Shown here: positions 1 to 64,000 of the stretch, piece by piece
How positions within the stretch are numbered: position 1 is the first letter of the stretch
Layout of the letters: each line of letters begins with the position of its first letter
Source: Pseudomonadota bacterium
Lineage (GTDB): Bacteria; Pseudomonadota; Gammaproteobacteria; Burkholderiales; Burkholderiaceae_C
Assembly (NCBI GenBank): GCA_039798945.1
Contig: JBDKFA010000352.1
Span: 6,262-70,261 of the forward strand
Direction of reading: 5' to 3'
Length of the DNA stretch: 64,000 nt
Notes under the pieces: model-generated
Told to the model about the DNA's origin: nothing
Databases searched by the model: none
The model's input: the letters and a program-made list of their open reading frames with translations, nothing else
Made by a program: the position numbers and the translations under genes

Positions 1-859
1 AGGCGATGAGCCCGACGCCGCCGCGCTGCGCGCCCTGGATGCACTCCTCGATGGCGTGCGTGAGGTAGGGCCGGCAGGTGCAGATGTCCGAGCCGAAGAC
101 GTCCGAGCCGTTGCACTCGTCGTGCACGCGCGCGGTGAGCGTGACCGTAGGGTCCGCGAGCGCGCGCACGTCGCCGAACACGTACAGGGTCTGCCCGCCG
201 ATGGGCGGCAGGAAGACCTCGATGTCGCTGCGCGTGACGAGCTCGGGGTACATGCCGCCCGTCTCCTCGAAGAGCGCACGGCGCAGCTCGGCCTCGCTCA
301 CGCGAAAGCGCCGCGCCACGCCGGGCAGCCACCACACGGGCTCGACCGCGATCTTCGTCACGGTGGCCGAGGCGTCCTCTAGCAGGATGTGCCCGTCGAT
401 GGCCAGGCGCTGGAAGGCGATGGCCTGCTTGATCTCGGGCAGGTGGATGTGGGCCTTGGTCACGGCAATCGTCGGCCGGATGTCGTAGCCCTGCTCGAGA
501 TAGCCGGCATAGACCTGCTGCACGCTCGCGCCCCAGGGGTCGATCGAGACGATCTTCTCGGCCTCGCCCCACTGCGGGTGGGGGCCGATGGCGTCGGTGG
601 GCGCAGTGTTGGTGAGGTCGGCGCGGTGCCCGCGCACGAGGTTGCCCGCGGCCACCGCGAGCGCACGGTACACGCCGTAGCTGCCGCTGTGCGTGCCCAC
701 GACGTTGCGCTGGCCGCGATGGGTGGTGGTGCCCACGACGGGGCCGCGCACGAGCGGGTCGGCGGCGCCCCACTGGATCACAGGCGCACCTCCCGGGCCC
801 TGGCCGGGGTGGGAGGTCAGCCGGATGTGGCGCGTGCCTGCAGGGGTGTCGGGGACCAT
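1..859 (-). CDS. GTP cyclohydrolase II-like protein with long N-terminal extension (URC1/Urg1 type), 3' end runs off window
   Basis: Manual translation of the minus strand (not in the ORF track because it is open at the edge): MVPDTPAGTRHIRLTSHP...RNVVGTHSGSYGVYRALA...RVHDECNGSDVFGSDICTCRPYL. The Zn motif and the N-terminal extension match the URC1-like subfamily. Alternative in-frame ATG at 895. Confidence 0.85.
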   Translation of the reverse strand, partial: MVPDTPAGTRHIRLTSHPGQGPGGAPVIQWGAADPLVRGPVVGTTTHRGQRNVVGTHSGSYGVYRALAVAAGNLVRGHRADLTNTAPTDAIGPHPQWGEAEKIVSIDPWGASVQQVYAGYLEQGYDIRPTIAVTKAHIHLPEIKQAIAFQRLAIDGHILLEDASATVTKIAVEPVWWLPGVARRFRVSEAELRRALFEETGGMYPELVTRSDIEVFLPPIGGQTLYVFGDVRALADPTVTLTARVHDECNGSDVFGSDICTCRPYLTHAIEECIQGAQRGGVGLIA

Positions 860-917
860 CGGCGCATCGGCGAAGGTGGGCAAGCGCGCAAGCATAGCGC
901 CGCCGCACAATCACGGC

Positions 918-1781
918 ATGCCCGCCTTCCTGAACCCGCAACAGCTCGCCGCCTGGCACCGCGACGGTTACCTCGTGCTGCCTGGCTTCAAGCAGGCCGG
1001 GGAGCTCGCCGCACTGCGCCAGCGCGCGCATGACCTCGTGCAGGCCTTCGACGAGCAGGCCCCCCGCAGCGTGTTCACCACGCGCGACCAGGCGCGGCTA
1101 GCCGCCGACCGCGCCTTCCTCGACTCCGCACGCGGCATCCACTGCTTCTTCGAGGAGGAAGCCTTCGACGAGGCCGGGCGGCTGCGCCAGCCCAGGGCCT
1201 TGTCGGTCAACAAGGTCGGCCACGCGCTGCACGACCTTGACCCCGTCTTCGACGCCTTCTCGCGCGGGCCCGCGCTCGCCGCGCTCGCCGACGACCTGGG
1301 CCTGCGCGAGCCGCTGCTCGTGCAGTCGATGGTGATCTTCAAGCAGCCGGGCATCGGCGGCGAGGTGCGCTGGCACCAGGACGCCACGTTCCTGCACGAC
1401 GAGCCGGCGAGCGTCACGGGATTCTGGTTCGCGCTCGAAGACGCCACGCGCGACAACGGCTGCCTGTGGGCCGAGCCGGGCGGCCACCGGGGCCCGCTGC
1501 GCGAGCTCTTTGAACGCACGGGCCGCGACGACGCCGCCAGCCTCGCCCTGCGCACGCTGGACCCCGCGCCCTGGCCGGATGCCGCACGGGCGCTCCCGCT
1601 GGAGGTGAGCGCAGGCACCCTCGTGTGCCTGCACGGGCTGCTGCCCCACTACAGCGCGCCCAACCGCTCGGCGCACTCGCGCCACGCCTACTCGGTGCAC
1701 GCCGTGAGCGCCAAGAGCCGGTGGTCGCCCCGGAACTGGCTGCAGCTCGCAGGCGGCCCGCCGCTGCGGGGCTTCGCCTGA
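918..1781 (+). CDS. Phytanoyl-CoA dioxygenase family Fe(II)/2-oxoglutarate oxygenase (PHYHD1-like)
   Basis: NKVGHALHDLDPVF, QSMVIFKQPGIGGEV, HQD facial-triad motif, ALEDATRDNGCLW, distal His in HGLLPH. Start set at ATG 918. Confidence 0.9.
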   Translation: MPAFLNPQQLAAWHRDGYLVLPGFKQAGELAALRQRAHDLVQAFDEQAPRSVFTTRDQARLAADRAFLDSARGIHCFFEEEAFDEAGRLRQPRALSVNKVGHALHDLDPVFDAFSRGPALAALADDLGLREPLLVQSMVIFKQPGIGGEVRWHQDATFLHDEPASVTGFWFALEDATRDNGCLWAEPGGHRGPLRELFERTGRDDAASLALRTLDPAPWPDAARALPLEVSAGTLVCLHGLLPHYSAPNRSAHSRHAYSVHAVSAKSRWSPRNWLQLAGGPPLRGFA

Positions 1782-1814
1782 ACAAGCAAACAGGCGCGGC
1801 CGGGACCGCGCCTG
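1781..1814 (-). terminator. Probable intrinsic terminator of the TonB receptor gene
   Basis: Stem CAGGCGCGG/CCGCGCCTG (1791-1814) followed on the minus strand by TTTGCTTGTT; lies between convergent genes. Confidence 0.6.
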
Positions 1815-1859
1815 CTGCAGGCAACCGGACGACCGAAGGGCCCGGCCCGCCCCGGCCAA

Positions 1860-4800
1860 TCAGAACGCGTACTTCAGCGTCACCTGCACGGCCCACTGCG
1901 ACTCGCCGGCGGCCTGCCGCGTCACGAAGTCCTCCAGCGAACCCAGGCTATAGACGTACTTGCCCGCGGCATTGATGCCCGCGTAGTTGACGAAGCTGCG
2001 GTTGCTCGGGAAGCCGATCTCGTCGATGCGGCCCCACTTGCGGTTGAGCAGGTTGCCGAAGTTCAGGAAGTCCAGCGACACGCTCGCACGGTGCTTCTTG
2101 GACAGCGCGGGCAGCTCCTGGCTGATGCGCACGTCGAAGTTGTTCACCCACGGCGCGAACTGGTTGTTGCGCCCGACCACGCCGCCCTTGGCGGAGGCCA
2201 GCGCGGGGTTCGCGTTGACGATCTCCCAGAAGCGCGCTTCCTCCGCAGCCCCACCGCGAAACTCCACTTCGCCCGAGCCCGGTGCGGAGGGGATGTACAT
2301 CAGGTCGTTGCCGCCAACGCCGTCACCATTCATGTCGTTGAGGTACGTCCAGCTGTAGGGCTTGCCGCGGCGGCCCTCGTAGAACACGCCCACGCTCGTC
2401 TTGTAGCTGCCCACGAAGGCGCGCGCCCAGGTGAGGTTGGCCGAGATGCGGTCCTTCACCAGGTAGTTGGAGTTCTGCAGCACCTCTTCGTTGGGGTTGA
2501 AGATGTTGCGGTTCAGCCAGTTCGAGTTGGACACCGAGGAGGTCAGCGGACTCACCTCCTTGGCCTGCGTGTAGGTGTAGGCCACGCCCCAGCCGAAGCC
2601 CGAGGCTGCAGGCTTGGACAGCGACAGCGTCACGGCATCGCCGCCGCCCTGGCTCGTCTCGCGCGCCAGCAGCACGTTGTTGAAGTTCGGGTTCGACAAC
2701 GCCTTGTTGCGGAAACCCGTGCATGCCCCGCCCGTCAGGCCTGACCCCGTGGCCGTCCAGCACGCCGGGTTGTAGCCCTGCGCGGTGTAGAAGAGCTGGC
2801 GCCCGTCCGGGCCGGTGCGCGTGGGGCCGCCCAGATTCAGGTGCTCGTAGGCAATGCTCTTGTTCGTCTTGGTGTTGAGCCACTCCACGCCGGCGACCAG
2901 GCGACCCACAACCGGCAGCGCCGGCAACTCCGCGTCCAGCGCCAGGTTAGCCTTCCACACCGAGGGCTGCTCCAGCCCCGGCGACAGGAAGTCCACGTTC
3001 GGCGCCGGCGGCGTGCCCGTCAGCGAAGGCTGCTTGCTCGGGTCGGGGTTGAACCTGGCGTTGGCCGCCGCGCAGGCGCCCAGGTTCTGGCAGCTGTACA
3101 CGGCCGCGGCCATGCCGGTGTTGGAGAAGGGGTTGGACAGCCAGACGTTGGCCGCCGCACCCTGGAACAGGCCGAAGCCCCCGCGCAACTGGGTGCGGCG
3201 CTCGGCGGGCAGCGTCCAGTTGAAGCCCACCCGTGGCTGCACGAGCGTGGCGCCATCCAGCGTCACTGAGTTGTCCAGACCGAACCCGCCGGACTGGCGC
3301 ACGCCCGTGGCGGCGTTGCCCGGCACGAGCGCCGCGGCGGCGGCGGCGTTGTACAGCGGCTTTTCCGGCACCTCCAGCATGTCCACGCGCACGCCGAACT
3401 GCACGTTCAGCGCCTTGCTCACGCGCCAGGTGTCCTGCAAGAAGGCGCCCGTCCCCGCGTAGCTCCACTGCGCCACGGCGTCCGACAGCGCGCGCCCGGC
3501 CAGCGGCAGCTGCACCTGGTAGAACGAGGGCCGGCCGAGGCGGAAGTTCTCCAGCACCGCGGCTTGCACCTGCGCGGCGGTGGCGGTGGCGCAGTTGATC
3601 GCGCCGAAGCTGTAGGTGAGCGTAGCCGAGGAGTTCTCGCACTGGAAACGGTACTGCCCGTTGGTGTCCTGCAGGAAAGCGTTGTAGATGTCGTTTTCCG
3701 AGCGGTCCAGGCCGAACTTCCACTCGTGCGCGCCGCGCGTCCAGGTGGCGCCCAGGTAGGCATCGATGGTCTCGGTGCGCAGCACGTTGAAGTGGCGGCT
3801 GCGCTCGGTGCCCAGCAGCAAGTCGCGGTTGTTGGCGTTCGTGCCGGATGGCGCATCGGCAGGCAGCGCGCCCGAGAAGCGCAGCGCGATCTGCGGCAGC
3901 CGCACGCCGTTGACCGGCACCGGCTCGCTCGCGTAGTCGCGCTTGGAGAGCTTGAACTCGGTGCTGAAGCTCGGCGTCCAGTCGGCGAACCACTGCGCCA
4001 CCACGCTCTCGAGCTGCTTGCCCTGGTTGTACCAGTGTGAGCTCAGCGACAGGCTCGTGGGATTGAAGCCCACGAGGAAGGGCTCGGTCTGGTCGGTCTT
4101 GGTCCAGCGCAGGCTCGCGCGGTGGTTGTCGTTGATGTTCCAGTCGAGCTTGACGAGGGCGTCCTTCACCGCCACGCCCAGGCCGCCGGGCACATCGGCC
4201 GAGCCCACATCCACGCCCCAGGTGTTCCTGGCCACGTCGATCGCACCCTGGATGGCCGACTGCGTGATGCCCACCGTCGTGCCGGTGCTGCCCCCCACGG
4301 GGCCGAAATCAGGCCGGGTGCGCGAGCTGAAGAAGTCCTCGTAGGCGGCAAAGAAGAAGAGCTTGTCCTTGATGATCGGACCGCCCAGCGTGAAGCCCTT
4401 GGTCTCTTCCTTGAAGGCGCTCGCGTCGAAGTAGGTGCCCGCCGCGCGGTTGTAGCGCTGGCCCACCATGTTCTCGTCGCGCATGACCCAGAACACGCTG
4501 CCCTTGACCTCGTTGGAGCCGCTCTTGGTGACGGCATTGATGTTGGCGCCCGTGTAGCCCTTTTGCGTGACGTCGAAGTTGCTCAGGTTCACCTGCACCG
4601 ACTGGATGGCCTCGATGGACACCGGCTGCTTGATGGTGGGCAGGTTGTTCGACTCCAGGCCGAAGGTGTCGTTGACATTGACGCCGTCGATCGTGATCGA
4701 GTTGAAGCGCGTGTTCTGGCCGGCCGCGGAGATTTCGCCGCGCTCCTTGTCGGTCTGCGCCAGGCGCGGGTCCAGGCGCGCGTAGTCCTGCAGGTTGCGC

Positions 4801-5261
4801 TGGATCGAGGCGAGCGCGTCGAGCTGCGCGCTGCTCACGTTGGTGCCGGCACCCATGGTGGCGCTGTTGAACTTGTCGCTCACCGCACTGCCGGTGACCA
4901 CCACCTGCGTGACGGTGCCCAGCGTGGCATCCAGGCCCGTCGTCTCGGCCAGCGTCAGGAACACGTTGTCGCGCCGCTCGGAGACACCGGCCTTCGTGAT
5001 CGTCACCGTGTAGGGCCCGCCCACGCGCAGGCCGCGCGCGCTGTAGCGGCCATCGGCGTCGGTGGTGGTGGTGCTCACCGAGCGCGACTCCACGTGCAGC
5101 ACCGACACCGTCGCCCCGGCCACCGGCTTGCCGTCGCTGCCGGTGATGCGCCCGCCAAGCGCGGCGGTGGTGTTCTGCGCGAGGGCCGGCGCGGCCAGCA
5201 CGATCGCAGCGGCCGCCGCGATGGCGGTGCGGGGGAAGATCAGGAAGGGATTGGCGCTCAC
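1860..5261 (-). CDS. Oar-like TonB-dependent receptor with N-terminal carboxypeptidase-regulatory-like domain
   Basis: Signal peptide (...APALAQ), GGRITGSDGKPVAGATV domain, plug motif NSITIDGVNVND...NAVTKSGSN, long beta-barrel, C-terminal Phe. GTG start at 5261 follows a GAGGAG RBS. Confidence 0.9.
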   Translation of the reverse strand: MSANPFLIFPRTAIAAAAAIVLAAPALAQNTTAALGGRITGSDGKPVAGATVSVLHVESRSVSTTTTDADGRYSARGLRVGGPYTVTITKAGVSERRDNVFLTLAETTGLDATLGTVTQVVVTGSAVSDKFNSATMGAGTNVSSAQLDALASIQRNLQDYARLDPRLAQTDKERGEISAAGQNTRFNSITIDGVNVNDTFGLESNNLPTIKQPVSIEAIQSVQVNLSNFDVTQKGYTGANINAVTKSGSNEVKGSVFWVMRDENMVGQRYNRAAGTYFDASAFKEETKGFTLGGPIIKDKLFFFAAYEDFFSSRTRPDFGPVGGSTGTTVGITQSAIQGAIDVARNTWGVDVGSADVPGGLGVAVKDALVKLDWNINDNHRASLRWTKTDQTEPFLVGFNPTSLSLSSHWYNQGKQLESVVAQWFADWTPSFSTEFKLSKRDYASEPVPVNGVRLPQIALRFSGALPADAPSGTNANNRDLLLGTERSRHFNVLRTETIDAYLGATWTRGAHEWKFGLDRSENDIYNAFLQDTNGQYRFQCENSSATLTYSFGAINCATATAAQVQAAVLENFRLGRPSFYQVQLPLAGRALSDAVAQWSYAGTGAFLQDTWRVSKALNVQFGVRVDMLEVPEKPLYNAAAAAALVPGNAATGVRQSGGFGLDNSVTLDGATLVQPRVGFNWTLPAERRTQLRGGFGLFQGAAANVWLSNPFSNTGMAAAVYSCQNLGACAAANARFNPDPSKQPSLTGTPPAPNVDFLSPGLEQPSVWKANLALDAELPALPVVGRLVAGVEWLNTKTNKSIAYEHLNLGGPTRTGPDGRQLFYTAQGYNPACWTATGSGLTGGACTGFRNKALSNPNFNNVLLARETSQGGGDAVTLSLSKPAASGFGWGVAYTYTQAKEVSPLTSSVSNSNWLNRNIFNPNEEVLQNSNYLVKDRISANLTWARAFVGSYKTSVGVFYEGRRGKPYSWTYLNDMNGDGVGGNDLMYIPSAPGSGEVEFRGGAAEEARFWEIVNANPALASAKGGVVGRNNQFAPWVNNFDVRISQELPALSKKHRASVSLDFLNFGNLLNRKWGRIDEIGFPSNRSFVNYAGINAAGKYVYSLGSLEDFVTRQAAGESQWAVQVTLKYAF

Positions 5262-5447
5262 GGGGCGGCTCCTCGAAACGGTTCCGGACAGGGCAGTGCT
5301 CGCACGACGAGAGCAAGGCGCGGGCCAGCCCCGCGGCCACCGACCGAAGCGGCCGGCATTCACCCTGTAACAGCCAGGGATGCTAGCGCCCGGCCGTGAA
5401 ACTTCGGTGACGTTTCGCGTCTACCCAGGGTAAACCCGAGCCCGCTG

Positions 5448-6506
5448 TCAGGTGGGCTGCCAGGTGGCCAGCGCCTTCCAGGCGCGCTGGCGATGCACGG
5501 CGTCCAGGAACGACGCCTGGGCCGCGAGCTCGCCCATGCGTCGCAGGTCCTCCCAGCCGAGGCTGGCTGCGGTGACCAGGCGCGCGGCCTCCAGGCTCGC
5601 CGTGACGCGCGACATCAGCCGGTTGTCGGTGTGGAAAGAAAGCGACACGCCGGCCCGCCACAAGGCCCCGATCGGGTGCGCAGCCAGCGAGGGTGCCGCA
5701 CCGGTGTGGACGTTGCTCGTCGGACACACCTCCAGGTGTGCCCCCGCCTGGCGCAGCGTGCGCAGCGCCGAATCGCCTTCCGGCGTGCCGAGCAGCTCGG
5801 CCAGCCGCACGCCGTGGCCGATACGCCGGGCCCCCAGCTGCACCGCCTCGATCACCCGCACGCCGGCGTCGGCCTCGCCCGCGTGCAGCGTGAGCGGCAG
5901 CCCCTCCTCGCCCAGCCGGGCGAGCAGCCGCGCGTGGCGCGTGGCCGGCCAGCCCGCCTCGGGGCCGGCGAGGTCGAAACCCACCACGCCGCGGCCGCGC
6001 CAGCGCAGCGCGAGCTCGGCCGCCGCCTGGATGCGCGCGTCGTCCTCGTGGCGCATCGCGCACACGATGAGCCCGCTGGGCAGCTCGCTGCGCGCGAGCC
6101 CGCGCAGGATTGCCGCCACCGCCTCGTCCCCGTGCACCCCATGCGGCTCGAACAAGAGCGGCGCGATGCGGAACTCGGCGAGCACGCAGCCGTCGGCGCG
6201 CGCGTCCTCGGCCGCCTCGAAGGCCACGCGCTCCAGCGCCTCGGGCGTGGCCATGGCCGCCACCGTCAGCGCGAAGCCACGCAGGTACTCCTCGAGGGAG
6301 CCGGCGTGGGCGCGGGCGTCGAACCAGGCCGCCAGGCCGGCGACATCGGCCGCGGGCGCGGGGATCCCGCGCCCGCGCAGCAACTCCAGCAGCGTCGCCT
6401 CGCGCAGCCCGCCATCCAGGTGCTCGTGCAGCAGCACCTTGGGCAGGCTGCGGGCGCGGGCGAGCACATCGGGGGCGATATCCGGGAAGGCGGCGGCGTC
6501 GGTCAT
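5448..6506 (-). CDS. add: Adenosine deaminase family protein
   Basis: LHEHLDG, HAGE, RIGHG, CPTSN and TDN metal-binding motifs. Confidence 0.9.
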   Translation of the reverse strand: MTDAAAFPDIAPDVLARARSLPKVLLHEHLDGGLREATLLELLRGRGIPAPAADVAGLAAWFDARAHAGSLEEYLRGFALTVAAMATPEALERVAFEAAEDARADGCVLAEFRIAPLLFEPHGVHGDEAVAAILRGLARSELPSGLIVCAMRHEDDARIQAAAELALRWRGRGVVGFDLAGPEAGWPATRHARLLARLGEEGLPLTLHAGEADAGVRVIEAVQLGARRIGHGVRLAELLGTPEGDSALRTLRQAGAHLEVCPTSNVHTGAAPSLAAHPIGALWRAGVSLSFHTDNRLMSRVTASLEAARLVTAASLGWEDLRRMGELAAQASFLDAVHRQRAWKALATWQPT

Positions 6507-6689
6507 CGGGCAATGGTAGTGGGCGGCAACACGCCACGGGCCTGGCTGCGCCGGCCCCCCCGGGCTGCAGGCGGTGTCCGGCCCGGGCGACCGGAAGACC
6601 GGGCCTTGGCAAGCCCGGGGTGCCTGCGCGCGCGCGAGTTGTTATCCTGCGCGCCGACCCCCAGCCCCACCTCAGCCCAGGAGCTCCCC

Positions 6690-7679
6690 ATGACCTTCAA
6701 GCTGCCGGCCCTCACGTTCGGCGTCCTCGCCCTCGCGTTCCTCAGCGGCCCCGTCGCGGCCCAGGCCCAGGCCCAGCCCGCCGTCATCTACGACATGGGC
6801 GGCAAGTTCGACAAGTCCTTCAACGAGGCCGCGTTCCGGGGCGCAGAGCGCTGGAAGCAGGAGACGGGCAAGGCCTACCTCGACTTCGAGATTGCCAACC
6901 CCACCCAGCGCGAGCAGGCCGTGCGCCGCATGGCCGAGCGCGGGGCCAACCCGATCGTGGGTGTGGGCTTTTCGCAGGGTTCGGCTATCGAGAAGGGCGC
7001 CAAGGACTTCCCGAAGCAGCAGTTCGCGATCATCGACTTCGTGGTCGACCTGCCAAACGTGCAGTCGATCGTCTTCAAGGAGCACGAGGGCAGCTTCCTC
7101 GTGGGCATGATGGCCGCGCTGGCCAGCAAGACCGGCAAGGTCGGCTTCGTGGGCGGCATGGACATCCCGCTCATCCGCAAGTTCCAGTGCGGCTTCGAGC
7201 AGGGCGCCAAGTACGCGAACCCGAAGGCGGAAGTCTTCGCCAACATGACCGGCACCACGCCCGCGGCGTGGAACGACCCCGCACGCGGCGGCGAGCTCGC
7301 CAAGGCCCAGTTCGCCAAGGGAGCGGACGTGATCTTCGCTGCCGCCGGCGGCACCGGCATCGGCGTCTACCAGGCCGCCAAGGACGCGGGCAAGCTCGCC
7401 ATCGGCGTGGACAGCAACCAGAACCACCTGCAGCCCGGCACGATGCTCACCTCGATGGTCAAGCGCGTGGACGTGGCCGTCTACAACGCCTTCAAGGGCA
7501 CCAAGCCCGGCGTGCAGTCCCTCGGCCTCAAGGAAGGCGGCGTGGACTACGCGATGGACGAGCACAACGCCAAGCTCGTGAGCGCGGACATGAAGAAGAA
7601 GGTCGACGCGGCCAAGGCCGACATCATCGCCGGCAAGCTCAAGGTCATCGACTACATGGCGGCCAACGCCTGCAAGTGA
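6690..7679 (+). CDS. BMP-family (nucleoside) ABC transporter substrate-binding protein
   Basis: Signal peptide; GGKFDKSFNEAA, FKEHEGSFLVG, AIGVDSNQ, SMVKRVD. ATG 6690 follows AGGAG. Confidence 0.92.
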   Translation: MTFKLPALTFGVLALAFLSGPVAAQAQAQPAVIYDMGGKFDKSFNEAAFRGAERWKQETGKAYLDFEIANPTQREQAVRRMAERGANPIVGVGFSQGSAIEKGAKDFPKQQFAIIDFVVDLPNVQSIVFKEHEGSFLVGMMAALASKTGKVGFVGGMDIPLIRKFQCGFEQGAKYANPKAEVFANMTGTTPAAWNDPARGGELAKAQFAKGADVIFAAAGGTGIGVYQAAKDAGKLAIGVDSNQNHLQPGTMLTSMVKRVDVAVYNAFKGTKPGVQSLGLKEGGVDYAMDEHNAKLVSADMKKKVDAAKADIIAGKLKVIDYMAANACK

Positions 7680-9337
7680 GCACCGCCGCGGCCGCGCCCG
7701 CGGCCTTTGCCGTCGAGCTGCGGCGCATCGACAAGCGCTTCGGCGCCGTGCACGCCAACCGCGCGGTGAGTCTGGCCGTGCGCGCGGGCAGCGTGCACGG
7801 CCTGGTCGGGGAGAACGGGGCGGGCAAGAGCACGCTGATGTCGATCCTGTACGGCTTTCACCCGGCCGACAGCGGCGAGATCGCGGTGCACGGGCGCGTC
7901 GCGCACATCGGCAGCGCGCACGACGCGATCGCACTCGGCATCGGCATGGTGCACCAGCACTTCATGCTCGTGGACAGCCTGAGCGCACTGGACAACGTGA
8001 TGCTCGGCGCCGAGCCGCACTGGCGCTTGCCCAGAGCGCGCGCCCAGGTGCGCGAACGCCTGCGCGCGCTGATGGCGGACACCGGGCTCGAGGTGCGGCT
8101 GGACCTGCCCGTGGAAGAACTGCCGGTGGGTGAGCGCCAGCGGCTGGAGATCCTGAAGGCACTGTACCGGGGCGCGCGCATCCTGATCCTGGACGAGCCC
8201 ACGGCCGTGCTCACGCCTCAGGAAGCGGACACACTTTTCGTGACCCTGCGCGCCCTGCGCGCACGCGGCACGACGATCCTGCTGATCACGCACAAGCTGC
8301 GCGAGATCCTGGCGCTGGCCGACCACGTGACGGTGATGCGCCAGGGCGCGGTGGTGCTGGACTGCCCGATCGGGGAGACCTCGCTGGACGGCCTCGCGCA
8401 GGCGATGGTCGGGCGCGCGGTGCGGCTCGGCCGCGCGGCGGCAGAGGGCCAGGCCGCTCCGGCATCCGGCCCATCGAGCCTGCCCGGTACGGCAGGTACG
8501 CCGGGTACTCCTGGTACGCCCGACGCGCCAGCCCTGTTGCGCGCCCAGGGCCTGACCTGGCGCGACGCGCTGGGCGTGGCGCGGCTGGCCGAGGTCTCGC
8601 TGACGCTGCACGCTGGCGAGATCGTCGGCGTGGCCGGGGTGTCGGGCAACGGCCAGAGCGAGCTCCTCGACGCGCTGGCCGGGCTGCTCGAGCCCCAGGC
8701 CGGCACGCTGGAGATCGAAGGCGCGCGCTTCGCCCCAGGGCGCTGGCTCACACCCAGGCGCGCACGGGCCCTGCGCGTGGCCCACGTGCCGGAAGACCGC
8801 CACCAGCGCGGCCTCGTGCTGCCTTTTGCGGCGTGGGAGTCGGCCGCGCTCGGCTACCACCGCCGCTTCAGCCGGCTCGGCTGGCTCGCGCGCAGGGCCA
8901 TGCGCCAAGCCGCCGAGGCCATGATGGAGCGCTACGACGTGCGCCCGCGCAACGCGCTGCTGCGCAGCGCCAACTTCTCCGGCGGCAACCAGCAAAAGCT
9001 CATCCTCGCGCGCGAGGCCGCCCAGGCCCCGCGCGTGCTGCTCGTGGGCCAGCCCACGCGCGGCGTGGACATCGGCGCGATCGAGTTCATCCACGCCCGG
9101 CTGCGCGAGATGCGCGACGCCGGCGGCGCGGTGCTGCTCGTCTCCTCCGAGCTCGATGAGATCCTCGCGCTGGCCGACCGCGTGCTCGTGATGAACGCCG
9201 GGCGCATCGTGGGCGAGCTGCCGATCGCGCAGTGCGACGAGGCTGCGCTGGGCCGGCTGATGGGCGGTGCCGCGCCAGCCGACCCGGCTGCCGCGCAGCA
9301 GCCCGGCACGCACGCCGCCGCGCCCCTGTCCGCCTGA
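7676..9337 (+). CDS. Nucleoside ABC transporter ATP-binding protein (tandem ATPase domains)
   Basis: GENGAGKST, LDEPT, SGGNQQK, QPTRGVD. GTG start overlaps the upstream stop (GTGA). Confidence 0.92.
   Translation: MSTAAAAPAAFAVELRRIDKRFGAVHANRAVSLAVRAGSVHGLVGENGAGKSTLMSILYGFHPADSGEIAVHGRVAHIGSAHDAIALGIGMVHQHFMLVDSLSALDNVMLGAEPHWRLPRARAQVRERLRALMADTGLEVRLDLPVEELPVGERQRLEILKALYRGARILILDEPTAVLTPQEADTLFVTLRALRARGTTILLITHKLREILALADHVTVMRQGAVVLDCPIGETSLDGLAQAMVGRAVRLGRAAAEGQAAPASGPSSLPGTAGTPGTPGTPDAPALLRAQGLTWRDALGVARLAEVSLTLHAGEIVGVAGVSGNGQSELLDALAGLLEPQAGTLEIEGARFAPGRWLTPRRARALRVAHVPEDRHQRGLVLPFAAWESAALGYHRRFSRLGWLARRAMRQAAEAMMERYDVRPRNALLRSANFSGGNQQKLILAREAAQAPRVLLVGQPTRGVDIGAIEFIHARLREMRDAGGAVLLVSSELDEILALADRVLVMNAGRIVGELPIAQCDEAALGRLMGGAAPADPAAAQQPGTHAAAPLSA
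8486..8521 (+). repeat. Degenerate 9-bp tandem repeat encoding GTA-GTP-GTP-GTP linker
   Basis: ggtacggca ggtacgccg ggtactcct ggtacgccc in the inter-domain linker of the ATPase. Confidence 0.7.
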
Positions 9338-9362
9338 AGGCCGCACGCCCGGGGCCGCCACG

Positions 9363-10478
9363 ATGTCAGCCACTCCCCTGGAGCTGCCGCGCTGGGTCGA
9401 CCTCGTCGTGCTGCCCGCGGTCAACCTGGCGCTCGCGCTGCTCGTCTCCGGCCTCGTCGTGCTCGCAGCGGGGCTCGACCCGGTGGAAGTGGTGACGCTG
9501 CTGGTCAAGGGCGCCTTCGGCTCGAAGGCGGGGCTGAGCTACACGCTCTACTACGCCACCACCTTCGTCTTCACGGGCCTGGCGGTGGCGGTGGCGTTCC
9601 ACGCCGGGCTCTTCAACATCGGCGGGGAAGGCCAGGCCATCATGGGCGGTCTCGGGGCGGGGCTCGCCGCACTCGCGCTGGCCGAGCGGCTGCCAGCCTG
9701 GGCGATGCTGCCGCTGATGGTGCTCGCGGCGATGGCGTTCGGCCTGGCGTGGGCCGCGGTGCCGGCGGCGCTGCAGGCCTGGCGCGGCAGCCACGTCGTG
9801 ATCACGACGATCATGTTCAATTTCATCGCGAGCGCGGTGCTCGTCTACCTGCTCGTGGACGTGCTCAAGGAGCCGGGCAACATGTCGCCCGAGACGCGTG
9901 CCTTCGCGCCGAGCGCGCATCTGCCGGGCGTGCACACGGCGCTCGCCACGCTCGGCATCGAGTGGCCGCGCACGCCGCTGAACCTGAGCATCGTGCTGGC
10001 GGTGCTCGCCGCCGCCTTCGTCTGGGCGCTGCTGTGGCGCGCTGCACCGGGCTACGCGCTGCGCGGCACCGGGTTCTCGCCCCCAGCCGTGCAGTACGCA
10101 GGCATCTCGCCGCGTGCGCAGGTGATGGGGGCGATGATGCTGTCGGGCGCGCTGGCGGGCCTGGTGGGCATGAACGAGATCGCCGGCGTGCACCACCGGG
10201 TGCTCCTGGACTACACCGCCGGGGCGGGCTTTGCGGGCATCGCCGTCAGCCTCATCGGGCGCAACCACCCGGTGGGCATCGTGCTGGCCGCGCTGCTGTT
10301 CGGAGCGCTCTACCAGGGCGGGGCCGAGCTCGCCTTCGAGGTCAGCGGCTTCACGCGCGACATGGTCTTCACGCTGCAGGGGCTCGTGGTGCTGTTCGCC
10401 GGGGCGCTGGGCCAGGTGGCCGCGCCGACGCTCGCGCGGCTTTTCGCGCGTCGGCCCCGCGCTGCGGCGACAGCCTGA
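9363..10478 (+). CDS. Nucleoside ABC transporter permease
   Basis: Multi-TM; FHAGLFNIGGEGQ, SHVVITTIMFN, AGFAGIAVSLIGRNHP. Confidence 0.9.
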   Translation: MSATPLELPRWVDLVVLPAVNLALALLVSGLVVLAAGLDPVEVVTLLVKGAFGSKAGLSYTLYYATTFVFTGLAVAVAFHAGLFNIGGEGQAIMGGLGAGLAALALAERLPAWAMLPLMVLAAMAFGLAWAAVPAALQAWRGSHVVITTIMFNFIASAVLVYLLVDVLKEPGNMSPETRAFAPSAHLPGVHTALATLGIEWPRTPLNLSIVLAVLAAAFVWALLWRAAPGYALRGTGFSPPAVQYAGISPRAQVMGAMMLSGALAGLVGMNEIAGVHHRVLLDYTAGAGFAGIAVSLIGRNHPVGIVLAALLFGALYQGGAELAFEVSGFTRDMVFTLQGLVVLFAGALGQVAAPTLARLFARRPRAAATA

Positions 10479-10488
10479 GGGCACACCC

Positions 10489-11466
10489 ATGGACGAGACC
10501 TTCCTCGGCACGGTGCTCGCCTCCACGCTGCGCGTGTCCACGCCGCTGGTGCTCGGCGCGCTGGCGGGCTGCCTGAGCGAGCGCGCAGGCGTGATCGACA
10601 TGGGGCTGGAAGGCAAGATGCTGATGACGGCCTTCATCGCCGCCAGCGTCGGCGTGGCCACCGGCTCGCTCGGCCTCGCGCTGCTGGCCGCCGTGGCCAC
10701 CGGCGTGGCGCTGTCGATGCTGCAGGGCTATGCCTGCGTCACGCACCGCGGCGACCAGGTCGTCACCGGCATGGCGCTGACGATGACGGCCGCCGGGCTC
10801 ACGGTGGTTCTGGGCATCGCGTGGTTCGCGCAGGGCGGCCAGACGCCGCCCGTGCCCGAGGCGGTGCGGCTGGATGCCCACGGCCAGGCGCTGGGCGCGG
10901 CGCTCGAGCAGCTGCCGGTCATCGGGCGCACGCTGGCGCTGGCCTTCACCGGGCACAACCTGCTCGTCTACGGCGCGCTCGCGCTGGTGGCCGCCGTGTG
11001 GTGGCTGCTCTACCGCACGAGCCTCGGGCTGCGGCTGCGCGCCACCGGCGAGAATCCGGCCATGGTGGACGCTGCCGGCTTGTCGGTGACGGGTCTGCGC
11101 TACGGGGCGCTGGCGGGCAATGGCGTGCTGTGCGCGCTCGCAGGCGCCTACCTCGTGCTCGGCCTGAATGCGGCCTTCAACCCGCACATGACGGCCGGGC
11201 GCGGCTACATGGCGCTGGCCGCGATGATCTTCGGCAAGTGGCACCCGGTCGGGGCGCTCGCCGCGTGTCTGCTCTTCGGTTTCCTGGACGCGCTGTCGAT
11301 CCGCCTGCAGGGCGTGTCGATGCCCGAGGCCTGGGGTGGCGGCGCCGTGCCAGTGCAGGCCATCCAGGCGCTGCCCTACGTGCTCACGGTGGTGCTGCTG
11401 GCCGGCTTCTTCGGCCGCGCGCGCGCGCCGCGTGCGCTGGGCACGCCTTACGTGAAGGAACGGTGA
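10489..11466 (+). CDS. Nucleoside ABC transporter permease
   Basis: Multi-TM; SERAGVIDMGLEG, RATGENP, GRGYMALAAMIFGKW. Confidence 0.9.
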   Translation: MDETFLGTVLASTLRVSTPLVLGALAGCLSERAGVIDMGLEGKMLMTAFIAASVGVATGSLGLALLAAVATGVALSMLQGYACVTHRGDQVVTGMALTMTAAGLTVVLGIAWFAQGGQTPPVPEAVRLDAHGQALGAALEQLPVIGRTLALAFTGHNLLVYGALALVAAVWWLLYRTSLGLRLRATGENPAMVDAAGLSVTGLRYGALAGNGVLCALAGAYLVLGLNAAFNPHMTAGRGYMALAAMIFGKWHPVGALAACLLFGFLDALSIRLQGVSMPEAWGGGAVPVQAIQALPYVLTVVLLAGFFGRARAPRALGTPYVKER

Positions 11467-11473
11467 GGCGACG

Positions 11474-11920
11474 ATGAAGGAGCCCCGGATGCCTACACCC
11501 CTGGATGCCGCCGCCGAAACGCGGCTGATTGATGCGGCGCGCGCCGCGCGGTCGCGGGCCTACGCGCCGTATTCAGGCTTCCACGTGGGCGCCGCGCTGC
11601 TCGACGAGACGGGCCGCGTGCACGCGGGCTGCAACGTCGAGAACGCCGCCTACCCGCAAAGTCAGTGCGCGGAGGCCGGTGCGATCGCCGCCCTCGTGCT
11701 CGCCGGCGCGCGCCGCATCACGGCGGTGGCCGTGGTGGGCGAGGCCGCCGAGCCCGTGACGCCTTGCGGAGGCTGCCGGCAGCGGCTGCGCGAGTTCGCG
11801 GCCGATGGCACCCCCGTGCTCGTGGCCGATGCGAGCGGGCTGCGGCTGCGCACCACGCTTGGCGCGCTGCTGCCGCATGCCTTCGGGCCCGCGCACCTGG
11901 AACGCGAGGAGCCCGCGTGA
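11474..11920 (+). CDS. cdd: Cytidine deaminase (homotetrameric type)
   Basis: AYAPYSGFHVGAA, GCNVENAAY, CAE, PCGGCRQ zinc ligands. Confidence 0.93.
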   Translation: MKEPRMPTPLDAAAETRLIDAARAARSRAYAPYSGFHVGAALLDETGRVHAGCNVENAAYPQSQCAEAGAIAALVLAGARRITAVAVVGEAAEPVTPCGGCRQRLREFAADGTPVLVADASGLRLRTTLGALLPHAFGPAHLEREEPA

Positions 11921-12771
11921 GCGTGCAGGCAACGAGGCCCGCCGTACCTCCGGACAGCGCCGTGCAGGCGAGCGTCGCCCGGCTGCGCGCAGCGCTCGCC
12001 GGGCGGCCGCTGCCGCGCGTGGCCCTGCTGCTGGGCTCGGGCTGGGGCGCAGCAGCCGAGGCCGTCACCGATGGGGTAGACGTGGGCTACGCGGAGCTGC
12101 CCGGCTTTCCCGAGCCCGCCGTGGGTGGGCACACGGGGCGTGTGCGGCTGGGCCTGCTCGGCGCGCAGCCGGTGGCCGTGCTGCTCGGCCGCGCCCACGC
12201 CTACGAGACGGGCGAGGCGACCGCGATGGCATCAGCCGTGCGAACGGTGGCCGCGCTTGGCTGCCGCGTGCTCGTGCAGACCAATGCTGCAGGCAGCCTG
12301 GACACCACGATGCCACCCGGGCGCATCATGGTGCTCAGCGACCACCTGAACCTGCCGCAGCGCTCGCCGCTCGTGGCCGTGCGCGACGACAGCCGCTTCG
12401 TCGACCTGCGCGATGCCTACGACCCCGCGCTGCGCGCGCACGCGCAACGCTGCGCACAAGGCCTCGGGCTGCCGCTGCACGAAGGCGTCTACGCCTGGGT
12501 CATGGGCCCGCAGTTCGAGACGCCCGCGGAGATCCGCATGCTGCGCCTGCTGGGCGCGGACGCGGTGGGCATGAGCACCGTGCCGGAGACGATCCTCGCG
12601 CGCCACGCCGGGTTGCGGGTGCTGGCGCTGTCGCTCGTCACGAACCTCGCCTGCGGGCTCGGCGAGGAGGGGCTCAGCCACGGCCACACGCTGGCCTCGG
12701 CGGCGCGGGCTGCGCAGGACGCGAGCCGGCTGCTGCAGGCGATCGTCGCCGGCATCGAGCTGCACCCCTGA
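11917..12771 (+). CDS. Purine nucleoside phosphorylase (trimeric PunA/XapA type)
   Basis: LLGSGWG, GRAHAYE, TNAAGS, GPQFETPAE, VGMSTVPE, VTNLA. GTG overlaps the cdd stop. Confidence 0.92.
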   Translation: MSVQATRPAVPPDSAVQASVARLRAALAGRPLPRVALLLGSGWGAAAEAVTDGVDVGYAELPGFPEPAVGGHTGRVRLGLLGAQPVAVLLGRAHAYETGEATAMASAVRTVAALGCRVLVQTNAAGSLDTTMPPGRIMVLSDHLNLPQRSPLVAVRDDSRFVDLRDAYDPALRAHAQRCAQGLGLPLHEGVYAWVMGPQFETPAEIRMLRLLGADAVGMSTVPETILARHAGLRVLALSLVTNLACGLGEEGLSHGHTLASAARAAQDASRLLQAIVAGIELHP

Positions 12772-12814
12772 CCGCCCCGGACACGCCTCGAGCAGCCGCA
12801 ATTTCGCCCTCGTT

Positions 12815-12838
12815 GCCGCATCCGTCGCCGCATCCGTC
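12815..12838 (+). repeat. 12-bp direct repeat x2 just upstream of deoC
   Basis: gccgcatccgtc gccgcatccgtc. Confidence 0.6.
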
Positions 12839-12847
12839 GCCGCCACC

Positions 12848-13681
12848 ATGACCTCACCCACCGACTCGGCGCCCGCGCCCGCGATGCCCGCGGCCCCTGC
12901 CGCGCGCACCGCGCTCGCCTGCCTGGACCTCACCAGCCTGAACGACGCCGACACCGAAGCCGACATTGCCAGGCTATGCGCGCGCGCGCGGGGCCGCTTT
13001 GGCACACCGGCGGCCGTGTGCGTGTGGCCGCGGCTGGCGGCCTTCGCCCGGCGTGAGGCGCCGCCGGAGGTGGCGGTGGCCGCGGTGGCGAACTTCCCCG
13101 ACGGCAGCCTGGACGTCGCGCGCACCGTGCGCGAGGTGGGCGAGATCGTGCAGGCCGGCGCCCAGGAAGTCGACGTGGTGCTGCCCTGGGGTGCGCTGCG
13201 CGAGGGCGATGAGCGCGGCTGCGCGGCCGTGCTCGAAGCCGCCCGGCGCGCGAGCGCCGGGCTCGTGTTGAAGGTGATCCTCGAGTCGGGGGAACTCGCC
13301 GCGCCCGCCCTCGTACGCCGCGCCGGCGAACTGGCCCTGGATGCAGGCGCCGACTTCCTCAAGACGAGCACCGGCAAGACGCGCCAAGGCGCGAGCCCGC
13401 AGGCGGCGCGCACGATGCTCGAGCTGATCGCCGACCGTGGCGGCAAGCGTGGCGGTACGGCCGGCTTCAAGGCCTCGGGCGGCGTGCGCACGGTCGCTGA
13501 TGCGGCGCTGTACATCGGCCTCGTCGCGAGCCTGCTCGGCCCCGAGGCGGTGTCACCCCGGCGGCTGCGCATCGGCGCGAGCAGCCTGCTCGACGACATC
13601 GAGGCGGTGCTGGCTTGGCCGGAGACCCTCGGGACTGCGCCCGCCGGGCAGCGGCCGGGGTCGGCCGCGGGCACCTACTGA
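12848..13681 (+). CDS. deoC: Deoxyribose-phosphate aldolase
   Basis: LDLTSLN, LKVILESGEL, DFLKTSTGK, GFKASGGVR, RIGASSLL. Confidence 0.95.
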   Translation: MTSPTDSAPAPAMPAAPAARTALACLDLTSLNDADTEADIARLCARARGRFGTPAAVCVWPRLAAFARREAPPEVAVAAVANFPDGSLDVARTVREVGEIVQAGAQEVDVVLPWGALREGDERGCAAVLEAARRASAGLVLKVILESGELAAPALVRRAGELALDAGADFLKTSTGKTRQGASPQAARTMLELIADRGGKRGGTAGFKASGGVRTVADAALYIGLVASLLGPEAVSPRRLRIGASSLLDDIEAVLAWPETLGTAPAGQRPGSAAGTY

Positions 13682-13685
13682 CGCC

Positions 13686-13730
13686 GGTCCTCTCGGTCCT
13701 CTCGGTCCTATTGGTCCTCTCGGTACTCGA
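13686..13730 (+). repeat. Intergenic 9-bp tandem repeat (ggtcctctc) x5, degenerate
   Basis: ggtcctctc ggtcctctc ggtcctatt ggtcctctc ggtactcga. Confidence 0.75.
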
Positions 13731-13851
13731 TCACCCCAGCGCGTCAGCTCGCCCCCGATCCACCCACTGCACAGTGAGTTGCGCCGACCCCGTACACCCG
13801 GCTCAACCCCTCCCTCCCCCCTTCTTCCATTTGCCCCAGGAGCGCTTGTCG

Positions 13852-15693
13852 ATGCGCACACCCGCTGCCCCCGAACTCCTCCCGCCCACCCCCAGGCGAC
13901 CGGCCTGGCGCCTGCCCGCCCTCGCCGCAGCCGCCGTGGCGGCTGCGTGGCTGGCGGGCTGCGCCTCGGCACCCCAGGGGCCGGCTGCAGCCTCGGGCGC
14001 CGCCACCCCGGTCACGGTGCGGCTGATCGCCTTCAACGACCTGCACGGCAACCTCGAGAGCACCGGGCTTTCGCTGCCGTGGCCCGACCCCTCGGACCTG
14101 CGCAAAACAGCACGCCTGGCGGCCGGGGGTGCCGCACACCTGGCCGGCCTCGTGCAGGCACTGCGCAGCGGGGCCACGCACCACGTGGTGGTCAGCAGCG
14201 GCGACATGATCGGCGCCACGCCGCTCGTCTCGGCGCTCTTCCTGCACGAGAGCACGGTCGACATCGCCAACCGCATCGGCGTGGACCTCGCCATCCCCGG
14301 CAACCACGAGTTCGACGCCGGCACCGCGGAACTGCAGCGGGTGCTGCGCGGCGGCTGCACCGAGACCCGCGCCGAGGCTGCGACGGTGTCGTGCCCGCTC
14401 GGGCGCCACGAGGGCGCGAAGTTCCCGATGTTCGCAGCCAACGTGGTGAAGGCCGAGGGCGGCACGCTCTTTCCGGCCTCGGTGGTGCGCGAGTTCGGCG
14501 GCATCCGCGTGGGCTTCATCGGTGCGGTGACGAAGATCACGCCCTCCATCGTCGTGCCCTCGGGGGTGGCGGGGCTGCGCTTCATCGACGAGGCGCAGGC
14601 CATCAACGCAGAGGCCGCGCGGCTGAAGGCGCAGGGCGTGGAAGCGATGGTGGCCGTCATTCACGAAGGCGGGGACACCGGTACGCCGGGCCTGCCGCTG
14701 GAATGGAACGACGCCGGCTGCCCGAACCCGCGCGGGGAGATCTTCGACATCGTCAAGCGCCTCACGCCGGACGTGGACCTCGTGCTGTCGGCCCACACCC
14801 ACCAGGGCTACCGCTGCGTCATCGACGGGCGCGCGGTGATGCAGGCCACCGCGCTCGGGCGTGGCGTGAGCGTGGCCGACATCGTGCTCGACCCGAAGAC
14901 ACGCGACGTGGACCGCGCGCGCACCCAGCACCGCAACCTGCCCGTCTTCAACGAGCGCAGCGACCCCGCGCTGCGCGAGGCCATCATCGCCGCCGAGCCG
15001 CAGCCCTGGCAGCAGGCGTTGCGTGCGGCCCAACCCTCGGCTGCGGTCGCGCAGCGCGTGGCCGAGTACGTGGCCGCTGCCGCGCCGCGCGCGCAGCGTC
15101 CGGTCGGGCGGATCGCCGGCAACTTCGACCGCAGCTCGCGCAGCGACGCGAGCGCGGGACGCCTCGTGGCCGACGCGCAGTGGGCCGCCACGCGCGCCCC
15201 CGAGCGCGGCGGCGCACAGTTCGCGCTGATGAACCCCGGCGGCGTGCGCACCGACCTGCGCTGCACGGCCGCACCCCCGTGCACCGTCACCTACGGCGAG
15301 CTCTTCGCGATGCAGCCTTTCGGCAACAGCCTCGTCGTCATGACGCTCACCGGCGCGCAGATTCGCCAGATGCTGGAGGACCAACAGCCCCCGGGGCGCG
15401 AACGGCCCTACTTCCTCATCCCCTCTTCCTCGCTCACCTACCGCTGGAGCACGGGGGCGCCACATGGCCAGCGCGTGCAGGAGCTGCGCCTGGACGGGCA
15501 GCCGCTGGAGCCCGCGCGCGAGTACCGATTCACCGTCAACAGCTTCCTGGCCGAAGGCGGCGACGGGGTGCGCATGCTGGCCAACGGTCGCCAGCGCCTG
15601 GGCGGCCCCCAGGACGTAGACGCGTTGATGGACTATCTGGCGGCGCGCACGGCCGCACCCGAGCGCACGCCGCGCATCACGCTGGTGGATTGA
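13852..15693 (+). CDS. Bifunctional metallophosphatase/5'-nucleotidase, lipoprotein
   Basis: FNDLHG, SGDMIG, GNHEFD, SAHTH; C-terminal NPGGVRTDL and QPFGN; lipobox LAGC. Confidence 0.92.
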   Translation: MRTPAAPELLPPTPRRPAWRLPALAAAAVAAAWLAGCASAPQGPAAASGAATPVTVRLIAFNDLHGNLESTGLSLPWPDPSDLRKTARLAAGGAAHLAGLVQALRSGATHHVVVSSGDMIGATPLVSALFLHESTVDIANRIGVDLAIPGNHEFDAGTAELQRVLRGGCTETRAEAATVSCPLGRHEGAKFPMFAANVVKAEGGTLFPASVVREFGGIRVGFIGAVTKITPSIVVPSGVAGLRFIDEAQAINAEAARLKAQGVEAMVAVIHEGGDTGTPGLPLEWNDAGCPNPRGEIFDIVKRLTPDVDLVLSAHTHQGYRCVIDGRAVMQATALGRGVSVADIVLDPKTRDVDRARTQHRNLPVFNERSDPALREAIIAAEPQPWQQALRAAQPSAAVAQRVAEYVAAAAPRAQRPVGRIAGNFDRSSRSDASAGRLVADAQWAATRAPERGGAQFALMNPGGVRTDLRCTAAPPCTVTYGELFAMQPFGNSLVVMTLTGAQIRQMLEDQQPPGRERPYFLIPSSSLTYRWSTGAPHGQRVQELRLDGQPLEPAREYRFTVNSFLAEGGDGVRMLANGRQRLGGPQDVDALMDYLAARTAAPERTPRITLVD

Positions 15694-15755
15694 GCGCGCG
15701 CCCGTGGCGCGCTCGATGACCACAACCGGCCGGCACCGCAGGCGCGGCCCTGGCG

Positions 15756-16535
15756 CTACAGCCCGATGCCGTACCAGCCCAGGCCCACCCCCACCGCGCG
15801 TGGGCTGCCGCGCTCGCGCGCGAGCGTGAGGTCGAGCCCGAGCCGCTCGGGGATCAGCCAGCACCGCGCCCCACCCGCCAGCCGCAGGCCGCCGAAAGCC
15901 TCGCGCCGGCCACTCGACTGGGCTTCGGCGAACACGAGCCAGTCGGCCCCGGGTGTCCAGGCGGCAGCCACGCCCGCCAGCCAGGTCGACGTGTGCTGCA
16001 CGGGTGCCACGGCCCGCGCCCGCCCGACCCCGACGTTCAGGTGCCAGGCGAGAGTCGGGGCCGGCCGCAGCGAGGCCAGCGCGAGCAGCGTGGAATCGGC
16101 GTGCCGCCACGCGCGCCCGGTACCCGCCCCCGCAGGCCGCTCCAGGCCGGCAGCGAACTTCAGCCCGAAGCCGGCCTCGCCAAGCGGGGTGTCGAGCCGC
16201 CAGGCCTCGGGCACCCACTTCAGTGAGGCCCCTGCCGTGGCGCGCAGTCCCTCCACCGGGCGCGGCCAGGTGCCTTCGGCGCCCAGCTCCAGCCCCCCAG
16301 GCAGGCCGCAGGCCGGTGCCAGCACCGTGTCGCGCGCGCCACGGGCACGGTCCTGCCAGGCCTCGAGCTGGCAGCTTCCCGGCTCGGCTATGGCCGCATC
16401 ATCGGTGGCAAGCGGGCGGCCCGCATGCACAGCGGGCAGCGCCAGAGCCGCCGCGAGCACCGCCAGCCAGCCCCTCGCCGGGAGCACGGGCCGGGAATCG
16501 GTGCGCCTGCCCAGGCGTGAGAGGCGAGCCGTCAT
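15756..16535 (-). CDS. Exported hypothetical protein, possible outer-membrane beta-barrel
   Basis: Real gene is the C-terminal part of the 1462-aa ORF. ATG 16535 overlaps the MFS stop; signal peptide then AGRPLATDDA; alternating amphipathic strands; ends GLGWYGIGL. Confidence 0.6.
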   Translation of the reverse strand: MTARLSRLGRRTDSRPVLPARGWLAVLAAALALPAVHAGRPLATDDAAIAEPGSCQLEAWQDRARGARDTVLAPACGLPGGLELGAEGTWPRPVEGLRATAGASLKWVPEAWRLDTPLGEAGFGLKFAAGLERPAGAGTGRAWRHADSTLLALASLRPAPTLAWHLNVGVGRARAVAPVQHTSTWLAGVAAAWTPGADWLVFAEAQSSGRREAFGGLRLAGGARCWLIPERLGLDLTLARERGSPRAVGVGLGWYGIGL

Positions 16536-17743
16536 CGGCTGGTGTGTGCCAGCAGCGGGCGCTGGGCCCAGGCGATGAGCGCGCCCATGGCGAGCAGCGC
16601 TGCCGAGAGGGCCAGCCCCATCCGCAGCCCGCCCGCCCCGTCGGCCAGCGCCCCCACCAGGCTCGGGCCGATGATCTGCCCGCCGGCAAAGACGATCGTG
16701 AACAGCGAGATGCCCGCCGGCCAGTGCACCGGCTCGAGGTTGTGCCGCACCATCGCGGTGGTGGAGGCCACCACCGACAGGAAGACGGCGCCGAACAGGG
16801 CACCGGAAGCAAAGGCCGCCACCGGGTGTCCGAACGCCACCGGCAGTGCGGTCGCAACAGCCAGCAGCGCATTGAGCACCGCCAGCGCACCACCCCCGCG
16901 TGCACGCTGAAGCAGCCTGGCCCACAGCCACGGCGAGGCCATCACGCCCAGGCCGAGCAGCGCATAGAAGGCCGCCACCGTCCCGGAGGCGAGACCCTGC
17001 TCGCGCAGCAGCGTGACGATGAAGGTCATGTAGCCGATGTAGCCCAGGCCGAAGCAGCCGTAGCCGGCGAGCCCGGCGGCCAGCCCGCGCCGGTCGAAGC
17101 GCGCCTGCCCGGGCGCCGCAGCAGGCGGGACAGGCGGGTGCCAGCGGCGCATGCCCAGCGCCATCGGGACGCAGGCGGCCAGCGCGAGCGTCGCCAGTGC
17201 GAGCCAGCCGGCCTGCCAGGGTGCAGCCCAGGCGAAGGTGCCCTCCAGCAGCACCGGCAGCACCCACGCGCAGGCGACGATCCCGAGCCCCGTCCCGCCG
17301 TAGTACAGCCCCAGCACGAGGCCGCTGGAGACGCGACCCTCCACCCCCGGTTCCGCCGATAGCCGCGCCGCGAGCAGGCCGCCGCTGACGAACACCGCGG
17401 CACTCGCCACTCCCGCCGCCAGGCGCAGCGCAGCCAGCAGGCCGTCGTGCGCCGTCAGCCCGTGCAGCGCCAGCACGGCCGCCGCGGCGACACCTCCGCC
17501 CACGAGCGCCTGCTGGGCTGCACGAGCCCCGCGCCAGCGCAGCCAGGCCGGCAGCAGCAGCGCCCCGATCAGGTAGCCCGCGGCATTGAGCGTGTTCATC
17601 GCCCCGGCCGTGAAGTAGCTCCAGCCCAGGTCCGCGCGCATCGGCGGCAGCAGCAAGGCATAGGAAAAGCGCGCCAGGCCGAGCGAGACGGCCGCCCCGA
17701 GCGCGAGCGCCAAGGCGGTGCGGATGGCCAGGGCCGGGGTCAT
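16532..17743 (-). CDS. YbfB/YjiJ-family MFS transporter
   Basis: About 12 TM segments; LGLARFSYALLLPPMRADLGWSY, GYIGYMTF, GQIIGP. Confidence 0.85.
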   Translation of the reverse strand: MTPALAIRTALALALGAAVSLGLARFSYALLLPPMRADLGWSYFTAGAMNTLNAAGYLIGALLLPAWLRWRGARAAQQALVGGGVAAAAVLALHGLTAHDGLLAALRLAAGVASAAVFVSGGLLAARLSAEPGVEGRVSSGLVLGLYYGGTGLGIVACAWVLPVLLEGTFAWAAPWQAGWLALATLALAACVPMALGMRRWHPPVPPAAAPGQARFDRRGLAAGLAGYGCFGLGYIGYMTFIVTLLREQGLASGTVAAFYALLGLGVMASPWLWARLLQRARGGGALAVLNALLAVATALPVAFGHPVAAFASGALFGAVFLSVVASTTAMVRHNLEPVHWPAGISLFTIVFAGGQIIGPSLVGALADGAGGLRMGLALSAALLAMGALIAWAQRPLLAHTSR

Positions 17744-17876
17744 CGCGTGAGGGTACTGCAACGCACCGGCCGAAGGGTCCGAAAACACCTGCCAACGACA
17801 TCGGCCGACGCGGCACGCCGGCCCGAGGCGGCTCGCCTGCGCGCCCTTGTGGCATGCTGGTCCGCTCGAGGCGCCC

Positions 17877-19253
17877 ATGACCCTGCCCCAGGAACTCATC
17901 CGCAAGAAGCGCGACGGCCAGGCGCTGACGCCACCGGAGATCGAGGCCTTCGTGCGCGGGCTGGTCGATGGCGCGGACGACCCGCAGGCAGGCTTCAGCG
18001 ACGCGCAGTGCGGCGCGATGGCCATGGCCATCGTGCTGCGCGGCATGGACACGGCCGAGACGGCCGCGCTCACGCACGCGATGACGCACTCGGGCGAGGT
18101 GCTCGACTGGCGCACGAGCGGGCTGGCGGGCCCGATCCTCGACAAGCATTCCACGGGTGGCGTGGGCGACAAGGTGAGCCTGATGCTCGCCCCGATCCTG
18201 GCTGCCTGCGGTGCGGTGGTGCCGATGGTCAGCGGGCGCGGCCTGGGCCACACCGGCGGCACGCTCGACAAGCTCGAGGCGCTGCCCGGCTATGCCGTGA
18301 ACCCGCCGTACGCGCAGATGCTCGCCGCGCTGCGCTCGGCCGGCTGCGCGATCGTCGGCGCGAGCCCGCGCCTGGCCCCGGCCGACCGTCGGCTCTACGC
18401 CATCCGCGACGTCACGGCCACGGTCGAGAGCCTGCCGCTGATCACCGCAAGCATCCTCAGCAAGAAGCTCGCCGCGGGGCTTGGCAGCCTCGTGATGGAC
18501 GTCAAGGTGGGCAGCGGCGCCGTGATGACGAGCCTGGAAGACGCGCGGGCGCTGGCCGCGAGCCTCGTGCGCGTGGCCCGCGCCGCGGGCCTGCCGACGG
18601 TGGCCCTCATCACCGACATGAGCCAGGTGCTCGGCTCGACCGCCGGCAACGCGCTGGAAGTGGCCGAGGCGCTGGCTTTCCTCACGGGCCGGTGGCCCGC
18701 GGGATGGCCCCGCCCGGCCGGGGGCGAGGCAGACCCGGTGCGCGACCCGCGGCTGTTGACGCTCACGCTCGCGCTGGCCGCCGAGGCGCTCGTGCTCGGC
18801 GGCCTGGAGTCCGGCTACGAGACCGCCCACGAGCGGGCACGGCGCGCGCTGGAGGACGGTGCCGCGGCCGAACGCTTCGCCCGCATGGTGGCCGCACTCG
18901 GAGGTCCGGCCGACGTGCTGCGCGCCCCAGGCCTGCCGGCCGCCCCGGTGCTCCGGCCCGTCCCCGCTTCCCGCGCGGGAGTGCTCGCGACGCTGGACGC
19001 GCGCGCGCTCGGCGTGGCGGTCGTCGCCCTGGGCGGCGGGCGCACGCGCCCGGCTGCGGCCATCGACCCGCGCGTGGGGCTGAGCGGGGTGCGCGCGCTC
19101 GGCACGCGCGTGCGGGCCGGCGAGCCGCTTGCGTGGGTGCACGCGGCCGATGCCGCCGCGGCCGAGGCGGCGGTGGCGGCGGTGAGCGGTGCATGCACGA
19201 TCGCCGAGGGGGCCCCCACGCCACCGCCGGTGCTGCGCGGACGCCTCGCCTGA
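17877..19253 (+). CDS. deoA: Thymidine/pyrimidine nucleoside phosphorylase
   Basis: ELIRKKRDG, DKHSTGGVGDKVS, SGRGLGHTGGTLDKLE, RDVTATV, SILSKKLA, GNALEV. Confidence 0.95.
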   Translation: MTLPQELIRKKRDGQALTPPEIEAFVRGLVDGADDPQAGFSDAQCGAMAMAIVLRGMDTAETAALTHAMTHSGEVLDWRTSGLAGPILDKHSTGGVGDKVSLMLAPILAACGAVVPMVSGRGLGHTGGTLDKLEALPGYAVNPPYAQMLAALRSAGCAIVGASPRLAPADRRLYAIRDVTATVESLPLITASILSKKLAAGLGSLVMDVKVGSGAVMTSLEDARALAASLVRVARAAGLPTVALITDMSQVLGSTAGNALEVAEALAFLTGRWPAGWPRPAGGEADPVRDPRLLTLTLALAAEALVLGGLESGYETAHERARRALEDGAAAERFARMVAALGGPADVLRAPGLPAAPVLRPVPASRAGVLATLDARALGVAVVALGGGRTRPAAAIDPRVGLSGVRALGTRVRAGEPLAWVHAADAAAAEAAVAAVSGACTIAEGAPTPPPVLRGRLA

Positions 19254-19306
19254 GCGCCCGCAGCAGCGGGGCGCCCCCGCCCCCCCACCACCTGCCCGCA
19301 CCCGGC

Positions 19307-20242
19307 TCAGCGCTCGCCGGGCCGGTACGGCTTCATCAGCGCCTGCGGGTAGGCTGCGCGCCGCGCCACGAGCACGAGCGCGACGATGGCCATTGCGTAG
19401 GGCAGCATCAGGTAGAGCTGGTAGGGCAGCTCGACCCCGAAGGCGCCGCTGCCGGCTTGTTGCAGGCGCAACTGCAGCGCGTCGAAGAAGGCGAAGACGA
19501 GCGCGCCGACAAGGGCCTTGCCCGGCCGCCACGAGGCGAAGACGACGAGCGCCACACACACCCAGCCGCGCCCGTTGACCATGTTGAAGAAGAAGGCGTT
19601 GAAGGCCGACAGCGTCAGGAAGGACCCGGCCACGCCCATCAGCGCGGAGCCCGCGCAGATGGCCCCGATGCGCAGCCCTTGCACGCTCAGGCCCTGGCCT
19701 TCGGCCGCAGCCGGGTTCTCGCCCACCATCCGCACCGCCAGCCCGAGCGGCGTGCGCATCAGCACCCAGCCCATCACCGGCACGAGCACGAGGGCCAGCA
19801 GCGTGAGCGGGGTTTGCGTGTCGAGCACCGGGATGGGCAGGCCTTCCATGGGCTGGAAGGTTTGCACCGTGGGCGGGCGTTCCACCTTCGGGAAGCTCAC
19901 ACGATAGGCGTAGCTCGCAAGCGACGTGGCCAGCAGCGTGATGCCGAGCCCCGAGACGTGCTGCGACAGCGACAGCGTGACCGTGAGCACGCCGTGCAGC
20001 AACCCGAAGGCGGCGCCGGTGAGCGCGGCCACCGCCACCCCGGTCCACAGCGTCGCGCCCTGGAACACCGCGAGCCAACCCGCGAAGGCCCCGGCCACCA
20101 TGATCCCCTCGATGCCGAGGTTGAGCACGCCCGCGCGCTCGCACAGCAGCACGCCGAGCGTGCCGAGGATGAGCGGCGTGGCGATGCGCAGCACCGCGGC
20201 CCAGAACGGGGCGGACAGCAGCAGCTCGAGGGTCTCGTTCAT
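19307..20242 (-). CDS. BMP-type ABC transporter permease
   Basis: CERAGVLNLGIEG, RMVGENP, GRGWVCVALVVF. Confidence 0.9.
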   Translation of the reverse strand: MNETLELLLSAPFWAAVLRIATPLILGTLGVLLCERAGVLNLGIEGIMVAGAFAGWLAVFQGATLWTGVAVAALTGAAFGLLHGVLTVTLSLSQHVSGLGITLLATSLASYAYRVSFPKVERPPTVQTFQPMEGLPIPVLDTQTPLTLLALVLVPVMGWVLMRTPLGLAVRMVGENPAAAEGQGLSVQGLRIGAICAGSALMGVAGSFLTLSAFNAFFFNMVNGRGWVCVALVVFASWRPGKALVGALVFAFFDALQLRLQQAGSGAFGVELPYQLYLMLPYAMAIVALVLVARRAAYPQALMKPYRPGER

Positions 20243-20330
20243 CGCACGCTCAGGGGTGACCCGCGGACGCTGCGGGGGGGGTCTCGTCGGGGGGCGGTGG
20301 CCACGGGGGGGGTTCCAAGTTGCCGTGCCC

Positions 20331-21389
20331 TCAGCGCCGCACGCGGTATTGCGTGAGCATCGTGGCCACGAGCATCGCAATGAGCGCCACCGCCACGATC
20401 ACGTCGGCGATGTAGGTGGGCACGTTCACGGCCCGGCTCATCGAGTCGGCCCCGACCAGCATGCCCGCCACGAACACCGCCGCGCCCACCACCGCCAGCG
20501 GGTTGAGCATCGCGAGCATCGCGATCACGATGCCGCTGTAGCCGTAGCCGGGGCTCATGTCGAGCGTGACATAGGCCGTGCGCCCGGCCACCTCGACGGC
20601 GCCGGCCAGGCCCGCCAGGGCACCGGAGAGCAGTGCCACGCCCACCGTGACGCGACTCACCGACATGCCGGCAAAGGCCGCCGCGCGGGGGCCCGAGCCG
20701 ACCGCGCGCAGCCGAAAGCCGAAGGTCGTGAAGCGCAGCAGCACCCACACCCCGACAGCCAATGCCACGGCGCCCACGAGCCCCGTGTGCACGCGGCTGC
20801 GCTCGACGAGCTTGTCCAGCTGCAACGCGTCTTGCAGCGCGACGCTTTGCGGCCAGCCGAGTGCGGTGGGGTCCTTCATCGGGCCGTCGAGCATGGCCGA
20901 GACGAAGAGCAGCACGATGAAATTCAGCAGCAGCGTCGTCACCACCTCGTCCACGCCCAGGCGCGCCTTGAGCAGCGCCGGCCCGAGCAGCAGGAGTGCT
21001 CCGGCGAGCATCGCCGCACCGAGCATGAGCACGAACAGCAGCGGCGCCGGCCACTCGAGCCCCGTTCCCCCATGCAGGCCGCCCACCGCCACGGCGGCCA
21101 GCGCACCCGCGTAGAGCTGCCCTTCGGCGCCAATGTTGTAGAGCTGCGCGCGGAAGGCCACTGCGGCCGCAAGCCCCGTGAGGATGAGCGGCGTGGCGCG
21201 AGTGAGCGTCTCGGTGAGCGCAAAGCGCGAGCCGAACCCGCCTTCGAGCAGCAGCACCCAGGCCCGGCCCACCGGGGCGCCCGCCCACGCCACGAGCAGC
21301 GAGGCCACCATCAGCGTGGCGGCCACCGCACCGAGCGTGGCGGCCGCCAGGTGCCAGCCCGAGGCTGAGGCGCGCCGCTCAAGCCGCAT
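20331..21389 (-). CDS. BMP-type ABC transporter permease
   Basis: YNIGAEGQ, DEVVTTLLLNF, GYGYSGIVIAMLA. Confidence 0.9.
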   Translation of the reverse strand: MRLERRASASGWHLAAATLGAVAATLMVASLLVAWAGAPVGRAWVLLLEGGFGSRFALTETLTRATPLILTGLAAAVAFRAQLYNIGAEGQLYAGALAAVAVGGLHGGTGLEWPAPLLFVLMLGAAMLAGALLLLGPALLKARLGVDEVVTTLLLNFIVLLFVSAMLDGPMKDPTALGWPQSVALQDALQLDKLVERSRVHTGLVGAVALAVGVWVLLRFTTFGFRLRAVGSGPRAAAFAGMSVSRVTVGVALLSGALAGLAGAVEVAGRTAYVTLDMSPGYGYSGIVIAMLAMLNPLAVVGAAVFVAGMLVGADSMSRAVNVPTYIADVIVAVALIAMLVATMLTQYRVRR

Positions 21390-23067
21390 GGGTCACCCCG
21401 GCTTCGTCCACCACCTTGGCCGGGGCTTCGGCACCGACGGGCCCTGCCGTGCCACCCGCCTCGCCACCGGCCATCGCCAGGCCGATGGAAGCGAGCGACC
21501 ACTGCGCGGATGGCCTCGCTGGCGTGAGCCGGCCCTGGTGCATCACGGCGATGCGGTCGGCCAGCGCGAAGATCTCGTCCAGGTCCTCGCTGACGAGCAG
21601 CACCGCGCTGCCGTCCGCGCAGGCGTCCAGCAGCTGCTGGTGCACGTAGGCCACGGCGCCGACATCCAAGCCCCAGGTCGGCTGGTTGGCCACGATGAGC
21701 GCTGGCGCGGCGCCCTCGCCCGCGACGCCCAGCGCGCGCCCGAGGATGAGCTTTTGCATGTTGCCGCCCGACAGCGCGCGCGTGGGCGTGTCCACGCCCG
21801 CGGCCTGCGTGCCGCGCACGTCGAACCGCTCCACGATGCGCTGCGCGTGTGCGCGTGCCGCGCCGCGCCGCAGCCAGCCTGCGCGCGAGAAGGCGGGGCT
21901 GGCCACCTGCTCGAGCACCGCGTTCTCCCACAGCGCGAGGTCGCCCACCACGCCCACGGCCTGGCGGTCCTCGGGAATACGGGCCACATGCGCCTCGACG
22001 AAGGCGCGCGGCTGGGGCGGCAGGCGCTTGCCCGCCACCTCCAGCGTGCCCGCGTCCAGGCCGCGCTCACCGCCGAGCACCTCGGCGAGGGCCTGCTGGC
22101 CGTTGCCCGCGACGCCGGCCACCGCCACCACCTCGCCCATGTGTACGGTGAGGTCCACCGCGTCGAGCAGCGGGCACGGCCCGTCGCCGCGCACGGTGCC
22201 GCCGCGCAGGCTCAGCACGGGCAAGCCCGAGGGTCCGGTCGAAACCCCCTCCACCTGCTCGGCCCGCTCGGCCCCCTCGACCCTCTCGGCCACCGCGGCA
22301 GCGCTCGCCGCACGCCGCACCGCCGGCGCCACCGTGCGCCCGACCATCGCCTCGGCCAAGTCCCGCCGGCTCGCACCCGCGGCCGGGAGCTCGGCCACCA
22401 GGCGCCCGCCGCGCAGCACCGCGATGCGGTGCGACACGCGCAGCACCTCGTCGAGCTTGTGGCTGATGAAGATCACCGACAGCCCACGCGCCACCATCTG
22501 CCCCAAGGTGGTGAACAAGGACTCACTTTCCTGGGGAGTGAGCACCGCCGTGGGTTCGTCCAGGATCAGGATGCGCGCACCGCGCTTGCGGCCGAAGGCG
22601 ACCAGCGCCTTCAGGATCTCCACGCGCTGGCGCTCACCCACCGAGAGCGCGCCTACGCGGGCGTCGGGGTCCACCGCCAGGCCGAAGTCGCGCGCGGCCT
22701 GCTCGAGTGCTCGTCGCGCCTGCGCGCGGCGCGAGAAGGGCTGCCACAGGCTCTCGGTGCCGAGCATCACGTTGTCGAGCACGCTCAGGTTGTCCGCGAG
22801 CGTGAAGTGCTGGTGCACCATGCCGATGCCCGCGGCCAGCGCCGCGCGCGGCTGGCCCGGGGGCAGCGGCTCGCCGTAGACCTCGATCGTGCCGGCATCG
22901 GCCACGTAGTGGCCGAAGAGGATCGACACGAGCGTACTCTTGCCCGCCCCGTTCTCGCCCAGCAGCGCGAGCACCTCGCCCGCGCCGAGCTCGAGCGTGA
23001 TCGCGTCATTGGCCACCAGCGCGCCGAAGCGCTTGGTGATGCCGGAAAGCCTGAGCACCGGTGCCAT
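21379..23067 (-). CDS. BMP-type ABC transporter ATP-binding protein
   Basis: GENGAGKST, LDEPT, SGGNMQK, QPTWGLD. Confidence 0.92.
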   Translation of the reverse strand: MAPVLRLSGITKRFGALVANDAITLELGAGEVLALLGENGAGKSTLVSILFGHYVADAGTIEVYGEPLPPGQPRAALAAGIGMVHQHFTLADNLSVLDNVMLGTESLWQPFSRRAQARRALEQAARDFGLAVDPDARVGALSVGERQRVEILKALVAFGRKRGARILILDEPTAVLTPQESESLFTTLGQMVARGLSVIFISHKLDEVLRVSHRIAVLRGGRLVAELPAAGASRRDLAEAMVGRTVAPAVRRAASAAAVAERVEGAERAEQVEGVSTGPSGLPVLSLRGGTVRGDGPCPLLDAVDLTVHMGEVVAVAGVAGNGQQALAEVLGGERGLDAGTLEVAGKRLPPQPRAFVEAHVARIPEDRQAVGVVGDLALWENAVLEQVASPAFSRAGWLRRGAARAHAQRIVERFDVRGTQAAGVDTPTRALSGGNMQKLILGRALGVAGEGAAPALIVANQPTWGLDVGAVAYVHQQLLDACADGSAVLLVSEDLDEIFALADRIAVMHQGRLTPARPSAQWSLASIGLAMAGGEAGGTAGPVGAEAPAKVVDEAGVTHAA

Positions 23068-23089
23068 CGCCGACTCTGCCCCGCGACGC

Positions 23090-23833
23090 TCAGGCGCCGA
23101 GCTGGCGCGCGAGGTCGACGAAATCCTCGGCCACGAGGTCGAACTCGCCCCGTGTCCACGCCTCCATCGGCCCGCCCGCGCCCCGCTCCAGCGGCCGCGG
23201 CACGTAGGCCGTGCGCAACCCCGCGCGCGCGGCGCCGCGCAGGTCGCTCGGGTGCGCGGCCACCATCAGCACCTGCTCGGGCGGCAGGTCCAGCAGCCGT
23301 GCGGCGCCGCGGTAGCACTCCGGGTCGGGCTTGTAGTGGCCGAAGAGCTCGGCCGAGAAGATCGCGTCCCAGGGCAGGCCGGCGTGCCGCGCCATCGCCA
23401 GCAGCAGCGAGACGTTGCCGTTGGACAGCGTGGCCACCGGGTAGCGCCGCTTCAACTGAGTGAGCCCCTCCACACTGTCCGGCCAGGGCCGGAGGCGGTG
23501 CCAGACGCGGTTGAACTCGGCCGCCTCGGCCTCCTCCAGCACGAGCCCGCGCTCGGCGAGCAGCCCATCGAGGATGCGCCGGTGCAGCGCGTCGATGTTC
23601 GCCCACGGCCACTCGCCGCGGCGCACACGGTCCATCGAGAGCGGGTAGCCCGCGCGCCAGGCGTCGGCGAAGGCCGGCCAGTCGACCGCGGCGAAGGCCT
23701 CGCCATGCCCGCCTTGCCCCCTCGCCGCCGCCAGGCGTGCGCCCAGCGCCCGCCCCTCGGCGATGACGCTCGAGCGCCAGTCGACGACGGTGCCGAAGAC
23801 GTCGAAGACGAGCGCGCGGACCTCCCCCGTCAC
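23090..23833 (-). CDS. HAD-superfamily hydrolase, haloacid dehalogenase type II-like
   Basis: FDVFGTVVDWR, LSNGN, YKPDP, VAAHPSDL. GTG overlaps the stop of the SBP gene. Confidence 0.88.
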   Translation of the reverse strand: MTGEVRALVFDVFGTVVDWRSSVIAEGRALGARLAAARGQGGHGEAFAAVDWPAFADAWRAGYPLSMDRVRRGEWPWANIDALHRRILDGLLAERGLVLEEAEAAEFNRVWHRLRPWPDSVEGLTQLKRRYPVATLSNGNVSLLLAMARHAGLPWDAIFSAELFGHYKPDPECYRGAARLLDLPPEQVLMVAAHPSDLRGAARAGLRTAYVPRPLERGAGGPMEAWTRGEFDLVAEDFVDLARQLGA

Positions 23834-24825
23834 TTCGCCGTGGCCTTGGGCGCGTTGTCGTCCACCTTGACGGTGAACTTGCCCTCCAGAATTTCCTTCT
23901 GGCGCTGCGCGACCTTGTCCATCACAGCCTTGGGCACCTTGCCCTCGAAGGTGCCCAGCGGCGAGAGCTCCGAGCCCTTGTACTTCATCATCGAGTACTG
24001 GCCGTAGTCCTCAGCCTTGAACTTGCCTTCCTTCACCGCCTTGATGGCGCGGTCGATGGTGGGCTCCATGTTCCACAGCGCCGAGGCCACCACCGTCTCG
24101 GGGTAGTCCTTCTGCGTGTTGATCACGTTGCCAATCGCCAGCACCTTGCGCTCCTTGGCCGCGTCGCTGACGCCGAAGCGCTCGGCGTACATCACGTCCG
24201 CGCCCTTGTCGATCATCGCGAAGGCTGCCTCCTTCGCCTTGGGCGGGTCGAACCAGCTGTTGATGAAGGTGACCATGAAGGTCACCTTCGGGTTGCTCTC
24301 CTTGGCGCCGGCCATGAAGGCGTTCATGAGCCGGTTCACCTCGGGGATCGGGTAGCCACCCACCATGCCGATCTTGCCGCTCTTGCTCATCGCCCCGGCG
24401 ATCAGCCCGGTGAGGTAGGCCGGCTCCTGGATGTAGTTGTCGAAGACGCTGAAGTTCGGCGCCTGCGGCTTGCCCGAGCTGCCCATCAGGAAGCTCACCT
24501 TCGGGTACTCCTTGGCCACCTTGCGCGCAGCCGCCTCCACCGCGAAGGACTCGCCCACGATCAGCGTGTTGCCCTTCTCGGCGTACTGGCGCATCACGCG
24601 CTCGTAGTCGGCGTTGGCGACCTTCTCGCTGAACTCGTACTCGATCTCCCCGCGCGCAGCGGCGGCCTTGAGCGCCTTGTCGATGCGGCTCACCCACTGC
24701 TGCTCCACCGGCACGGTGTAGATGGCGGCCACCTTGAGCTTGGCTTGCGCGAGCGCGGGGCCGGCAGCGGCCAGCAGCGCGGCTGCGGCCACGGCGGCCA
24801 GGAGGGGACGGCGAGTAGACGACAT
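23830..24825 (-). CDS. BMP-family ABC transporter substrate-binding protein (purine/nucleoside type)
   Basis: Signal peptide SSTRRPLLAA...ALAQA; EQQWVSRI, IQEPAYLTG, SWFDPPKAKE, AERFGV. ATG follows AAGGAG. Confidence 0.92.
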   Translation of the reverse strand: MSSTRRPLLAAVAAAALLAAAGPALAQAKLKVAAIYTVPVEQQWVSRIDKALKAAAARGEIEYEFSEKVANADYERVMRQYAEKGNTLIVGESFAVEAAARKVAKEYPKVSFLMGSSGKPQAPNFSVFDNYIQEPAYLTGLIAGAMSKSGKIGMVGGYPIPEVNRLMNAFMAGAKESNPKVTFMVTFINSWFDPPKAKEAAFAMIDKGADVMYAERFGVSDAAKERKVLAIGNVINTQKDYPETVVASALWNMEPTIDRAIKAVKEGKFKAEDYGQYSMMKYKGSELSPLGTFEGKVPKAVMDKVAQRQKEILEGKFTVKVDDNAPKATAK

Positions 24826-24874
24826 GGGTGAGGCTCCTTGTGGGCTGAGACGACGGGGAGGTAGGCGCAACGGA

Positions 24875-24897
24875 ACGCGACGCGACGCGACGCGACG
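24875..24897 (+). repeat. 5-bp microsatellite (ACGCG)x4 in the SBP leader
   Basis: acgcg acgcg acgcg acgcg acg. Confidence 0.75.
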
Positions 24898-24910
24898 AGA
24901 TCCGGCATTA

Positions 24911-24970
24911 GGCCACGCAATTTCCGCGCCCGGAATCCGGGGTGCCCCGCTGTCTGCCTCAGGAGCGACC
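24911..24970 (-). ncRNA. Candidate xanthine riboswitch (NMT1-motif-like)
   Basis: Minus-strand leader reads GCAGACAGCG...CCCGG-AUU-CCGGG...CGGAAAUUGC about 90 nt upstream of a BMP SBP. The 3' CGGAAAUUGC and the GCA/UGC pairing resemble the NMT1 motif as I recall it. The 5' junction has an extra base and P1 is short. Confidence 0.45.
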
Positions 24971-25018
24971 GCCGTCCGCAGGCCGTCCACCCAACCCCGC
25001 ACGCGGCCCGCCGCCTAG

Positions 25019-26437
<1,419 letters not shown>

Positions 26438-26526
26438 CCCGCTGCGCCTACGCACCCGCACCCCGTCCATACCACGTCCGCCCCCGCTTAGCCGGTCGCC
26501 CGCCACCGCCTCCGCCGCCGCCCGCC

Positions 26527-27390
26527 ATGACCTTCCTCGACCAGCTGCTCGCCGCCGAGCGCGCCCACGACTCGCTGCTGTGCGTGGGGCTCGACCCCGA
26601 ACCCGCGAAGTTCCCCGGTGACTGGCAGGGCGACGCCTCGCGCATCTACGACTTCTGCGCCGCGATCGTGGACGCCACGTGCGACCTCGTGCTCGCCTTC
26701 AAGCCGCAGGTGGCCTACTTCGCGGCCCACCGTGCCGAGGCGCAGCTTGAGCGGCTCGTTGCGCACATCCATGCCCGCGCGCCGGGCGTGCCGGTGATCC
26801 TGGACGCCAAGCGCGGGGACATCGGCGCCACCGCCGAGCAGTACGCGCGCGAGGCCTTCGAGCGCTACCAGGCCGATGCGGTCACGCTCTCGCCCTTCAT
26901 GGGCTTCGATTCCGTGGAGCCCTTCCTGCGCCACGCCGGCAAGGGCGTGATCCTGCTGTGCCGCACCTCCAATCCGGGCGGCGACGACCTGCAGGCACAG
27001 CGGCTCGCCAGCGGCGAGCGGCTGTACGAGCACATCGCCCGTCTGGCCGCCGGCGCCTGGAACACCACCGGGCAGCTCGGGCTGGTGGTGGGGGCGACCT
27101 ACCCGCAGGAGCTCGCCCGCGTGCGCGAACTCGCGCCCGCGCTGCCGCTGCTGATCCCGGGCGTGGGCGCCCAAGGCGGTGATGCCGCGGCGACCGTGCG
27201 TGCCGCCTGGCGCGGCCACCGCGACGACCAGGGGCGCACGACGACGAGCTCGCCCATCATCGTCAACTCCTCCCGGGCCGTCCTGTACGCCAGCCGCGGC
27301 CCCGACTTCGCGCAGGCCGCCCGCGCCGCCGCACAGGCCACGCGCGCCGAACTGCAAGCCGCATGCGCCTGCACAATCGGCCCGACCTGA
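26527..27390 (+). CDS. pyrF: Orotidine-5'-phosphate decarboxylase (subfamily 2)
   Basis: [51 protein letters not shown]. Confidence 0.95.
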
Positions 27391-27506
27391 GCATTCCAGC
27401 ACGATACCCCCGAACCGAGGGGGAGGGGCTTGCCCTGGAAGACCTGCGCTTTCGCTAGATTGCACGAGGGTGCCCCCGTCTCGGCGGGGCTCCGCTTCGC
27501 ACGCCC

Positions 27507-28241
27507 ATGTCCATCACCCTCGCCACCGCGCTGGTCGCGGCCACCGTCACCCTGCCGTCCTGCTCGTGGGACCGGCCGGGCGCCGACCCGTACATGGGGG
27601 ACATCGAGGCTGCGGTGGACCGCTACCGCGACATTCCGCCCGACGTGCGCGCACGCCTGAAGGCCAAGATGCGCCAGCGCGCCTACGACGACATCGCGGC
27701 CATCACGCGCGACAAGATCGAGGGCAAGCGCAGCTACTCGAACCTGCGCGACATGCACTTCGGCAACGGGCGCGTCTGCCGCGAGGTGGGGCGCAGCAAG
27801 TGGAAGCCTGAGGCGGTGGAGCGCGGACTCGTCTACTGCGAGGGCGAGCACTGCCTGATCGTCCCCACGGTGTGCCGCAACGTCAGCCGCGTCACGCTGG
27901 AGCAGGCCCACAACCCGAAGACGGCCGCAGGCCCCGCGGACGAGCCGCTCGACCTGCCCTCCAGCGGCGGCCCCAACATGCTCCGCGGCCAGCGCTTCCT
28001 CGACGAGACCGACCCGCTGCCCGCGCGCATCCGCTCGCTGGAGCCGCCCCCGGGCGAACTGACTTTCGACCCGCCCGCCCTGGGGCAGGAGCCACCCCCC
28101 GAGCTGCCGCGCGAGCCGCTGCCCGATCCGAGCCCGCCGATCCCCCCTCCGCCCATCCCCGAGCCCTCCACCTGGGCGCTGATGGCCCTGGGCCTGGCTA
28201 TGGTGGCCAGGCAGGCGCGGCGCGCACGGGCCTCCTCCTAG
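27507..28241 (+). CDS. MHFG-family PEP-CTERM protein
   Basis: N-terminal hydrophobic leader, CSWDRPG, MHFG motif, Cys-rich core (CEGEHC...VCRNVSR), Pro-rich linker, C-terminal IPEPSTWALMALGLAMVARQARR sorting signal. Confidence 0.9.
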   Translation: MSITLATALVAATVTLPSCSWDRPGADPYMGDIEAAVDRYRDIPPDVRARLKAKMRQRAYDDIAAITRDKIEGKRSYSNLRDMHFGNGRVCREVGRSKWKPEAVERGLVYCEGEHCLIVPTVCRNVSRVTLEQAHNPKTAAGPADEPLDLPSSGGPNMLRGQRFLDETDPLPARIRSLEPPPGELTFDPPALGQEPPPELPREPLPDPSPPIPPPPIPEPSTWALMALGLAMVARQARRARASS

Positions 28242-28936
28242 AAGCCTTCGGCCCGCACGCGGCTGGCCAGGTCGGGCCAGCGCGCCATCTTGCTGGCGTC
28301 GCCCAGGCGCCGGTCCTGGCCGGCCTGTGCGCGCCAGGTGCCCTCGGCATTGAAGACGTAGGTGGGCGGCGACAGGTCCGTGCGAAGCGATGCCGGGTGC
28401 ATCTCGCGCACCACGTTGTCCAGGATCAGCGGCTCGGCGCTGGGTTGGGGGTAGTAGGCGAGCACCATGTGCGCCACGCTCGTCTCGCCGGGCCGCTCCG
28501 GCGCGGCAGGCGGCACCGAGATCGCCACATAGGCCATGCGCAGCTTGGCATGCGGCACGCCGGCCGCCACGAGGGTGAAGTACTTGGCGATCACGAAGTC
28601 CTCGCAGTCGCCGCGCCCCTTGTCGAGCGTCTGCAGCGGGCTCGCCCAGTACTCCTGCTGATTCCACACGGCCATGTCGCTGTCGTAGCGGATGCGCGCG
28701 TTGTAGAACTCGTTGACTTCGCGCGCCTTCACCACCTCGTCGGCTGCTGCCAGGCGCTGCACGAGCGCCAGCAAATCGCGCGCGCCGGCCTCGGCGCGAG
28801 GCCCGAGGCCGGCAGCGGCCACTCGCAGCTGCTCCGCGTCCAGCGCCAGGGCCGGGGCTGGGGCCAGCAGGAGCAGCGCCGCACAGCCGAGCGCGGCGGT
28901 GGCGGCGACAGCACCTTGGCGCAGTCCAGCGCCCAT
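28238..28936 (-). CDS. lapG: LapG-like transglutaminase-like cysteine protease (copy 1)
   Basis: Signal peptide; YWASP, GRGDCED (Cys), HMVLAYY (His), ILDN (Asp); in line with lapD. Confidence 0.9.
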   Translation of the reverse strand: MGAGLRQGAVAATAALGCAALLLLAPAPALALDAEQLRVAAAGLGPRAEAGARDLLALVQRLAAADEVVKAREVNEFYNARIRYDSDMAVWNQQEYWASPLQTLDKGRGDCEDFVIAKYFTLVAAGVPHAKLRMAYVAISVPPAAPERPGETSVAHMVLAYYPQPSAEPLILDNVVREMHPASLRTDLSPPTYVFNAEGTWRAQAGQDRRLGDASKMARWPDLASRVRAEGF

Positions 28937-28955
28937 GCCCGGCTCGACCGCGACC

Positions 28956-30875
28956 TCAGCTGCCCGGCCGCTTGATCGCCGGGCCGGTCGCTCCGTCGAA
29001 GCCGATGCGCCACAACGCCGGCAAGTCCTCGGCCTGCGAGATCCCCTCGGCGTACAGCGTCACACCGATGCTGCGCGCGGTGGCCACGACCTGGGCGGCG
29101 TAATCGGCCAGCTTCGTGTCCTGGTGGATGCCGCGCAGGAAGCGGCCATCGACCTTCAGGAAGTCGAGCCCCCTGCCCTTGGCGTCCAGCAGCGTCTGCA
29201 GCGACTCCTTCGCCCCGCCCAGCCCGAACCGCACGCCCATCGGCTTCCACAGTGCCGCGGCCGCCGGCCAGGCCTGCTCGGCGTGTACCGCCGATTCGGT
29301 GGCCTCCACCACCAGCTTGCGCGCGGCGCCCGCATGCTGGGCCAGCAGGTTGCTGACCGCCTGCACGAACTGCGCATCGGCCAGCGAGGCGGCGGACATG
29401 TACACGCAGCGTGCCACCCCGTCGCGCGGGATCGCCTGCAGCGCCATGCGCGTGGCCATCAGGTCGGCCTGCTGCACGAGCTGCGCGCGGATGGCCATCG
29501 GCAGCCAGTGCGCCGAACTGTAGAAGGGGCCGTCGGGCTCGAGCTGCAGGCGCAGCGGGCACTCCAGGTGCAGCACCCCGCCATCGGGCCCGATCACGGC
29601 GAACTCCGCGAGCCGGGCGCGCCCGAGCTGCAGCGCCTCGGTGACCCGGCGGCGCCACTCCTGCTCGCCCATCACCTCGCCCTCGCTGCCGGGGCGCACG
29701 GCCACCGCAAAGGGGCCCTCGCTCTCCGCCTGCGCCAGCGCCTGGTCGGCCTTGGACAGGGTCTGTCCCACGGCGCCCGTGGCCAGCCCTTCCAGCGCGC
29801 CGATGTGGAACTCGGCCTCGGGGTCGGCCTGCTGGAAAAGCGGCCGCACCGCCGCGGCCAGCTCCTCGGCCACCACCTTGCCGACACCGTTGACCGGGAC
29901 GTACAAGGCGAAGTCGGAGCCGTTCAGCCGGCCGCACAGGCTGCCTTCGACGCGGGCGGCGCATTCGTTGAGCTTCACGCCGACGTCGGCCAGCAGCCGG
30001 TCGGCGACGTTGCGTCCCACCCGCCGGTTGATCGCGTTGAGCGCCTGCACCCGCAGCAGCACCAGCGCCCCGCGGCGCGTGACCGTGCTGGCCGTGGAGC
30101 TTCCGCCCAGCGCGCGCTCGAGCTGCGCCAGGAAGTGCGCCCGGTTGTGCACCCCGGAGACGCCGTCGCGCTGCAACTGCTGGCGCATCGTGTCGAGCTG
30201 GCTCGCCTGGTTCTCGAACAGCGTCTTCACGCGTCGCACCATCGAGTTCATGCCAGTGGCCAGCGCCTTGAACTCGAGCGTGCGCGGCAACGCGATCTCG
30301 GTGAAGCGCGCCTCCTCCACGCCGCGCGCCTGCTCGACCATGCCGTCGAGCGTCTCGCGCCAGCCGCGTACGAACGTGAAGGCCACGGCGAGCGCGGCCG
30401 CCCCGATCACCAGCAGCGTGAAGACGAAGCGCAGCATCCCGTCCCACAACGCGTTGTAGGCCCACGCCCCATGGCTTTCCACCGACAGTTGCCCGATCTG
30501 GCGCCAGCCGTCGATGACGGTGGCCACGCCCGCCGGGGCCTGCAGCGGCAGTGCGCGGACGAACCACGCCGGCGCATTGCCCACCGTCTCCGGGCTCTCG
30601 CGCTCGATGATCACGGCGCCATCCACCCCTGCCAGGCGGATGCGGCGGTAGTGGCCCGCATCGAACTGCGCCTGCAGCACGAGTTCGATCATCTTCAGGT
30701 CGCCGCGCTGCGCGTTGGCCACCTGCGCGAGCAGCGCGGCCGCGTCGCCGTTGCGGGCCTGCCACTGCGACTGCATCGACTTCTGGAAGATCCAGGTGCC
30801 CACGGCCGCGCTGCCACCGAAGGCCAGCAGCACCACCATCGACAGCAGCAGCGCGATCTGGCGGATCATCGACAC
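28956..30875 (-). CDS. lapD: LapD-like c-di-GMP receptor (periplasmic domain, TM, HAMP, degenerate GGDEF and EAL)
   Basis: LapD/MoxY N-terminal domain with the GWRQ loop (30498-30509); GGDEF replaced by NGSDF; EAL replaced by ECPLR; DDFG motif lost. Confidence 0.9.
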   Translation of the reverse strand: MSMIRQIALLLSMVVLLAFGGSAAVGTWIFQKSMQSQWQARNGDAAALLAQVANAQRGDLKMIELVLQAQFDAGHYRRIRLAGVDGAVIIERESPETVGNAPAWFVRALPLQAPAGVATVIDGWRQIGQLSVESHGAWAYNALWDGMLRFVFTLLVIGAAALAVAFTFVRGWRETLDGMVEQARGVEEARFTEIALPRTLEFKALATGMNSMVRRVKTLFENQASQLDTMRQQLQRDGVSGVHNRAHFLAQLERALGGSSTASTVTRRGALVLLRVQALNAINRRVGRNVADRLLADVGVKLNECAARVEGSLCGRLNGSDFALYVPVNGVGKVVAEELAAAVRPLFQQADPEAEFHIGALEGLATGAVGQTLSKADQALAQAESEGPFAVAVRPGSEGEVMGEQEWRRRVTEALQLGRARLAEFAVIGPDGGVLHLECPLRLQLEPDGPFYSSAHWLPMAIRAQLVQQADLMATRMALQAIPRDGVARCVYMSAASLADAQFVQAVSNLLAQHAGAARKLVVEATESAVHAEQAWPAAAALWKPMGVRFGLGGAKESLQTLLDAKGRGLDFLKVDGRFLRGIHQDTKLADYAAQVVATARSIGVTLYAEGISQAEDLPALWRIGFDGATGPAIKRPGS

Positions 30876-30936
30876 GGCGCGGCCCCTTTGCGACACGGTT
30901 GAGGTGAGCACGGAGTCTACGCGTGAAGTCCGCGAT

Positions 30937-30968
30937 GGCTGCTGCGGGGGGAACGGCTGCTGCGGGGG
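30937..30968. repeat. 14-bp direct repeat x2 upstream of lapD
   Basis: ggctgctgcggggg at 30937-30950 and 30955-30968. Confidence 0.55.
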
Positions 30969-31011
30969 CGGCGTGGGCGGCGGGCGCTGGCGGCCCGCGC
31001 CGCAGGGACGC

Positions 31012-31770
31012 TCAGAACCCTTCGGCCTTGATCCGGTTCATCGCGTCGCGCCACTTGGAGATGCGCGCCATCGGGTCGCCCATGCTCTGCTGCCCCACCC
31101 CTTGCCACAGGCCCTCGGTGTTGAAGCTGAACACAGGCTTGAGGTCCGGGCGCTGCGAAGCGGGCCGGATCTCGTCGGTCAGGTTGTCCAGGATGACAGG
31201 CTCGGCAGTGGGCTGGGCATAGTACGCGAGCACCATATGCCCGACCGACTCGGCCGGTTGCGTCGCCGTGGCGGGCAGGTCGGCCTTCACGTAGATCAGG
31301 CGCATCTTGGACGCCGGCATGCCCCCGGCCAGCAGCGTGAAGTACTTGGCGATCGCGTAGTCCTCGCAGTCCCCGCGGCCCTGTCCAAAGGTCTCCAGCG
31401 GGCTTGCCCAATAGTCCAGTTGCTGCCACAGCCGCAGGTCCGAGGTGTATCGGATCTTGCGGTTGTAGAAGAGGTTCGTCTCTTCGTGCTGCACGGCTTC
31501 GTCGGCCCCCGCGAGCCGGCTCACGAGTTCCTGCATCTCCTGGACCATGCGCTCGGTCTCGCCGCCGCGCTCGCGCGCCGCCTGCAGCACCCGCCCGGCG
31601 CTGAAGGCCTGCGCGACCGAGCTCAGGGTCAGGCCAACGGCCAACACCGCGCACAGGCCCACGACCACCGGCGGGCGGCACAGCGCTGCCCGCCAGGCCC
31701 GGGCAGCCGCGCCCGCCCGGGACGGCGCGGCACTCGGATGCGAAGGCAGGTGCGGACGCAAGTGACTCAT
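31012..31770 (-). CDS. lapG: LapG-like transglutaminase-like cysteine protease (copy 2)
   Basis: DYWASPLE, GRGDCEDYAIAKY, HMVLAYY, ILDN; signal peptide ending AQA. Start uncertain. Confidence 0.9.
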   Translation of the reverse strand: MSHLRPHLPSHPSAAPSRAGAAARAWRAALCRPPVVVGLCAVLAVGLTLSSVAQAFSAGRVLQAARERGGETERMVQEMQELVSRLAGADEAVQHEETNLFYNRKIRYTSDLRLWQQLDYWASPLETFGQGRGDCEDYAIAKYFTLLAGGMPASKMRLIYVKADLPATATQPAESVGHMVLAYYAQPTAEPVILDNLTDEIRPASQRPDLKPVFSFNTEGLWQGVGQQSMGDPMARISKWRDAMNRIKAEGF

Positions 31771-32047
31771 GGGCGAATCTCGCGAGCGGTCGGGGTCAGG
31801 CAATGGACGAACGACAGGAACGGAACCCACTTCACACTATGCCGCGCCGGCCTCGGGACGAAGCCGGCCCTCGGCCCCCTCCAACCGGGGGGGAAGAGTC
31901 GCCGCCGCGTGACGTCCGTCACGACCCGGGCCCGGCTGTGCGCCTCGGCGCCCCCAGCCGGGGCCGCCTGCGATTGTGCACAGCCGGCCGCCTCCGCCGA
32001 AACCGGCGCGCGTACAAGCGGTGCGCGTGCACACGGATTCGCCCGCC

Positions 32048-33370
32048 CTAGCGCTCCCGCAGTGCCTGCGAGACGTTTTGCAGCGGCCGGAACAGGTACT
32101 CGAGCACGGTCTTGTGGCCGGTGCGGATCTCCACCAGCGCCGTCATGCCCGGCAGCGGCTCGAGCGTCATGCCTGCGCGCACGCGGTCGCCGTCGCGGAT
32201 GCGCACGAGGATGCGGTAGAAGCCCTCCTCGAGCTCGGGCAGGCTGCCCGGACGGCGGTTGCGCTCGTCCTTCAAGGTGTCCGGGCTCACCTGCTCGAGC
32301 ACGCCGTCCAGGCCCCCGTACTTGTTGAAGTCATAGGCGGTGAGCTTCACCGTGGCGGCCTGGCCGGGCCGCAGGAAGGCCACCTCGGTGGGCCGCACGT
32401 AGGCCTCCACCAGCATCTCGTCTTGCACGGGTACGATCTCCAGGATGTTCTGCCCGGGCTGGATGACGCCACCGACGGTGGTGATCTGCACGTTCTTGAC
32501 GATGCCCTTCATCGGCGCGCGGATCACCGTGCGGCGCAGGCTGTCCTCGCGCGCGAGCGCGTTCTCGCGCGTCTGCGCGAGCTCGCTTTCCACACGCGTG
32601 AGCTCGTTGCTGGCATCCGTCAGGTAGCGGTTGCGCCGCTCGACGATCTGCCCTTGCAGGTCTGCCTGCTGGCGCCCGAGGTCGGCCAGCTGGCGCTTGA
32701 GCTCGGCCTCCTGGCGCTGCAGCCGCAGCAGCTCCACTTCCGAGATCACACCCTGGCGCACGAGGGGCTGCGTCATCTCGAGTTCGCGCCGGGTGGCGAG
32801 CATCGAATCCTGCACCGCCCGCACCGAGCCTTCGGTGGCGGCCAGCGAGGCCCGGATGGCGCGCACCTGCTCCTCCAGCGCCTGGCGCCGCGCCTCGTAG
32901 GCCTGGCGTTCGCGCGCCAGCACCGCCGGCACGGCACGCACCTCCGGCGGAAACTCGAGCGCCGCACCACGAGCCTCGGCGCGCAGCCGCGCCGCGAGCG
33001 CGGCCAGGGCCAGCGCCTTCTCGCGTGCCTCGCGGTAGACCGGGCCGGCACGGGCATCGTCGATGCGAAGCAGCACCTGCCCCGCGCTCACGGCATCGCC
33101 CTCGCGCACGAGCAGTTCGCGCAGGATGCCCGAGTCGAGGCTTTGCACCACCTGCTCGCGGCTGGCGGGGATGACGCGGCCCTGGGCGCGCGTGATCTCG
33201 TCGAGCTCGAAGGTGGCCGCCCAGCCCAGGGCCACGGCCAGCGTCAGCGCGGTGGCCCACAGCAGCCAGCGGCTCGTGCACCGCTCCTCCTCCTCGGGGC
33301 TGTCCAGCACGCGTGCCGGGGCCGATGCGGGCGCACGGGCAGCTTCGGCAGCCGGACGGGCGGGCTTCAC
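32048..33370 (-). CDS. lapC: HlyD-family type I secretion membrane fusion protein (LapC-like)
   Basis: N-terminal TM, GRVIPASREQVVQSLDSGI, coiled coil, IRAPMKGIV, PGMTA, GHKTVLEYLFRP. GTG overlaps the lapB stop. Confidence 0.9.
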   Translation of the reverse strand: MKPARPAAEAARAPASAPARVLDSPEEEERCTSRWLLWATALTLAVALGWAATFELDEITRAQGRVIPASREQVVQSLDSGILRELLVREGDAVSAGQVLLRIDDARAGPVYREAREKALALAALAARLRAEARGAALEFPPEVRAVPAVLARERQAYEARRQALEEQVRAIRASLAATEGSVRAVQDSMLATRRELEMTQPLVRQGVISEVELLRLQRQEAELKRQLADLGRQQADLQGQIVERRNRYLTDASNELTRVESELAQTRENALAREDSLRRTVIRAPMKGIVKNVQITTVGGVIQPGQNILEIVPVQDEMLVEAYVRPTEVAFLRPGQAATVKLTAYDFNKYGGLDGVLEQVSPDTLKDERNRRPGSLPELEEGFYRILVRIRDGDRVRAGMTLEPLPGMTALVEIRTGHKTVLEYLFRPLQNVSQALRER

Positions 33371-35622
33371 GCGAAGCCCCCTGCGGGGGGCGCACCGGTG
33401 GCCGAGGCCCGGCCGGCGGCGGCCGGCACCGCGATGCCGCGGCTCAGCCGCTCGATCATCTGCGCCTTCGGGCCGCTGGCCAGGCATTGCCCGGCCTCGA
33501 TGACCGCGATCGCGTCCACGAGCTCGAGCAGCTGCGGGCGGTGCGTGGCCAAGAGCAGCGTGCGCCCGGGCAGCCACTGCTGGAGCGCAGCGATCACGCG
33601 CGCCTCGGTGTGCTGGTCCATGTGCGCGGTGGGCTCGTCCATGAATACGATCTGCGGGTCGCGCAGCATCATGCGCGCCAGGCTCAGCAGCTGGCGCTGC
33701 CCGCCCGACAGGCCGCCGCCCGCTTCGGTGAGCGGCCGGTCCAGCCCGCGCGGGTGCTCGGCCACCACCGGGTACAGCTCGATCGCCTTGAGCACTTCGA
33801 GGATTCGGCTGTCCGGCATGTGGCGGTCCGACAGCACCAGGTTCTCGCGCAGCGTACCCATGAACAGCATCGGCTCCTGGCCCACCCAGCCGATGCGCGC
33901 ACGCTGCGAGGCCGGGTCGATCTGCGACAACGCGATGCCGTCCACGCGCACCTGCCCGGCCAGCGGCTCGTGCAGGCCGGCGGCCACGCGCAGCAGCGTG
34001 GACTTGCCCGAACCCACGCGCCCGAGAAGCGCCATGCGCTCGCCGGGGGCAAGCTCCAGGCTCAGCCGGCGCAGCACCGGCAGGCCCTGCTCGCCGGGGT
34101 AGGCGAACTCCAGCTCGTCCAGGCGCAGCGCACTGCCCCGGGACGACCGGTCCGCCGCGAGATACCGGCGCGCGTCCTCGCGGTCGCGCGGCCGCTTCAT
34201 CAGACCGTCCAGCGTCTGCAGCGCGGTGGCCGCCTGCTGGTAGCGCGCGGCCAGCCCCATCACGCTGCCCAGCGGCGCGATGGCCCGTCCGGCGAGGATC
34301 ACCGCAGCGATCAGCCCCCCGAGCGTGAGCGCGTTGGCGTGGATCAGGTAGACGCCGGCCACCACCATCGCGATCGTCACGAGCTGCTGCAGGGTCTGCG
34401 TGAGCCCGAGGATCAGGTTGGTCAGCGCGCGGATGCGCTTGTAGGAGTCGGCCCCGAACTCGTTGGCGCGCTCCCAGCGCTGCTGCAGGTAGCCTTCGGC
34501 GTTGTGGGCCTTGAGCGCCTCCAGGTTCAGCAGCGCCTCCACCAGCACGCTCTGGCGGTCGCCGGCCTCCTTCATGTTCTCGCGCATCGCGCGCATCAGC
34601 GCGGGCTGCGCGAGCAGCGCAACCGCGAGCACGAGCGGCACGGCCAGCGTCGGGATCCAGCCGATGGGCCCGCCGACGATGAAGATGAGGGCGATGAACA
34701 GGGCGATGAACGGCAGCTCGGTGAGCAGCACGAAGGAGGCTGACGAGAAGAAGTCGCGCAGCGCCTCGAAGTCGCGCATCGAACTCGCGAAGATGCCGAT
34801 CGACTGCGGCCGGTGCTCCAGGCGGATGGACAGGATCTCGCGCAACAGCGTGGCGTTGATGGCCAGGTCGGCTCGCTTGCCGCCCAGGTCCACGAGGCGT
34901 GCCTTCAGCCAGCGCATCGCGAACTCCAGCAACGCGGCGGCCGCCGCGCCGATGGCCAGCGTCCACAGCGAGGTGTAGGCCTGCGTGGGTACCACGCGGT
35001 CGTAGACGTTCATCGTGAAGAACACACCGGCCAGCGTCAGCACGTTGGCGATGACGGTGGCCAGCATCGATTCGACGTAGAAGTGCCGGAAGCGCCACAA
35101 CGTGCTCCAGAACCAGCCGAAGGCGCGGCCGCGAAACGGCACGAGGGTCTGCCCGGACGGCTGCGCAAGCGCCTTCACGACGAGCACCTCGCCGGTGCTG
35201 GCGGCGTCGAGCTCGTGCAGCGGCAGGCGCAGCTCCTCGTGGCCGCCGTGGGGCGCGAGCACGCTCGCCTGCCCCTGGGCAATGGCACGCAGCACGTAGG
35301 CGCGTCCGTCCGTGCATGGCACGATCACCGGCAGCACGTAGCTCGGCAGGCGGCTGGGCAGGCCCTTGGCCCAGGAGGCCGCCAGTCCGTGCCGGCGTGC
35401 CAGGTCCGGCAGTGCGGCCAGGGGCACGCGGCCCTCGGCATCGACCGCGAACCCGGAGGTGAGCGCAGCCGCCTGCAGCGGCCGCTCGAGGATCTCGCCG
35501 GCCAGCATCAGGCAGGCCAGCACCGGGTCGTCCGGAAATGGCGGAAGCGGCGGCTCGGCCGGTGCAGCAGCAGTACCAGCAGCAGTACCAGCAGCGGTGG
35601 CGGCAGCGGTGGCAGCGGACAT
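33367..35622 (-). CDS. lapB: Type I secretion ABC permease/ATPase with C39-like domain (LapB-like)
   Basis: C39-like N-terminus, MNVYDRVVP, GRVGSGKST, LSGGQRQ, MDEPT. Confidence 0.92.
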   Translation of the reverse strand: MSAATAAATAAGTAAGTAAAPAEPPLPPFPDDPVLACLMLAGEILERPLQAAALTSGFAVDAEGRVPLAALPDLARRHGLAASWAKGLPSRLPSYVLPVIVPCTDGRAYVLRAIAQGQASVLAPHGGHEELRLPLHELDAASTGEVLVVKALAQPSGQTLVPFRGRAFGWFWSTLWRFRHFYVESMLATVIANVLTLAGVFFTMNVYDRVVPTQAYTSLWTLAIGAAAAALLEFAMRWLKARLVDLGGKRADLAINATLLREILSIRLEHRPQSIGIFASSMRDFEALRDFFSSASFVLLTELPFIALFIALIFIVGGPIGWIPTLAVPLVLAVALLAQPALMRAMRENMKEAGDRQSVLVEALLNLEALKAHNAEGYLQQRWERANEFGADSYKRIRALTNLILGLTQTLQQLVTIAMVVAGVYLIHANALTLGGLIAAVILAGRAIAPLGSVMGLAARYQQAATALQTLDGLMKRPRDREDARRYLAADRSSRGSALRLDELEFAYPGEQGLPVLRRLSLELAPGERMALLGRVGSGKSTLLRVAAGLHEPLAGQVRVDGIALSQIDPASQRARIGWVGQEPMLFMGTLRENLVLSDRHMPDSRILEVLKAIELYPVVAEHPRGLDRPLTEAGGGLSGGQRQLLSLARMMLRDPQIVFMDEPTAHMDQHTEARVIAALQQWLPGRTLLLATHRPQLLELVDAIAVIEAGQCLASGPKAQMIERLSRGIAVPAAAGRASATGAPPAGGFA
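35567..35614 (-). repeat. 12-bp tandem repeat x4 encoding ATAA-ATAA-GTAA-GTAA at the LapB N-terminus
   Basis: gcagcagtacca x2 then gcagcggtggc(g/a) x2 on the plus strand. Confidence 0.75.
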
Positions 35623-35716
35623 GGCCTTCAGTATCGCCGCAGCGGCCCAGGGGGCGGCGGCGGGCGTGCAGCGGCGGTCCGGCAAGCAGCAGCCAGCGGC
35701 CGCGGCCGCGCGGGGC

Positions 35717-36958
35717 TCAGCGCGCGTAGACCCGGCCGAGCTCGGCCAGCGCCGCAGACAGCCGGAACCGCGCCAGGCGCCGGTCGGCGCGCGCACCGGC
35801 CGCAGCCACCGCGTAGCCGTGTGCCTCGGCCTGGATGTTCAGCAGGTCCAGCAGCGAGCGGCGGGCCAGCCGGAACTGCAGCCGGTAGCCCTCGACCACC
35901 TTCTGTGCCGCCTGATCCTGACCGTCACTGAGCGATTCGCGCCGCTGCGTGGACTGCCACTCCGACCAGGCGGCGGTGATGCGTTCGCGCACCGCCAGGG
36001 CCTGCTCGTCGGCTGCCGCCCGCGCAGCGCGTGCCTGGGCGTCGGCCGAGGCCACGGCCGCCGAGCCCGCACCGGCGTTGAAGACGGGCATGCTCACACT
36101 CAGTTCCGTCTTCAGGCCAGGTCGCAGCGTGTAGGGGTTGAGCGGGTGGCTGAGCTGCAAGTCGACCTTCGGTCGTGTCTGCGCCCGTGTCTGCACGACG
36201 CCCGCATCGGCGGCCTCCACCTGCGCCAGGCTCTGCGCGATCAGGGGGTGCCGGGCACCGGCCGAGGCCAGCGCCTGCGCCAGCGAGGCAGGCAGCTCCC
36301 CGGGCTCCTCCTCCAGGCCGGCCGGCTGCGCCGGCAACGCCTGGGGCCAGAACCGCGCCAGCCGCGCCGCCGCCTGGGCCAGTTCGCCTTCACGCTGCTC
36401 GACGGCAAGGGCGGCCGCGTTCACGCGCACCTGCGCCTGGCTGAGGTCCACCAGGCGACCCGGGTCCACATCGACGATGCGCCTGACGTCCTCGCCGATG
36501 CGCTGCAGCGCCTGCAGGTTCTCGCGCGCCAGACCCACGATCTCGAACTGACGCGCCCAGACGATGTAGGCCTCGGCGGCCTGCAGCGCGACTTCGTCGA
36601 GCGTCGAGCCGGTCCTGCCCTGGGCGGCACGCTGCAGCGCATCGGCGCGCGCCACCCCGGCTTCGATGCCGCCTCCGGCATACAGGGTGTAGCTCGCCTG
36701 CGGCGTGGCCACGAGCCGGCGCGGGGCCCCCTCCTGCTCGACGGCCGTGGCGCCCACCCCTACGGTGGGCCAGCGCGCCGCCTTGGCCCGGTCGAGGTCG
36801 GCCGCGCTGCCGGCGGCATTGGCCCGGGCCGCGAGCACCGCCGGGTACTGGACGAGAGCCTCGCGCACCACCTCGCCCAGGGTCTGGGCGCGGGCCGCGG
36901 CAGCCGCCGCCAGCGCCAGCACACCGGCCGCGCCGGCGACCGCACCGGCGCGGCGCAT
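35717..36958 (-). CDS. lapE: TolC-family outer membrane protein (LapE-like)
   Basis: Signal peptide; ALVQYPAV, two TolC repeats, QFRLARRSLLDLLN. Start uncertain. Confidence 0.88.
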   Translation of the reverse strand: MRRAGAVAGAAGVLALAAAAAARAQTLGEVVREALVQYPAVLAARANAAGSAADLDRAKAARWPTVGVGATAVEQEGAPRRLVATPQASYTLYAGGGIEAGVARADALQRAAQGRTGSTLDEVALQAAEAYIVWARQFEIVGLARENLQALQRIGEDVRRIVDVDPGRLVDLSQAQVRVNAAALAVEQREGELAQAAARLARFWPQALPAQPAGLEEEPGELPASLAQALASAGARHPLIAQSLAQVEAADAGVVQTRAQTRPKVDLQLSHPLNPYTLRPGLKTELSVSMPVFNAGAGSAAVASADAQARAARAAADEQALAVRERITAAWSEWQSTQRRESLSDGQDQAAQKVVEGYRLQFRLARRSLLDLLNIQAEAHGYAVAAAGARADRRLARFRLSAALAELGRVYAR

Positions 36959-37173
36959 GCACCGGCGAGCCGGGCGCGGGGGCGGGAAGGGACACAGCCA
37001 CATGGCCGGCATGCTAACGGGCGGCCAGCCCGACGACCCGCGCCTGCGGACGGGACACGCCACCGGCCGGGCCGTGCACGCTGGGGGCAACCCGCAAGCC
37101 ATCGCGCCGCACCCGCGCTATCGTGCGGGTGCGGCACGCAGCTTCGCGCGCCGGTACAGCCGGAGACGGTCCT

Positions 37174-37965
37174 ATGTCCTTGTCTGCTCTTCCTGGGCGC
37201 CGCGCCTGTGCGGCCTTTCTGGCGGTCGCCTGTGCGCTGCCGTCCGCACCGGCACGCGCCGACCAGACGGTCGAGCTGCGATCCGGTGGCGGCTACCAGA
37301 GTCTTGCCCTGGCCGCCGACGTCACCGAAGTCGAGCTGCTCGAGCAGCTGCAAGGCGCCTGCCGCTTCAACCGCAGCTGGGGCTACGACCTCACGAACCG
37401 CGAGCTGTGGGTCAACGGCGGCTGCGGCGGCCGCTTCAAGCTCGTGCAAGCGGCGGCCGAGGACAAGGGCAATTCCAATGCGGCCGCTGCCGCAGTGGCG
37501 GTGGCAGCGATCGCCGGCATCGCCATCCTCGCCAAGGCCAACCGCGACCGTCCGGACCACAGCCCGCCGCCGGAGCCCCCCTACACGCGCGGGCAGCCCA
37601 TCCGCAGCCAGCGCGGCCTGTGCCTGGACGTGGCCGACGGCCGCATGCGTCCCGGCGCACCGGTGCAGCTCTACAGCTGCCACGGGCGCGAGAACCAGCG
37701 CTTCACCTGGGGGCGAGGCGGGGAGATCGTCACGCCCAACCAGCTCTGCCTGGACATCCAGAACGCCAACACCGCAGACGGCGCGCGGCTGATCGTGTGG
37801 AACTGCTCGGGCGCGCGCAACCAGCGATGGCACGCGCGCGGCGGCACGATCGTGAGCCAGCTCAACGGCAAGTGCGTGGATGTCTTCGAAGGCCAGTTCC
37901 GCAACGGCCAGCCGGTGGTCGCCTGGAGCTGCAACGGCGGGCCCAACCAGCGCTGGTGGTGGTGA
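37174..37965 (+). CDS. Exported protein: DUF3011-like domain + ricin-type beta-trefoil lectin
   Basis: Signal peptide; CRFNRSWGYD...LWVNGGCGGRF; hydrophobic spacer; three CLD...C...NQR(F/W)xW ricin-B repeats. Confidence 0.82.
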   Translation: MSLSALPGRRACAAFLAVACALPSAPARADQTVELRSGGGYQSLALAADVTEVELLEQLQGACRFNRSWGYDLTNRELWVNGGCGGRFKLVQAAAEDKGNSNAAAAAVAVAAIAGIAILAKANRDRPDHSPPPEPPYTRGQPIRSQRGLCLDVADGRMRPGAPVQLYSCHGRENQRFTWGRGGEIVTPNQLCLDIQNANTADGARLIVWNCSGARNQRWHARGGTIVSQLNGKCVDVFEGQFRNGQPVVAWSCNGGPNQRWWW

Positions 37966-37969
37966 GGAG

Positions 37970-38506
37970 ATGAGGATGCACAAGCAAGCGTTCACCGTGA
38001 CCCGCCTGACGCTGTGGCACTCGGTTGGGCACCTGGCGGCCTCGTTGGCCTTGGCGGCATCACCGCTGGCGGTGTGCGCCGCCCCGGCCGCGGCTCCCGC
38101 GGCCTCGGCGGGCGCCAAAGGCGGGACAAACGCCCCGCGCATGAGCGGCGCCGAGCAGGCTTGTCGCGCTGCCGATCACGACCACGACGGGTTCATCTCG
38201 CTGGCCGAATACCAGCGCGACGTCGCGCGCAGCTGGGCTGCACTCGGCCCCGACGCCACTGGCTACGTCAAGCTGGACGACCTGGCCGCCATCCCGGGGC
38301 TGCGCCGCAGCGTGCTGGAGCGGCTGCGCCAGGCCGACGCCGACGGCGACGGGCGGCTGTCGTTCAAGGAGGTGGTCGCCGCGCGCATGGCGCAGTTCGA
38401 CGCCGCCGACCTCGACCGCGACGACCGGCTGTCGATGAAGGAGTGCATCGACCACGAGCGCAAGCTCGGCGCCGAGCAGCGGGCGCAGCGCCGCGGGAAG
38501 TCCTGA
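37970..38506 (+). CDS. Exported EF-hand calcium-binding protein
   Basis: DHDHDGFISLAEY, DADGDGRLSFKE, DLDRDDRLSMKE and one degenerate hand; hydrophobic N-terminus; GGAG RBS. Confidence 0.85.
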   Translation: MRMHKQAFTVTRLTLWHSVGHLAASLALAASPLAVCAAPAAAPAASAGAKGGTNAPRMSGAEQACRAADHDHDGFISLAEYQRDVARSWAALGPDATGYVKLDDLAAIPGLRRSVLERLRQADADGDGRLSFKEVVAARMAQFDAADLDRDDRLSMKECIDHERKLGAEQRAQRRGKS

Positions 38507-38597
38507 CGCCCGGGCCGCCGCCCGGCAGGCTGCGGTGCCGCGGCAGCGGCAGCACGGGCGTCGTCGCGGGCCTGCCGTCCGGGCCGGCCCGCCGCGC

Positions 38598-39965
38598 CTA
38601 CTCGATGAAGAGCTTGACCAGCCCGCGCACCGACAACAGCTGTGCCGGCGTGGCGCGCTCTTCCAGCACCGCGGCCATGCGGTTGCGCAGCCGCTGGCTC
38701 TTGCGCGCACGCCGGATCAGCAGGTCGCCCAGCCACGGGTGGTGGTTCACGCGGTTGCCCCGCTCGTAGAGGTCGAACTTGGGCTTCAAGGCCTGCAGCC
38801 CCTGCGCGTACAGCGCGGCGAGCGCGTCCTCCGGCAGATCCTGCCTGCGCGCGGCCAGCAGCGCGTCCGCGGCCAGCAAGCCCGTCTCCATCGCCTTGCC
38901 GATGCCCTCGCCGGTGAAGGAGTAGGTGCTGCCCGCCGCCTCGCCCGTCACGAGGATGCCGGGTGCGGCCACCCGCGCGCCCTTGAGCGAGGTGCGCAGC
39001 GGCGCGCCCTTGAGCGGGGAGACGAAGGTGCCGCCGTCCATCAGCTCGCGCGCCGGCGCGTGCAGCTTGACGAACTCGTCGAAGACCTGGCGCAGGTTCA
39101 GGTCGCGCACCGTGCGCGCGCTGCTGCCGCGGCTGTCGATGATGCCCACGCCGATGTTGTAGACGTCGCCCGGGCACGGGAAGACCCAGCCGTAGCCGGG
39201 CTTGACGGGGCGGTACCAGGCCACCTCCAGGTGCGGGATGCGCGCGCGCAGGCCGGGGTGGTGCACGTAGCCGCGCAGCCCCATCGCGCTCGGCTCGCGC
39301 CGCTCGCACAGGCCCGAGGCCACGAGGCCCTGCGGCGAGGCGCCGGTGGCGATCACCACGTGTCGGGCCTGCACCTCGAGGATCTCCGCAGGCCCCGGGA
39401 CACCCTGAGCCGAGGCTGCCGACTCGGGCCCGGCGGCCACATCGGGGGTACCGTCGCCTGCCGCGTGCGCGGACGCCTCCCGCAAGGCCCGCAGGCGCAC
39501 GCCGCCCACCCGCTGGCTGTCGTCGCGCAGCACCCCCTCGAGCCGCCACGGCGTGGCCAGCCGGGCCCCGGCGCGCTGCGCCGCGCGCACGAGCAGATGG
39601 TCGAGTTCACGCCGCGGCAGCACCGCCAGCGTCCCGGGTACGTCCACCGACAGGCCGCTCGGGCCGAAGGCGCGCACGTGGGTGCACGGCTGCGCCTGGG
39701 CCAGCACCTCCTCGAGCACCCCCAGGCGGGCGAGTGCCGCGTGCGCGTCCGGGATCAGCCCGTCGCCACAGATCTTGTCGCGTGGAAAGTCGTGCTGGTC
39801 CACCAGCAGCACGTCCACGCCCGAGCGCGCGAGCTCGAGCGCGCAGGCGCTGCCGGCCGGGCCGGCGCCGACGACGAGCACGTCGCAGCTCGCCGGCAGC
39901 CCGCTCAAGGGCAGGCCGCGGGCGTCCGGGGGTGTGTTCCCGCGTGAACGATCGGTGTCAGGCAT
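38598..39965 (-). CDS. Geranylgeranyl reductase-family FAD-dependent oxidoreductase
   Basis: VVGAGPAGS, FPRDKICGDGL, GYGWVFP, GEAAG, GEGIGKAMETG. Confidence 0.85.
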   Translation of the reverse strand: MPDTDRSRGNTPPDARGLPLSGLPASCDVLVVGAGPAGSACALELARSGVDVLLVDQHDFPRDKICGDGLIPDAHAALARLGVLEEVLAQAQPCTHVRAFGPSGLSVDVPGTLAVLPRRELDHLLVRAAQRAGARLATPWRLEGVLRDDSQRVGGVRLRALREASAHAAGDGTPDVAAGPESAASAQGVPGPAEILEVQARHVVIATGASPQGLVASGLCERREPSAMGLRGYVHHPGLRARIPHLEVAWYRPVKPGYGWVFPCPGDVYNIGVGIIDSRGSSARTVRDLNLRQVFDEFVKLHAPARELMDGGTFVSPLKGAPLRTSLKGARVAAPGILVTGEAAGSTYSFTGEGIGKAMETGLLAADALLAARRQDLPEDALAALYAQGLQALKPKFDLYERGNRVNHHPWLGDLLIRRARKSQRLRNRMAAVLEERATPAQLLSVRGLVKLFIE

Positions 39966-40111
39966 GGTGGAGCGGGATTCTCGCAGCCTGCCGCCGCCCC
40001 TGTTCGCGGCGATGTCCGGGCCGCGCCGGACCGGCCTCCCGCCGCTGCCTTGACCTGCGTCAGGCCACCCCCCTGCCCGACCCGCCATCATGGGCCCACA
40101 GGAGGAAAGAC

Positions 40112-40543
40112 ATGTCGCACGCCCCGCAAGACACACCCCGCGCAAAGCCGGGCAGCCGCGCCGCCAGCACGCTCACGGCCGGCCAGCGCGCGCGGCTGGA
40201 AGCCGAGCTGCTCGCACGCATGCGCGCGCTCGACCAGCGCCTGGCGGAGCACCACCAAGGCGCCTCGCGCGCCGAACACGCGCACGAGTTGCTCGAGCAG
40301 GACGCCGACGACGCCTCGCAGCACGCGATGGACCGCGAGGTCGACCTCGGCCAGTCCGACCGCGAGATGCGCGAGCTCGACGCGCTCGGCCGCGCGCTGC
40401 GCCGCGTGCACGAGCCCGGCTACGGGCTGTGCGTCGCGTGCGAGGCCGAGATCCCCTTCGACCGGCTGAAGGCCGAGCCGCAGGCTGAACGCTGCGTGCC
40501 CTGCGAAGCCGCCCGCGAAACCCGCCAGGAGCTGATGAAATGA
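40112..40543 (+). CDS. TraR/DksA-family C4 zinc-finger protein
   Basis: Coiled coil followed by YGLCVACEAEIPFDRLKAEPQAERCVPC; GGAGGA RBS. Confidence 0.88.
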   Translation: MSHAPQDTPRAKPGSRAASTLTAGQRARLEAELLARMRALDQRLAEHHQGASRAEHAHELLEQDADDASQHAMDREVDLGQSDREMRELDALGRALRRVHEPGYGLCVACEAEIPFDRLKAEPQAERCVPCEAARETRQELMK

Positions 40544-40920
40544 CCCTCTTCCACGCCGTCGTCTGGCTCGACCACCACCAGGCCGAGATCCTGCAGTTCG
40601 ACCCCGAGCACGTGCAGGCCAGCAAGGTCAAGGCGCGCACGAACCACACCCGCACCCACGGCAATGGTGTGCGCACCGAGCACGAGTTCCACGCCCACGT
40701 GTGCGACGCGCTGCAGGGCGTGCCCGAGGTGCTCGTCACCGGCAGCAAGACCAGCCTGAAGGACTTCCAGCACCACGTGGACAAGCACCGCCCCGCGCTC
40801 GCCCCGCACATCTTCGGCTACGAGGTGGTGGACCACCCGAGCCAGCCGCAGCTCGTGGCGCTCGCCCGGCGCTTCTTCCTGAAGGCCGATCGCATGGCCG
40901 GCACGCCCACGCCGAGCTGA
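40540..40920 (+). CDS. Small eRF1/host-attachment-like protein (translational machinery protein family)
   Basis: HAVVWLDHHQAEI...EVLVTGS...VDHPSQPQLVALARRFF; ATGA overlap with the upstream gene. Confidence 0.7.
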   Translation: MTLFHAVVWLDHHQAEILQFDPEHVQASKVKARTNHTRTHGNGVRTEHEFHAHVCDALQGVPEVLVTGSKTSLKDFQHHVDKHRPALAPHIFGYEVVDHPSQPQLVALARRFFLKADRMAGTPTPS

Positions 40921-40921
40921 G

Positions 40922-40945
40922 CGGACTGTCGGACTGTCGGACTGT
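40922..40945 (+). repeat. 8-bp tandem repeat (cggactgt)x3 between convergent genes
   Basis: cggactgt cggactgt cggactgt. Confidence 0.75.
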
Positions 40946-40985
40946 TGGAATTTCGGCCGGGCTCACCCGCCGGGCTGGCCGGGTC

Positions 40986-42047
40986 TCAACGGCCCGCCAC
41001 CGCACCCGCTGCAGGTGGCGGCGGTGCGGTGCTGCCGCGCTGGACGATCTCGATCGGGTAGATCTGCAGCGCCTGGTGGGGCCGGCCTTCCAGCCGCGCC
41101 ACGAGCTGGTCGGCGGCGGCCCGGCCGATCTCGGTGATGGGCGTGCGGATGCTCGTCAGGCCCGGGGTCTGCGTGGCGCCCAGGTCGGTGTTGTCCACGC
41201 CGCTGATCGACACGTCCTCGGGGATGCGCACGCCCGCCTTGCGGCACGCCACCATCGCACCCACGGCGAAGACGTCGTTGGTGGCCACCACCGCCGTGGG
41301 CCGCTCGGGCAGCGCGAGCAGCCGACCCATCGCTTCTTCGGCCGCGGCCAGCGAGATGGGGGCGAACTGCACGCAGCGCGGGTGCAACTCGAGCCCCGCC
41401 TCGGCCAGCGCCGCGCGCACGCCGTCGCCGCGGGCGCGCGCGCGATCGTTGCCCGGCAGCGGCGCACTCAGCAGGCCAAAGCGCCGGTGGCCGAGCTCCA
41501 CCAGGTGGCGCGTGATGGCGTGCGTGGCCGCACGGTTGTCGAAGCCCACGCTCGGGTGCCGGCCCATCGGGTCCACACCCCAGGTGAGGACGTAGGGCCG
41601 CCCGTAGTCCTCCAGCAGCGAGAACAGCCGCTGCTCGTGGTCCAGGCCGACGAAGACGAAGGCGTCCACCCCGTGCTGCACGAGCTGAGCCGCCGTGCGC
41701 GTCTCGGCGGCGAGGTCGTAGTGGTGCTCGGCGAGCACGAGCGAGTAACCGTGCTCGTCCAGCCGCCGCTGCAGCGCGCTCGTGGTGCGCGCGTAGAGGG
41801 CGTAGTCGAAGGAGGGCACCACCGCCCCGACCATGCGGCTGCGGTGGCTGCGCAGGCTGCGCGCCGCGCCGTGGGGCACGTAGCGCAACTTCTCGGCCGC
41901 CTGGAGCACGCGCTCGCGCGTGGCCGGCTCCACCTGCTCGGGGCTGTTCAGGGCCCGCGACACGGTGGCCGTGGAGACGCCGGCCAGGCGCGCCACATCG
42001 CGTGCGGCGGTACGCGGCTTCGGGGGAACAGGGACCTGAGCGCTCAT
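40986..42047 (-). CDS. LacI-family transcriptional regulator
   Basis: TARDVARLAGVSTATVSRALN HTH, hinge AARSL, periplasmic-binding-like C-terminus. Confidence 0.95.
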   Translation of the reverse strand: MSAQVPVPPKPRTAARDVARLAGVSTATVSRALNSPEQVEPATRERVLQAAEKLRYVPHGAARSLRSHRSRMVGAVVPSFDYALYARTTSALQRRLDEHGYSLVLAEHHYDLAAETRTAAQLVQHGVDAFVFVGLDHEQRLFSLLEDYGRPYVLTWGVDPMGRHPSVGFDNRAATHAITRHLVELGHRRFGLLSAPLPGNDRARARGDGVRAALAEAGLELHPRCVQFAPISLAAAEEAMGRLLALPERPTAVVATNDVFAVGAMVACRKAGVRIPEDVSISGVDNTDLGATQTPGLTSIRTPITEIGRAAADQLVARLEGRPHQALQIYPIEIVQRGSTAPPPPAAGAVAGR

Positions 42048-42048
42048 G

Positions 42049-42062
42049 TGCAATCGATTACA
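42049..42062. promoter_or_regulatory. Putative LacI operator 1
   Basis: TGCAATCGATTACA, CG-centred near-palindrome immediately upstream of the LacI start. Confidence 0.65.
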
Positions 42063-42159
42063 TTTACCCTATTGGAACGAGGGTCAACGACCAGGGCAAT
42101 CACGGGTAATCCCTGAATTGTCAGGGTTTCCAGGGCTCAGGAGGGGTGGTAGATTGCCT

Positions 42160-42177
42160 GATGTTATCGATTACATC
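42160..42177. promoter_or_regulatory. Putative LacI operator 2
   Basis: GATGTTATCGATTACATC, palindromic except for one mismatched pair; same ATCGATTACA core; just upstream of the SBP RBS. Confidence 0.7.
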
Positions 42178-42191
42178 ATGAGGAGACAGCC

Positions 42192-43604
42192 ATGAGGGAT
42201 TCGAGCCACCACAGCACGCCGGGCGACGGCCCGGACGCCTCGCGCCGCACGCTGCTGCAGGGCGCGGCGGCCGCCGGCGCGCTGGCCGCCATGGCGCCGG
42301 GCGCGCTCGCCCAGGCCGACGACCTGGCCGCCTACCGCGGCGCCAAGCTGAACTGGCGCCAGGCCGAGGGCGAACAGATCACGGTGGCGGTGATCCCGGC
42401 GGGCTACTTCGAGAACCTCATCGGCCTGGTGCCGCAGTTCGAGGCGCTCACCGGCGTCAAGGTGCGCATGGAGAAGGTGCCGCCCGGGCAGATCCGCCAG
42501 AAGGCCATGCTCGACCTGTCCTCCAAGACTGCCACCTACGCCACCCACGCCGCCGACCCCATGTACTACCCGCTGTACGTGGCCAACAAGTGGGTCGAGC
42601 CGTTGGACCGCTTCCTGAACGACCCGTCGCTCACCGACGCGGCCTGGTTCAACTACAACGACATCCTCAAGGCCTGGCGCGACGCCGACAGCGTGGACGG
42701 CAAGCCCTACGGCATCCCCTTCGACGGCGAAGTCACGGTGCAGGTCTACCGCAAGGACCTCTACGACGCCAAGGGCCTGAAGCCCGCCGAGACCTACGAC
42801 CAGCTGCTGGCCAACGCCAAGGCCCTGCACGATCCGGCCAACCGCTTCTTCGGCCTGGCCATGCGCGGCTTCGCCGGGGCCGGCCAGAACATGTACATCT
42901 ACCCCTCGATCCTGCGCGGCTTCGGCGGCAACTGGTTCCAGGGCGGCAACCTCGTCGTGAATTCGCCGCAGGGCGTGGCGGCCCTCGACTGGTACGTGAA
43001 CGCGCTCACGCAGTACGCACCCCCGGCCGTGCGCAACTGGAACTGGCCCGACATCGCCGACGCGTTCTCGCAAGGCACGCTCGGCTGCTACCTCGACGCG
43101 CATTCGTCGGCCGCCGTCATCACCAACCCCGAGAAGTCCAAGGTCGTGGGCAAGATCGGCTACGCACGCTGGCCCAAGGGGCCCTCGGGCAAGGGCGTCA
43201 CCTCGATCTGGAACTGGGGCTTTCCGATCAACGCGGCGCTCAGCGAGAAGGCCAAGCGCGCCACCTGGCTCTTCATCAGCTGGGCCTGCTGCGCCGAGAC
43301 GCAGGCGCGCACCTCGTGGAAGTTCGCGGGGCCGGGCAAGCGCTCGGGCATCAACCGGGCCTCGCAGTGGAAGTCCGCGGAGTTCGCCGCCGCGATGAAG
43401 GACGCCGGGCACAACTTCATCCCGGCCGCACTGCAGTCGCTGGAGCTCGACACCGACGTCGAGTGGCGCCCGCGCGTGCCGCAGTGGCCGGCCGTGGGCG
43501 AGACGATGGCCACCGCCATCCAGGCCGCCCTCGTCGGCCAGAAGAAATCCAAGGAGGCGCTGGACGAGGCGCAGGCGCGCATTGCGCAGATCCTGAAGTC
43601 CTGA
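42192..43604 (+). CDS. Carbohydrate (CUT1) ABC transporter substrate-binding protein, Tat-exported
   Basis: SRRTLL twin-arginine signal; YGIPFDGE, VYRKDL, WGFPIN, RPRVPQW. Confidence 0.88.
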   Translation: MRDSSHHSTPGDGPDASRRTLLQGAAAAGALAAMAPGALAQADDLAAYRGAKLNWRQAEGEQITVAVIPAGYFENLIGLVPQFEALTGVKVRMEKVPPGQIRQKAMLDLSSKTATYATHAADPMYYPLYVANKWVEPLDRFLNDPSLTDAAWFNYNDILKAWRDADSVDGKPYGIPFDGEVTVQVYRKDLYDAKGLKPAETYDQLLANAKALHDPANRFFGLAMRGFAGAGQNMYIYPSILRGFGGNWFQGGNLVVNSPQGVAALDWYVNALTQYAPPAVRNWNWPDIADAFSQGTLGCYLDAHSSAAVITNPEKSKVVGKIGYARWPKGPSGKGVTSIWNWGFPINAALSEKAKRATWLFISWACCAETQARTSWKFAGPGKRSGINRASQWKSAEFAAAMKDAGHNFIPAALQSLELDTDVEWRPRVPQWPAVGETMATAIQAALVGQKKSKEALDEAQARIAQILKS

Positions 43605-43651
43605 GCGCCTGAGGTCTGCGCCGGGCCGGACGGCCTGGTCGCACCCTAACC

Positions 43652-44539
43652 GTGACTGCCCACGCCCCCACCCCCGAACAGCGCGAGCGGCGCTTTGCGC
43701 TCGCGCTGTTCGCGCCAGCCTTGGTGCTGCTGCTGGCGATCACGACGGCACCGCTCGTGTACCTGCTGTGGACGAGCCTGCAGAGGCTGGATCTCGGCAT
43801 GCCGTGGCTGTCGGGCTTCGCGGGGCTGGGCAACTACGCCAAGATGGGCAGCGACCCGCGCTTCTGGAACTCGCTGCTGCTCACCGTCGTCTACACCGGC
43901 TCCACCGTGGTGCTGCAGGTGCTGGTGGGGCTGTCGCTGGCGCTGCTCGTGCTGCAGATCCCGCGCGGGCAGGCGCTGCTGCGCATCGCGGCCATCCTGC
44001 CCATCGTGCTGGCACCCGTGGTGGTGGGCCTCTTCTGGCGCACGCTCGTGCTCGCCCCGGACGTGGGGCTGGTGGACCTCGTCACGCGCACGCTCGGGCT
44101 GGGCAGCCACAACTGGCTCGGTGACCCGCAGCTCGCGCTGATCTCGGTCATCGCGATCCACACCTGGCAGTGGACGCCCTTTGCCTTCCTCGTGCTGCTG
44201 GCCACCCTCGCCACGCTCCCGCCCGACCTCTACGAGGCGGCACGGCTGGACCGCGCCGGCGCCTGGCAGCGCTTCGTGCACATCACGCTGCCGCTGATCC
44301 GTCCGGCGGTGGTGATGGTCGTGATCCTGCGCACGATGACGGCGCTGTCAGCCTTCGCCGCGATCTTCGCGGCCACCGGCGGCGGGCCCGGCTCGGCCAC
44401 CGAGATCCTCAACCTGTACGCCTACCGCACCGCCTTCACCGAACTGAACCTCGGCTACGGCTCGGCGCTCGCGGTGGTGCTGCTGGCGGTGACGCTCGTC
44501 GTGTCTTGGCTGCTCTTCACGCGGCGGAAGGTGCCGTGA
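43652..44539 (+). CDS. Sugar ABC transporter permease
   Basis: WQWTPF, LYEAARLDRAG EAA loop, ITLPLIRP. Confidence 0.9.
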   Translation: MTAHAPTPEQRERRFALALFAPALVLLLAITTAPLVYLLWTSLQRLDLGMPWLSGFAGLGNYAKMGSDPRFWNSLLLTVVYTGSTVVLQVLVGLSLALLVLQIPRGQALLRIAAILPIVLAPVVVGLFWRTLVLAPDVGLVDLVTRTLGLGSHNWLGDPQLALISVIAIHTWQWTPFAFLVLLATLATLPPDLYEAARLDRAGAWQRFVHITLPLIRPAVVMVVILRTMTALSAFAAIFAATGGGPGSATEILNLYAYRTAFTELNLGYGSALAVVLLAVTLVVSWLLFTRRKVP

Positions 44540-45390
44540 GCGCCGGCGCGGGCTCCCCCCGGCTGCCGCGGCAGCTCGCTCTCTACACCGCAGCCGGGCT
44601 GCTGCTGTCGGTGTGGGCGTTTCCCGTGCTGTGGGCGCTGCTCACGTCCTTCAAGACCGAGCGCGACGTGCTCGCGTACCCGCCGCTCTTCATCTTCGAG
44701 CCCACGCTGGCCAACTACCGCGCCGTGCTGAGCGGGCCGAGCTCGATCCTGCCCAACCTTGTCTCGAGCCTCATCGTCGCCGGCGGCGCAACGCTGCTCA
44801 CGATGCTCTTCGCGATCCCCGCCGCCTACGCGCTCGCACGGCTGCGCTACCCCGGCAAGCGCGCCAGTGGCTTCTACGTGCTCGCCACGCAGATGCTGCC
44901 GCCCGTGGGCCTGGTGATCCCCTACTACCTGGCGTTGCAGAAGCTCGGTGCGCTCAACACCTACTGGGGCCTGATCCTGATCGACCTCACGTTCTCGCTG
45001 CCCTTTGCGATCTGGCTCATGGTGTCGTACTTCGAGGACGTGCCCCACGAGATGGAGGAAGCCGCGCTGCTGGACCGCGCCGGGCGGCTGCGCGCGCTGT
45101 GGCACGTGATCCTGCCGCAGGTCTCGGGCGGCATCGCGGTGACCACCATCTTCGTCTTCCTGAACGCCTGGAACGAGTTCCTCTTCGCCGTGGTGCTCGG
45201 CGGCAACGACGTGCGGCCGGTGACGGTGGCGATGTTCAACTTCATCTCGGTGGAGCAGACGCAGTGGGCGCGGCTGGCGGCCGCGGCGATGGTGGCGATG
45301 GCGCCCGTGATCGTGATCGGCCTGTTCGCGCAACGCCACATCGTCAAGGGCCTCACGGTGGGGGCGGTCAAGGGCGGGGGCAGGCGCTAG
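44536..45390 (+). CDS. Sugar ABC transporter permease
   Basis: EMEEAALLD EAA loop, AWNEFLFA; GTG overlaps the upstream stop. Confidence 0.9.
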   Translation: MSAGAGSPRLPRQLALYTAAGLLLSVWAFPVLWALLTSFKTERDVLAYPPLFIFEPTLANYRAVLSGPSSILPNLVSSLIVAGGATLLTMLFAIPAAYALARLRYPGKRASGFYVLATQMLPPVGLVIPYYLALQKLGALNTYWGLILIDLTFSLPFAIWLMVSYFEDVPHEMEEAALLDRAGRLRALWHVILPQVSGGIAVTTIFVFLNAWNEFLFAVVLGGNDVRPVTVAMFNFISVEQTQWARLAAAAMVAMAPVIVIGLFAQRHIVKGLTVGAVKGGGRR

Positions 45391-45471
45391 GCGCGGCGCC
45401 GCACGCCACGGGCGTGGCCGGCGCGATCGCACGCACCTCGACATTCAATTTCGGCAGGAACGGATCCAGGC

Positions 45472-46563
45472 ATGACACAGAAGGGGGCGGTGAGCCTGCG
45501 CGGGGTGGTCAAGCGGCACGGCAGCACCACCGTGCTGCATGGCGTGGACCTGGACATCGCCGCAGGCGAGTTCTTCGTGCTGCTCGGCCCGTCGGGCTCG
45601 GGCAAGACGACGACGCTGCGCATCCTGGCGGGCCTGGAGGCCGTGAGCGCCGGCCACGTGGCATTGGACGGCCAGGACGTGACGCACGCCGAGCCGGGCG
45701 AGCGCGACGTGGCGATGGTGTTCCAGAGCTACGCGCTCTACCCGCACATGACGGTGGCGCGCAACATCGGATTCCCGCTGAAGATGGTGGGCGTGCCCGA
45801 GGCCGAGGTCGCGCGCGCGGTGCAGGAAGCCGCCGCGCGCGTGAGCATCGCGCACCTGCTCGAGCGCCGCCCCGGGCAGCTCTCGGGCGGGCAGCAGCAG
45901 CGCGTGGCGCTGGCCCGCGCCATCGTGCGCCAGCCGCGGCTCTTCCTGCTCGACGAGCCGCTGTCCAACCTCGACGCCAAGCTGCGCACCGAAACACGGG
46001 TGGAGCTCAAGCGGCTGCAGCGCACGCTCGGTGTCACCACCGTCTACGTGACGCACGACCAGGAAGAGGCGATGACGCTGGCCGACCGGGTGGCCGTGTT
46101 CATGGAAGGCCGCATCGTGCAGGTCGGCCCGCCGCGCGAGATCTTCGGCCGCCCCGCTCACGTGAGCGTGGCCGGCTTCATCGGCACGCCGGCGATGAAC
46201 CTGCTCGACGCCACCTGGGAAGGCTCGGCCGTGCGTGTCGGCTCGAGCCCTTCACTGCCGGTGGCCGCTCACCACGCGGGCCCGCGCGAAGTCACCCTCG
46301 GCGTGCGCCCGAGCGAGCTGCGCCTGGCCGCGGGCAACGCACACGGCGAATACGGGCTGCCCGCCCGGGTCGAGCTCGTCGAGGAGCTCGGCGATGCCCG
46401 CATCGTGAACCTCACGCTCGCCTCGGGCGGCGCCGCCGGCCCGAGCCTGAAGATGAAGTGCGACAACACCGCGCCGCTGGCCGAGGGCCAGCGCGTGCGC
46501 GTGGAGTTCGCCCCCGAGCACGCCCACCTGTTCGACCGCGCCAGCGGCCTGCGGCTGGCCTGA
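45472..46563 (+). CDS. Sugar ABC transporter ATP-binding protein (MalK-like)
   Basis: GPSGSGKTT, FQSYALYPHM, LSGGQQQR, DEPLSNLD, TOBE tail. Confidence 0.93.
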   Translation: MTQKGAVSLRGVVKRHGSTTVLHGVDLDIAAGEFFVLLGPSGSGKTTTLRILAGLEAVSAGHVALDGQDVTHAEPGERDVAMVFQSYALYPHMTVARNIGFPLKMVGVPEAEVARAVQEAAARVSIAHLLERRPGQLSGGQQQRVALARAIVRQPRLFLLDEPLSNLDAKLRTETRVELKRLQRTLGVTTVYVTHDQEEAMTLADRVAVFMEGRIVQVGPPREIFGRPAHVSVAGFIGTPAMNLLDATWEGSAVRVGSSPSLPVAAHHAGPREVTLGVRPSELRLAAGNAHGEYGLPARVELVEELGDARIVNLTLASGGAAGPSLKMKCDNTAPLAEGQRVRVEFAPEHAHLFDRASGLRLA

Positions 46564-46603
46564 TGCGCCGATGCGCGCCTCCCGAAGGAAGGAAGACCCC
46601 ACC

Positions 46604-48220
46604 ATGACCCAGCGCCCCGACATCGTCCTGATCCTCAACGACGACATGGGCTTCTCCGACCTCGGCTGCTACGGCGGAGAGGTCATGACGCCGGTGCTCG
46701 ACCGCCTCGCGGCGCAGGGCCTGCGCTTCTCGCAGTTCTACAACACCGCGCGCTGCAGCCCCTCGCGCGCCTCGCTGCTCACCGGGCTGCACCCGCACCA
46801 GACGGGCATCGGCATCCTCACCTACGACTCCGGCCCCGAGGGCTACGCAGGCAACCTCAACCACCGCTGCGTGACCATCGCCCAGGCGCTGAAGGCCGGC
46901 GGCTACCGCACCTACATGAGCGGCAAGTGGCACGTCTCGAGCAACCTGCGCGAGCCCACCGACTCCTGGCCGATGCAGCGCGGCTTCGACGCCTTCTACG
47001 GCACCATCATCGGCGCGGGCAGCTTCTACGATCCCAACACCCTCACTCGCGGCAACACCAACGTCGAGCACGAGGCGCGCGAGCCGGGCTTCTTCTACAC
47101 CGACGCCATCAGCGACCAGGCCGCGGCCTACATCCGCGAGCACCACGCGCAGCACCCCGACCAGCCCTTCTTCGAGTACGTGGCCTACACCGCGCCGCAC
47201 TGGCCGCTGCACGCGCACGACGAGGACATCGCCAAGTACAAGGGCCGCTTCGACGCCGGCTGGGACCAGCTGCGCGAGGAGCGGCTGGACCGGCTCGTGA
47301 AGTCGGGCATGCTGCAGTCGTTCTGGAAGCTCAGCGGGCGCGACCCCTCGCAGCCGCCCTGGACCGAGGCCGAGCAGAAGGGCTGGCTGCTGCGCTGCAT
47401 GGAGGTCTATGCGGCGCAGATCGACCGCATGGACCAGGGCATCGGGCGCATCGTGCAGGCCCTCGAAGAGACGGGCCGGCTCGAGAACACGCTCATCATC
47501 TTCCTGGCCGACAACGGCGCCTGCGCCGAGGACATCCCCGAGGGCGTGTCCATCGAGGAGCTGGTGGACAAGCTGATGATCGCGCGCGAGCACACGCGCA
47601 CCGGGGAGCCCGTGCACATCGGCAACAACCCGTCGATCATGCCCGGCCCGGAGAACACCTACCAGAGCTACGGCACGGCCTGGGCGAACCTGTCGAACAC
47701 GCCGTTTCGCCTGTACAAGCACTGGATCCACGAGGGCGGGATCTCCACGCCGCTGATCATGCATTGGCCGCGCGGCATCACCGAGCGCGGCGCCATCCGC
47801 CACACGCCGGGCTACCTGCCCGACATCATGGCCACGCTGCTGGACGTCACCGGGCTGCCCTACCCCGAGCAGTGGGAAGGCCGCCCGATCGCGCCGCTGG
47901 AGGGGCACTCGCTCAAGCCCGCGCTCCAGGCCGAGCTGCCCGAGCGCCCGCCGATGTTCTGGGAACACGAAGGCAACTGCGCGGTGCGCATCGGCCGCTG
48001 GAAGCTCGTGCGCAAGTACCCGGGGCCGTGGGAGCTGTACGACATGCAGGCCGACCGCACCGAGCTCCACGACCTGGCCGCGCAGCAGCCAGAGCGCGTG
48101 CGCGAGATGGCCGCGCAGTACGAAGCCTGGGCCCAGCGCTGCGGCGTGCTGCCGCGCGACAAGATCGTCGCCCTGATGCGCAGCCAGGGCGTCACGCGTG
48201 CGTTCTGGGAAGACGAGTAG
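46604..48220 (+). CDS. Arylsulfatase (formylglycine-dependent, AtsA-like), no signal peptide
   Basis: ILNDDMG, CSPSR signature, GKWH, YTAPHWPLH, ADNG. Confidence 0.92.
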   Translation: MTQRPDIVLILNDDMGFSDLGCYGGEVMTPVLDRLAAQGLRFSQFYNTARCSPSRASLLTGLHPHQTGIGILTYDSGPEGYAGNLNHRCVTIAQALKAGGYRTYMSGKWHVSSNLREPTDSWPMQRGFDAFYGTIIGAGSFYDPNTLTRGNTNVEHEAREPGFFYTDAISDQAAAYIREHHAQHPDQPFFEYVAYTAPHWPLHAHDEDIAKYKGRFDAGWDQLREERLDRLVKSGMLQSFWKLSGRDPSQPPWTEAEQKGWLLRCMEVYAAQIDRMDQGIGRIVQALEETGRLENTLIIFLADNGACAEDIPEGVSIEELVDKLMIAREHTRTGEPVHIGNNPSIMPGPENTYQSYGTAWANLSNTPFRLYKHWIHEGGISTPLIMHWPRGITERGAIRHTPGYLPDIMATLLDVTGLPYPEQWEGRPIAPLEGHSLKPALQAELPERPPMFWEHEGNCAVRIGRWKLVRKYPGPWELYDMQADRTELHDLAAQQPERVREMAAQYEAWAQRCGVLPRDKIVALMRSQGVTRAFWEDE

Positions 48221-49318
<1,098 letters not shown>

Positions 49319-49344
49319 GTGCTTACTCCCTCAATGAGTCCGAT

Positions 49345-50343
49345 ATGCCCATACCTTCGACCGAGATGAACCGCCGCCGGGCACTGCTCGCCCTCGGAGC
49401 CACCCTGGGGCTGACGAGCCGTGGCGGCCCGGCGTGGGGCACCCCCGGCTTCCCCAGCCGACCCTTGCGCATCGTCGTGCCCTGGGCTCCAGGCGGTCTC
49501 GTGGACACGGGCGGACGGGTGCTGGCCGAGGGACTCGGCAAGGCCTTCGGCACGGGTGCCACGGCCGAGAACGTGCCCGGGGCGGCCGGCACGCTCGGCG
49601 CGGACCAGGTCGCCAAGGCAAGCCCGGACGGCCACACGCTGCTGATGGGCACGAGCTCGATCGCCCTCGACGTGGCCGGCGCGCGCAAGACCGCCTACGA
49701 CCCGCAGAAGGACCTGGCCCCGGTCGCGCTCGTGGCCGACAGCCACTCGGTGATCGTGGTGCCCGCGTCCGCGCCCCACCGCACGCTGCCCGACTTGCTG
49801 GCGGCGGCGCGCGCCCGGCCCGGCGAGCTCAGCTACGGCACGCCGGGGGTCGGCAGCCCCGCACACCTGTTCAGCGAGCTGCTGGCACAAAGCGCGGGCG
49901 TGCAGTTGCTGCACGTGCCCTATGGCCGCAGCCCCGCGATGACCGATCTCATCGGCGGCCGTCTGGCGCTGATGGTGGCCACGATTCCCGTGGCCCTGCC
50001 GCAGATCCGCGGCGGGCAGTTGCGGGCGCTGGCCGTCACCGGGCGCCAGCGCTTCCCGTCGTTGCCGGAAGTGCCCACCGCAGCCGAGGCGGGCCTGGCC
50101 GGCTACGAGGCCGGGCAGTGGCTCGGGGTGTTCGCCCCGTCGGCCACGCCCGCGCCGACCGTGCAGCGCCTGGGCACCGAGATCGCGCGGCTGCTGGCCG
50201 CACCCGCCACCGCACAGACGCTGCTGCAGCGCGGCCTGGAGCCGCGCACTGGCGGTCCGCAGGAGCTCGCCGCGGCGCTGTCGGCCGACATCCGCAAGTG
50301 GGGCCAGGTGATGCGCACCGCACAGATCAAGCTGGAGAGCTGA
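49345..50343 (+). CDS. Tripartite tricarboxylate transporter substrate-binding protein (Bug/TctC), Tat-like signal
   Basis: MNRRRALL; FPSRPLRIVVPWAPGG, ENVPGAAG, PDGHTLL, HVPY, LPEVPT. Confidence 0.9.
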   Translation: MPIPSTEMNRRRALLALGATLGLTSRGGPAWGTPGFPSRPLRIVVPWAPGGLVDTGGRVLAEGLGKAFGTGATAENVPGAAGTLGADQVAKASPDGHTLLMGTSSIALDVAGARKTAYDPQKDLAPVALVADSHSVIVVPASAPHRTLPDLLAAARARPGELSYGTPGVGSPAHLFSELLAQSAGVQLLHVPYGRSPAMTDLIGGRLALMVATIPVALPQIRGGQLRALAVTGRQRFPSLPEVPTAAEAGLAGYEAGQWLGVFAPSATPAPTVQRLGTEIARLLAAPATAQTLLQRGLEPRTGGPQELAAALSADIRKWGQVMRTAQIKLES

Positions 50344-50345
50344 GG

Positions 50346-51977
50346 ATGGGCGAGGGCGAAGCCACACCGGCGCGCGCAGCAGGCGCGCACCCGGCACCGC
50401 GGGGCCGGCCCCACATCGTGCTCGTGATGGCCGACCAGCTCGCGGCACCGTTCCTGCCGATCTACGGCCACCCGGTCGCGCGCACGCCCACCCTGAGCGC
50501 CTTCGCCCAACAGGGTGTCGTCTTCGACGCCGCGTACTGCAACTTCCCGATCTGCGCGCCCTCGCGCGCGTCGATGCTCGCCGGCCGGATGCCGCACGCG
50601 CTGGAGGTGTGGGACAACGCCAGCGAGTTCCGGGCCGAGGTGCCGACGATGGCCCACTACCTGGCGGCGGCGGGCTACCGCACGGTGCTCGCAGGCAAGA
50701 TGCACTTCGTCGGCCCGGACCAGCTGCACGGCTACCACGAGCGCCTCACCACCGACATCTACCCGGCGGAGTTCCTGTGGGTGCCCGACTGGTCCAAAGG
50801 CCCGGGCCACAAGCCCACCGGGGTGGGCATGGGGCACGTGGTGGACGCCGGCCCGAGCCTGCGCAACATGCAGATCGACTACGACGAGGAGGTCGCGCAT
50901 GTGGCCGTGCAGCGCATCTGGGACCTCGCGCGCGCGGACGGCCGCGGCGAGGCCGCGCCGCACTTCCTCACCGTCTCCTTCACCCACCCCCACCCGCCTT
51001 TCGTCGCGCCGCAGGAACACTGGGAGCGCTACGCGGGCGTGGAGATCGACCCGCCCCGCGTGCCGGAGATCCCCTACCCACAGCTCGACCCGCACAGCCA
51101 GTGGCTGTATCTCGCCCACGGGCAGGACCGCCACGTGATCACCGCCGCGCACGTGCGCGAGGCGCGGCGCGCGTACTACGCGATGGCCAGCTACGTGGAC
51201 GAGAAGATCGGCCAGGTGCTGCACGCGCTCGATGCGAGCGGCTTGGGCGAGCGCAGCCTCGTGGTCTTCTGCGCCGACCACGGCGAGATGATGGGCGAGC
51301 GCGGCATGTGGTTCAAGCAAACCTTCTACGAGCCCTCGGTGCGCGTGCCGATGGTTGCCCGCTGGCCAGGGGTGGCGCAGCCCGGCCGCCGTGCGGGCCC
51401 CTGCTCGCTCGTCGACTTGCTGCCCACTTTCCTCGATGCAGCGGCTGCGGGTGAGGGCGGGGTGCGCGTCGAGCCGGTGGACGCCCTGGATGGCCGCAGC
51501 CTGCTGCCGGTGCTGCAGGGCGAGCCCGGCCACGGCGCGGACGTACTGGCGGAGTATTCGTCCGAGGGGGTATGCGCGCCGTCACGGATGCTGCGCCGCG
51601 GGCCCCACAAGCTAGTCAGCACCCTGGGGCTGCCGCCAATGCTGTTCGACCTCGAGCGCGACCCCCTCGAACTGCACGACCTGGCGCGCGAACCGGCATA
51701 CGACGCCTTGCTGCAGACCCTGCAGCAGCGGCTGGTGGCCGACTGGGACGCCCCGTCCATCGACGCACGCATCCGCGCGAGCCAGCGCCGGCGACTCTTC
51801 CTGCGCCAACTCGGGCTGGCCCGCGGCGAGTTCCCGGCCTGGTCCTGGGAGGCACGGCCGGGTGACCGGGCGCGCTTCGTGCGCCCGGCCACGGCCGGTG
51901 GGCCCGTCGGCCCGAAGCCACGCATGCGCTTCCCGTTCGTGCCGCCTACGCCGCCGGACAAAGCGCCAACGGGCTGA
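50346..51977 (+). CDS. Choline-sulfatase-like sulfatase (BetC family)
   Basis: MADQL, CAPSRASM, GKMHFVGPDQLHG, RLTTDIYPA, HPHPPF, GMWFKQ, BetC-like C-terminal extension. Confidence 0.85.
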   Translation: MGEGEATPARAAGAHPAPRGRPHIVLVMADQLAAPFLPIYGHPVARTPTLSAFAQQGVVFDAAYCNFPICAPSRASMLAGRMPHALEVWDNASEFRAEVPTMAHYLAAAGYRTVLAGKMHFVGPDQLHGYHERLTTDIYPAEFLWVPDWSKGPGHKPTGVGMGHVVDAGPSLRNMQIDYDEEVAHVAVQRIWDLARADGRGEAAPHFLTVSFTHPHPPFVAPQEHWERYAGVEIDPPRVPEIPYPQLDPHSQWLYLAHGQDRHVITAAHVREARRAYYAMASYVDEKIGQVLHALDASGLGERSLVVFCADHGEMMGERGMWFKQTFYEPSVRVPMVARWPGVAQPGRRAGPCSLVDLLPTFLDAAAAGEGGVRVEPVDALDGRSLLPVLQGEPGHGADVLAEYSSEGVCAPSRMLRRGPHKLVSTLGLPPMLFDLERDPLELHDLAREPAYDALLQTLQQRLVADWDAPSIDARIRASQRRRLFLRQLGLARGEFPAWSWEARPGDRARFVRPATAGGPVGPKPRMRFPFVPPTPPDKAPTG

Positions 51978-52041
51978 ACCGGCCGCACGGAGTGCCGGCT
52001 GCGGGCCAGCGGCTGCCGGCGCCAGGCCCGTGCGGCGGGCC

Positions 52042-53127
52042 TCAATCCGGCATCAACCGCGCCTGTGTCGCATCGATCCCCACCTTCACCTCGTCGCCCG
52101 GGGCGAACTTGCCCTGGCCGAGCCGGTGCGGCTCGTCCACCGCAAGTGTGAGCCCGCCTGCACGCACCCGGTAGCGCGTGGTCTCGCCGAGAAACTCCGC
52201 CGCCTCTACCACCGCTTCGGCCCAGGCCAGACGCGGGTCGCGCTCCGCCCGGCGGCGCGTGAGCAGCAGTGCGCCGGGGCGCAGCGCCACCGTCACCGGC
52301 CCGCGCGCCAGGCGCCCGGCCGACTCGGGCAGCCGCACCGTGGCCAGGTGCGCAAGCTCCACCGAGACGCTGCCGTCGGCATACAGCCGCGCCTGCCCTG
52401 GTACCAGGTTCATCGTGCCCACGAAACCCGCGACGAAGGCGTTGGCGGGCTCGTCGTAGAGCTGCATCGGCGTGCCCACCTGTTGCACCACGCCCTGGTC
52501 GAGCACGGCCATGCGGTCGGCGGTGGTCATCGCTTCTTCCTGGTCGTGGGTGACGAAGACGGTGGTCACCCCGAGCCGGCGCTGCATCGCGTGCAGCTCC
52601 TGGCGCATCTGCACGCGCAGCGTCTTGTCCAGGTTCGACAGCGGCTCGTCCAGCAGCAGCACCTGCGGCTCGATGACGAGCGTGCGCGCGAGCGCCACGC
52701 GCTGCTGCTGCCCGCCGGAGAGCTGCCCCGGACGGCGCTCGCCGAGCGCCGAGAGCCCGACGAGCTCGAGCGCCGCCCCCACCTTCTGGCGGATCTGTTC
52801 GGCCGGCAGCCGCCGCTCCACGAGGCCGAAGGCGACGTTGTCCCACACCGTCAGATGCGGCCACAGCGCGTAGTTCTGGAACACGAGGCCCACCTCGCGC
52901 TGCCAGGGCTCGAGCGCGCTCAGGTCGCGCCCGTCGACGAGCAGCTCGCCGCGCTGGTGGCGCACGAAGCCCGCGATCAGCCGCAGGAGCGTGCTCTTGC
53001 CCGAGCCCGAGGGGCCGAGCAGCGCGAAGAACTCGCCCGGGGCGATCTCCAGGTTCACGTCCTTGAGCACCTCGGTCGTGCCATACGACAAGCCGATGCC
53101 GCGGCACTGCACGCTCACGCTCTTCAT
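52042..53127 (-). CDS. ABC transporter ATP-binding protein (PotA/FbpC family)
   Basis: GPSGSGKST, FQNYALWPH, LSGGQQQR, DEPLSNLD, TOBE. Confidence 0.92.
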   Translation of the reverse strand: MKSVSVQCRGIGLSYGTTEVLKDVNLEIAPGEFFALLGPSGSGKSTLLRLIAGFVRHQRGELLVDGRDLSALEPWQREVGLVFQNYALWPHLTVWDNVAFGLVERRLPAEQIRQKVGAALELVGLSALGERRPGQLSGGQQQRVALARTLVIEPQVLLLDEPLSNLDKTLRVQMRQELHAMQRRLGVTTVFVTHDQEEAMTTADRMAVLDQGVVQQVGTPMQLYDEPANAFVAGFVGTMNLVPGQARLYADGSVSVELAHLATVRLPESAGRLARGPVTVALRPGALLLTRRRAERDPRLAWAEAVVEAAEFLGETTRYRVRAGGLTLAVDEPHRLGQGKFAPGDEVKVGIDATQARLMPD

Positions 53128-54896
53128 CCGGAGGACCTTTCCGTGGCGAGGCGCCGGTCGGCGCGCTCCACGATGATGTGCGACAGCCACGTGCCAAGCG
53201 CCACCACCACGATGGCCAGCACGCCGAGTGCCGCGCCGGGCCCACGCCCGGCCACGCTTTGCATGTAGAGGTAGATGCCGTAGCTCATCGGCGCCTGCGA
53301 ATCGGCCGACACCAGCAGGATCGTGGCCGAGAGCTCCACCGCCGCGGTGATGAAGCTCGTGACGAAGCCCGCGAGGATGCCGCCGGCCATCAGCGGCACC
53401 ACCACGCGGCGGATCGTGCGCGCGCGCGTGGCGCCCACGCTCTGCGCGGCCTCCTCCAGCGAGACGTGCAGCTGCTGCAGCGCGGCCACGCAGGCGCGCA
53501 GCGCATAGGGCAGCCGCCGCACCGCGTAGGCGAGCATGATCATCACCCACGTGCTCGTGAGCAGCACCTCGGTGCCCGGCAGCGTCACGCCCTGGTACAG
53601 CCGCAGGTAGCCGATGGCGAGCACGAGGCCCGGCACGGCCAGCGAGGCGGTGGCGATGCCGTCGAGCCAGCGGCGCGCGGGCAGCCGCGTGCGCAGGATC
53701 AGGTAGGCCACCGTCACCCCGATCACCACGTCCAGCAGCGCGGCCAGGCCGCAGTAGACGAGCGTGTTGCGGATCATGCCGCCGGAGTCGGCGAAGACGG
53801 TCGCGTAGTGCGCGAGCGTGTAGGCATCGGGCAGCGGCGAGAAGCTCCAGACCTTCGCCACCGACAGCAGCAGCACGCCCAGGTGCGGCGACAGCGTGAC
53901 CAGCAGCAGCAGCCCGATCCACACCCAGGCGAGCGCACCGGCCAGCGGCGAGAGGGTGCGCCGCTGAAGCCCGCCCGAGCCCTTCTGGGCACTCGCGTAG
54001 TCGCGCCCCTTGAGCAGCCACGCCGACAGCCCCATCGCCGCGATCGACAGCGCGATCATGATCACGCTGATCACGTAGCCGAGCGGGTCCTCGAGCCCGA
54101 CCTGGGTGATGCGCAGGTAGGCCTGCGGCGCAAGCAGGTTGGTCTGCCCCATCACGAGCGGCGTGCCGAGGTCGTCGAAGACCTTCACGAACACGAGCGA
54201 GGCGCCGGCCACGAAGCCGGGCAGCGCCAGCGGGAACACGACGCGCCGGAAGAGCCGCCAGCCCCGGCAGCCCAGGTTCAGCGCCGCCTCCTCCATCGCC
54301 GCATCGATGTTGCGCAGCGCCACCGTGAGGTTCATCAGGATGAACGGGAAGTAGTGGATCGCCTGCACGAAGACGAGCCCACCGAGCCCCTCCATGATCG
54401 GCAGCGTGACGCCGAAGTGCTCGCCCAGCAGCAGGTTCACCGTGCCCGAGCGGCCGAAGACGAGCTGCAGCGCCACCGCGCCGACGAAGGGCGGCATGAT
54501 CAGCGGCAGCACCCCGAGCGTCTGGATCACGAGCGCGCCGCGAAAGCGAAAGCGCACCGTGAAGTACGCCAGCGGCACCGCGATCAGCGACGCCCAGACG
54601 GTGGACATCACCGCCACGTACAGGCTGTTGAAGAAGGCCTCGCGCATCAGCCCGATGCCGAAGAAGGCCCCGAAGTGGCCCAGCGTCAGGCTGCCATCGG
54701 CATTGGCGAAGGCGGCGTGGAACACGCGCGCCACGGGCAGCACCAGGAAGAGCAGCAGGAAGGCGAGCACCAGGCCCGCGGCCACCCAGGCACCGGCGGG
54801 CACGCGCTCGCGCGGCACCGCCGCGCGCAGGCCCGAGAGCATGGCGAGGGCGGCGCGGCCGGCGGCCGTGGCCGCGCCGAGGTTCGGGCGGTTCAT
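53124..54896 (-). CDS. ABC transporter double permease (FbpB/AfuB family)
   Basis: Two EAA loops (MEEAALNLG, LEEAAQSVG), about 12 TM. Confidence 0.9.
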   Translation of the reverse strand: MNRPNLGAATAAGRAALAMLSGLRAAVPRERVPAGAWVAAGLVLAFLLLFLVLPVARVFHAAFANADGSLTLGHFGAFFGIGLMREAFFNSLYVAVMSTVWASLIAVPLAYFTVRFRFRGALVIQTLGVLPLIMPPFVGAVALQLVFGRSGTVNLLLGEHFGVTLPIMEGLGGLVFVQAIHYFPFILMNLTVALRNIDAAMEEAALNLGCRGWRLFRRVVFPLALPGFVAGASLVFVKVFDDLGTPLVMGQTNLLAPQAYLRITQVGLEDPLGYVISVIMIALSIAAMGLSAWLLKGRDYASAQKGSGGLQRRTLSPLAGALAWVWIGLLLLVTLSPHLGVLLLSVAKVWSFSPLPDAYTLAHYATVFADSGGMIRNTLVYCGLAALLDVVIGVTVAYLILRTRLPARRWLDGIATASLAVPGLVLAIGYLRLYQGVTLPGTEVLLTSTWVMIMLAYAVRRLPYALRACVAALQQLHVSLEEAAQSVGATRARTIRRVVVPLMAGGILAGFVTSFITAAVELSATILLVSADSQAPMSYGIYLYMQSVAGRGPGAALGVLAIVVVALGTWLSHIIVERADRRLATERSSG

Positions 54897-54916
54897 CCGC
54901 GTTCGTTCGACTCAGC

Positions 54917-56266
54917 TCAGCGCACGAGCGCCAGGGCCTGCTCGGCCAGCGCGCGCGCCTTCGCGTAGTTCTCGCGTGCGCTCGCGTTCCAGCGGTCTTC
55001 CAGGCCCGTGACCTGCTTGTTCACGGCCGCGTCCTTCTTGTTGGCCGAAAAGAGGGCCTGGAAGTCCTTGTCGCCCGCCATGCGCGGGCCGACCACCGGC
55101 GAGTAGGCCGTCTCGCGCGCCTGCTTGAGCAGCGCCGCCGCCTGGGCGTTGGGCTTCTTCGCGAGCGCCGCGTCCGCCTCGTGGATCGCCTTGGTGGCGG
55201 CTTGAAGCTCCTTCAGGCGAAAGGTGATGGTCTGGTCGAACATCGCCGAGACGATGTTGTAGCGCGCCTCCGACAGGTCCGAGTCGAACTGCACCTTCGC
55301 GCGCTTGGCGATCTCGAAGGGGTTCGGGTAGCCCGCGGGCGTCTTGCCGCCCATGGCTTCAGGCGGCAGGATCGGCAGGCGCGAGATCTTCGGGTCGTAC
55401 AGCAGCTGCTGGCCTTCCAGCGACACCGTCCAGGCGATGAAGCGGCGCGCCTCGGCGGCGTTCTTCGCGCCGGATACGAGCGCGATGTTGGCCGGCACCA
55501 CGGCCGTCACGTCCGGGTAGACGAACTCCACCGGGAAGCCCGAGTACTTGCCCGCCAGGCCGAAGAAGTCGATCACGAGGCCGATGCCGAACTGCCCGTT
55601 GTTCACGCCGTCGGGCACGCCGAAGCTGCGCTCGGTGATGGCCGCGCAGTTGCCCGCGATCTGCAGCAGCTGCGACCAGCCCTTGTCCCAGCCCTCGCCC
55701 TGCAGCAGCGTCTCCACCGTCAGGTGCGTGGTGCCCGAGCGCGAGGGCGAGCTCATCGCCAGGTGCCCGAAGTACACGGGCTTGACGAGCTCGGCCCACT
55801 GCCGCGCCACCGGCAGCTTGTTGGCCGCCATGTAGCGCGTGTTGTACATGAGCCCGTAGCCGGCCAGCGCCTGCCCCAGGTACAGGCCCTGGGGGTTGTT
55901 GATCGGGTAGGCCCCCACCTTGGCCGGGGCGGCCTTGTTGGCCAGCTCGGCCACGTTGTCCAGCAGCTTCTGCCCGGCCAGCACCTCGAAGGCATCGGGG
56001 GCGCTCGCCCAGAACACGTCCGGGCGCTGGCCGGCGGGCAGCTCGCGGATATAGGCCATGCCCTGCACCGTGTTCTTGTTCAGGATCTCGATGCGGATGC
56101 CCGGGTTCGCACGCTCGAAGGCGCTCTTGTAGGCCTGCGTGAGCTCCTTCGGAAAGGAGGTGACGACGGTGACGGTGCCGGCGCGCGCATCGACGGGGGT
56201 GAGCACGGCGCAGACCGGCGCGGCCAGCAGCAGCGCGCCCAGCAGCTTGGAAAGCGTCTTCTTCAT
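54917..56266 (-). CDS. ABC substrate-binding protein, AfuA/PgtC-like
   Basis: Signal peptide; VTSFPKEL, PDVFWASAPD, SSPSRSGTTH, GLVIDFF. Confidence 0.8.
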   Translation of the reverse strand: MKKTLSKLLGALLLAAPVCAVLTPVDARAGTVTVVTSFPKELTQAYKSAFERANPGIRIEILNKNTVQGMAYIRELPAGQRPDVFWASAPDAFEVLAGQKLLDNVAELANKAAPAKVGAYPINNPQGLYLGQALAGYGLMYNTRYMAANKLPVARQWAELVKPVYFGHLAMSSPSRSGTTHLTVETLLQGEGWDKGWSQLLQIAGNCAAITERSFGVPDGVNNGQFGIGLVIDFFGLAGKYSGFPVEFVYPDVTAVVPANIALVSGAKNAAEARRFIAWTVSLEGQQLLYDPKISRLPILPPEAMGGKTPAGYPNPFEIAKRAKVQFDSDLSEARYNIVSAMFDQTITFRLKELQAATKAIHEADAALAKKPNAQAAALLKQARETAYSPVVGPRMAGDKDFQALFSANKKDAAVNKQVTGLEDRWNASARENYAKARALAEQALALVR

Positions 56267-56370
56267 GGTGGCGAGGTTCCCTGGGTTGGCAACCTCGCAC
56301 CATAACCGGGCCAGCGGCCCGGCGGTATCGGGAAGTACTCCCGGAGCACTCCCTGACGAAGGCCCGCGGC

Positions 56371-58566
56371 TCAGCGCGCCGCTGCCTTCACCTTCAGGCG
56401 CCACGCGTGCAGCAGCGGCTCGGTGTAGCCGCTGGGCTGCGCCAGGCCCTTGAAGACGAGGTCGCTGGCGGCCTGGAAGGCCGCCGATTCCTCGAAGCGC
56501 CCGGCCATCGGCCGGTAGGCTGCATCGCCCGCGTTCTGGCGGTCGACCACCTTGGCCATGCGCTTGAGCGTGGCGCGCACCTGCTGCTTCGTGACCACAC
56601 CGTGGTGCAGCCAGTTGGCCATGTGCTGGCTCGAGATGCGCAGCGTGGCGCGGTCTTCCATCAACCCGACGTTGTGGATGTCGGGCACCTTCGAGCAGCC
56701 CACGCCCTGGTCGACCCAGCGCACCACGTAGCCGAGGATGCCCTGGGCGTTGTTGTCCAGTTCCTGCTGGATCTCCTGGGCCGTCCACTTCGGAGTCTTC
56801 ACCACTGGCACCGTCAGCAGCCCCGTGAGCAGCGCCTCGCGCTGCGCATCCACGTCCACGCGCTCGAGCTCGCGCTGGACCTGGGCCACCTCCACCTGGT
56901 GGTAGTGCAGCGCATGCAGCGTGGCCGCCGTCGGGCTGGGCACCCAGGCAGTGTTGGCGCCGGCGCGCGGGTGCGCGATCTTCTGCTGCAGCATCGCGGC
57001 CATCAGGTCGGGCATCGCCCACATGCCCTTGCCGATCTGGGCGCGGCCGCGCAGGCCGCACTCCAGGCCCACGAGCACGTTGCTGCGCTCATACGCCGCG
57101 ATCCACTCGCTCGTCTTCATGTCGCCCTTGCGGCGCATCGGCCCGGCGTGCATCGCGGTGTGCATCTCGTCGCCGGTGCGGTCGAGGAAGCCCGTGTTGA
57201 TGAAGGCCACGCGGCTCGCGGCGGCGGCGATGCACGCCTTCAGGTTCACCGAGGTGCGGCGCTCCTCGTCCATGATCCCGAGCTTGACGGTGCTCGCCGG
57301 CAGGCCGAGAAGCTTTTCCACGCGCGCGAACAGCTCGGCCGCAAAGGCCACCTCGGCCGGGCCGTGCATCTTCGGCTTGACGATGTAGACCGAGCCGCGA
57401 CGCGAGTTGCGGATCGGGGCGTCCGCACCCTTCTTCAGGTCGTGCAGCGCGATCGTGGTCGTGATCACCGCGTCCATGATCCCTTCCGGGATCTCGTGGC
57501 CGTCCTCGCCCCACAGGATCGCCGGGTTCGTCATCAGGTGGCCGACGTTGCGGATGAACAGCAGCGAGCGGCCCGGCAGCACGAGCGGCTGGCCATCGCG
57601 CCCGGTGTAGCGGCGGTCGGCGTTCAGGCCGCGCGTGAAGGTGGTGCCGCCCTTGCTCACCTGCTCGGTGAGGGTGCCCTGCAGCAGCCCGAGCCAGTTG
57701 CCGTAGGCCTGCACCTTGTCCTCGGCGTCCACCACCGCCACCGAATCCTCGAGGTCGAGGATCGTGGTGAGCGCGGCTTCCACGACGAGGTCGCACACGC
57801 CGGCGGCATCGCCCGAGCCAATCGGGGTGCTGCGGTCGATGCGCAGCTCCAGGTGCAGCCCGTGGTGCACGAACAGCACCGCGGACGGCGCCCCGGCATC
57901 GCCCTGGTGGCCGAGGAACTGAGCCGGCTTCTTCAGCCCCGTCTCGCGACCGTCGGCCAGGCGCACGACGAGCGCCCCCTTTTCCACACGGTAGCCGGTG
58001 CTGCCCACATGCGAGCCGCGCGCCAGCGGCACGCAGCGGTCGAGCACGTGGCGCGCGTACTCGATCACCTTCGCACCGCGCCGCGGGTTGTAGCCGCCGC
58101 GTTCGCAGCCGTCGTCCTCGGGCAGCGCATCGGTGCCGTAGAGGGCGTCGTACAGCGACCCCCAGCGCGCGTTGGCTGCGTTCAGCGCGTAGCGCGCGTT
58201 CGTGATCGGCACCACGAGCTGCGGGCCGGCCTGCGCCGCGATCTCGGTGTCCACGTTCTTGGTCGTCACCTTCACCTTCTCCGGCACCGGCACCAGGTAG
58301 CCGATCTTGTGCAGGAAGGCGCGGTAGGACTTCATGGCCCGGATCGGGCCCGGATGCGCGCGGTGCCAGGCGTCGAGCTCGGCTTGCAGTCGGTCGCGTT
58401 CGGCCAGCAAGGCCGCGTTGCGCGGCGCGAGGTCGCGCACGATCTGGGCAAAGCCCTGCCAGAAGGCCTCGGCGGCCATGCCCGTGCCGGGCAGCACGCG
58501 CTGCTCGACGAAGTCCTTCAGCACGGTGGCCACCTGCAGGCCATGGAGGGAAGTGCGCGACGTCAT
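56371..58566 (-). CDS. glcB: Malate synthase G
   Basis: [59 protein letters not shown]. Confidence 0.97.
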
Positions 58567-58728
58567 GACGGGTTCCTGGGAGCGGGAAAAAGTGGGATGG
58601 AAGGAGGAAAGACTGGCAGACACGTGGTCCAGCGTGCGGGGTTTTATTCGATACCCCGCGATTCAGTAATTCTCCGGGAATTCATTCATTCGTGCAGAAA
58701 ACGCAAAACTCGGGATAATTGTCGCTCG

Positions 58729-59634
58729 ATGGACAAGCTCAAGCAGCTGGAATCCTTCGTCGCGGTCGCCACCAAGGGGACGCTGACGGCCACCGCGCTG
58801 GCCGAGGGTGTGGCCCCGGCGGTCATCGGCCGGCGCATCGATGCGCTGGAAGAGCGTCTGGGCGTGAAGCTGCTCGTGCGCACCACGCGCCGCATCACGC
58901 TCACCTACGAAGGTGCCGCGTTCCTCGAGGACTGCCAGCGCGTGCTGGGCGAGCTGGCCAGCGCCGAGGCGGCGGTGAGCGCAGGCGGCGTGCGCGCGAG
59001 CGGCCACCTGCGCATCACCGCGCCCGCGGGCTTCGGGCGCCGCCACGTGGCGCCGCTGGTGCCGGCCTTCCTGGCCGAGCATCCGGAGGTGAGCGTCTCG
59101 CTGAACCTCTCGGACCGCGTGGTGGACCTCGTCAACGAAGGCTACGACTGCGCGATCCGCGTGGGCGACCTGCCCGACTCGAGCCTAGTCAGCGTGCGCC
59201 TGGCCGACAACCGCCGGCTGTGCGTGGCGGCTCCCGCCTACCTGCAGCGCGCCGGCGTGCCGCGGCACCCGGCCGACCTCGCGCGCCACGCCTGCCTGAC
59301 GCTGAGCTCGGAGGCGAGCCAGACCCGCGGCTGGGCGTTCCGCGTGGACGGCCAGCTCACGCACCTGCGCCCGCGCGGGCGGCTGGACTGCAGCGACGGC
59401 CAGGTGCTGCATGGCTGGTGCCTGGCGGGCCTGGGCATCGCCTGGCGCAGCACCTGGGAGGTGGCCGCAGACGTCGCCGCGGGTCGGCTGCAGGTGCTGC
59501 TGGAGGAGTTCGCGGCGCCGCCTAACGGCATCTACGCCGTGTTCGCGCACGCCAAGCACCTGCCGCTGCGCGTGCGCGTGTGGATCGACTTCGTGAAGTC
59601 GCGCTTCGGCGAGCCCGGCTACTGGGCGAGTTGA
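58729..59634 (+). CDS. LysR-family transcriptional regulator (CrgA-like), divergent from glcB
   Basis: N-terminal HTH, LEERLGVKLLVRTTR, DCAIRVG. Confidence 0.93.
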   Translation: MDKLKQLESFVAVATKGTLTATALAEGVAPAVIGRRIDALEERLGVKLLVRTTRRITLTYEGAAFLEDCQRVLGELASAEAAVSAGGVRASGHLRITAPAGFGRRHVAPLVPAFLAEHPEVSVSLNLSDRVVDLVNEGYDCAIRVGDLPDSSLVSVRLADNRRLCVAAPAYLQRAGVPRHPADLARHACLTLSSEASQTRGWAFRVDGQLTHLRPRGRLDCSDGQVLHGWCLAGLGIAWRSTWEVAADVAAGRLQVLLEEFAAPPNGIYAVFAHAKHLPLRVRVWIDFVKSRFGEPGYWAS

Positions 59635-59650
59635 GCCGCGCCGGGAAGCG

Positions 59651-59935
59651 TCACTTCTTGGCGCCGGCCGCGTCGGCGACGCACTTCTTGATGTGGCTGT
59701 CCTTGGCCGCGCCAGCGAGCTTCTTGTCGGCAGCCGACTTCTCGCACGCGGCCTGGGCGGAACCGGCCGCGCCGCCCGCGTCGGCGATGCACTTCTTGAT
59801 GTGGCTGTCCTTGGCCGCGCCAGCGAGCTTCTTGTCGGCAGCCGACTTCTCGCACATCGCCTTCGCATCGGCGAATGCGGCCGGGCTGGCGAGCAGGCCG
59901 AGGGCAAGGGCAGCAGCGGTGAGCAGGGTCTTCAT
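59651..59935 (-). CDS. PsiF-repeat small exported protein
   Basis: Signal peptide plus two CEKSAADKKLAGAAKDSHIKKC units. Confidence 0.85.
   Translation of the reverse strand: MKTLLTAAALALGLLASPAAFADAKAMCEKSAADKKLAGAAKDSHIKKCIADAGGAAGSAQAACEKSAADKKLAGAAKDSHIKKCVADAAGAKK
59681..59855. repeat. Identical 67-bp direct repeat x2 within the PsiF-like gene
   Basis: 59681-59747 equals 59789-59855. Confidence 0.85.
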
Positions 59936-60116
59936 CGGAATCTCCAGGTGCGCCGGCGCCAGCCACTCGGGCCGCGTCCGTACGAGGGGTGAGAAAGGGG
60001 TGAACGGGCAAGGCGTAGGCACACGCCGGCGCCGATTGCACCAGACCCGCACCCGACGCACCTATCCCTGGAAACCCGGCCGTGGCCCCGCGGGAACACG
60101 CGGGCAGGCCCGCCAC

Positions 60117-61595
60117 TCAGCCCAATCGCGACTCGGCAAACGGCCTCGGTGCAGAGCGGCTGCGGTCGCGCGGCTGCGGCTGCGGCTGCGGGCGGGCAGG
60201 CCCACCCCGCGACGGCACAGCCCCGGGTGACACTGCCGCCACCGGGTCGGCCGCGCGTGCCTGCGCGAGGCTCTCCTGCGCCGCGTGCAGCCTGCGCACC
60301 AGCACCTTGATGAAGGCCGCATCGAAGCGCGAACGCGTGCCCAGCGTCGTCTGGCGCAGGCTGTCGGGCGTGAAGCACACGGTGGTGGCGGGCTGGCTGG
60401 CCACCACGTCGGCGCTGTGCGTGCGCAGCGCCGGGTTCGGCGCCAGGTAGGACATCTCGCCCACCGACGTCCCGGCATCCATGCTCGCCACGAGGCGGCC
60501 TTCGCGGAACACCTCGACCTGACCCTGCGCGATGATGTGGAAGCTGCTGCCCACCTCGCCCTTTCGGTAGATGTGCTCGCCGCGCGCGAAACGCTGCCAG
60601 CGCGCGCGCCGCGCCACCTCCCACAACTGCACGTCGTCGAAGTCGGCGAAGAACTCGAGCGCGCGCAGCAGGCTGAAGCGCTCGGAGTCCAGCACGCTTT
60701 GCGTCGTGGCGCGGGGCACCTGCTGCCAGCGCACGAGCGCAGCCAGCCCGCTGGCGAAAGCCTCCCACGTGGCGGGGCGCTCCTCGCGCCGGCGCGAGAG
60801 CGCGCGGCGCAGGAAGTTGTCCAGCGCCGGCGTCACGCCCTCCCTCTGGCCGACGAGCGAGGCGACCTCGCCGTGCGCGATCGCCTGCAACATCGCCGCC
60901 TGCGTGGGCGCCTGCACCGGCGGGCGCCCGCAGACCAGCTGGTACATCACCGCCGCCAGCGCGTACATGTCCGCGCGCGCGTCGAGCTCGATGCCCTCGA
61001 GCTGCTCGGGCGCCATGTAGCTGAGCGAGCCCACGCGCAGCACCTGGGTATGGTCCGAGCCCAGGTTGAGCACGCTGCCGAAGTCGGTGATCTTCACCTC
61101 CTGGACCTCGGTGCCGGACGGGTCCGTCACACACAGCACGTTGGCCGGCTTGATGTCGCGGTGGATCAGCCCCTGGCGCCAGCAGTAGCCGAGCGCACTG
61201 GCGCACTTGAAGCCCACTTCCACGATCTGCTCGAGCGACATGAGCCGGTCCGGCCGGCACCAGTGCTTGAGCGTCTCGCCGGCCACGTGCTCCATCACGA
61301 GGTAGGGCTGCGCGCCGTCGGTGGCGGCGTCCAGCAGCTGCACGATGTTCGGGTGCGCGAGCCGCCCGACGAGCGCTGCCTCGGCGGCGAAGAAGCGGCC
61401 GGCGTGGTGCGCGTCGATGTCCTCGCTGCCCGCGGCGGCCAGCCTCAGTCGCTTGACGGCCACGTCACGCCCGCGAAACCCGTCTTCGGCGAGGAAGACC
61501 TCGCTCGTGGCCCCCTCGCCGATGCGGGCACGCACGCGGTAGCGGCCGATCTGCCGGGGAAGTGCAGGGGAAGGCAACAGGCTGGATTCGGACAT
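60117..61595 (-). CDS. Hanks-type Ser/Thr kinase with C-terminal cyclic-nucleotide-binding domain
   Basis: [30 protein letters not shown]; then GEHIYRKGE...GEMSYL cNMP fold. Confidence 0.9.
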
Positions 61596-61795
61596 CGTGC
61601 GCGCGCGGGAGGAAAGCGGGGGAGCCGCCGGGAGACAGCCAGCCGCAGGTGCGCCGGTGCGCAGATGCGCACGCGGGTCGCGGCCCGCGGGCCCACACCG
61701 GCTCGGCCAATGCTGCCGCAGCGGCGGCGCACCGATGCGGGGAGCAGCGCGGCAAAGCCCGCCCACTTCGCCCCCGGACCGTAGAATCCCTCCCC

Positions 61796-63514
61796 ATGCA
61801 ACAGGCCCAACATGCGCTGCTGGAGGCGTTGCGAGCGGCGCTGGCCGAGGTGGCCCCGGGCAGCGACGTGCCCGCCGTCTTCGAAACCCCCCGCCAGGCC
61901 GCCCACGGCGACCTCGCCATCACCTGCGCCATGGCGCTCGCTCGCCCGCTGCGCCGCAACCCGCGCGAGGTCGCACAGGCTCTGGTGCAGGCCCTCGAGC
62001 GCCAGAGCGCCTGTGTGCAGTACGTGCAGGCCTTCGAGATCGCCGGCCCGGGCTTCATCAACCTGCGCCTGGCGGCCGCCGCCAAGCAGGCCGTCGTCGC
62101 CGAGGTGCTGCGAGCCGGCGACTGCTACGGCTTCAAGCCGGCCAACGGCCAGCGCGTGATGGTGGAGTTCGTCTCGGCCAACCCCACGGGCCCGCTGCAC
62201 GTGGGCCACGGGCGCAATGCCGCGCTCGGCGACAGCCTGTGCCACCTGCTGGCAACCCAAGGCTGGCAGGTGCACCGCGAGTTCTACTACAACGACGCGG
62301 GCGTGCAGATCCACACGCTGGCGCTGTCCACGCAGGCCCGCCTGCGCGGCTTCAAGCCCGGCGATGTGCAGTGGCCCGAGCAGGCCTACAACGGCGACTA
62401 CATCGCCGACATCGCGGCAGACTTCGCCGCGCGCAAGACGGTGCACGCCGACGACCGCGCCACCACCGCCTCGGGCGACCCGGACGACCTGGACGGCATC
62501 CGCGAGTTCGCGGTGGCCTACCTGCGCCACGAGCAGGACCTCGACCTGCGCGCCTTCGGCGTGCATTTCGACCAGTACTACCTGGAGTCCAGCGTCTACA
62601 CCGACGGCCGCGTGGAAGACGCCGTGCAGCGTCTCGTCGCCTCGGGCCGCACCTACGAGCGCGACGGCGCGCTGTGGCTGCGCAGCACCGATTACGGCGA
62701 CGACAAGGACCGCGTGATGCGCAAGTCCGACGGCACCTACACCTACTTCGTGCCCGACGTCGCGTACCACATCTCCAAGTTCGAGCGTGGCTACACGAAG
62801 GTCATCAACGTCCAGGGGACCGACCACCACGGCACGGTGGCGCGCGTGCGCGCGGGGCTGCAGGCCGCGGGGGTGGGCATCCCCGCCGGCTACCCCGACT
62901 ACGTGCTCTACAAGATGGTCACCGTCGTGCGCGGCGGCCAGGAGGTGAAGATCTCCAAGCGCGCGGGCAGCTACGTGACGCTGCGCGACCTGATCGACTG
63001 GACGAGCCGCGACGCGGTGCGCTTCTTCCTGGCCAGCCGCAAGGCCGACACCGAGTTCACCTTCGACATCGACCTCGCGCTCAAGGCCAACGACGAGAAC
63101 CCGGTGTTCTACGTGCAGTACGCGCACGCGCGCATCTGCTCGGTGCTGGCTCGCTGGCAGGAGGAGCACGGCGGAGTCCTTCACACCCTGGCCGAGCAGG
63201 CCGAACTTGCGCGCCTGGTGGCACCCGCCGAGTCGGCGCTGATGCTCAAGCTCGCCGAGTACCCGGCCATGCTGGCGCGCGCCGCGGCCGAGCTCGCGCC
63301 GCACGACGTGGCCTTCTACCTGCGCGAGCTCGCCGCGCTCGTGCACAGCTACTACGTGGCCGAGAAGTTCCTGGTGGAGGGCGACGCGGCGCTCACCCGC
63401 GCGCGCATGGCGCTCTTGGCGGCCACGCGCCAGGTGCTCGCCTCGGCGCTTGCGCTGCTGGGCGCGGGCGCGCCTGCGGCGATGTCCCGTCCGGCCGAGG
63501 AGCCCTCGGCATGA
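61796..63514 (+). CDS. argS: Arginine--tRNA ligase
   Basis: [49 protein letters not shown]. Confidence 0.97.
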
Positions 63515-64000
63515 CGGCCCGCGCGCAGCGCGGGGCTTTCCTGCCCGGCTTCCTCGCCGGGCTCGTGACGGGCCTGGCGGTGGCGCTGGCGGTGGCGCTG
63601 TACGTCACGAAGACGCCAGTGCCCTTCGTCGACAAGTTGCCGCAGCGCACGGCCGAGCAGGACGCCGCCGAGGCGGCGAAGAACCGCAACTGGGACCCGA
63701 ATGCCGCGCTTCCAGGCAAGGGCGTGCGGCCGGCGGCGGCGCCTGCTTCCGCCGCCGCGGCATCCGCGGCTTCCGGCGCTGGCGCAGCCGCCTCGGCGGC
63801 CGCCGGGCCAGGCCAGTCCGCGCGTGACCCGGCAGCCATCCTGGCCGGGGCCGCGGTACCGGCCACGTCCGCCTCGGCCGTACGCGTCGAGCCCAAGTCC
63901 GGCGAAGCCAAGGGTGACGCCAAGGCCGGCGCACCGCGCCCGGGCGAGCTCTACCTCGTGCAGGCGGGAGCCTTCCAGCGTGCGGAGGAAGCCGAAGCCC
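63511..64000 (+). CDS. SPOR-domain cell division protein (FtsN-like), 3' partial
   Basis: ATGA overlap with argS; QRG...[18 protein letters not shown], low-complexity linker, start of SPOR ([14 protein letters not shown]); the usual argS-SPOR synteny. Confidence 0.82.

Follow-up and report, generated by a model that had tools for sequence, protein, structure and literature searches.

The window, a stretch of 64,000 nucleotides of Burkholderiales DNA, carries a gene for an MHFG-family PEP-CTERM protein, which is followed on the opposite strand by a Lap module and a type I secretion system (T1SS) operon. The features on which the analysis is based are:

27507..28241, plus strand: gene of the MHFG-family PEP-CTERM protein, 244 aa (NF038119 and PF07589)
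27561..27890, plus strand: conserved N-terminal domain, from CSWDRPG (residues 19-25) via MHFG (83-86) to CRNVSR (123-128), delimited by invariant alignment columns
27921..27932, plus strand: TAAG, residues 139-142, at the start of the disordered linker; fits the published LapG core [T/A/P]AA[G/V]
28056..28085, plus strand: second, degenerate motif copy ELTFDPPALG, residues 184-193, in which A-L replaces the A-A or G-A of relatives
28152..28238, plus strand: PEP-CTERM sorting signal (IPEPSTW, hydrophobic helix, Arg-rich tail; PF07589, TIGR02595)
28238..28936, minus strand: lapG-1, an extra BTLCP paralogue convergent with the MHFG gene (PF06035, 50.2 bits, cut-off 27)
28956..30911, minus strand: gene of a lapD-like c-di-GMP receptor, LapD_MoxY_N + GGDEF + EAL (PF16448, PF00990, PF00563)
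31012..31830, minus strand: lapG-2, the paralogue in the usual place upstream of lapD, start codon uncertain (PF06035, 48.2 bits)
32048..37102, minus strand: type I secretion operon with TolC-like, LssB-type ABC and HlyD adaptor genes (TIGR profiles)
32048..~33400, minus strand: HlyD adaptor gene (TIGR01843, 348 bits)
33367..35796, minus strand: LssB-type ABC gene (TIGR03375, 754.9 bits, cut-off 693)
35717..37102, minus strand: TolC-like gene (TIGR01844, 155 bits, below the cut-off of 225.15; PF02321 OEP match)

The identity of the first gene, which had been named an MHFG PEP-CTERM gene in a first-pass annotation, was confirmed by profile searches. Its product scored 243.5 bits against the whole-protein HMM NF038119 (MHFG family PEP-CTERM; cut-off 100), and residues 216-239 were matched by PF07589 (26.3 bits, cut-off 20.7) as well as by TIGR02595. 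The C-terminus is a predicted PEP-CTERM membrane anchor handled by exosortase, and an exosortase gene (PF09721, 221 bits) is present in the same genome at G000:C7:15585-16352. The AF2 model displayed a confident fold at residues ~30-133, with pLDDT values of 84-96 across most of the N-terminal domain, followed by a disordered stretch (135-179) and, at 220-243, a C-terminal helix. The protein is composed of a putative export leader, a Cys-containing globular domain of about 105 residues, a disordered Pro-rich linker and the PEP-CTERM anchor. For the domain described earlier as Cys-rich, a correction applies: it contains five cysteines (residues 19, 91, 111, 116 and 123). Residues 1-18 are hydrophobic and form a helix (3-13) in the AF2 model, but they lack a basic n-region; some relatives possess longer leaders ending in AQA. 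The protein appears to be exported via this N-terminal leader rather than by a T1SS signal. A fold search with the MHFG domain against the PDB gave no match at E<=0.001, and the conserved MHFG neighbours in the wider family, a receiver-only response regulator and uvrA, were uninformative on function.

In Pseudomonas fluorescens Pf0-1, LapD, LapG and LapA constitute an inside-out control of a T1SS adhesin by c-di-GMP. The window resembles this system in that a BTLCP protease of the periplasmic type, carrying a Cys-His-Asp triad, is encoded beside an LssB/LapB-type T1SS and a receptor of LapD_MoxY_N-GGDEF-EAL architecture, and the LapD and LapG neighbours named in the annotation were recovered at the positions listed above. 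The context of the catalytic residues (GDCEDF/GDCEDY, HMVL, ILDN) is retained in both LapG paralogues in comparison with P. fluorescens LapG (4U65) and L. pneumophila 4FGO; in the alignment of lapG-1 to 4U65, GDCED, HMVL and LDN were found. Against the stricter LapG equivalog NF045674, lapG-1 and lapG-2 reached 188 and 195 bits, both under the cut-off of 320, and the window LapD scored 307.7 bits against the LapD equivalog NF045673, under the cut-off of 1020, and 101 bits against PF16448. It is a putative c-di-GMP-binding receptor that may sequester LapG. Unlike the Pf0-1 system, the single lapD gene of the window is flanked by two lapG paralogues. lapG-1 is present in the loci L153, L001 and L003 and absent from L004 and L006. 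When both paralogues were compared by tblastn with stand-alone LapG regions, lapG-2 gave the higher bit score in all ten loci, whereas by percent identity it exceeded lapG-1 in only eight of ten, with a margin of 1-10 points. Furthermore, the window LapD shares no more than 37-39% identity with stand-alone LapDs from other genomes that bear MHFG genes. Judged by sequence, the Lap module of the window is LssB-type T1SS-linked, and its lineage is not that of the stand-alone lapG-lapD pairs associated with the motif described below.

The stop codons of the MHFG gene (TAG 28239-28241, plus strand) and lapG-1 (TAG 28238-28240, minus strand) overlap in CTAG at 28238-28241, as had been noticed before. 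The genes are not arranged head-to-head, however, but convergent, tail to tail, and co-transcription is therefore not possible. Among 80 MHFG loci, lap genes were found within 10 kb of the MHFG gene in four, all belonging to the window's clade, and in addition in L153; L026 and L056 show the arrangement purB-pyrF-MHFG as well, but contain no lap genes there. Being convergent and confined to one small clade, the adjacency lends no support to a functional connection, and gene linkage was rejected as functional evidence. Since the neighbouring Lap module is of the T1SS-linked lineage, its position next to the MHFG gene may be incidental. An alternative explanation is that lapG-lapD-lapG serves a T1SS adhesin of the adjacent LssB-type system, the MHFG gene being a chance neighbour beside pyrF. 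This would fit the LapB/LssB-type T1SS directly adjoining lapG-2, the convergent orientation, the restriction of the adjacency to the window's clade and the lap-free purB-pyrF-MHFG loci. The adhesin gene might be missing from the fragmented assembly, which consists of 370 contigs, or be of an unrecognised type.

The annotation had placed a TAAG tetrapeptide at residues 139-142, which proved correct, and regarded it as a candidate LapG site. As in LapA, the sequence fits the published core and its surroundings are disordered: it is exposed in the AF2 model with a pLDDT around 40, and it is predicted to reside between fold and anchor, facing the periplasm. Near homologues read 'L[DE][IF]E-TAAGP' in the aligned stretch, although the upstream hydrophobic/acidic part is replaced by LEQAHNPK in the window protein. 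In the closest lap-linked relatives, however, the tetrapeptide is not retained; they read TAAR, SASV, PKQG or TAVG at this position. The caveat that so short a sequence arises by chance was justified: in frames of 200-300 aa with high GC3 from this genome, TAAG occurred in 3.1% and [TPA]AAG in 11%. The bare tetrapeptide is weak evidence for a LapG site, and both its chance frequency and its loss in the closest relatives agree with the explanation of an incidental neighbour.

In many MHFG relatives the linker holds a more extended motif, hydrophobic-x-hydrophobic-[DE]-[PA]-[PT]-[AGS]-A-G. In the form L-x-[FMIL]-[DE]-x-[TPA]-[AGS]-[AG]-G it was present in 70 of 80 genomic homologues, mostly 25-50 residues past the domain, and some proteins (P0028, P0041, P0046, P0093 and P0120) repeat PL[ED]F[ED]TAAGP two or three times in nearly perfect form. 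In the linkers of 121 diverse representatives, the longer motif was observed 52 times compared with 5.5 expected from shuffled linkers, whereas the published consensus [TPA]AA[GV] was barely enriched in the same set (54 observed, 39.5 expected). Unlike bare TAAG, the longer motif is non-random, and its tandem duplication points to a functional short linear motif, which counts against the explanation of an incidental neighbour. Only 43% of the 121 representatives carry it. The commonest cores among them, PGAG (31 of 55 motif matches), PSAG and TGAG, fall outside the published [T/A/P]AA[G/V]. In adhesins of this bacterial family that possess a retention module, the aligned position is occupied by TAAG, SAAG or PGAG, and the gene of the PGAG-bearing adhesin lies ~4 kb from a LapG match on the same contig. 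The motif endings [PTS]-[AG]-A-G are variants found at homologous LapG sites of local adhesins, which also speaks against an incidental neighbour. A similarity to canonical LapG sites beyond these endings was dropped. With regard to the canonical context DP...L..[TP]AAG, some MHFG members read PLEFEAPAAG compared with canonical ELEAPAAG, but when nine canonical sites of retention-module adhesins were turned into a weight matrix, it was not selective for the motif and matched 14 of 138 linkers at p<0.05; any likeness outside the [PT]-A-A-G core is therefore unproven.

The window protein itself did not match the extended motif regex and contains degenerate relics only. Its second copy, ELTFDPPALG, corresponds to ELNFDAPAAG, ELSFDPPAAG or PLxFDPPAAG in relatives. 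A motif search elsewhere in this genome found only motifs of cytoplasmic ABC ATPases (LLLDEPAAG).

The occurrence of the motif was compared with that of the Lap proteins in 57 MHFG-bearing genomes from the same bacterial family, using an objective regex with a shuffle match rate of 3%. The motif was found in 46 of 50 Lap-positive but in none of six Lap-negative genomes (Fisher p = 6.5e-6, uncorrected for phylogeny). PF06035 was present in all 50 genomes examined for it, of which 49 had been reached through MHFG loci and one was the window's own. In a sample of 301 genomes of the family, LapG occurred in 35 of 42 MHFG-positive compared with 87 of 259 MHFG-negative genomes; in a sample of 401 it was found in 49 of 57 MHFG-positive ones. 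Neither LapG nor LapD is present in seven of the MHFG-positive genomes. Six of their MHFG genes are intact and motif-less, and the seventh is frameshifted. In the apparent exception G118 lapD is cut by a contig end, and in G063, the one LapG-positive genome without the motif, LapD was not detectable; the motif-less loci L055, L068 and L071 were outside the LapG scoring. Across genomes, the extended motif tracks LapD/LapG presence. In ten of ten other MHFG genomes lapG and lapD form a pair, and the stand-alone pairs had no T1SS within 10 kb in 10 of 10 loci. Their conserved neighbour encodes an HDOD protein rather than a PEP-CTERM-type CAAX protease. The loss of the motif in every Lap-negative lineage and its retention in most Lap-positive genomes count against an incidental neighbourhood. 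On the MHFG tree, however, the Lap-negative state requires about four changes, corresponding to some four independent losses; a sign test would need more independent contrasts than these, and the association is therefore not phylogenetically secured. This small number leaves room for another form of the same alternative, in which the family motif has a different role, for instance as docking site for a periplasmic or matrix partner, and the link to Lap reflects shared ancestry.

Classical LapG substrates were searched for in the same lineages. The retention-module model NF033682 had no match above cut-off in 46 MHFG genomes, although it does find adhesins in 16 of 151 genomes of the order. A lineage-specific retention-module profile gave matches in only 7 of 62 genomes; on account of these divergent adhesins, the statement that no LapA-like protein is present was narrowed to 55 of 62 genomes. 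The window contains no adhesin gene, and a retention-module N-terminus was found neither in its assembly nor in five close relatives (two profiles and tblastn), which counts against a T1SS adhesin as the proper target of the window's LapG proteins; a regex scan of the genome found no RTX-like frame. Among three closed or near-closed genomes inspected for giant proteins beside LssB transporters, those of G059 and G306, where the sequence includes the N-terminus, had neither a retention module nor a di-alanine site, and the frame of G163 runs past the fetched region. Most Lap-positive MHFG genomes show no retention-module adhesin. The argument that these genomes have no T1SS at all was rejected, because an LssB-type transporter was present in 50 of 54 MHFG-positive, LapG-positive genomes. 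An unrecognised T1SS substrate is therefore possible, in line with the explanation of an incidental neighbour. In a previous survey, 2,720 organisms with LapD/LapG lacked an identifiable LapA-like protein, and its authors expected convergent substrates (10.1101/2020.05.11.089839). As the annotation had supposed, the literature searched links LapG with neither PEP-CTERM proteins nor exosortase. To our knowledge, c-di-GMP-gated proteolysis of any PEP-CTERM protein has not been described.

The domain arrangement that was computed, the linker motif and the way in which it co-varies with the Lap module are consistent with this MHFG motif being a LapG cleavage site, at which the globular domain would be separated from its anchor under the control of LapD and c-di-GMP. 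We assign this reading a probability of roughly 0.5. At high c-di-GMP, LapD would hold LapG at the inner membrane and the MHFG protein would remain attached to its anchor. A fall in c-di-GMP would free LapG to cut the linker and thereby part the globular domain from the sorting signal. We infer cleavage, gating and the fate of the released domain from comparative data. The proposal that a PEP-CTERM protein is a LapG substrate thus gains comparative support from the co-variation, but none from the gene adjacency or from conservation of the window's TAAG. LapG cleavage of the MHFG family is undescribed and appears plausible on these grounds. The case is weakest for the window's own gene, where a bare TAAG is accompanied by a second copy spoiled to PALG.

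By comparison, the alternative that the MHFG gene is an incidental neighbour with a chance TAAG, including an unrelated role of the family motif, is possible but rather doubtful. It is improbable that the linker binds LapG as a membrane-tethered pseudo-substrate or competitor, tuning free LapG for other targets instead of being released cargo. The same co-variation would be expected in this case, many cores are G-A rather than A-A, the site is on an inner-membrane-anchored protein near the location where LapD holds LapG, and LssB transporters coexist in most MHFG-positive, LapG-positive genomes. However, there is no precedent, tandem copies and disordered context are equally expected of real cleavage sites, and targets to tune are hard to name, as the inspected giant T1SS proteins have no LapG sites. 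A function of the motif within the PEP-CTERM/exosortase pathway unrelated to LapG, such as a second recognition or modification site, might be suggested by its position in the linker, upstream of the very sorting signal by which the family is defined, but it is very unlikely, as exosortase was present in five of five Lap-negative genomes tested while their MHFG proteins are motif-less, showing that the motif is dispensable for sorting, and as three other PEP-CTERM proteins of the window's genome lack it.

There is about an even chance that MHFG PEP-CTERM proteins represent a third class of LapG substrates, one that arose by convergence. A second class is exemplified by CdrA/CdrB of Pseudomonas aeruginosa, a type Vb system in which LapG cuts a C-terminal TAAG of CdrA. 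It provides a precedent for a non-T1SS LapG substrate gained by convergence, and because the MHFG site is likewise near a C-terminal retention element, a cut would free the N-terminal functional part. CdrA is a fibrillar adhesin of 2,154 residues retained in the CdrB outer-membrane pore, whereas the MHFG protein is a small one with a PEP-CTERM anchor that spans the membrane, and no outer-membrane partner is known for it. The differences from LapA are also substantial. The MHFG protein comprises 244 residues without RTX repeats and thus falls outside the published description of LapA-like proteins (Smith/Collins et al.: >1000 aa, C-terminal RTX, T1SS signal); its N-terminal domain is unrelated to the retention module (NF033682), which it lacks, and the candidate site lies N-terminal to a C-terminal inner-membrane anchor. 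The sorting signal is the same as in PEP-CTERM/exosortase (EpsH/XrtA) proteins such as PepA of Aquincola tertiaricarbonis and the Zoogloea floc proteins. In floc-forming Aquincola/Rubrivivax relatives from the same bacterial group, exopolysaccharide is bound to cells by PEP-CTERM proteins (PMC9850573). PepA, however, is an unrelated Asn-rich protein without MHFG domain or motif. The Dvh system of Desulfovibrio vulgaris, consisting of the BTLCP protein DvhG, the HD-GYP receptor DvhD and DvhA, illustrates that control by BTLCP proteases and di-alanine sites was re-wired in other lineages and that each protease is specific for its own substrate (PMC10990149). Unlike MHFG proteins, DvhA has remained a giant adhesin that is secreted by a T1SS and carries a retention module.

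No route by which c-di-GMP controls the cell surface is better understood than LapD/LapG, and floc formation in wastewater bacteria of this group needs PEP-CTERM/exosortase proteins. Should no cleavage occur, the motif would still be an unexplained conserved linear element that follows the presence of the Lap module. Otherwise, short substrates would become available for testing, with motifs of ten residues in proteins of 250 aa and culturable strains of Roseateles, Mitsuaria and Aquincola, and the accepted LapG site would be widened to [PT]-[AGS]-A-G. The finding would also partly explain the many LapD/LapG genomes without a LapA-like adhesin: in Burkholderiales of the Roseateles/Rubrivivax group, there is about an even prospect that the widespread 'orphan' lapG-lapD pairs gate the anchor attachment of an exosortase-sorted protein by c-di-GMP. 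The Lap switch would thereby be joined to the PEP-CTERM/exopolysaccharide machinery of floc formation.

The MHFG gene of the window lies beside a Lap module and a type I secretion operon:

27507-28241, + strand: MHFG family PEP-CTERM protein, 244 aa (NCBIfam NF038119, 243.5 bits, cut-off 100)
27921-27932, + strand: TAAG, residues 139-142 of the MHFG protein
28238-28936, - strand: lapG-1
28956-30911, - strand: LapD_MoxY_N-GGDEF-EAL receptor (lapD)
31012-31830, - strand: lapG-2
32048-37102, - strand: type I secretion operon with HlyD adaptor, LssB-type ABC transporter and TolC-like protein

The sequence observation of the first-pass annotation, a TAAG at this position and stop codons overlapping with lapG, was confirmed. 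The TAGs of the MHFG gene and of reverse-strand lapG-1 overlap within a palindromic CTAG (28238-28241); the two genes are therefore convergent and not head-to-head, as had been stated. The Pfam PEP-CTERM match covers residues 216-239, and an exosortase gene is present in the genome. An AlphaFold2 model based on a 30-sequence alignment displayed a confident fold (residues ~30-133), then disorder at 135-179, which starts with the TAAG, and finally a C-terminal helix (220-243). Searching the PDB with this fold gave no match.

Alignment of both LapG products to the solved LapG structures 4U65 and 4FGO shows that the contexts of Cys (GDCED), His (HMVL) and Asp (LDN) are retained. A single lapD is thus placed between two intact LapG paralogues (28238-31830), which are about 48-51% identical. 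The copy in the usual place, upstream of lapD, is lapG-2; lapG-1 was found at the related loci L153, L001 and L003 and is missing from L004 and L006. The ABC transporter reached 754.9 bits with TIGR03375 (cut-off 693). Just beyond the TolC gene, and at the same place in L153, lies a gene for a ricin-type lectin with signal peptide (37123-37965; NF035930, 305 bits). The overlapping frame 37880-38506 encodes an EF-hand protein whose lanmodulin-like match is weak (44.5 bits, cut-off 135).

The tetrapeptide alone has no meaning. TAAG occurs in 3.1% and [TPA]AAG in 11% of 200-300-aa high-GC3 frames of the window's genome, and the Ala-rich linkers of 121 diverse representatives contain the published LapG consensus [T/A/P]AA[G/V] 54 times versus 39.5 expected from shuffles, which justifies the original caveat about chance. 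Nor does gene adjacency, which had been offered as functional support, carry the argument. Lap genes within 10 kb of the MHFG gene were detected only at L001, L003, L004 and L006 of 80 loci and at L153, the locus of an 88% identical protein (P0002). All are close relatives sharing purB-pyrF-MHFG synteny, and L026 and L056, with the same synteny, have no lap genes there. The adjacency is therefore lineage-specific and alone no evidence of function. Over most of the family, the MHFG gene instead has a divergent receiver-only regulator on one side and uvrA, in convergent orientation, on the other. At the motif sites the relatives with lap neighbours carry TAAR/PELG (P0002), SASV (P0003), PKQG/PAIG (L001) and TAVG (L004), and TAAG is retained in L003 and L006. 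Such an incidental neighbourhood, with a motif unrelated to LapG, is the leading alternative, although less likely than LapG cleavage.

Alignment of 120 homologues and 80 genomic loci revealed a conserved short motif inside the otherwise unalignable linker. It reads PL[DE][FI]E-TAAGP in near relatives and [PE]L-x-[FMIL]-[DE]-[PA]-[PT]-[AGS]-A-G in most others (e.g. PLMFDPPAAG, PLEFEAPAAG, LEMEPTGAG), with two or three near-perfect copies in the homologues P0028, P0041, P0046, P0093 and P0120. The objective regular expression R2, [LIVMF].{0,3}[DE].{0,2}[PT][AGS]AG, matched 52 of the 121 representatives versus 5.5 expected from shuffled linkers. Judged from these sequences, the extended motif is genuine, though shared by a large subfamily and not by every MHFG member. 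A second family of ~705-730-aa open frames has an MHFG-like N-terminal domain with 105-155 bits on NF038119 (G306:C1:5689094-5689546, G139:C3:589753-590169, G059:C1:1153925-1154323 and genomes G151, G163 and G556).

A BTLCP gene was present in 50/50 genomes (49 reached via MHFG loci plus the window's own). In 10/10 inspected genomes it leads a stand-alone lapG-lapD pair, and the surrounding 10 kb contain no T1SS. A divergent HDOD-domain gene (PF08668, 125 bits) is conserved beside nine of these ten pairs (L113-L122). In an even sample of 301 genomes from the window's bacterial family, the MHFG domain occurred in 42, and LapG in 35 of these versus 87 of 259 MHFG-negative genomes; enlarged to 401 genomes, the sample contained 57 MHFG genomes, 49 with LapG. 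LapD was not found in seven of the eight apparently LapG-negative ones (G062, G117, G169, G293, G324, G345, G584). In G118 lapD is cut short where a 4.5-kb contig ends, and lapG is therefore simply missing from the assembly. G338, a 99.99%-complete genome of the window's genus, is devoid of MHFG domain, LapG and LapD.

When the MHFG genes of all MHFG genomes were retrieved and their linkers scored, R2 matched in 46/50 Lap-positive versus 0/6 Lap-negative genomes (Fisher p = 6.5e-6; shuffles match 3%), the latter count excluding a seventh, frameshifted copy in G293. That copy (L085, G293:C19:725819-726575) is an apparent pseudogene in a genome without LapG and LapD. Of the four Lap-positive genomes that R2 missed, two carry a variant one residue away from the motif (PLVFAPPSAG, ELAFAPPGAG), and a third, G063, has BTLCP with LapD undetected. 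Lap-negative linkers contain relics such as EVEVPPAALPG and DPLAVVPPGAVP. The Lap-negative state represents only about four changes on the MHFG-domain tree, which leaves not enough independent contrasts for formal testing; the association is thus strong, but not phylogenetically secured. With that reservation, the motif tracks the presence of LapD/LapG across genomes; gene linkage lends no support.

Canonical adhesins of the order carry GQDPFAELEAPAAGL, GQDPLQELEATAAGL or GADPSQVADATAAGG at the LapG site, to be compared with PLEFEAPAAG in some MHFG members. A weight matrix from nine canonical sites was not selective for the MHFG motif. More telling are three aligned retention-module adhesins of this bacterial family whose homologous positions read TAAG, SAAG and PGAG, the same spectrum of variation as in the MHFG motif. 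The PGAG adhesin, encoded ~4 kb from the LapG match on the same contig, would escape both the curated model and the di-alanine rule as published. These divergent adhesins, at L204 (G149:C14:33990-34328), L093 and L203, start with MPTLAKT..G.V..LWG... and score below the cut-off of the retention-module model NF033682. Alternatively, the linker might be a LapG-binding pseudo-substrate, an improbable reading. That the motif is an exosortase-pathway signal is highly improbable, since exosortase is kept in 5/5 Lap-negative genomes tested, whose linkers fail the motif, which is therefore not needed for sorting.

The window's own gene is a weak example of the motif family. Its linker is one of the four Lap-positive misses: LEQAHNPK upstream of TAAG has lost the hydrophobic/acidic pattern, and in a second copy (ELTFDPPALG, residues 184-193) Ala-Ala is changed to Ala-Leu. 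Its LapD, joined to the T1SS operon, is only 37-39% identical to stand-alone LapDs, which share 46-72% among themselves except for two same-genus pairs (89% and 98%). The LssB/LapB-type operon directly adjoins the Lap module, yet neither an adhesin gene within the window nor a retention-module N-terminus or RTX-like frame across the 370-contig assembly was found. A reasonable reading is that this clade may have a different, T1SS-dedicated Lap module and relaxed selection on the MHFG site. Cleavage of the window's protein at TAAG, a candidate site, is considered somewhat less likely than not, and less likely than the family-level proposal. Elsewhere in this genome, a 737-aa frame contains a second, weak LapD_MoxY_N-like match (G000:C52:15634-15966; 24.5 bits, slightly below cut-off).

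Across 46 MHFG genomes and the window's genome, NF033682 gave no match that reached its cut-off; it does detect adhesins in 16/151 genomes of the order. Divergent adhesins exist in a few genomes; the profile A2 built from them matched only 7/62 genomes, and neither the window's genome nor its five nearest relatives. An LssB-type transporter occurs in 50/54 MHFG-positive, LapG-positive genomes. The adjoining giant proteins of G059 and G306 start with MLGxxxxRLLTLF...PDPLAISDA, pass directly into repeats and contain no retention module or di-alanine site; the giant frame of G163 leaves the retrieved region, its N-terminus lying outside the data. Giant proteins near LssB genes in these three genomes (L214-L219) have ~20-residue repeats of the 'T.QI.AL.T.Q' type. 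Most of these lapG-lapD pairs are therefore 'orphans' in the published sense. The published search for LapA-like substrates demands >1000 aa, RTX repeats and [T/A/P]AA[G/V]; it found no LapA-like protein in 2,720 LapD/LapG organisms, and its authors suggested convergent substrates like CdrA (10.1101/2020.05.11.089839).

A literature search returned no paper joining LapG with PEP-CTERM or exosortase, in agreement with the initial statement that no described LapG substrate of this class was known. We give the proposal that MHFG PEP-CTERM proteins are LapG substrates a probability of about 0.5. An N-terminal leader would direct export of the protein, and the PEP-CTERM helix would anchor it in the inner membrane while its linker lies in the periplasm. 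LapG would be sequestered by c-di-GMP-bound LapD; at low c-di-GMP it would cut the [PT]-[AGS]-A-G motif and part the Cys-containing domain from its anchor.

Follow-up and report, generated by a model that had tools for sequence, protein, structure and literature searches.

The Lap system is the textbook example of inside-out c-di-GMP signaling, in which one receptor and one sequestered protease decide on the retention of an adhesin. The closest described systems to the locus reported here are LapD/LapG/LapA-LapEBC of Pseudomonas fluorescens Pf0-1 and, grouped with it, CdgS9/LapG/RtxA of L. pneumophila and BrtA of B. bronchiseptica, which have the same parts as this locus. As in Pf0-1, we find an LssB-type type I secretion system (T1SS), a periplasmic BTLCP with Cys-His-Asp and DCED, and a LapD whose GW loop is periplasmic and whose GGDEF-EAL is degenerate; lapG lies directly upstream of lapD, and the product of this gene (LapG1) keeps its docking strand. 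There are also differences from Pf0-1. A second LapG (LapG2), 48% identical to the first and with an altered docking strand, is encoded directly downstream of lapD, the T1SS genes are joined into the lapG-lapD operon, sequence divergence is large, and neither the locus nor the assembly holds an adhesin gene. The two-LapG locus is a variant of the known Lap system.

Several (T/A/P)AAG surface proteins under one LapD are known from V. cholerae (FrhA/CraA) and P. fluorescens (LapA/MapA), but there one protease serves both substrates (PMC6890996; 10.1101/198937), whereas here the protease is duplicated and diverged. LapG-CdrA of P. aeruginosa is a precedent for a two-partner-secretion substrate with TAAG in a non-LapA protein, and a T1SS adhesin is not required. 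CdrA, however, is held in an outer-membrane TpsB pore, whereas the candidate at this locus is Sec-exported with a PEP-CTERM (exosortase) anchor. In D. vulgaris DvhG/DvhD, the LapD Trp-binding pocket is occluded in DvhG while di-alanine specificity is retained (PMC13090378), which shows that catalysis and the mode of coupling to a receptor can change independently in evolution. DvhG has a membrane anchor and an HD-GYP/dCache receptor as its partner, whereas LapG2 is of the soluble type, carries a signal peptide and lies beside a classical LapD. Caulobacter HvyA is also a BTLCP and functions independently of LapD (PMC4241560), but it is only distantly related and is regulated through its abundance, whereas LapG2 is a member of the LapG clade, apparently co-transcribed with lapD.

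The two-LapG locus and its recurrence

The window, as we call the whole 64,000-nucleotide stretch of DNA that was analysed, belongs to a freshwater Rubrivivax-like bacterium, whose 4.19-Mb MAG holds only these two BTLCP genes and one full LapD. The original prediction of one LapD between two intact LapG paralogues on the same strand was borne out in genes, domains and coordinates. In transcription order, all on the minus strand, the genes are lapG1 (31012-31770; 252 aa), lapD (28956-30869; 637 aa), which encodes a c-di-GMP receptor-type protein with LapD_MoxY_N, GGDEF and EAL domains, and lapG2 (28238-28936; 232 aa), a diverged LapG paralogue. The lapG1 open reading frame extends to 31830 and that of lapD to 30911, the lapD start taken here being the ATG used by its orthologues.

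Upstream of lapG1 on the same strand lie a tolC/lapE-like gene for an outer-membrane factor (35717-37102; Pfam OEP 120.7 bits; TIGR01844 155 bits, under the cut-off), a lapB-like gene for a T1SS ABC transporter of the LssB type (33367-35796; TIGR03375 type_I_sec_LssB 754.9 bits, cut-off 693) and a lapC-like gene for a HlyD-family T1SS adaptor (32048-33400; TIGR01843 348.8 bits, cut-off 208.65). These six co-oriented genes, tolC-lapB-lapC-lapG1-lapD-lapG2, are separated by short spacers (19 nt between lapD and lapG2) with no terminator-like site seen among them, and we read them as one operon that begins with the tolC/lapE-like gene. On the plus strand, a gene for an MHFG-family PEP-CTERM protein (27507-28241; NF038119 243.5 bits, cut-off 100; Pfam PEP-CTERM 26.3 bits) is convergent with lapG2, and the stop codons of the two genes overlap by 4 nt.

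In other genomes of this bacterial family, a retention module is usually found near lapG. Neither the retention module NF033682 (E of at most 1) nor an ORF with at least three GGxGxD repeats was found in the 95.8%-complete MAG, and three related MAGs likewise gave no retention-module or RTX adhesin, with weak partial FecR-like matches only. A weight-matrix adhesin search returned one match, inside a DUF748/AsmA-like protein, which was judged to be chance. The T1SS adhesin gene may be absent from the assembly simply because it was not assembled. As for expression, metatranscriptome contigs cover 27485-27764 (MHFG) and 31050-31191 (lapG1). In one metatranscriptome (8% of the sampled words), short contigs lie on the MHFG gene, lapD and lapG1, and none lies on lapG2, although assembled contigs cannot show absence; a search with lapG2 alone gave no RNA run.

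The same layout with the same pyrF/purB flank is found in the independent assemblies L005, L006, L022 and L023, and the tolC/lapE-like gene is syntenic in the first three of these. L024 and L033 show it split over two contigs of one MAG, and L221 carries the lapD-lapG2-MHFG portion. Because the layout recurs in independent assemblies, it is no assembly artefact. It is present in at least five further freshwater assemblies, with LapG2 identity down to 61%. Elsewhere, the linked lapG1-lapD-lapG2 layout occurred in none of about 550 sampled genomes and in none of 76 other lapG-lapD loci, and a first-pass scan of the genome contig collection with a single-protein query gave no matches. The premise that model systems have one LapG per LapD agrees with the literature, but a second, unlinked BTLCP copy was found in about 6-12% of the sampled BTLCP-bearing genomes.

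LapG1, LapD and the docking strand of LapG2

LapG1 looks like a canonical LapG by its sequence and position. Its gene is directly upstream of lapD, the usual position, as in the 76 other loci, and it carries the motifs GDCED (31360-31374) and GHMVL (31228-31242) and a docking strand, PVFSFNTEGLW (31105-31137), that agrees with the near-invariant consensus. The N-terminus has a hydrophobic segment followed by an A-x-A-type site (...VAQA/FS; by eye and hydropathy), and the sequence matches P. fluorescens LapG 4u65_E at 1.2e-44. LapD has two hydrophobic (TM) segments, matches Pfam LapD_MoxY_N (PF16448, 101 bits), GGDEF (55.9 bits) and EAL (92.7 bits), and finds its best PDB matches in the LapD structures 3pjw/3pjv. 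The docking loop predicted as GWxQ is GWRQ at residues 121-124 (30498-30509), its G and W being invariant among 80 LapD loops. The GGDEF and EAL motifs are degenerate, with GSDF in place of GGDEF (29910-29921) and ECP in place of EAL (29556-29564). LapD is 36-42% identical to other Burkholderiales LapDs and falls under the cut-off of the NCBIfam equivalog NF045673 (307.7 vs 1020 bits); its dN/dS is 0.10-0.19.

Both proteases belong to Pfam PF06035 (Peptidase_C93; LapG2 50.2 bits and LapG1 48.2 bits, cut-off 27). The cut-off of 320 bits for the NCBIfam LapG equivalog NF045674 is reached by neither (LapG2 187.9 bits, LapG1 195 bits), but this model is the best and sole NCBIfam match of both copies, and the alignment spans almost the full model. 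We infer that the shortfall reflects divergence from the sequences behind the model. LapG2 has a putative signal peptide, with a hydrophobic segment and a cleavage-type site (PALA/LD; by eye and hydropathy). Its AF2 model (pLDDT 79.7) superimposes on P. fluorescens LapG 4u65_E with a TM of 0.85 and on 4fgo/4fgq with a TM of 0.82-0.85, and E is 1e-13 to 1e-15 across LapG structures.

The catalytic Cys-His-Asp predicted for both proteases aligns and is invariant in either clade. In LapG2, the triad is C111, H156 and D173; its Cys corresponds in the alignment to C135 of P. fluorescens LapG, and its His and Asp to those in the H-M-V-L and L-D-N strands. Both copies carry GDCED (28598-28612 in LapG2), with position E136 being E or D within the LapG2 clade, and AHMVL of LapG2 lies at 28460-28474. 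Calcium-motif residues beside the LapG active site have been documented (PMC13090378, PMC4359373), and here the loop Asp equivalent to D111 is invariant in both LapG copies. In the LapG2 clade, D119 is variable and E126 is replaced by Q in 95% of members, whereas Glu is found there in 100% of other LapGs. The contrast between EYWASPLQT in LapG2 (28628-28654) and DYWASPLET in LapG1, on which the prediction of a difference near the active site was based, is present in the sequence. The LapG2-specific features Q126, I163 and a five-residue VPPAA insertion (28502-28516) are themselves conserved in the clade.

The strand by which LapG docks on LapD, PV[FY]SFNxEGLW, is about 95% conserved among 92 betaproteobacterial LapGs, the LapG1 clade and the LapGs of P. 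fluorescens and L. pneumophila, and in P. fluorescens LapG cross-linking has validated two of its residues, V205 and Y206, as sites of the LapD interface (PMC4359373). In LapG2 of the window it is altered to PPTYVFNAEGTW (28334-28369, minus strand). The changes across the clade are an insertion, V to T, S to V, M or L, and L to T or A, and in the deepest LapG2 branch the strand is fully rewritten. The strand shows 1.0 bit of entropy per column across the LapG2 clade vs 0.19-0.22 in the LapG1 clade and the 92 other LapGs, and the LapD GW loop is invariant in loci whose LapG2 strand varies. Given an invariant GW loop and a LapG2 strand that is changed and little conserved, simple competition of both LapGs for LapD, as had been suggested, is less likely. 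In most LapG2 members the strand is changed and not deleted, the pattern P-x-Y-x-F-N-x-E-G-x-W being recognisable, and docking with a changed affinity is possible. LapG2 is probably a specialised paralogue that is coupled differently to LapD.

The reading that we favour, tentatively, is a two-protease Lap module in which LapG1 would be the ordinary LapD partner, LapG2 a remodelled duplicate and the MHFG protein a likely added target. LapG1 would be exported to the periplasm and, at high c-di-GMP, held on the GW loop of LapD through its docking strand; at low c-di-GMP it would be freed and cleave a surface protein at a (T/A/P)AAG site, the presumed substrate being a LapA-like adhesin that leaves the cell through the LapEBC type I system of the same operon. 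LapG2 would derive from an old duplication and still function as a calcium-type Cys-His-Asp protease. Because its docking strand and the residues beside its active site appear remodelled, it would most likely escape, or only weakly obey, sequestration by LapD and have a shifted substrate preference. The most likely added target would be the neighbouring MHFG PEP-CTERM protein, in which a LapG-like motif in the disordered linker would part the globular domain from the membrane/exosortase anchor. Gene order, conservation, selection, the intact catalytic motifs, the LapG fold, the diverged docking strand and the comparative tie between MHFG proteins and LapGs are observations, whereas we infer the protease activity, the loss or weakening of LapD control and the substrates.

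It is also conceivable, though unlikely, that both proteases dock on one LapD dimer, contending for its one high-affinity site, and that their differing affinities, by freeing them at different c-di-GMP levels, produce a graded, two-threshold switch. The presence of one LapD with an intact GWRQ between the two genes, all three apparently being co-transcribed, fits this idea, as does the recognisable strand pattern in most LapG2 members. In addition, binding of LapG by the LapD dimer is asymmetric, with one LapG per dimer, and filling of the second site has been proposed to release the first (PMC4359373). However, a strand required for such a switch should be conserved, as the LapD loop is, yet no other part of the LapG2 catalytic domain varies as much, and the strand has been rewritten in a sub-branch that keeps the operon.

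The MHFG protein as a candidate target

In the AF2 model of the MHFG protein, a confident globular domain (residues 21-130) is followed by a disordered linker and a C-terminal helix; PEPSTW lies at 28158-28175, and an exosortase is encoded in the MAG (Exosortase_EpsH 221 bits, contig C7). A fold search of the PDB gave no match for the MHFG domain (best E 0.15, TM 0.12), and its candidacy as an adhesin retention module was rejected for want of such a match. A linker motif, [EP]LxF[DE][TPA]P?[ASG]AG, is present in 82 of 120 members of the MHFG family (about 1 expected by chance) and is similar to genuine sites in adhesins from this bacterial family (for example ELEAPAAG, ELEATAAG and QLDPAAAG). 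Among MHFG-bearing genomes, it is found in 45 of 47 that are LapG-positive vs 1 of 8 that are LapG-negative (Fisher p = 1.4e-6) and, counted by genus, in 24 of 26 vs 1 of 5 (p = 0.002).

The motif of the window's own MHFG protein is weak. Its sites are TAAG (27921-27932), where NPKTAAG is without the hydrophobic/acidic lead-in, and ELTFDPPALG (28056-28085), which has Ala-Leu; in its nearest relative the sites are TAAR and PPELG. Within the clade, TAAG is kept in four of the six MHFG loci checked, and in L221 the first site is degenerate and a TAAG lies further along the linker. When scored with a weight matrix derived from 21 real adhesin sites, MHFG linkers are only modestly enriched, with 15 of 120 above the 99% shuffle level, and the window's own sites have scores under zero.

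Two further lines were rejected as evidence for a link. Genome co-occurrence of MHFG and LapG (19 of 23) is accompanied by 13 of 19 in genomes with other PEP-CTERM proteins only and 32 of 109 in the rest; LapG co-occurrence follows the PEP-CTERM lifestyle and not MHFG specifically. Family-wide adjacency was likewise discarded, as MHFG elsewhere in the family never adjoins LapG and 12 other genomes have no LapG, LapD, pyrF or purB near MHFG. The adjacency of the MHFG gene and lapG2 in one narrow syntenic clade counts as one evolutionary event. A literature search found no publication naming both LapG and PEP-CTERM.

Overlapping LapG-like and MHFG genes are also found, with no LapD, on two independent phage-like contigs of 40% GC (L181 and L183). 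In the 14 IMG/VR contigs that encode MHFG homologues, no C93 gene adjoins these, and their linker motif differs. A metagenome scan with the phage-like MHFG gave high-GC relatives with no neighbouring C93 on contigs so short that adjacency would hardly be visible. Together with the linker motif and its co-variation with LapG, these phage-like pairs make the proposed division of substrates between LapG1 and LapG2 plausible from sequence comparison, but they tie the MHFG protein to LapGs generally and not to LapG2. A fuller version of our reading is doubtful: a circuit split into two arms, in which MHFG proteins would be a further, so far unnoticed class of LapG substrates, tethered in the periplasm or at the surface and freed by LapG-type cleavage of the linker motif, with LapG2 uncoupled from LapD docking and dedicated to them, LapG1 still gated by c-di-GMP for the T1SS adhesin, and the protease-substrate pair mobile with freshwater phages.

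A reversed division of labour, in which LapG1-type enzymes process MHFG and LapG2 serves another substrate such as the unassembled T1SS adhesin, is quite unlikely. The C93 proteases that overlap MHFG on the phage-like contigs are nearest to LapG1, with 52-57% identity, a canonical docking strand and the LapG1-clade residues GHM, YVKA, RISKWRD and ETF, and a FETAAG-type site is common to the window's MHFG clade and these contigs. However, the margin of identity is narrow (49-54% to other LapGs), LapG1 stands in the canonical place, between the T1SS genes and lapD, and it is lapG2, not lapG1, that adjoins the MHFG gene in this clade.

Divergence and retention of the two proteases

A phylogeny of the two copies, one of the checks proposed with the original prediction, points to an old divergence into distinct clades. 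The LapG1 and LapG2 clades (the latter of 19 sequences) are each monophyletic with 100% support, and the stem of LapG2 is about twice as long as that of LapG1 (1.16-1.25 vs 0.60-0.74 substitutions per site). The 48% identity of the copies and their separate clades rule out a recent tandem duplication. As to a possible horizontal origin of LapG2, one tree parts the two clades, whereas a more broadly sampled tree joins them with 92% SH-aLRT. Both copies are under purifying selection, with dN/dS values (0.17-0.47 in LapG1, 0.18-0.39 in LapG2) close to those of pyrF.

That LapG2 has no role of its own, serving as a redundant back-up or decaying slowly after duplication, is improbable. In P. fluorescens and V. 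cholerae a single LapG handles two adhesins (10.1101/198937, PMC6890996), so that several substrates do not call for a further protease, the C-terminal lobe of LapG2 is under relaxed constraint, and no RNA contig was seen on lapG2, with the limit on assembled contigs given above. On the other hand, the lapG2 frame is intact in 19 of 19 clade members with invariant catalytic residues and dN/dS like that of LapG1, and the gene has been kept down to 61% identity with Q126, I163 and VPPAA conserved. Full redundancy of the copies is disfavoured by their age, their separate clades, purifying selection and clade-specific changes in functionally documented regions. Most improbable is an HvyA-like, LapD-independent LapG2 that acts on envelope or exopolysaccharide machinery and not on a di-alanine adhesin site: the altered docking strand and the association of PEP-CTERM/exosortase systems with exopolysaccharide loci would suit it, but LapG2 nests among betaproteobacterial LapGs, is apparently co-transcribed with lapD and ranks fifth among 4979 library matches to LapG1 (E up to 0.001).

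Two proteases kept stably around one receptor constitute a natural experiment on the separation of receptor coupling from substrate choice. If the MHFG link is true, exosortase (PEP-CTERM) cargo, a very large class of proteins that is almost uncharacterised, would join the T1SS and two-partner-secretion adhesins under LapG control, and the MHFG domain would gain its first functional handle. In addition, the phage-like LapG-MHFG pairs may offer phages a way to modify the surface proteins of their hosts.

Organization and distribution of the lap locus

The window, at 72% G+C, belongs to a MAG of 4.19 Mb in 370 contigs that is 95.8% complete. Six minus-strand genes, separated by short gaps, run in the order tolC-lapB-lapC-lapG1-lapD-lapG2, namely a tolC-like gene (35717-37102; Pfam OEP), genes for an LssB-type ABC exporter (33367-35796; TIGR03375, 755 bits, above cut-off) and a HlyD adaptor (32048-33400; TIGR01843, above cut-off), lapG1 (31012-31770; PF06035, 48.2 bits), lapD (28956-30869; LapD_MoxY_N, GGDEF and EAL) and, after a 19-nt spacer, lapG2 (28238-28936; PF06035, 50.2 bits). 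A scan of 27300-37400 revealed neither terminator-like nor promoter-like sites. A plus-strand gene for a 244-aa PEP-CTERM protein of the MHFG family (27507-28241; NF038119, 243 bits against a cut-off of 100) converges on lapG2, the stop codons of both overlapping, and pyrF and purB lie beyond it. The original prediction of a single lapD flanked by two co-oriented lapG genes was right in all details according to gene calls and profile matches: the MAG holds no further gene of the LapG-type protease family (BTLCP) and no further full LapD, and the peptide strings quoted from the two proteases and the LapD docking loop, which reads GWRQ, are both confirmed.

Upstream of tolC and divergent from it (37123-38506) are an EF-hand gene and a gene for a secreted ricin-B lectin-domain protein with a central hydrophobic segment. 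Both accompany the lap operon in syntenic positions at three loci from other assemblies (L005, L006 and L022), and their products may be components of the same module, related to the surface or to calcium.

LapG2 has relatives in 17 close database clusters (61-86% identity), the next matches being at about 50%, and every readable lapG2 context has the same arrangement. The full order from tolC to lapG2, with the convergent MHFG gene, pyrF and purB, recurs in L005, L006, L022 (a 749-kb contig) and L023; the lapD-lapG2-MHFG portion is visible in L007 and L221, and one MAG labelled Rubrivivax sp. has the locus divided between two contigs (L024 and L033). Because this layout is common to all readable contexts and the runs containing the sequence are freshwater metagenomes, the two-lapG arrangement is a trait stably kept by a narrow clade of freshwater, Rubrivivax-like bacteria. 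Between lapC and lapG1, L022 carries an extra glycosyltransferase-like gene (14454-15209, 251 aa) and L006 an extra gene with no Pfam match (5653-6264, 203 aa); the window has neither.

No linked lapG pair was found elsewhere in the family, sampled as one genome for each of 150 other genera; 63 of these genomes carry a BTLCP and three carry two copies, all three pairs being unlinked. In a class-level sample of 400 genomes, 69 carry a BTLCP and 8 carry two or three copies, always on separate contigs or separated by more than 900 kb. Among the 80 best betaproteobacterial loci, 76 hold a single lapG, which lies directly upstream of lapD wherever the contig reaches lapD. Since one genome of the window MAG's own GTDB genus (G138) has neither LapG nor MHFG and two more (G690 and G799) lack MHFG, the whole locus is variable within the genus as delimited.

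Divergence of LapG2 at the LapD-docking strand

An alignment of 12 LapG1-clade, 19 LapG2-clade and 92 other LapG sequences with LapG of P. fluorescens and L. pneumophila bears out the prediction that both proteases keep Cys-His-Asp: the nucleophile Cys (C135, P. fluorescens numbering), the His and the Asp are retained in both clades, as are the G-D-C-E-D calcium motif and the loop Asp D111 (for the roles of these residues, see PMC4359373; PMC13090378). E126>Q is conserved in the LapG2 clade, the residue being Glu in all other sequences, and V159>A, A163>I and a VPPAA insertion ahead of the His strand are also LapG2-specific and conserved, and the C-terminal lobe carries further conserved changes peculiar to this clade. 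The Asp of DYW, D119, is 99-100% conserved elsewhere, whereas LapG2 sequences have E, N or D there. LapG1 too has residues peculiar to its clade, among them A169>G, which falls at another interface site. In the AF2 model of LapG2, which has the LapG fold (TM 0.85 to 4u65_E), confidence reaches its minimum in residues 201-220, immediately past the docking strand, and drops less markedly at the insertion.

The two proteases differ most clearly in the docking strand PV[FY]SFNxEGLW, which is almost fixed in the LapG1 clade and the other LapGs (commonest residue 95%, entropy about 0.2 bit per column) and is also present in LapG of P. fluorescens and L. pneumophila. The LapG2 version is PPTY[VML]FNAEG[TA]W, with one residue inserted and an entropy of 1.0 bit, and on the deepest LapG2 branch, where the gene still lies between lapD and the MHFG gene, it reads TVTALQNVPNPVR. 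LapG strand beta4 forms the pocket for the LapD Trp, and we infer that the PV[FY]SFN strand is beta4 because of the positions of V205 and Y206, which are two of the four positions at which cross-linking confirmed the LapD-LapG interface (PMC4359373). The LapD loop IDGWRQIG is identical throughout the clade. A surface that fits an invariant partner should be conserved, and it is mainly for the variability of this strand that LapG2 would appear no longer to dock on LapD canonically.

The reading that we favor, though tentatively, is that LapG1 would be the adhesin protease gated by LapD, and LapG2 an active, specialized paralogue whose coupling to LapD would be lost or weakened and which would probably act on the neighboring MHFG protein, the adhesin or both. 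That both proteases instead compete for one LapD is unlikely: the locus does offer a single receptor with an unchanged loop, but the LapG2 strand is variable where it should fit that loop.

MHFG proteins as candidate LapG substrates

The window MHFG protein is predicted to have a globular domain (residues 21-130, pLDDT >90) followed by a Pro-rich disordered linker and a PEP-CTERM helix, and the MAG encodes an exosortase. A Foldseek search of the PDB gave no structural relative of the domain, which is confidently predicted as an alpha/beta fold (best E 0.15). Five Cys are invariant, including one within an atypical L-P-S-C box ending the signal peptide (window 27507-27900, residues 1-130).

A linker motif, [EP]-L-x-F-[DE]-[TPA]-(P)-[ASG]-A-G, occurs in 82 of 120 MHFG homologues, with about one expected from shuffled linkers (motif data: window 27507-28241 and loci L010-L021 and L136-L180). 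The true sites of 21 retention-module adhesins of the same bacterial family read GGDL-x-x-E-L-E-A-[TAP]-A-A-G (for example, ELEAPAAG, ELEATAAG, QLDPAAAG and ELDPAGAG), and the core hydrophobic-[DE]-[AP]-[TAP]-A-A-G is common to both. Unlike the adhesins, MHFG proteins have no upstream targeting helix, Phe replaces Leu, and Gly-Ala or Ser-Ala often replaces Ala-Ala; an adhesin-derived weight matrix is only moderately enriched in MHFG linkers. The TAAG of the window protein (residues 139-142, at the linker start) falls inside the range of 80-150 residues within which LapG sites in adhesins are predicted (10.1101/198937).

LapG is present in 49 of the 57 MHFG-bearing genomes of that bacterial family and absent from 8. 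Where the motif could be scored (55 genomes), it occurs in 45/47 LapG-positive versus 1/8 LapG-negative genomes (Fisher p = 1.4e-6) and, by genus, in 24/26 versus 1/5 (p = 0.002), figures that refer to one fixed regular expression with a chance rate of 1%, chosen after the data were seen, and that ignore kinship. The sole LapG-negative genome with the motif is an 88%-complete MAG. In another LapG-negative genome (G645:C19:725819-726575, L141), the MHFG model matched in two pieces in different frames, and this gene may be a frameshifted pseudogene. Judged from these sequence patterns, MHFG-family PEP-CTERM proteins are suggested to be an unrecognized class of LapG substrates; our literature search found no paper mentioning both LapG and PEP-CTERM.

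Two unrelated contigs of 40% GC (9.9 kb and 6.0 kb) carry a LapG-like C93 gene overlapping a same-strand MHFG PEP-CTERM gene (L181 6372-7980, to which L182 is identical, and L183 3822-5721), with no LapD on either. They look like phage, having densely packed small same-strand ORFs, a phage-type metallophosphoesterase (phrog_1649, 1e-57) and a NUMOD3 homing endonuclease. Their proteases most resemble the LapG1 clade and have a canonical docking strand, and their MHFG linkers have two PL[ED]FETAAGP sites. They also encode a further small PEP-CTERM protein. Several IMG/VR contigs (L184-L193), of 54-71% G+C and possibly prophage or host fragments, contain MHFG homologues without the LapG-like motif, their conserved linker motif being [IVL][EQ][IV]PGG[TSP]GG instead.

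This evidence ties MHFG to LapG proteases in general, not to LapG2 specifically. Most genomes have a single, canonical LapG to which the MHFG gene is not linked, and the lapG2-MHFG adjacency, confined to one syntenic clade, counts as one event. The window protein itself, with NPKTAAG and ELTFDPPALG, is one of the two LapG-positive cases failing the regular expression; in its nearest relative the sequences are TAAR and PPELG, and four of six loci examined in its clade keep TAAG. A substrate assignment reversed between LapG1 and LapG2 would suit the LapG1-like proteases beside MHFG genes on the phage-like contigs, but in the window the neighbor of MHFG is lapG2, and we regard such a reversal as improbable.

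The expected T1SS adhesin is missing: neither a LapA-type retention module nor an RTX-repeat protein is assembled in the window's own MAG or in three related MAGs (G551-G553), although an LssB-type T1SS is present. Either the assemblies consistently lack a giant adhesin that the genomes encode, or the T1SS exports a different kind of cargo. Contig C45 of the MAG (about 7193-12233, minus strand) contains a 1680-aa ORF with a LEPR-XLL-like N-terminus (EPRLLYSAD), of the type that marks a class of very large exported proteins.

Age and maintenance of the two copies

LapG1 and LapG2 are 48% identical, and the phylogeny proposed for them places each copy in its own clade with 100% SH-aLRT support in both trees, the LapG2 stem being about twice as long (1.25 versus 0.74 and 1.16 versus 0.60). 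With LapG2-centered sampling the two clades lie apart; with 60 added representatives from an exhaustive search (4979 matches, among which the LapG2 cluster is the fifth-best match to LapG1), they join each other and two singletons in a single group (92% support). Their origin is most simply read as an old duplication close to the root of this lineage, and transfer is a less simple alternative.

Between orthologues, dN/dS is 0.17-0.47 for LapG1 and 0.18-0.39 for LapG2, with 0.10-0.19 for LapD and 0.14-0.29 for pyrF, and neither lapG copy is decaying. Redundancy of LapG2, which shares its catalytic residues with LapG1 but has conserved residues of its own, is very improbable.

Overall, the two-protease locus is a variant, not seen before, of the well-known Lap system, and it is rare, conserved and directly testable by existing Lap assays. 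The lead that MHFG proteins may be LapG substrates is more novel than the two-LapG arrangement itself.
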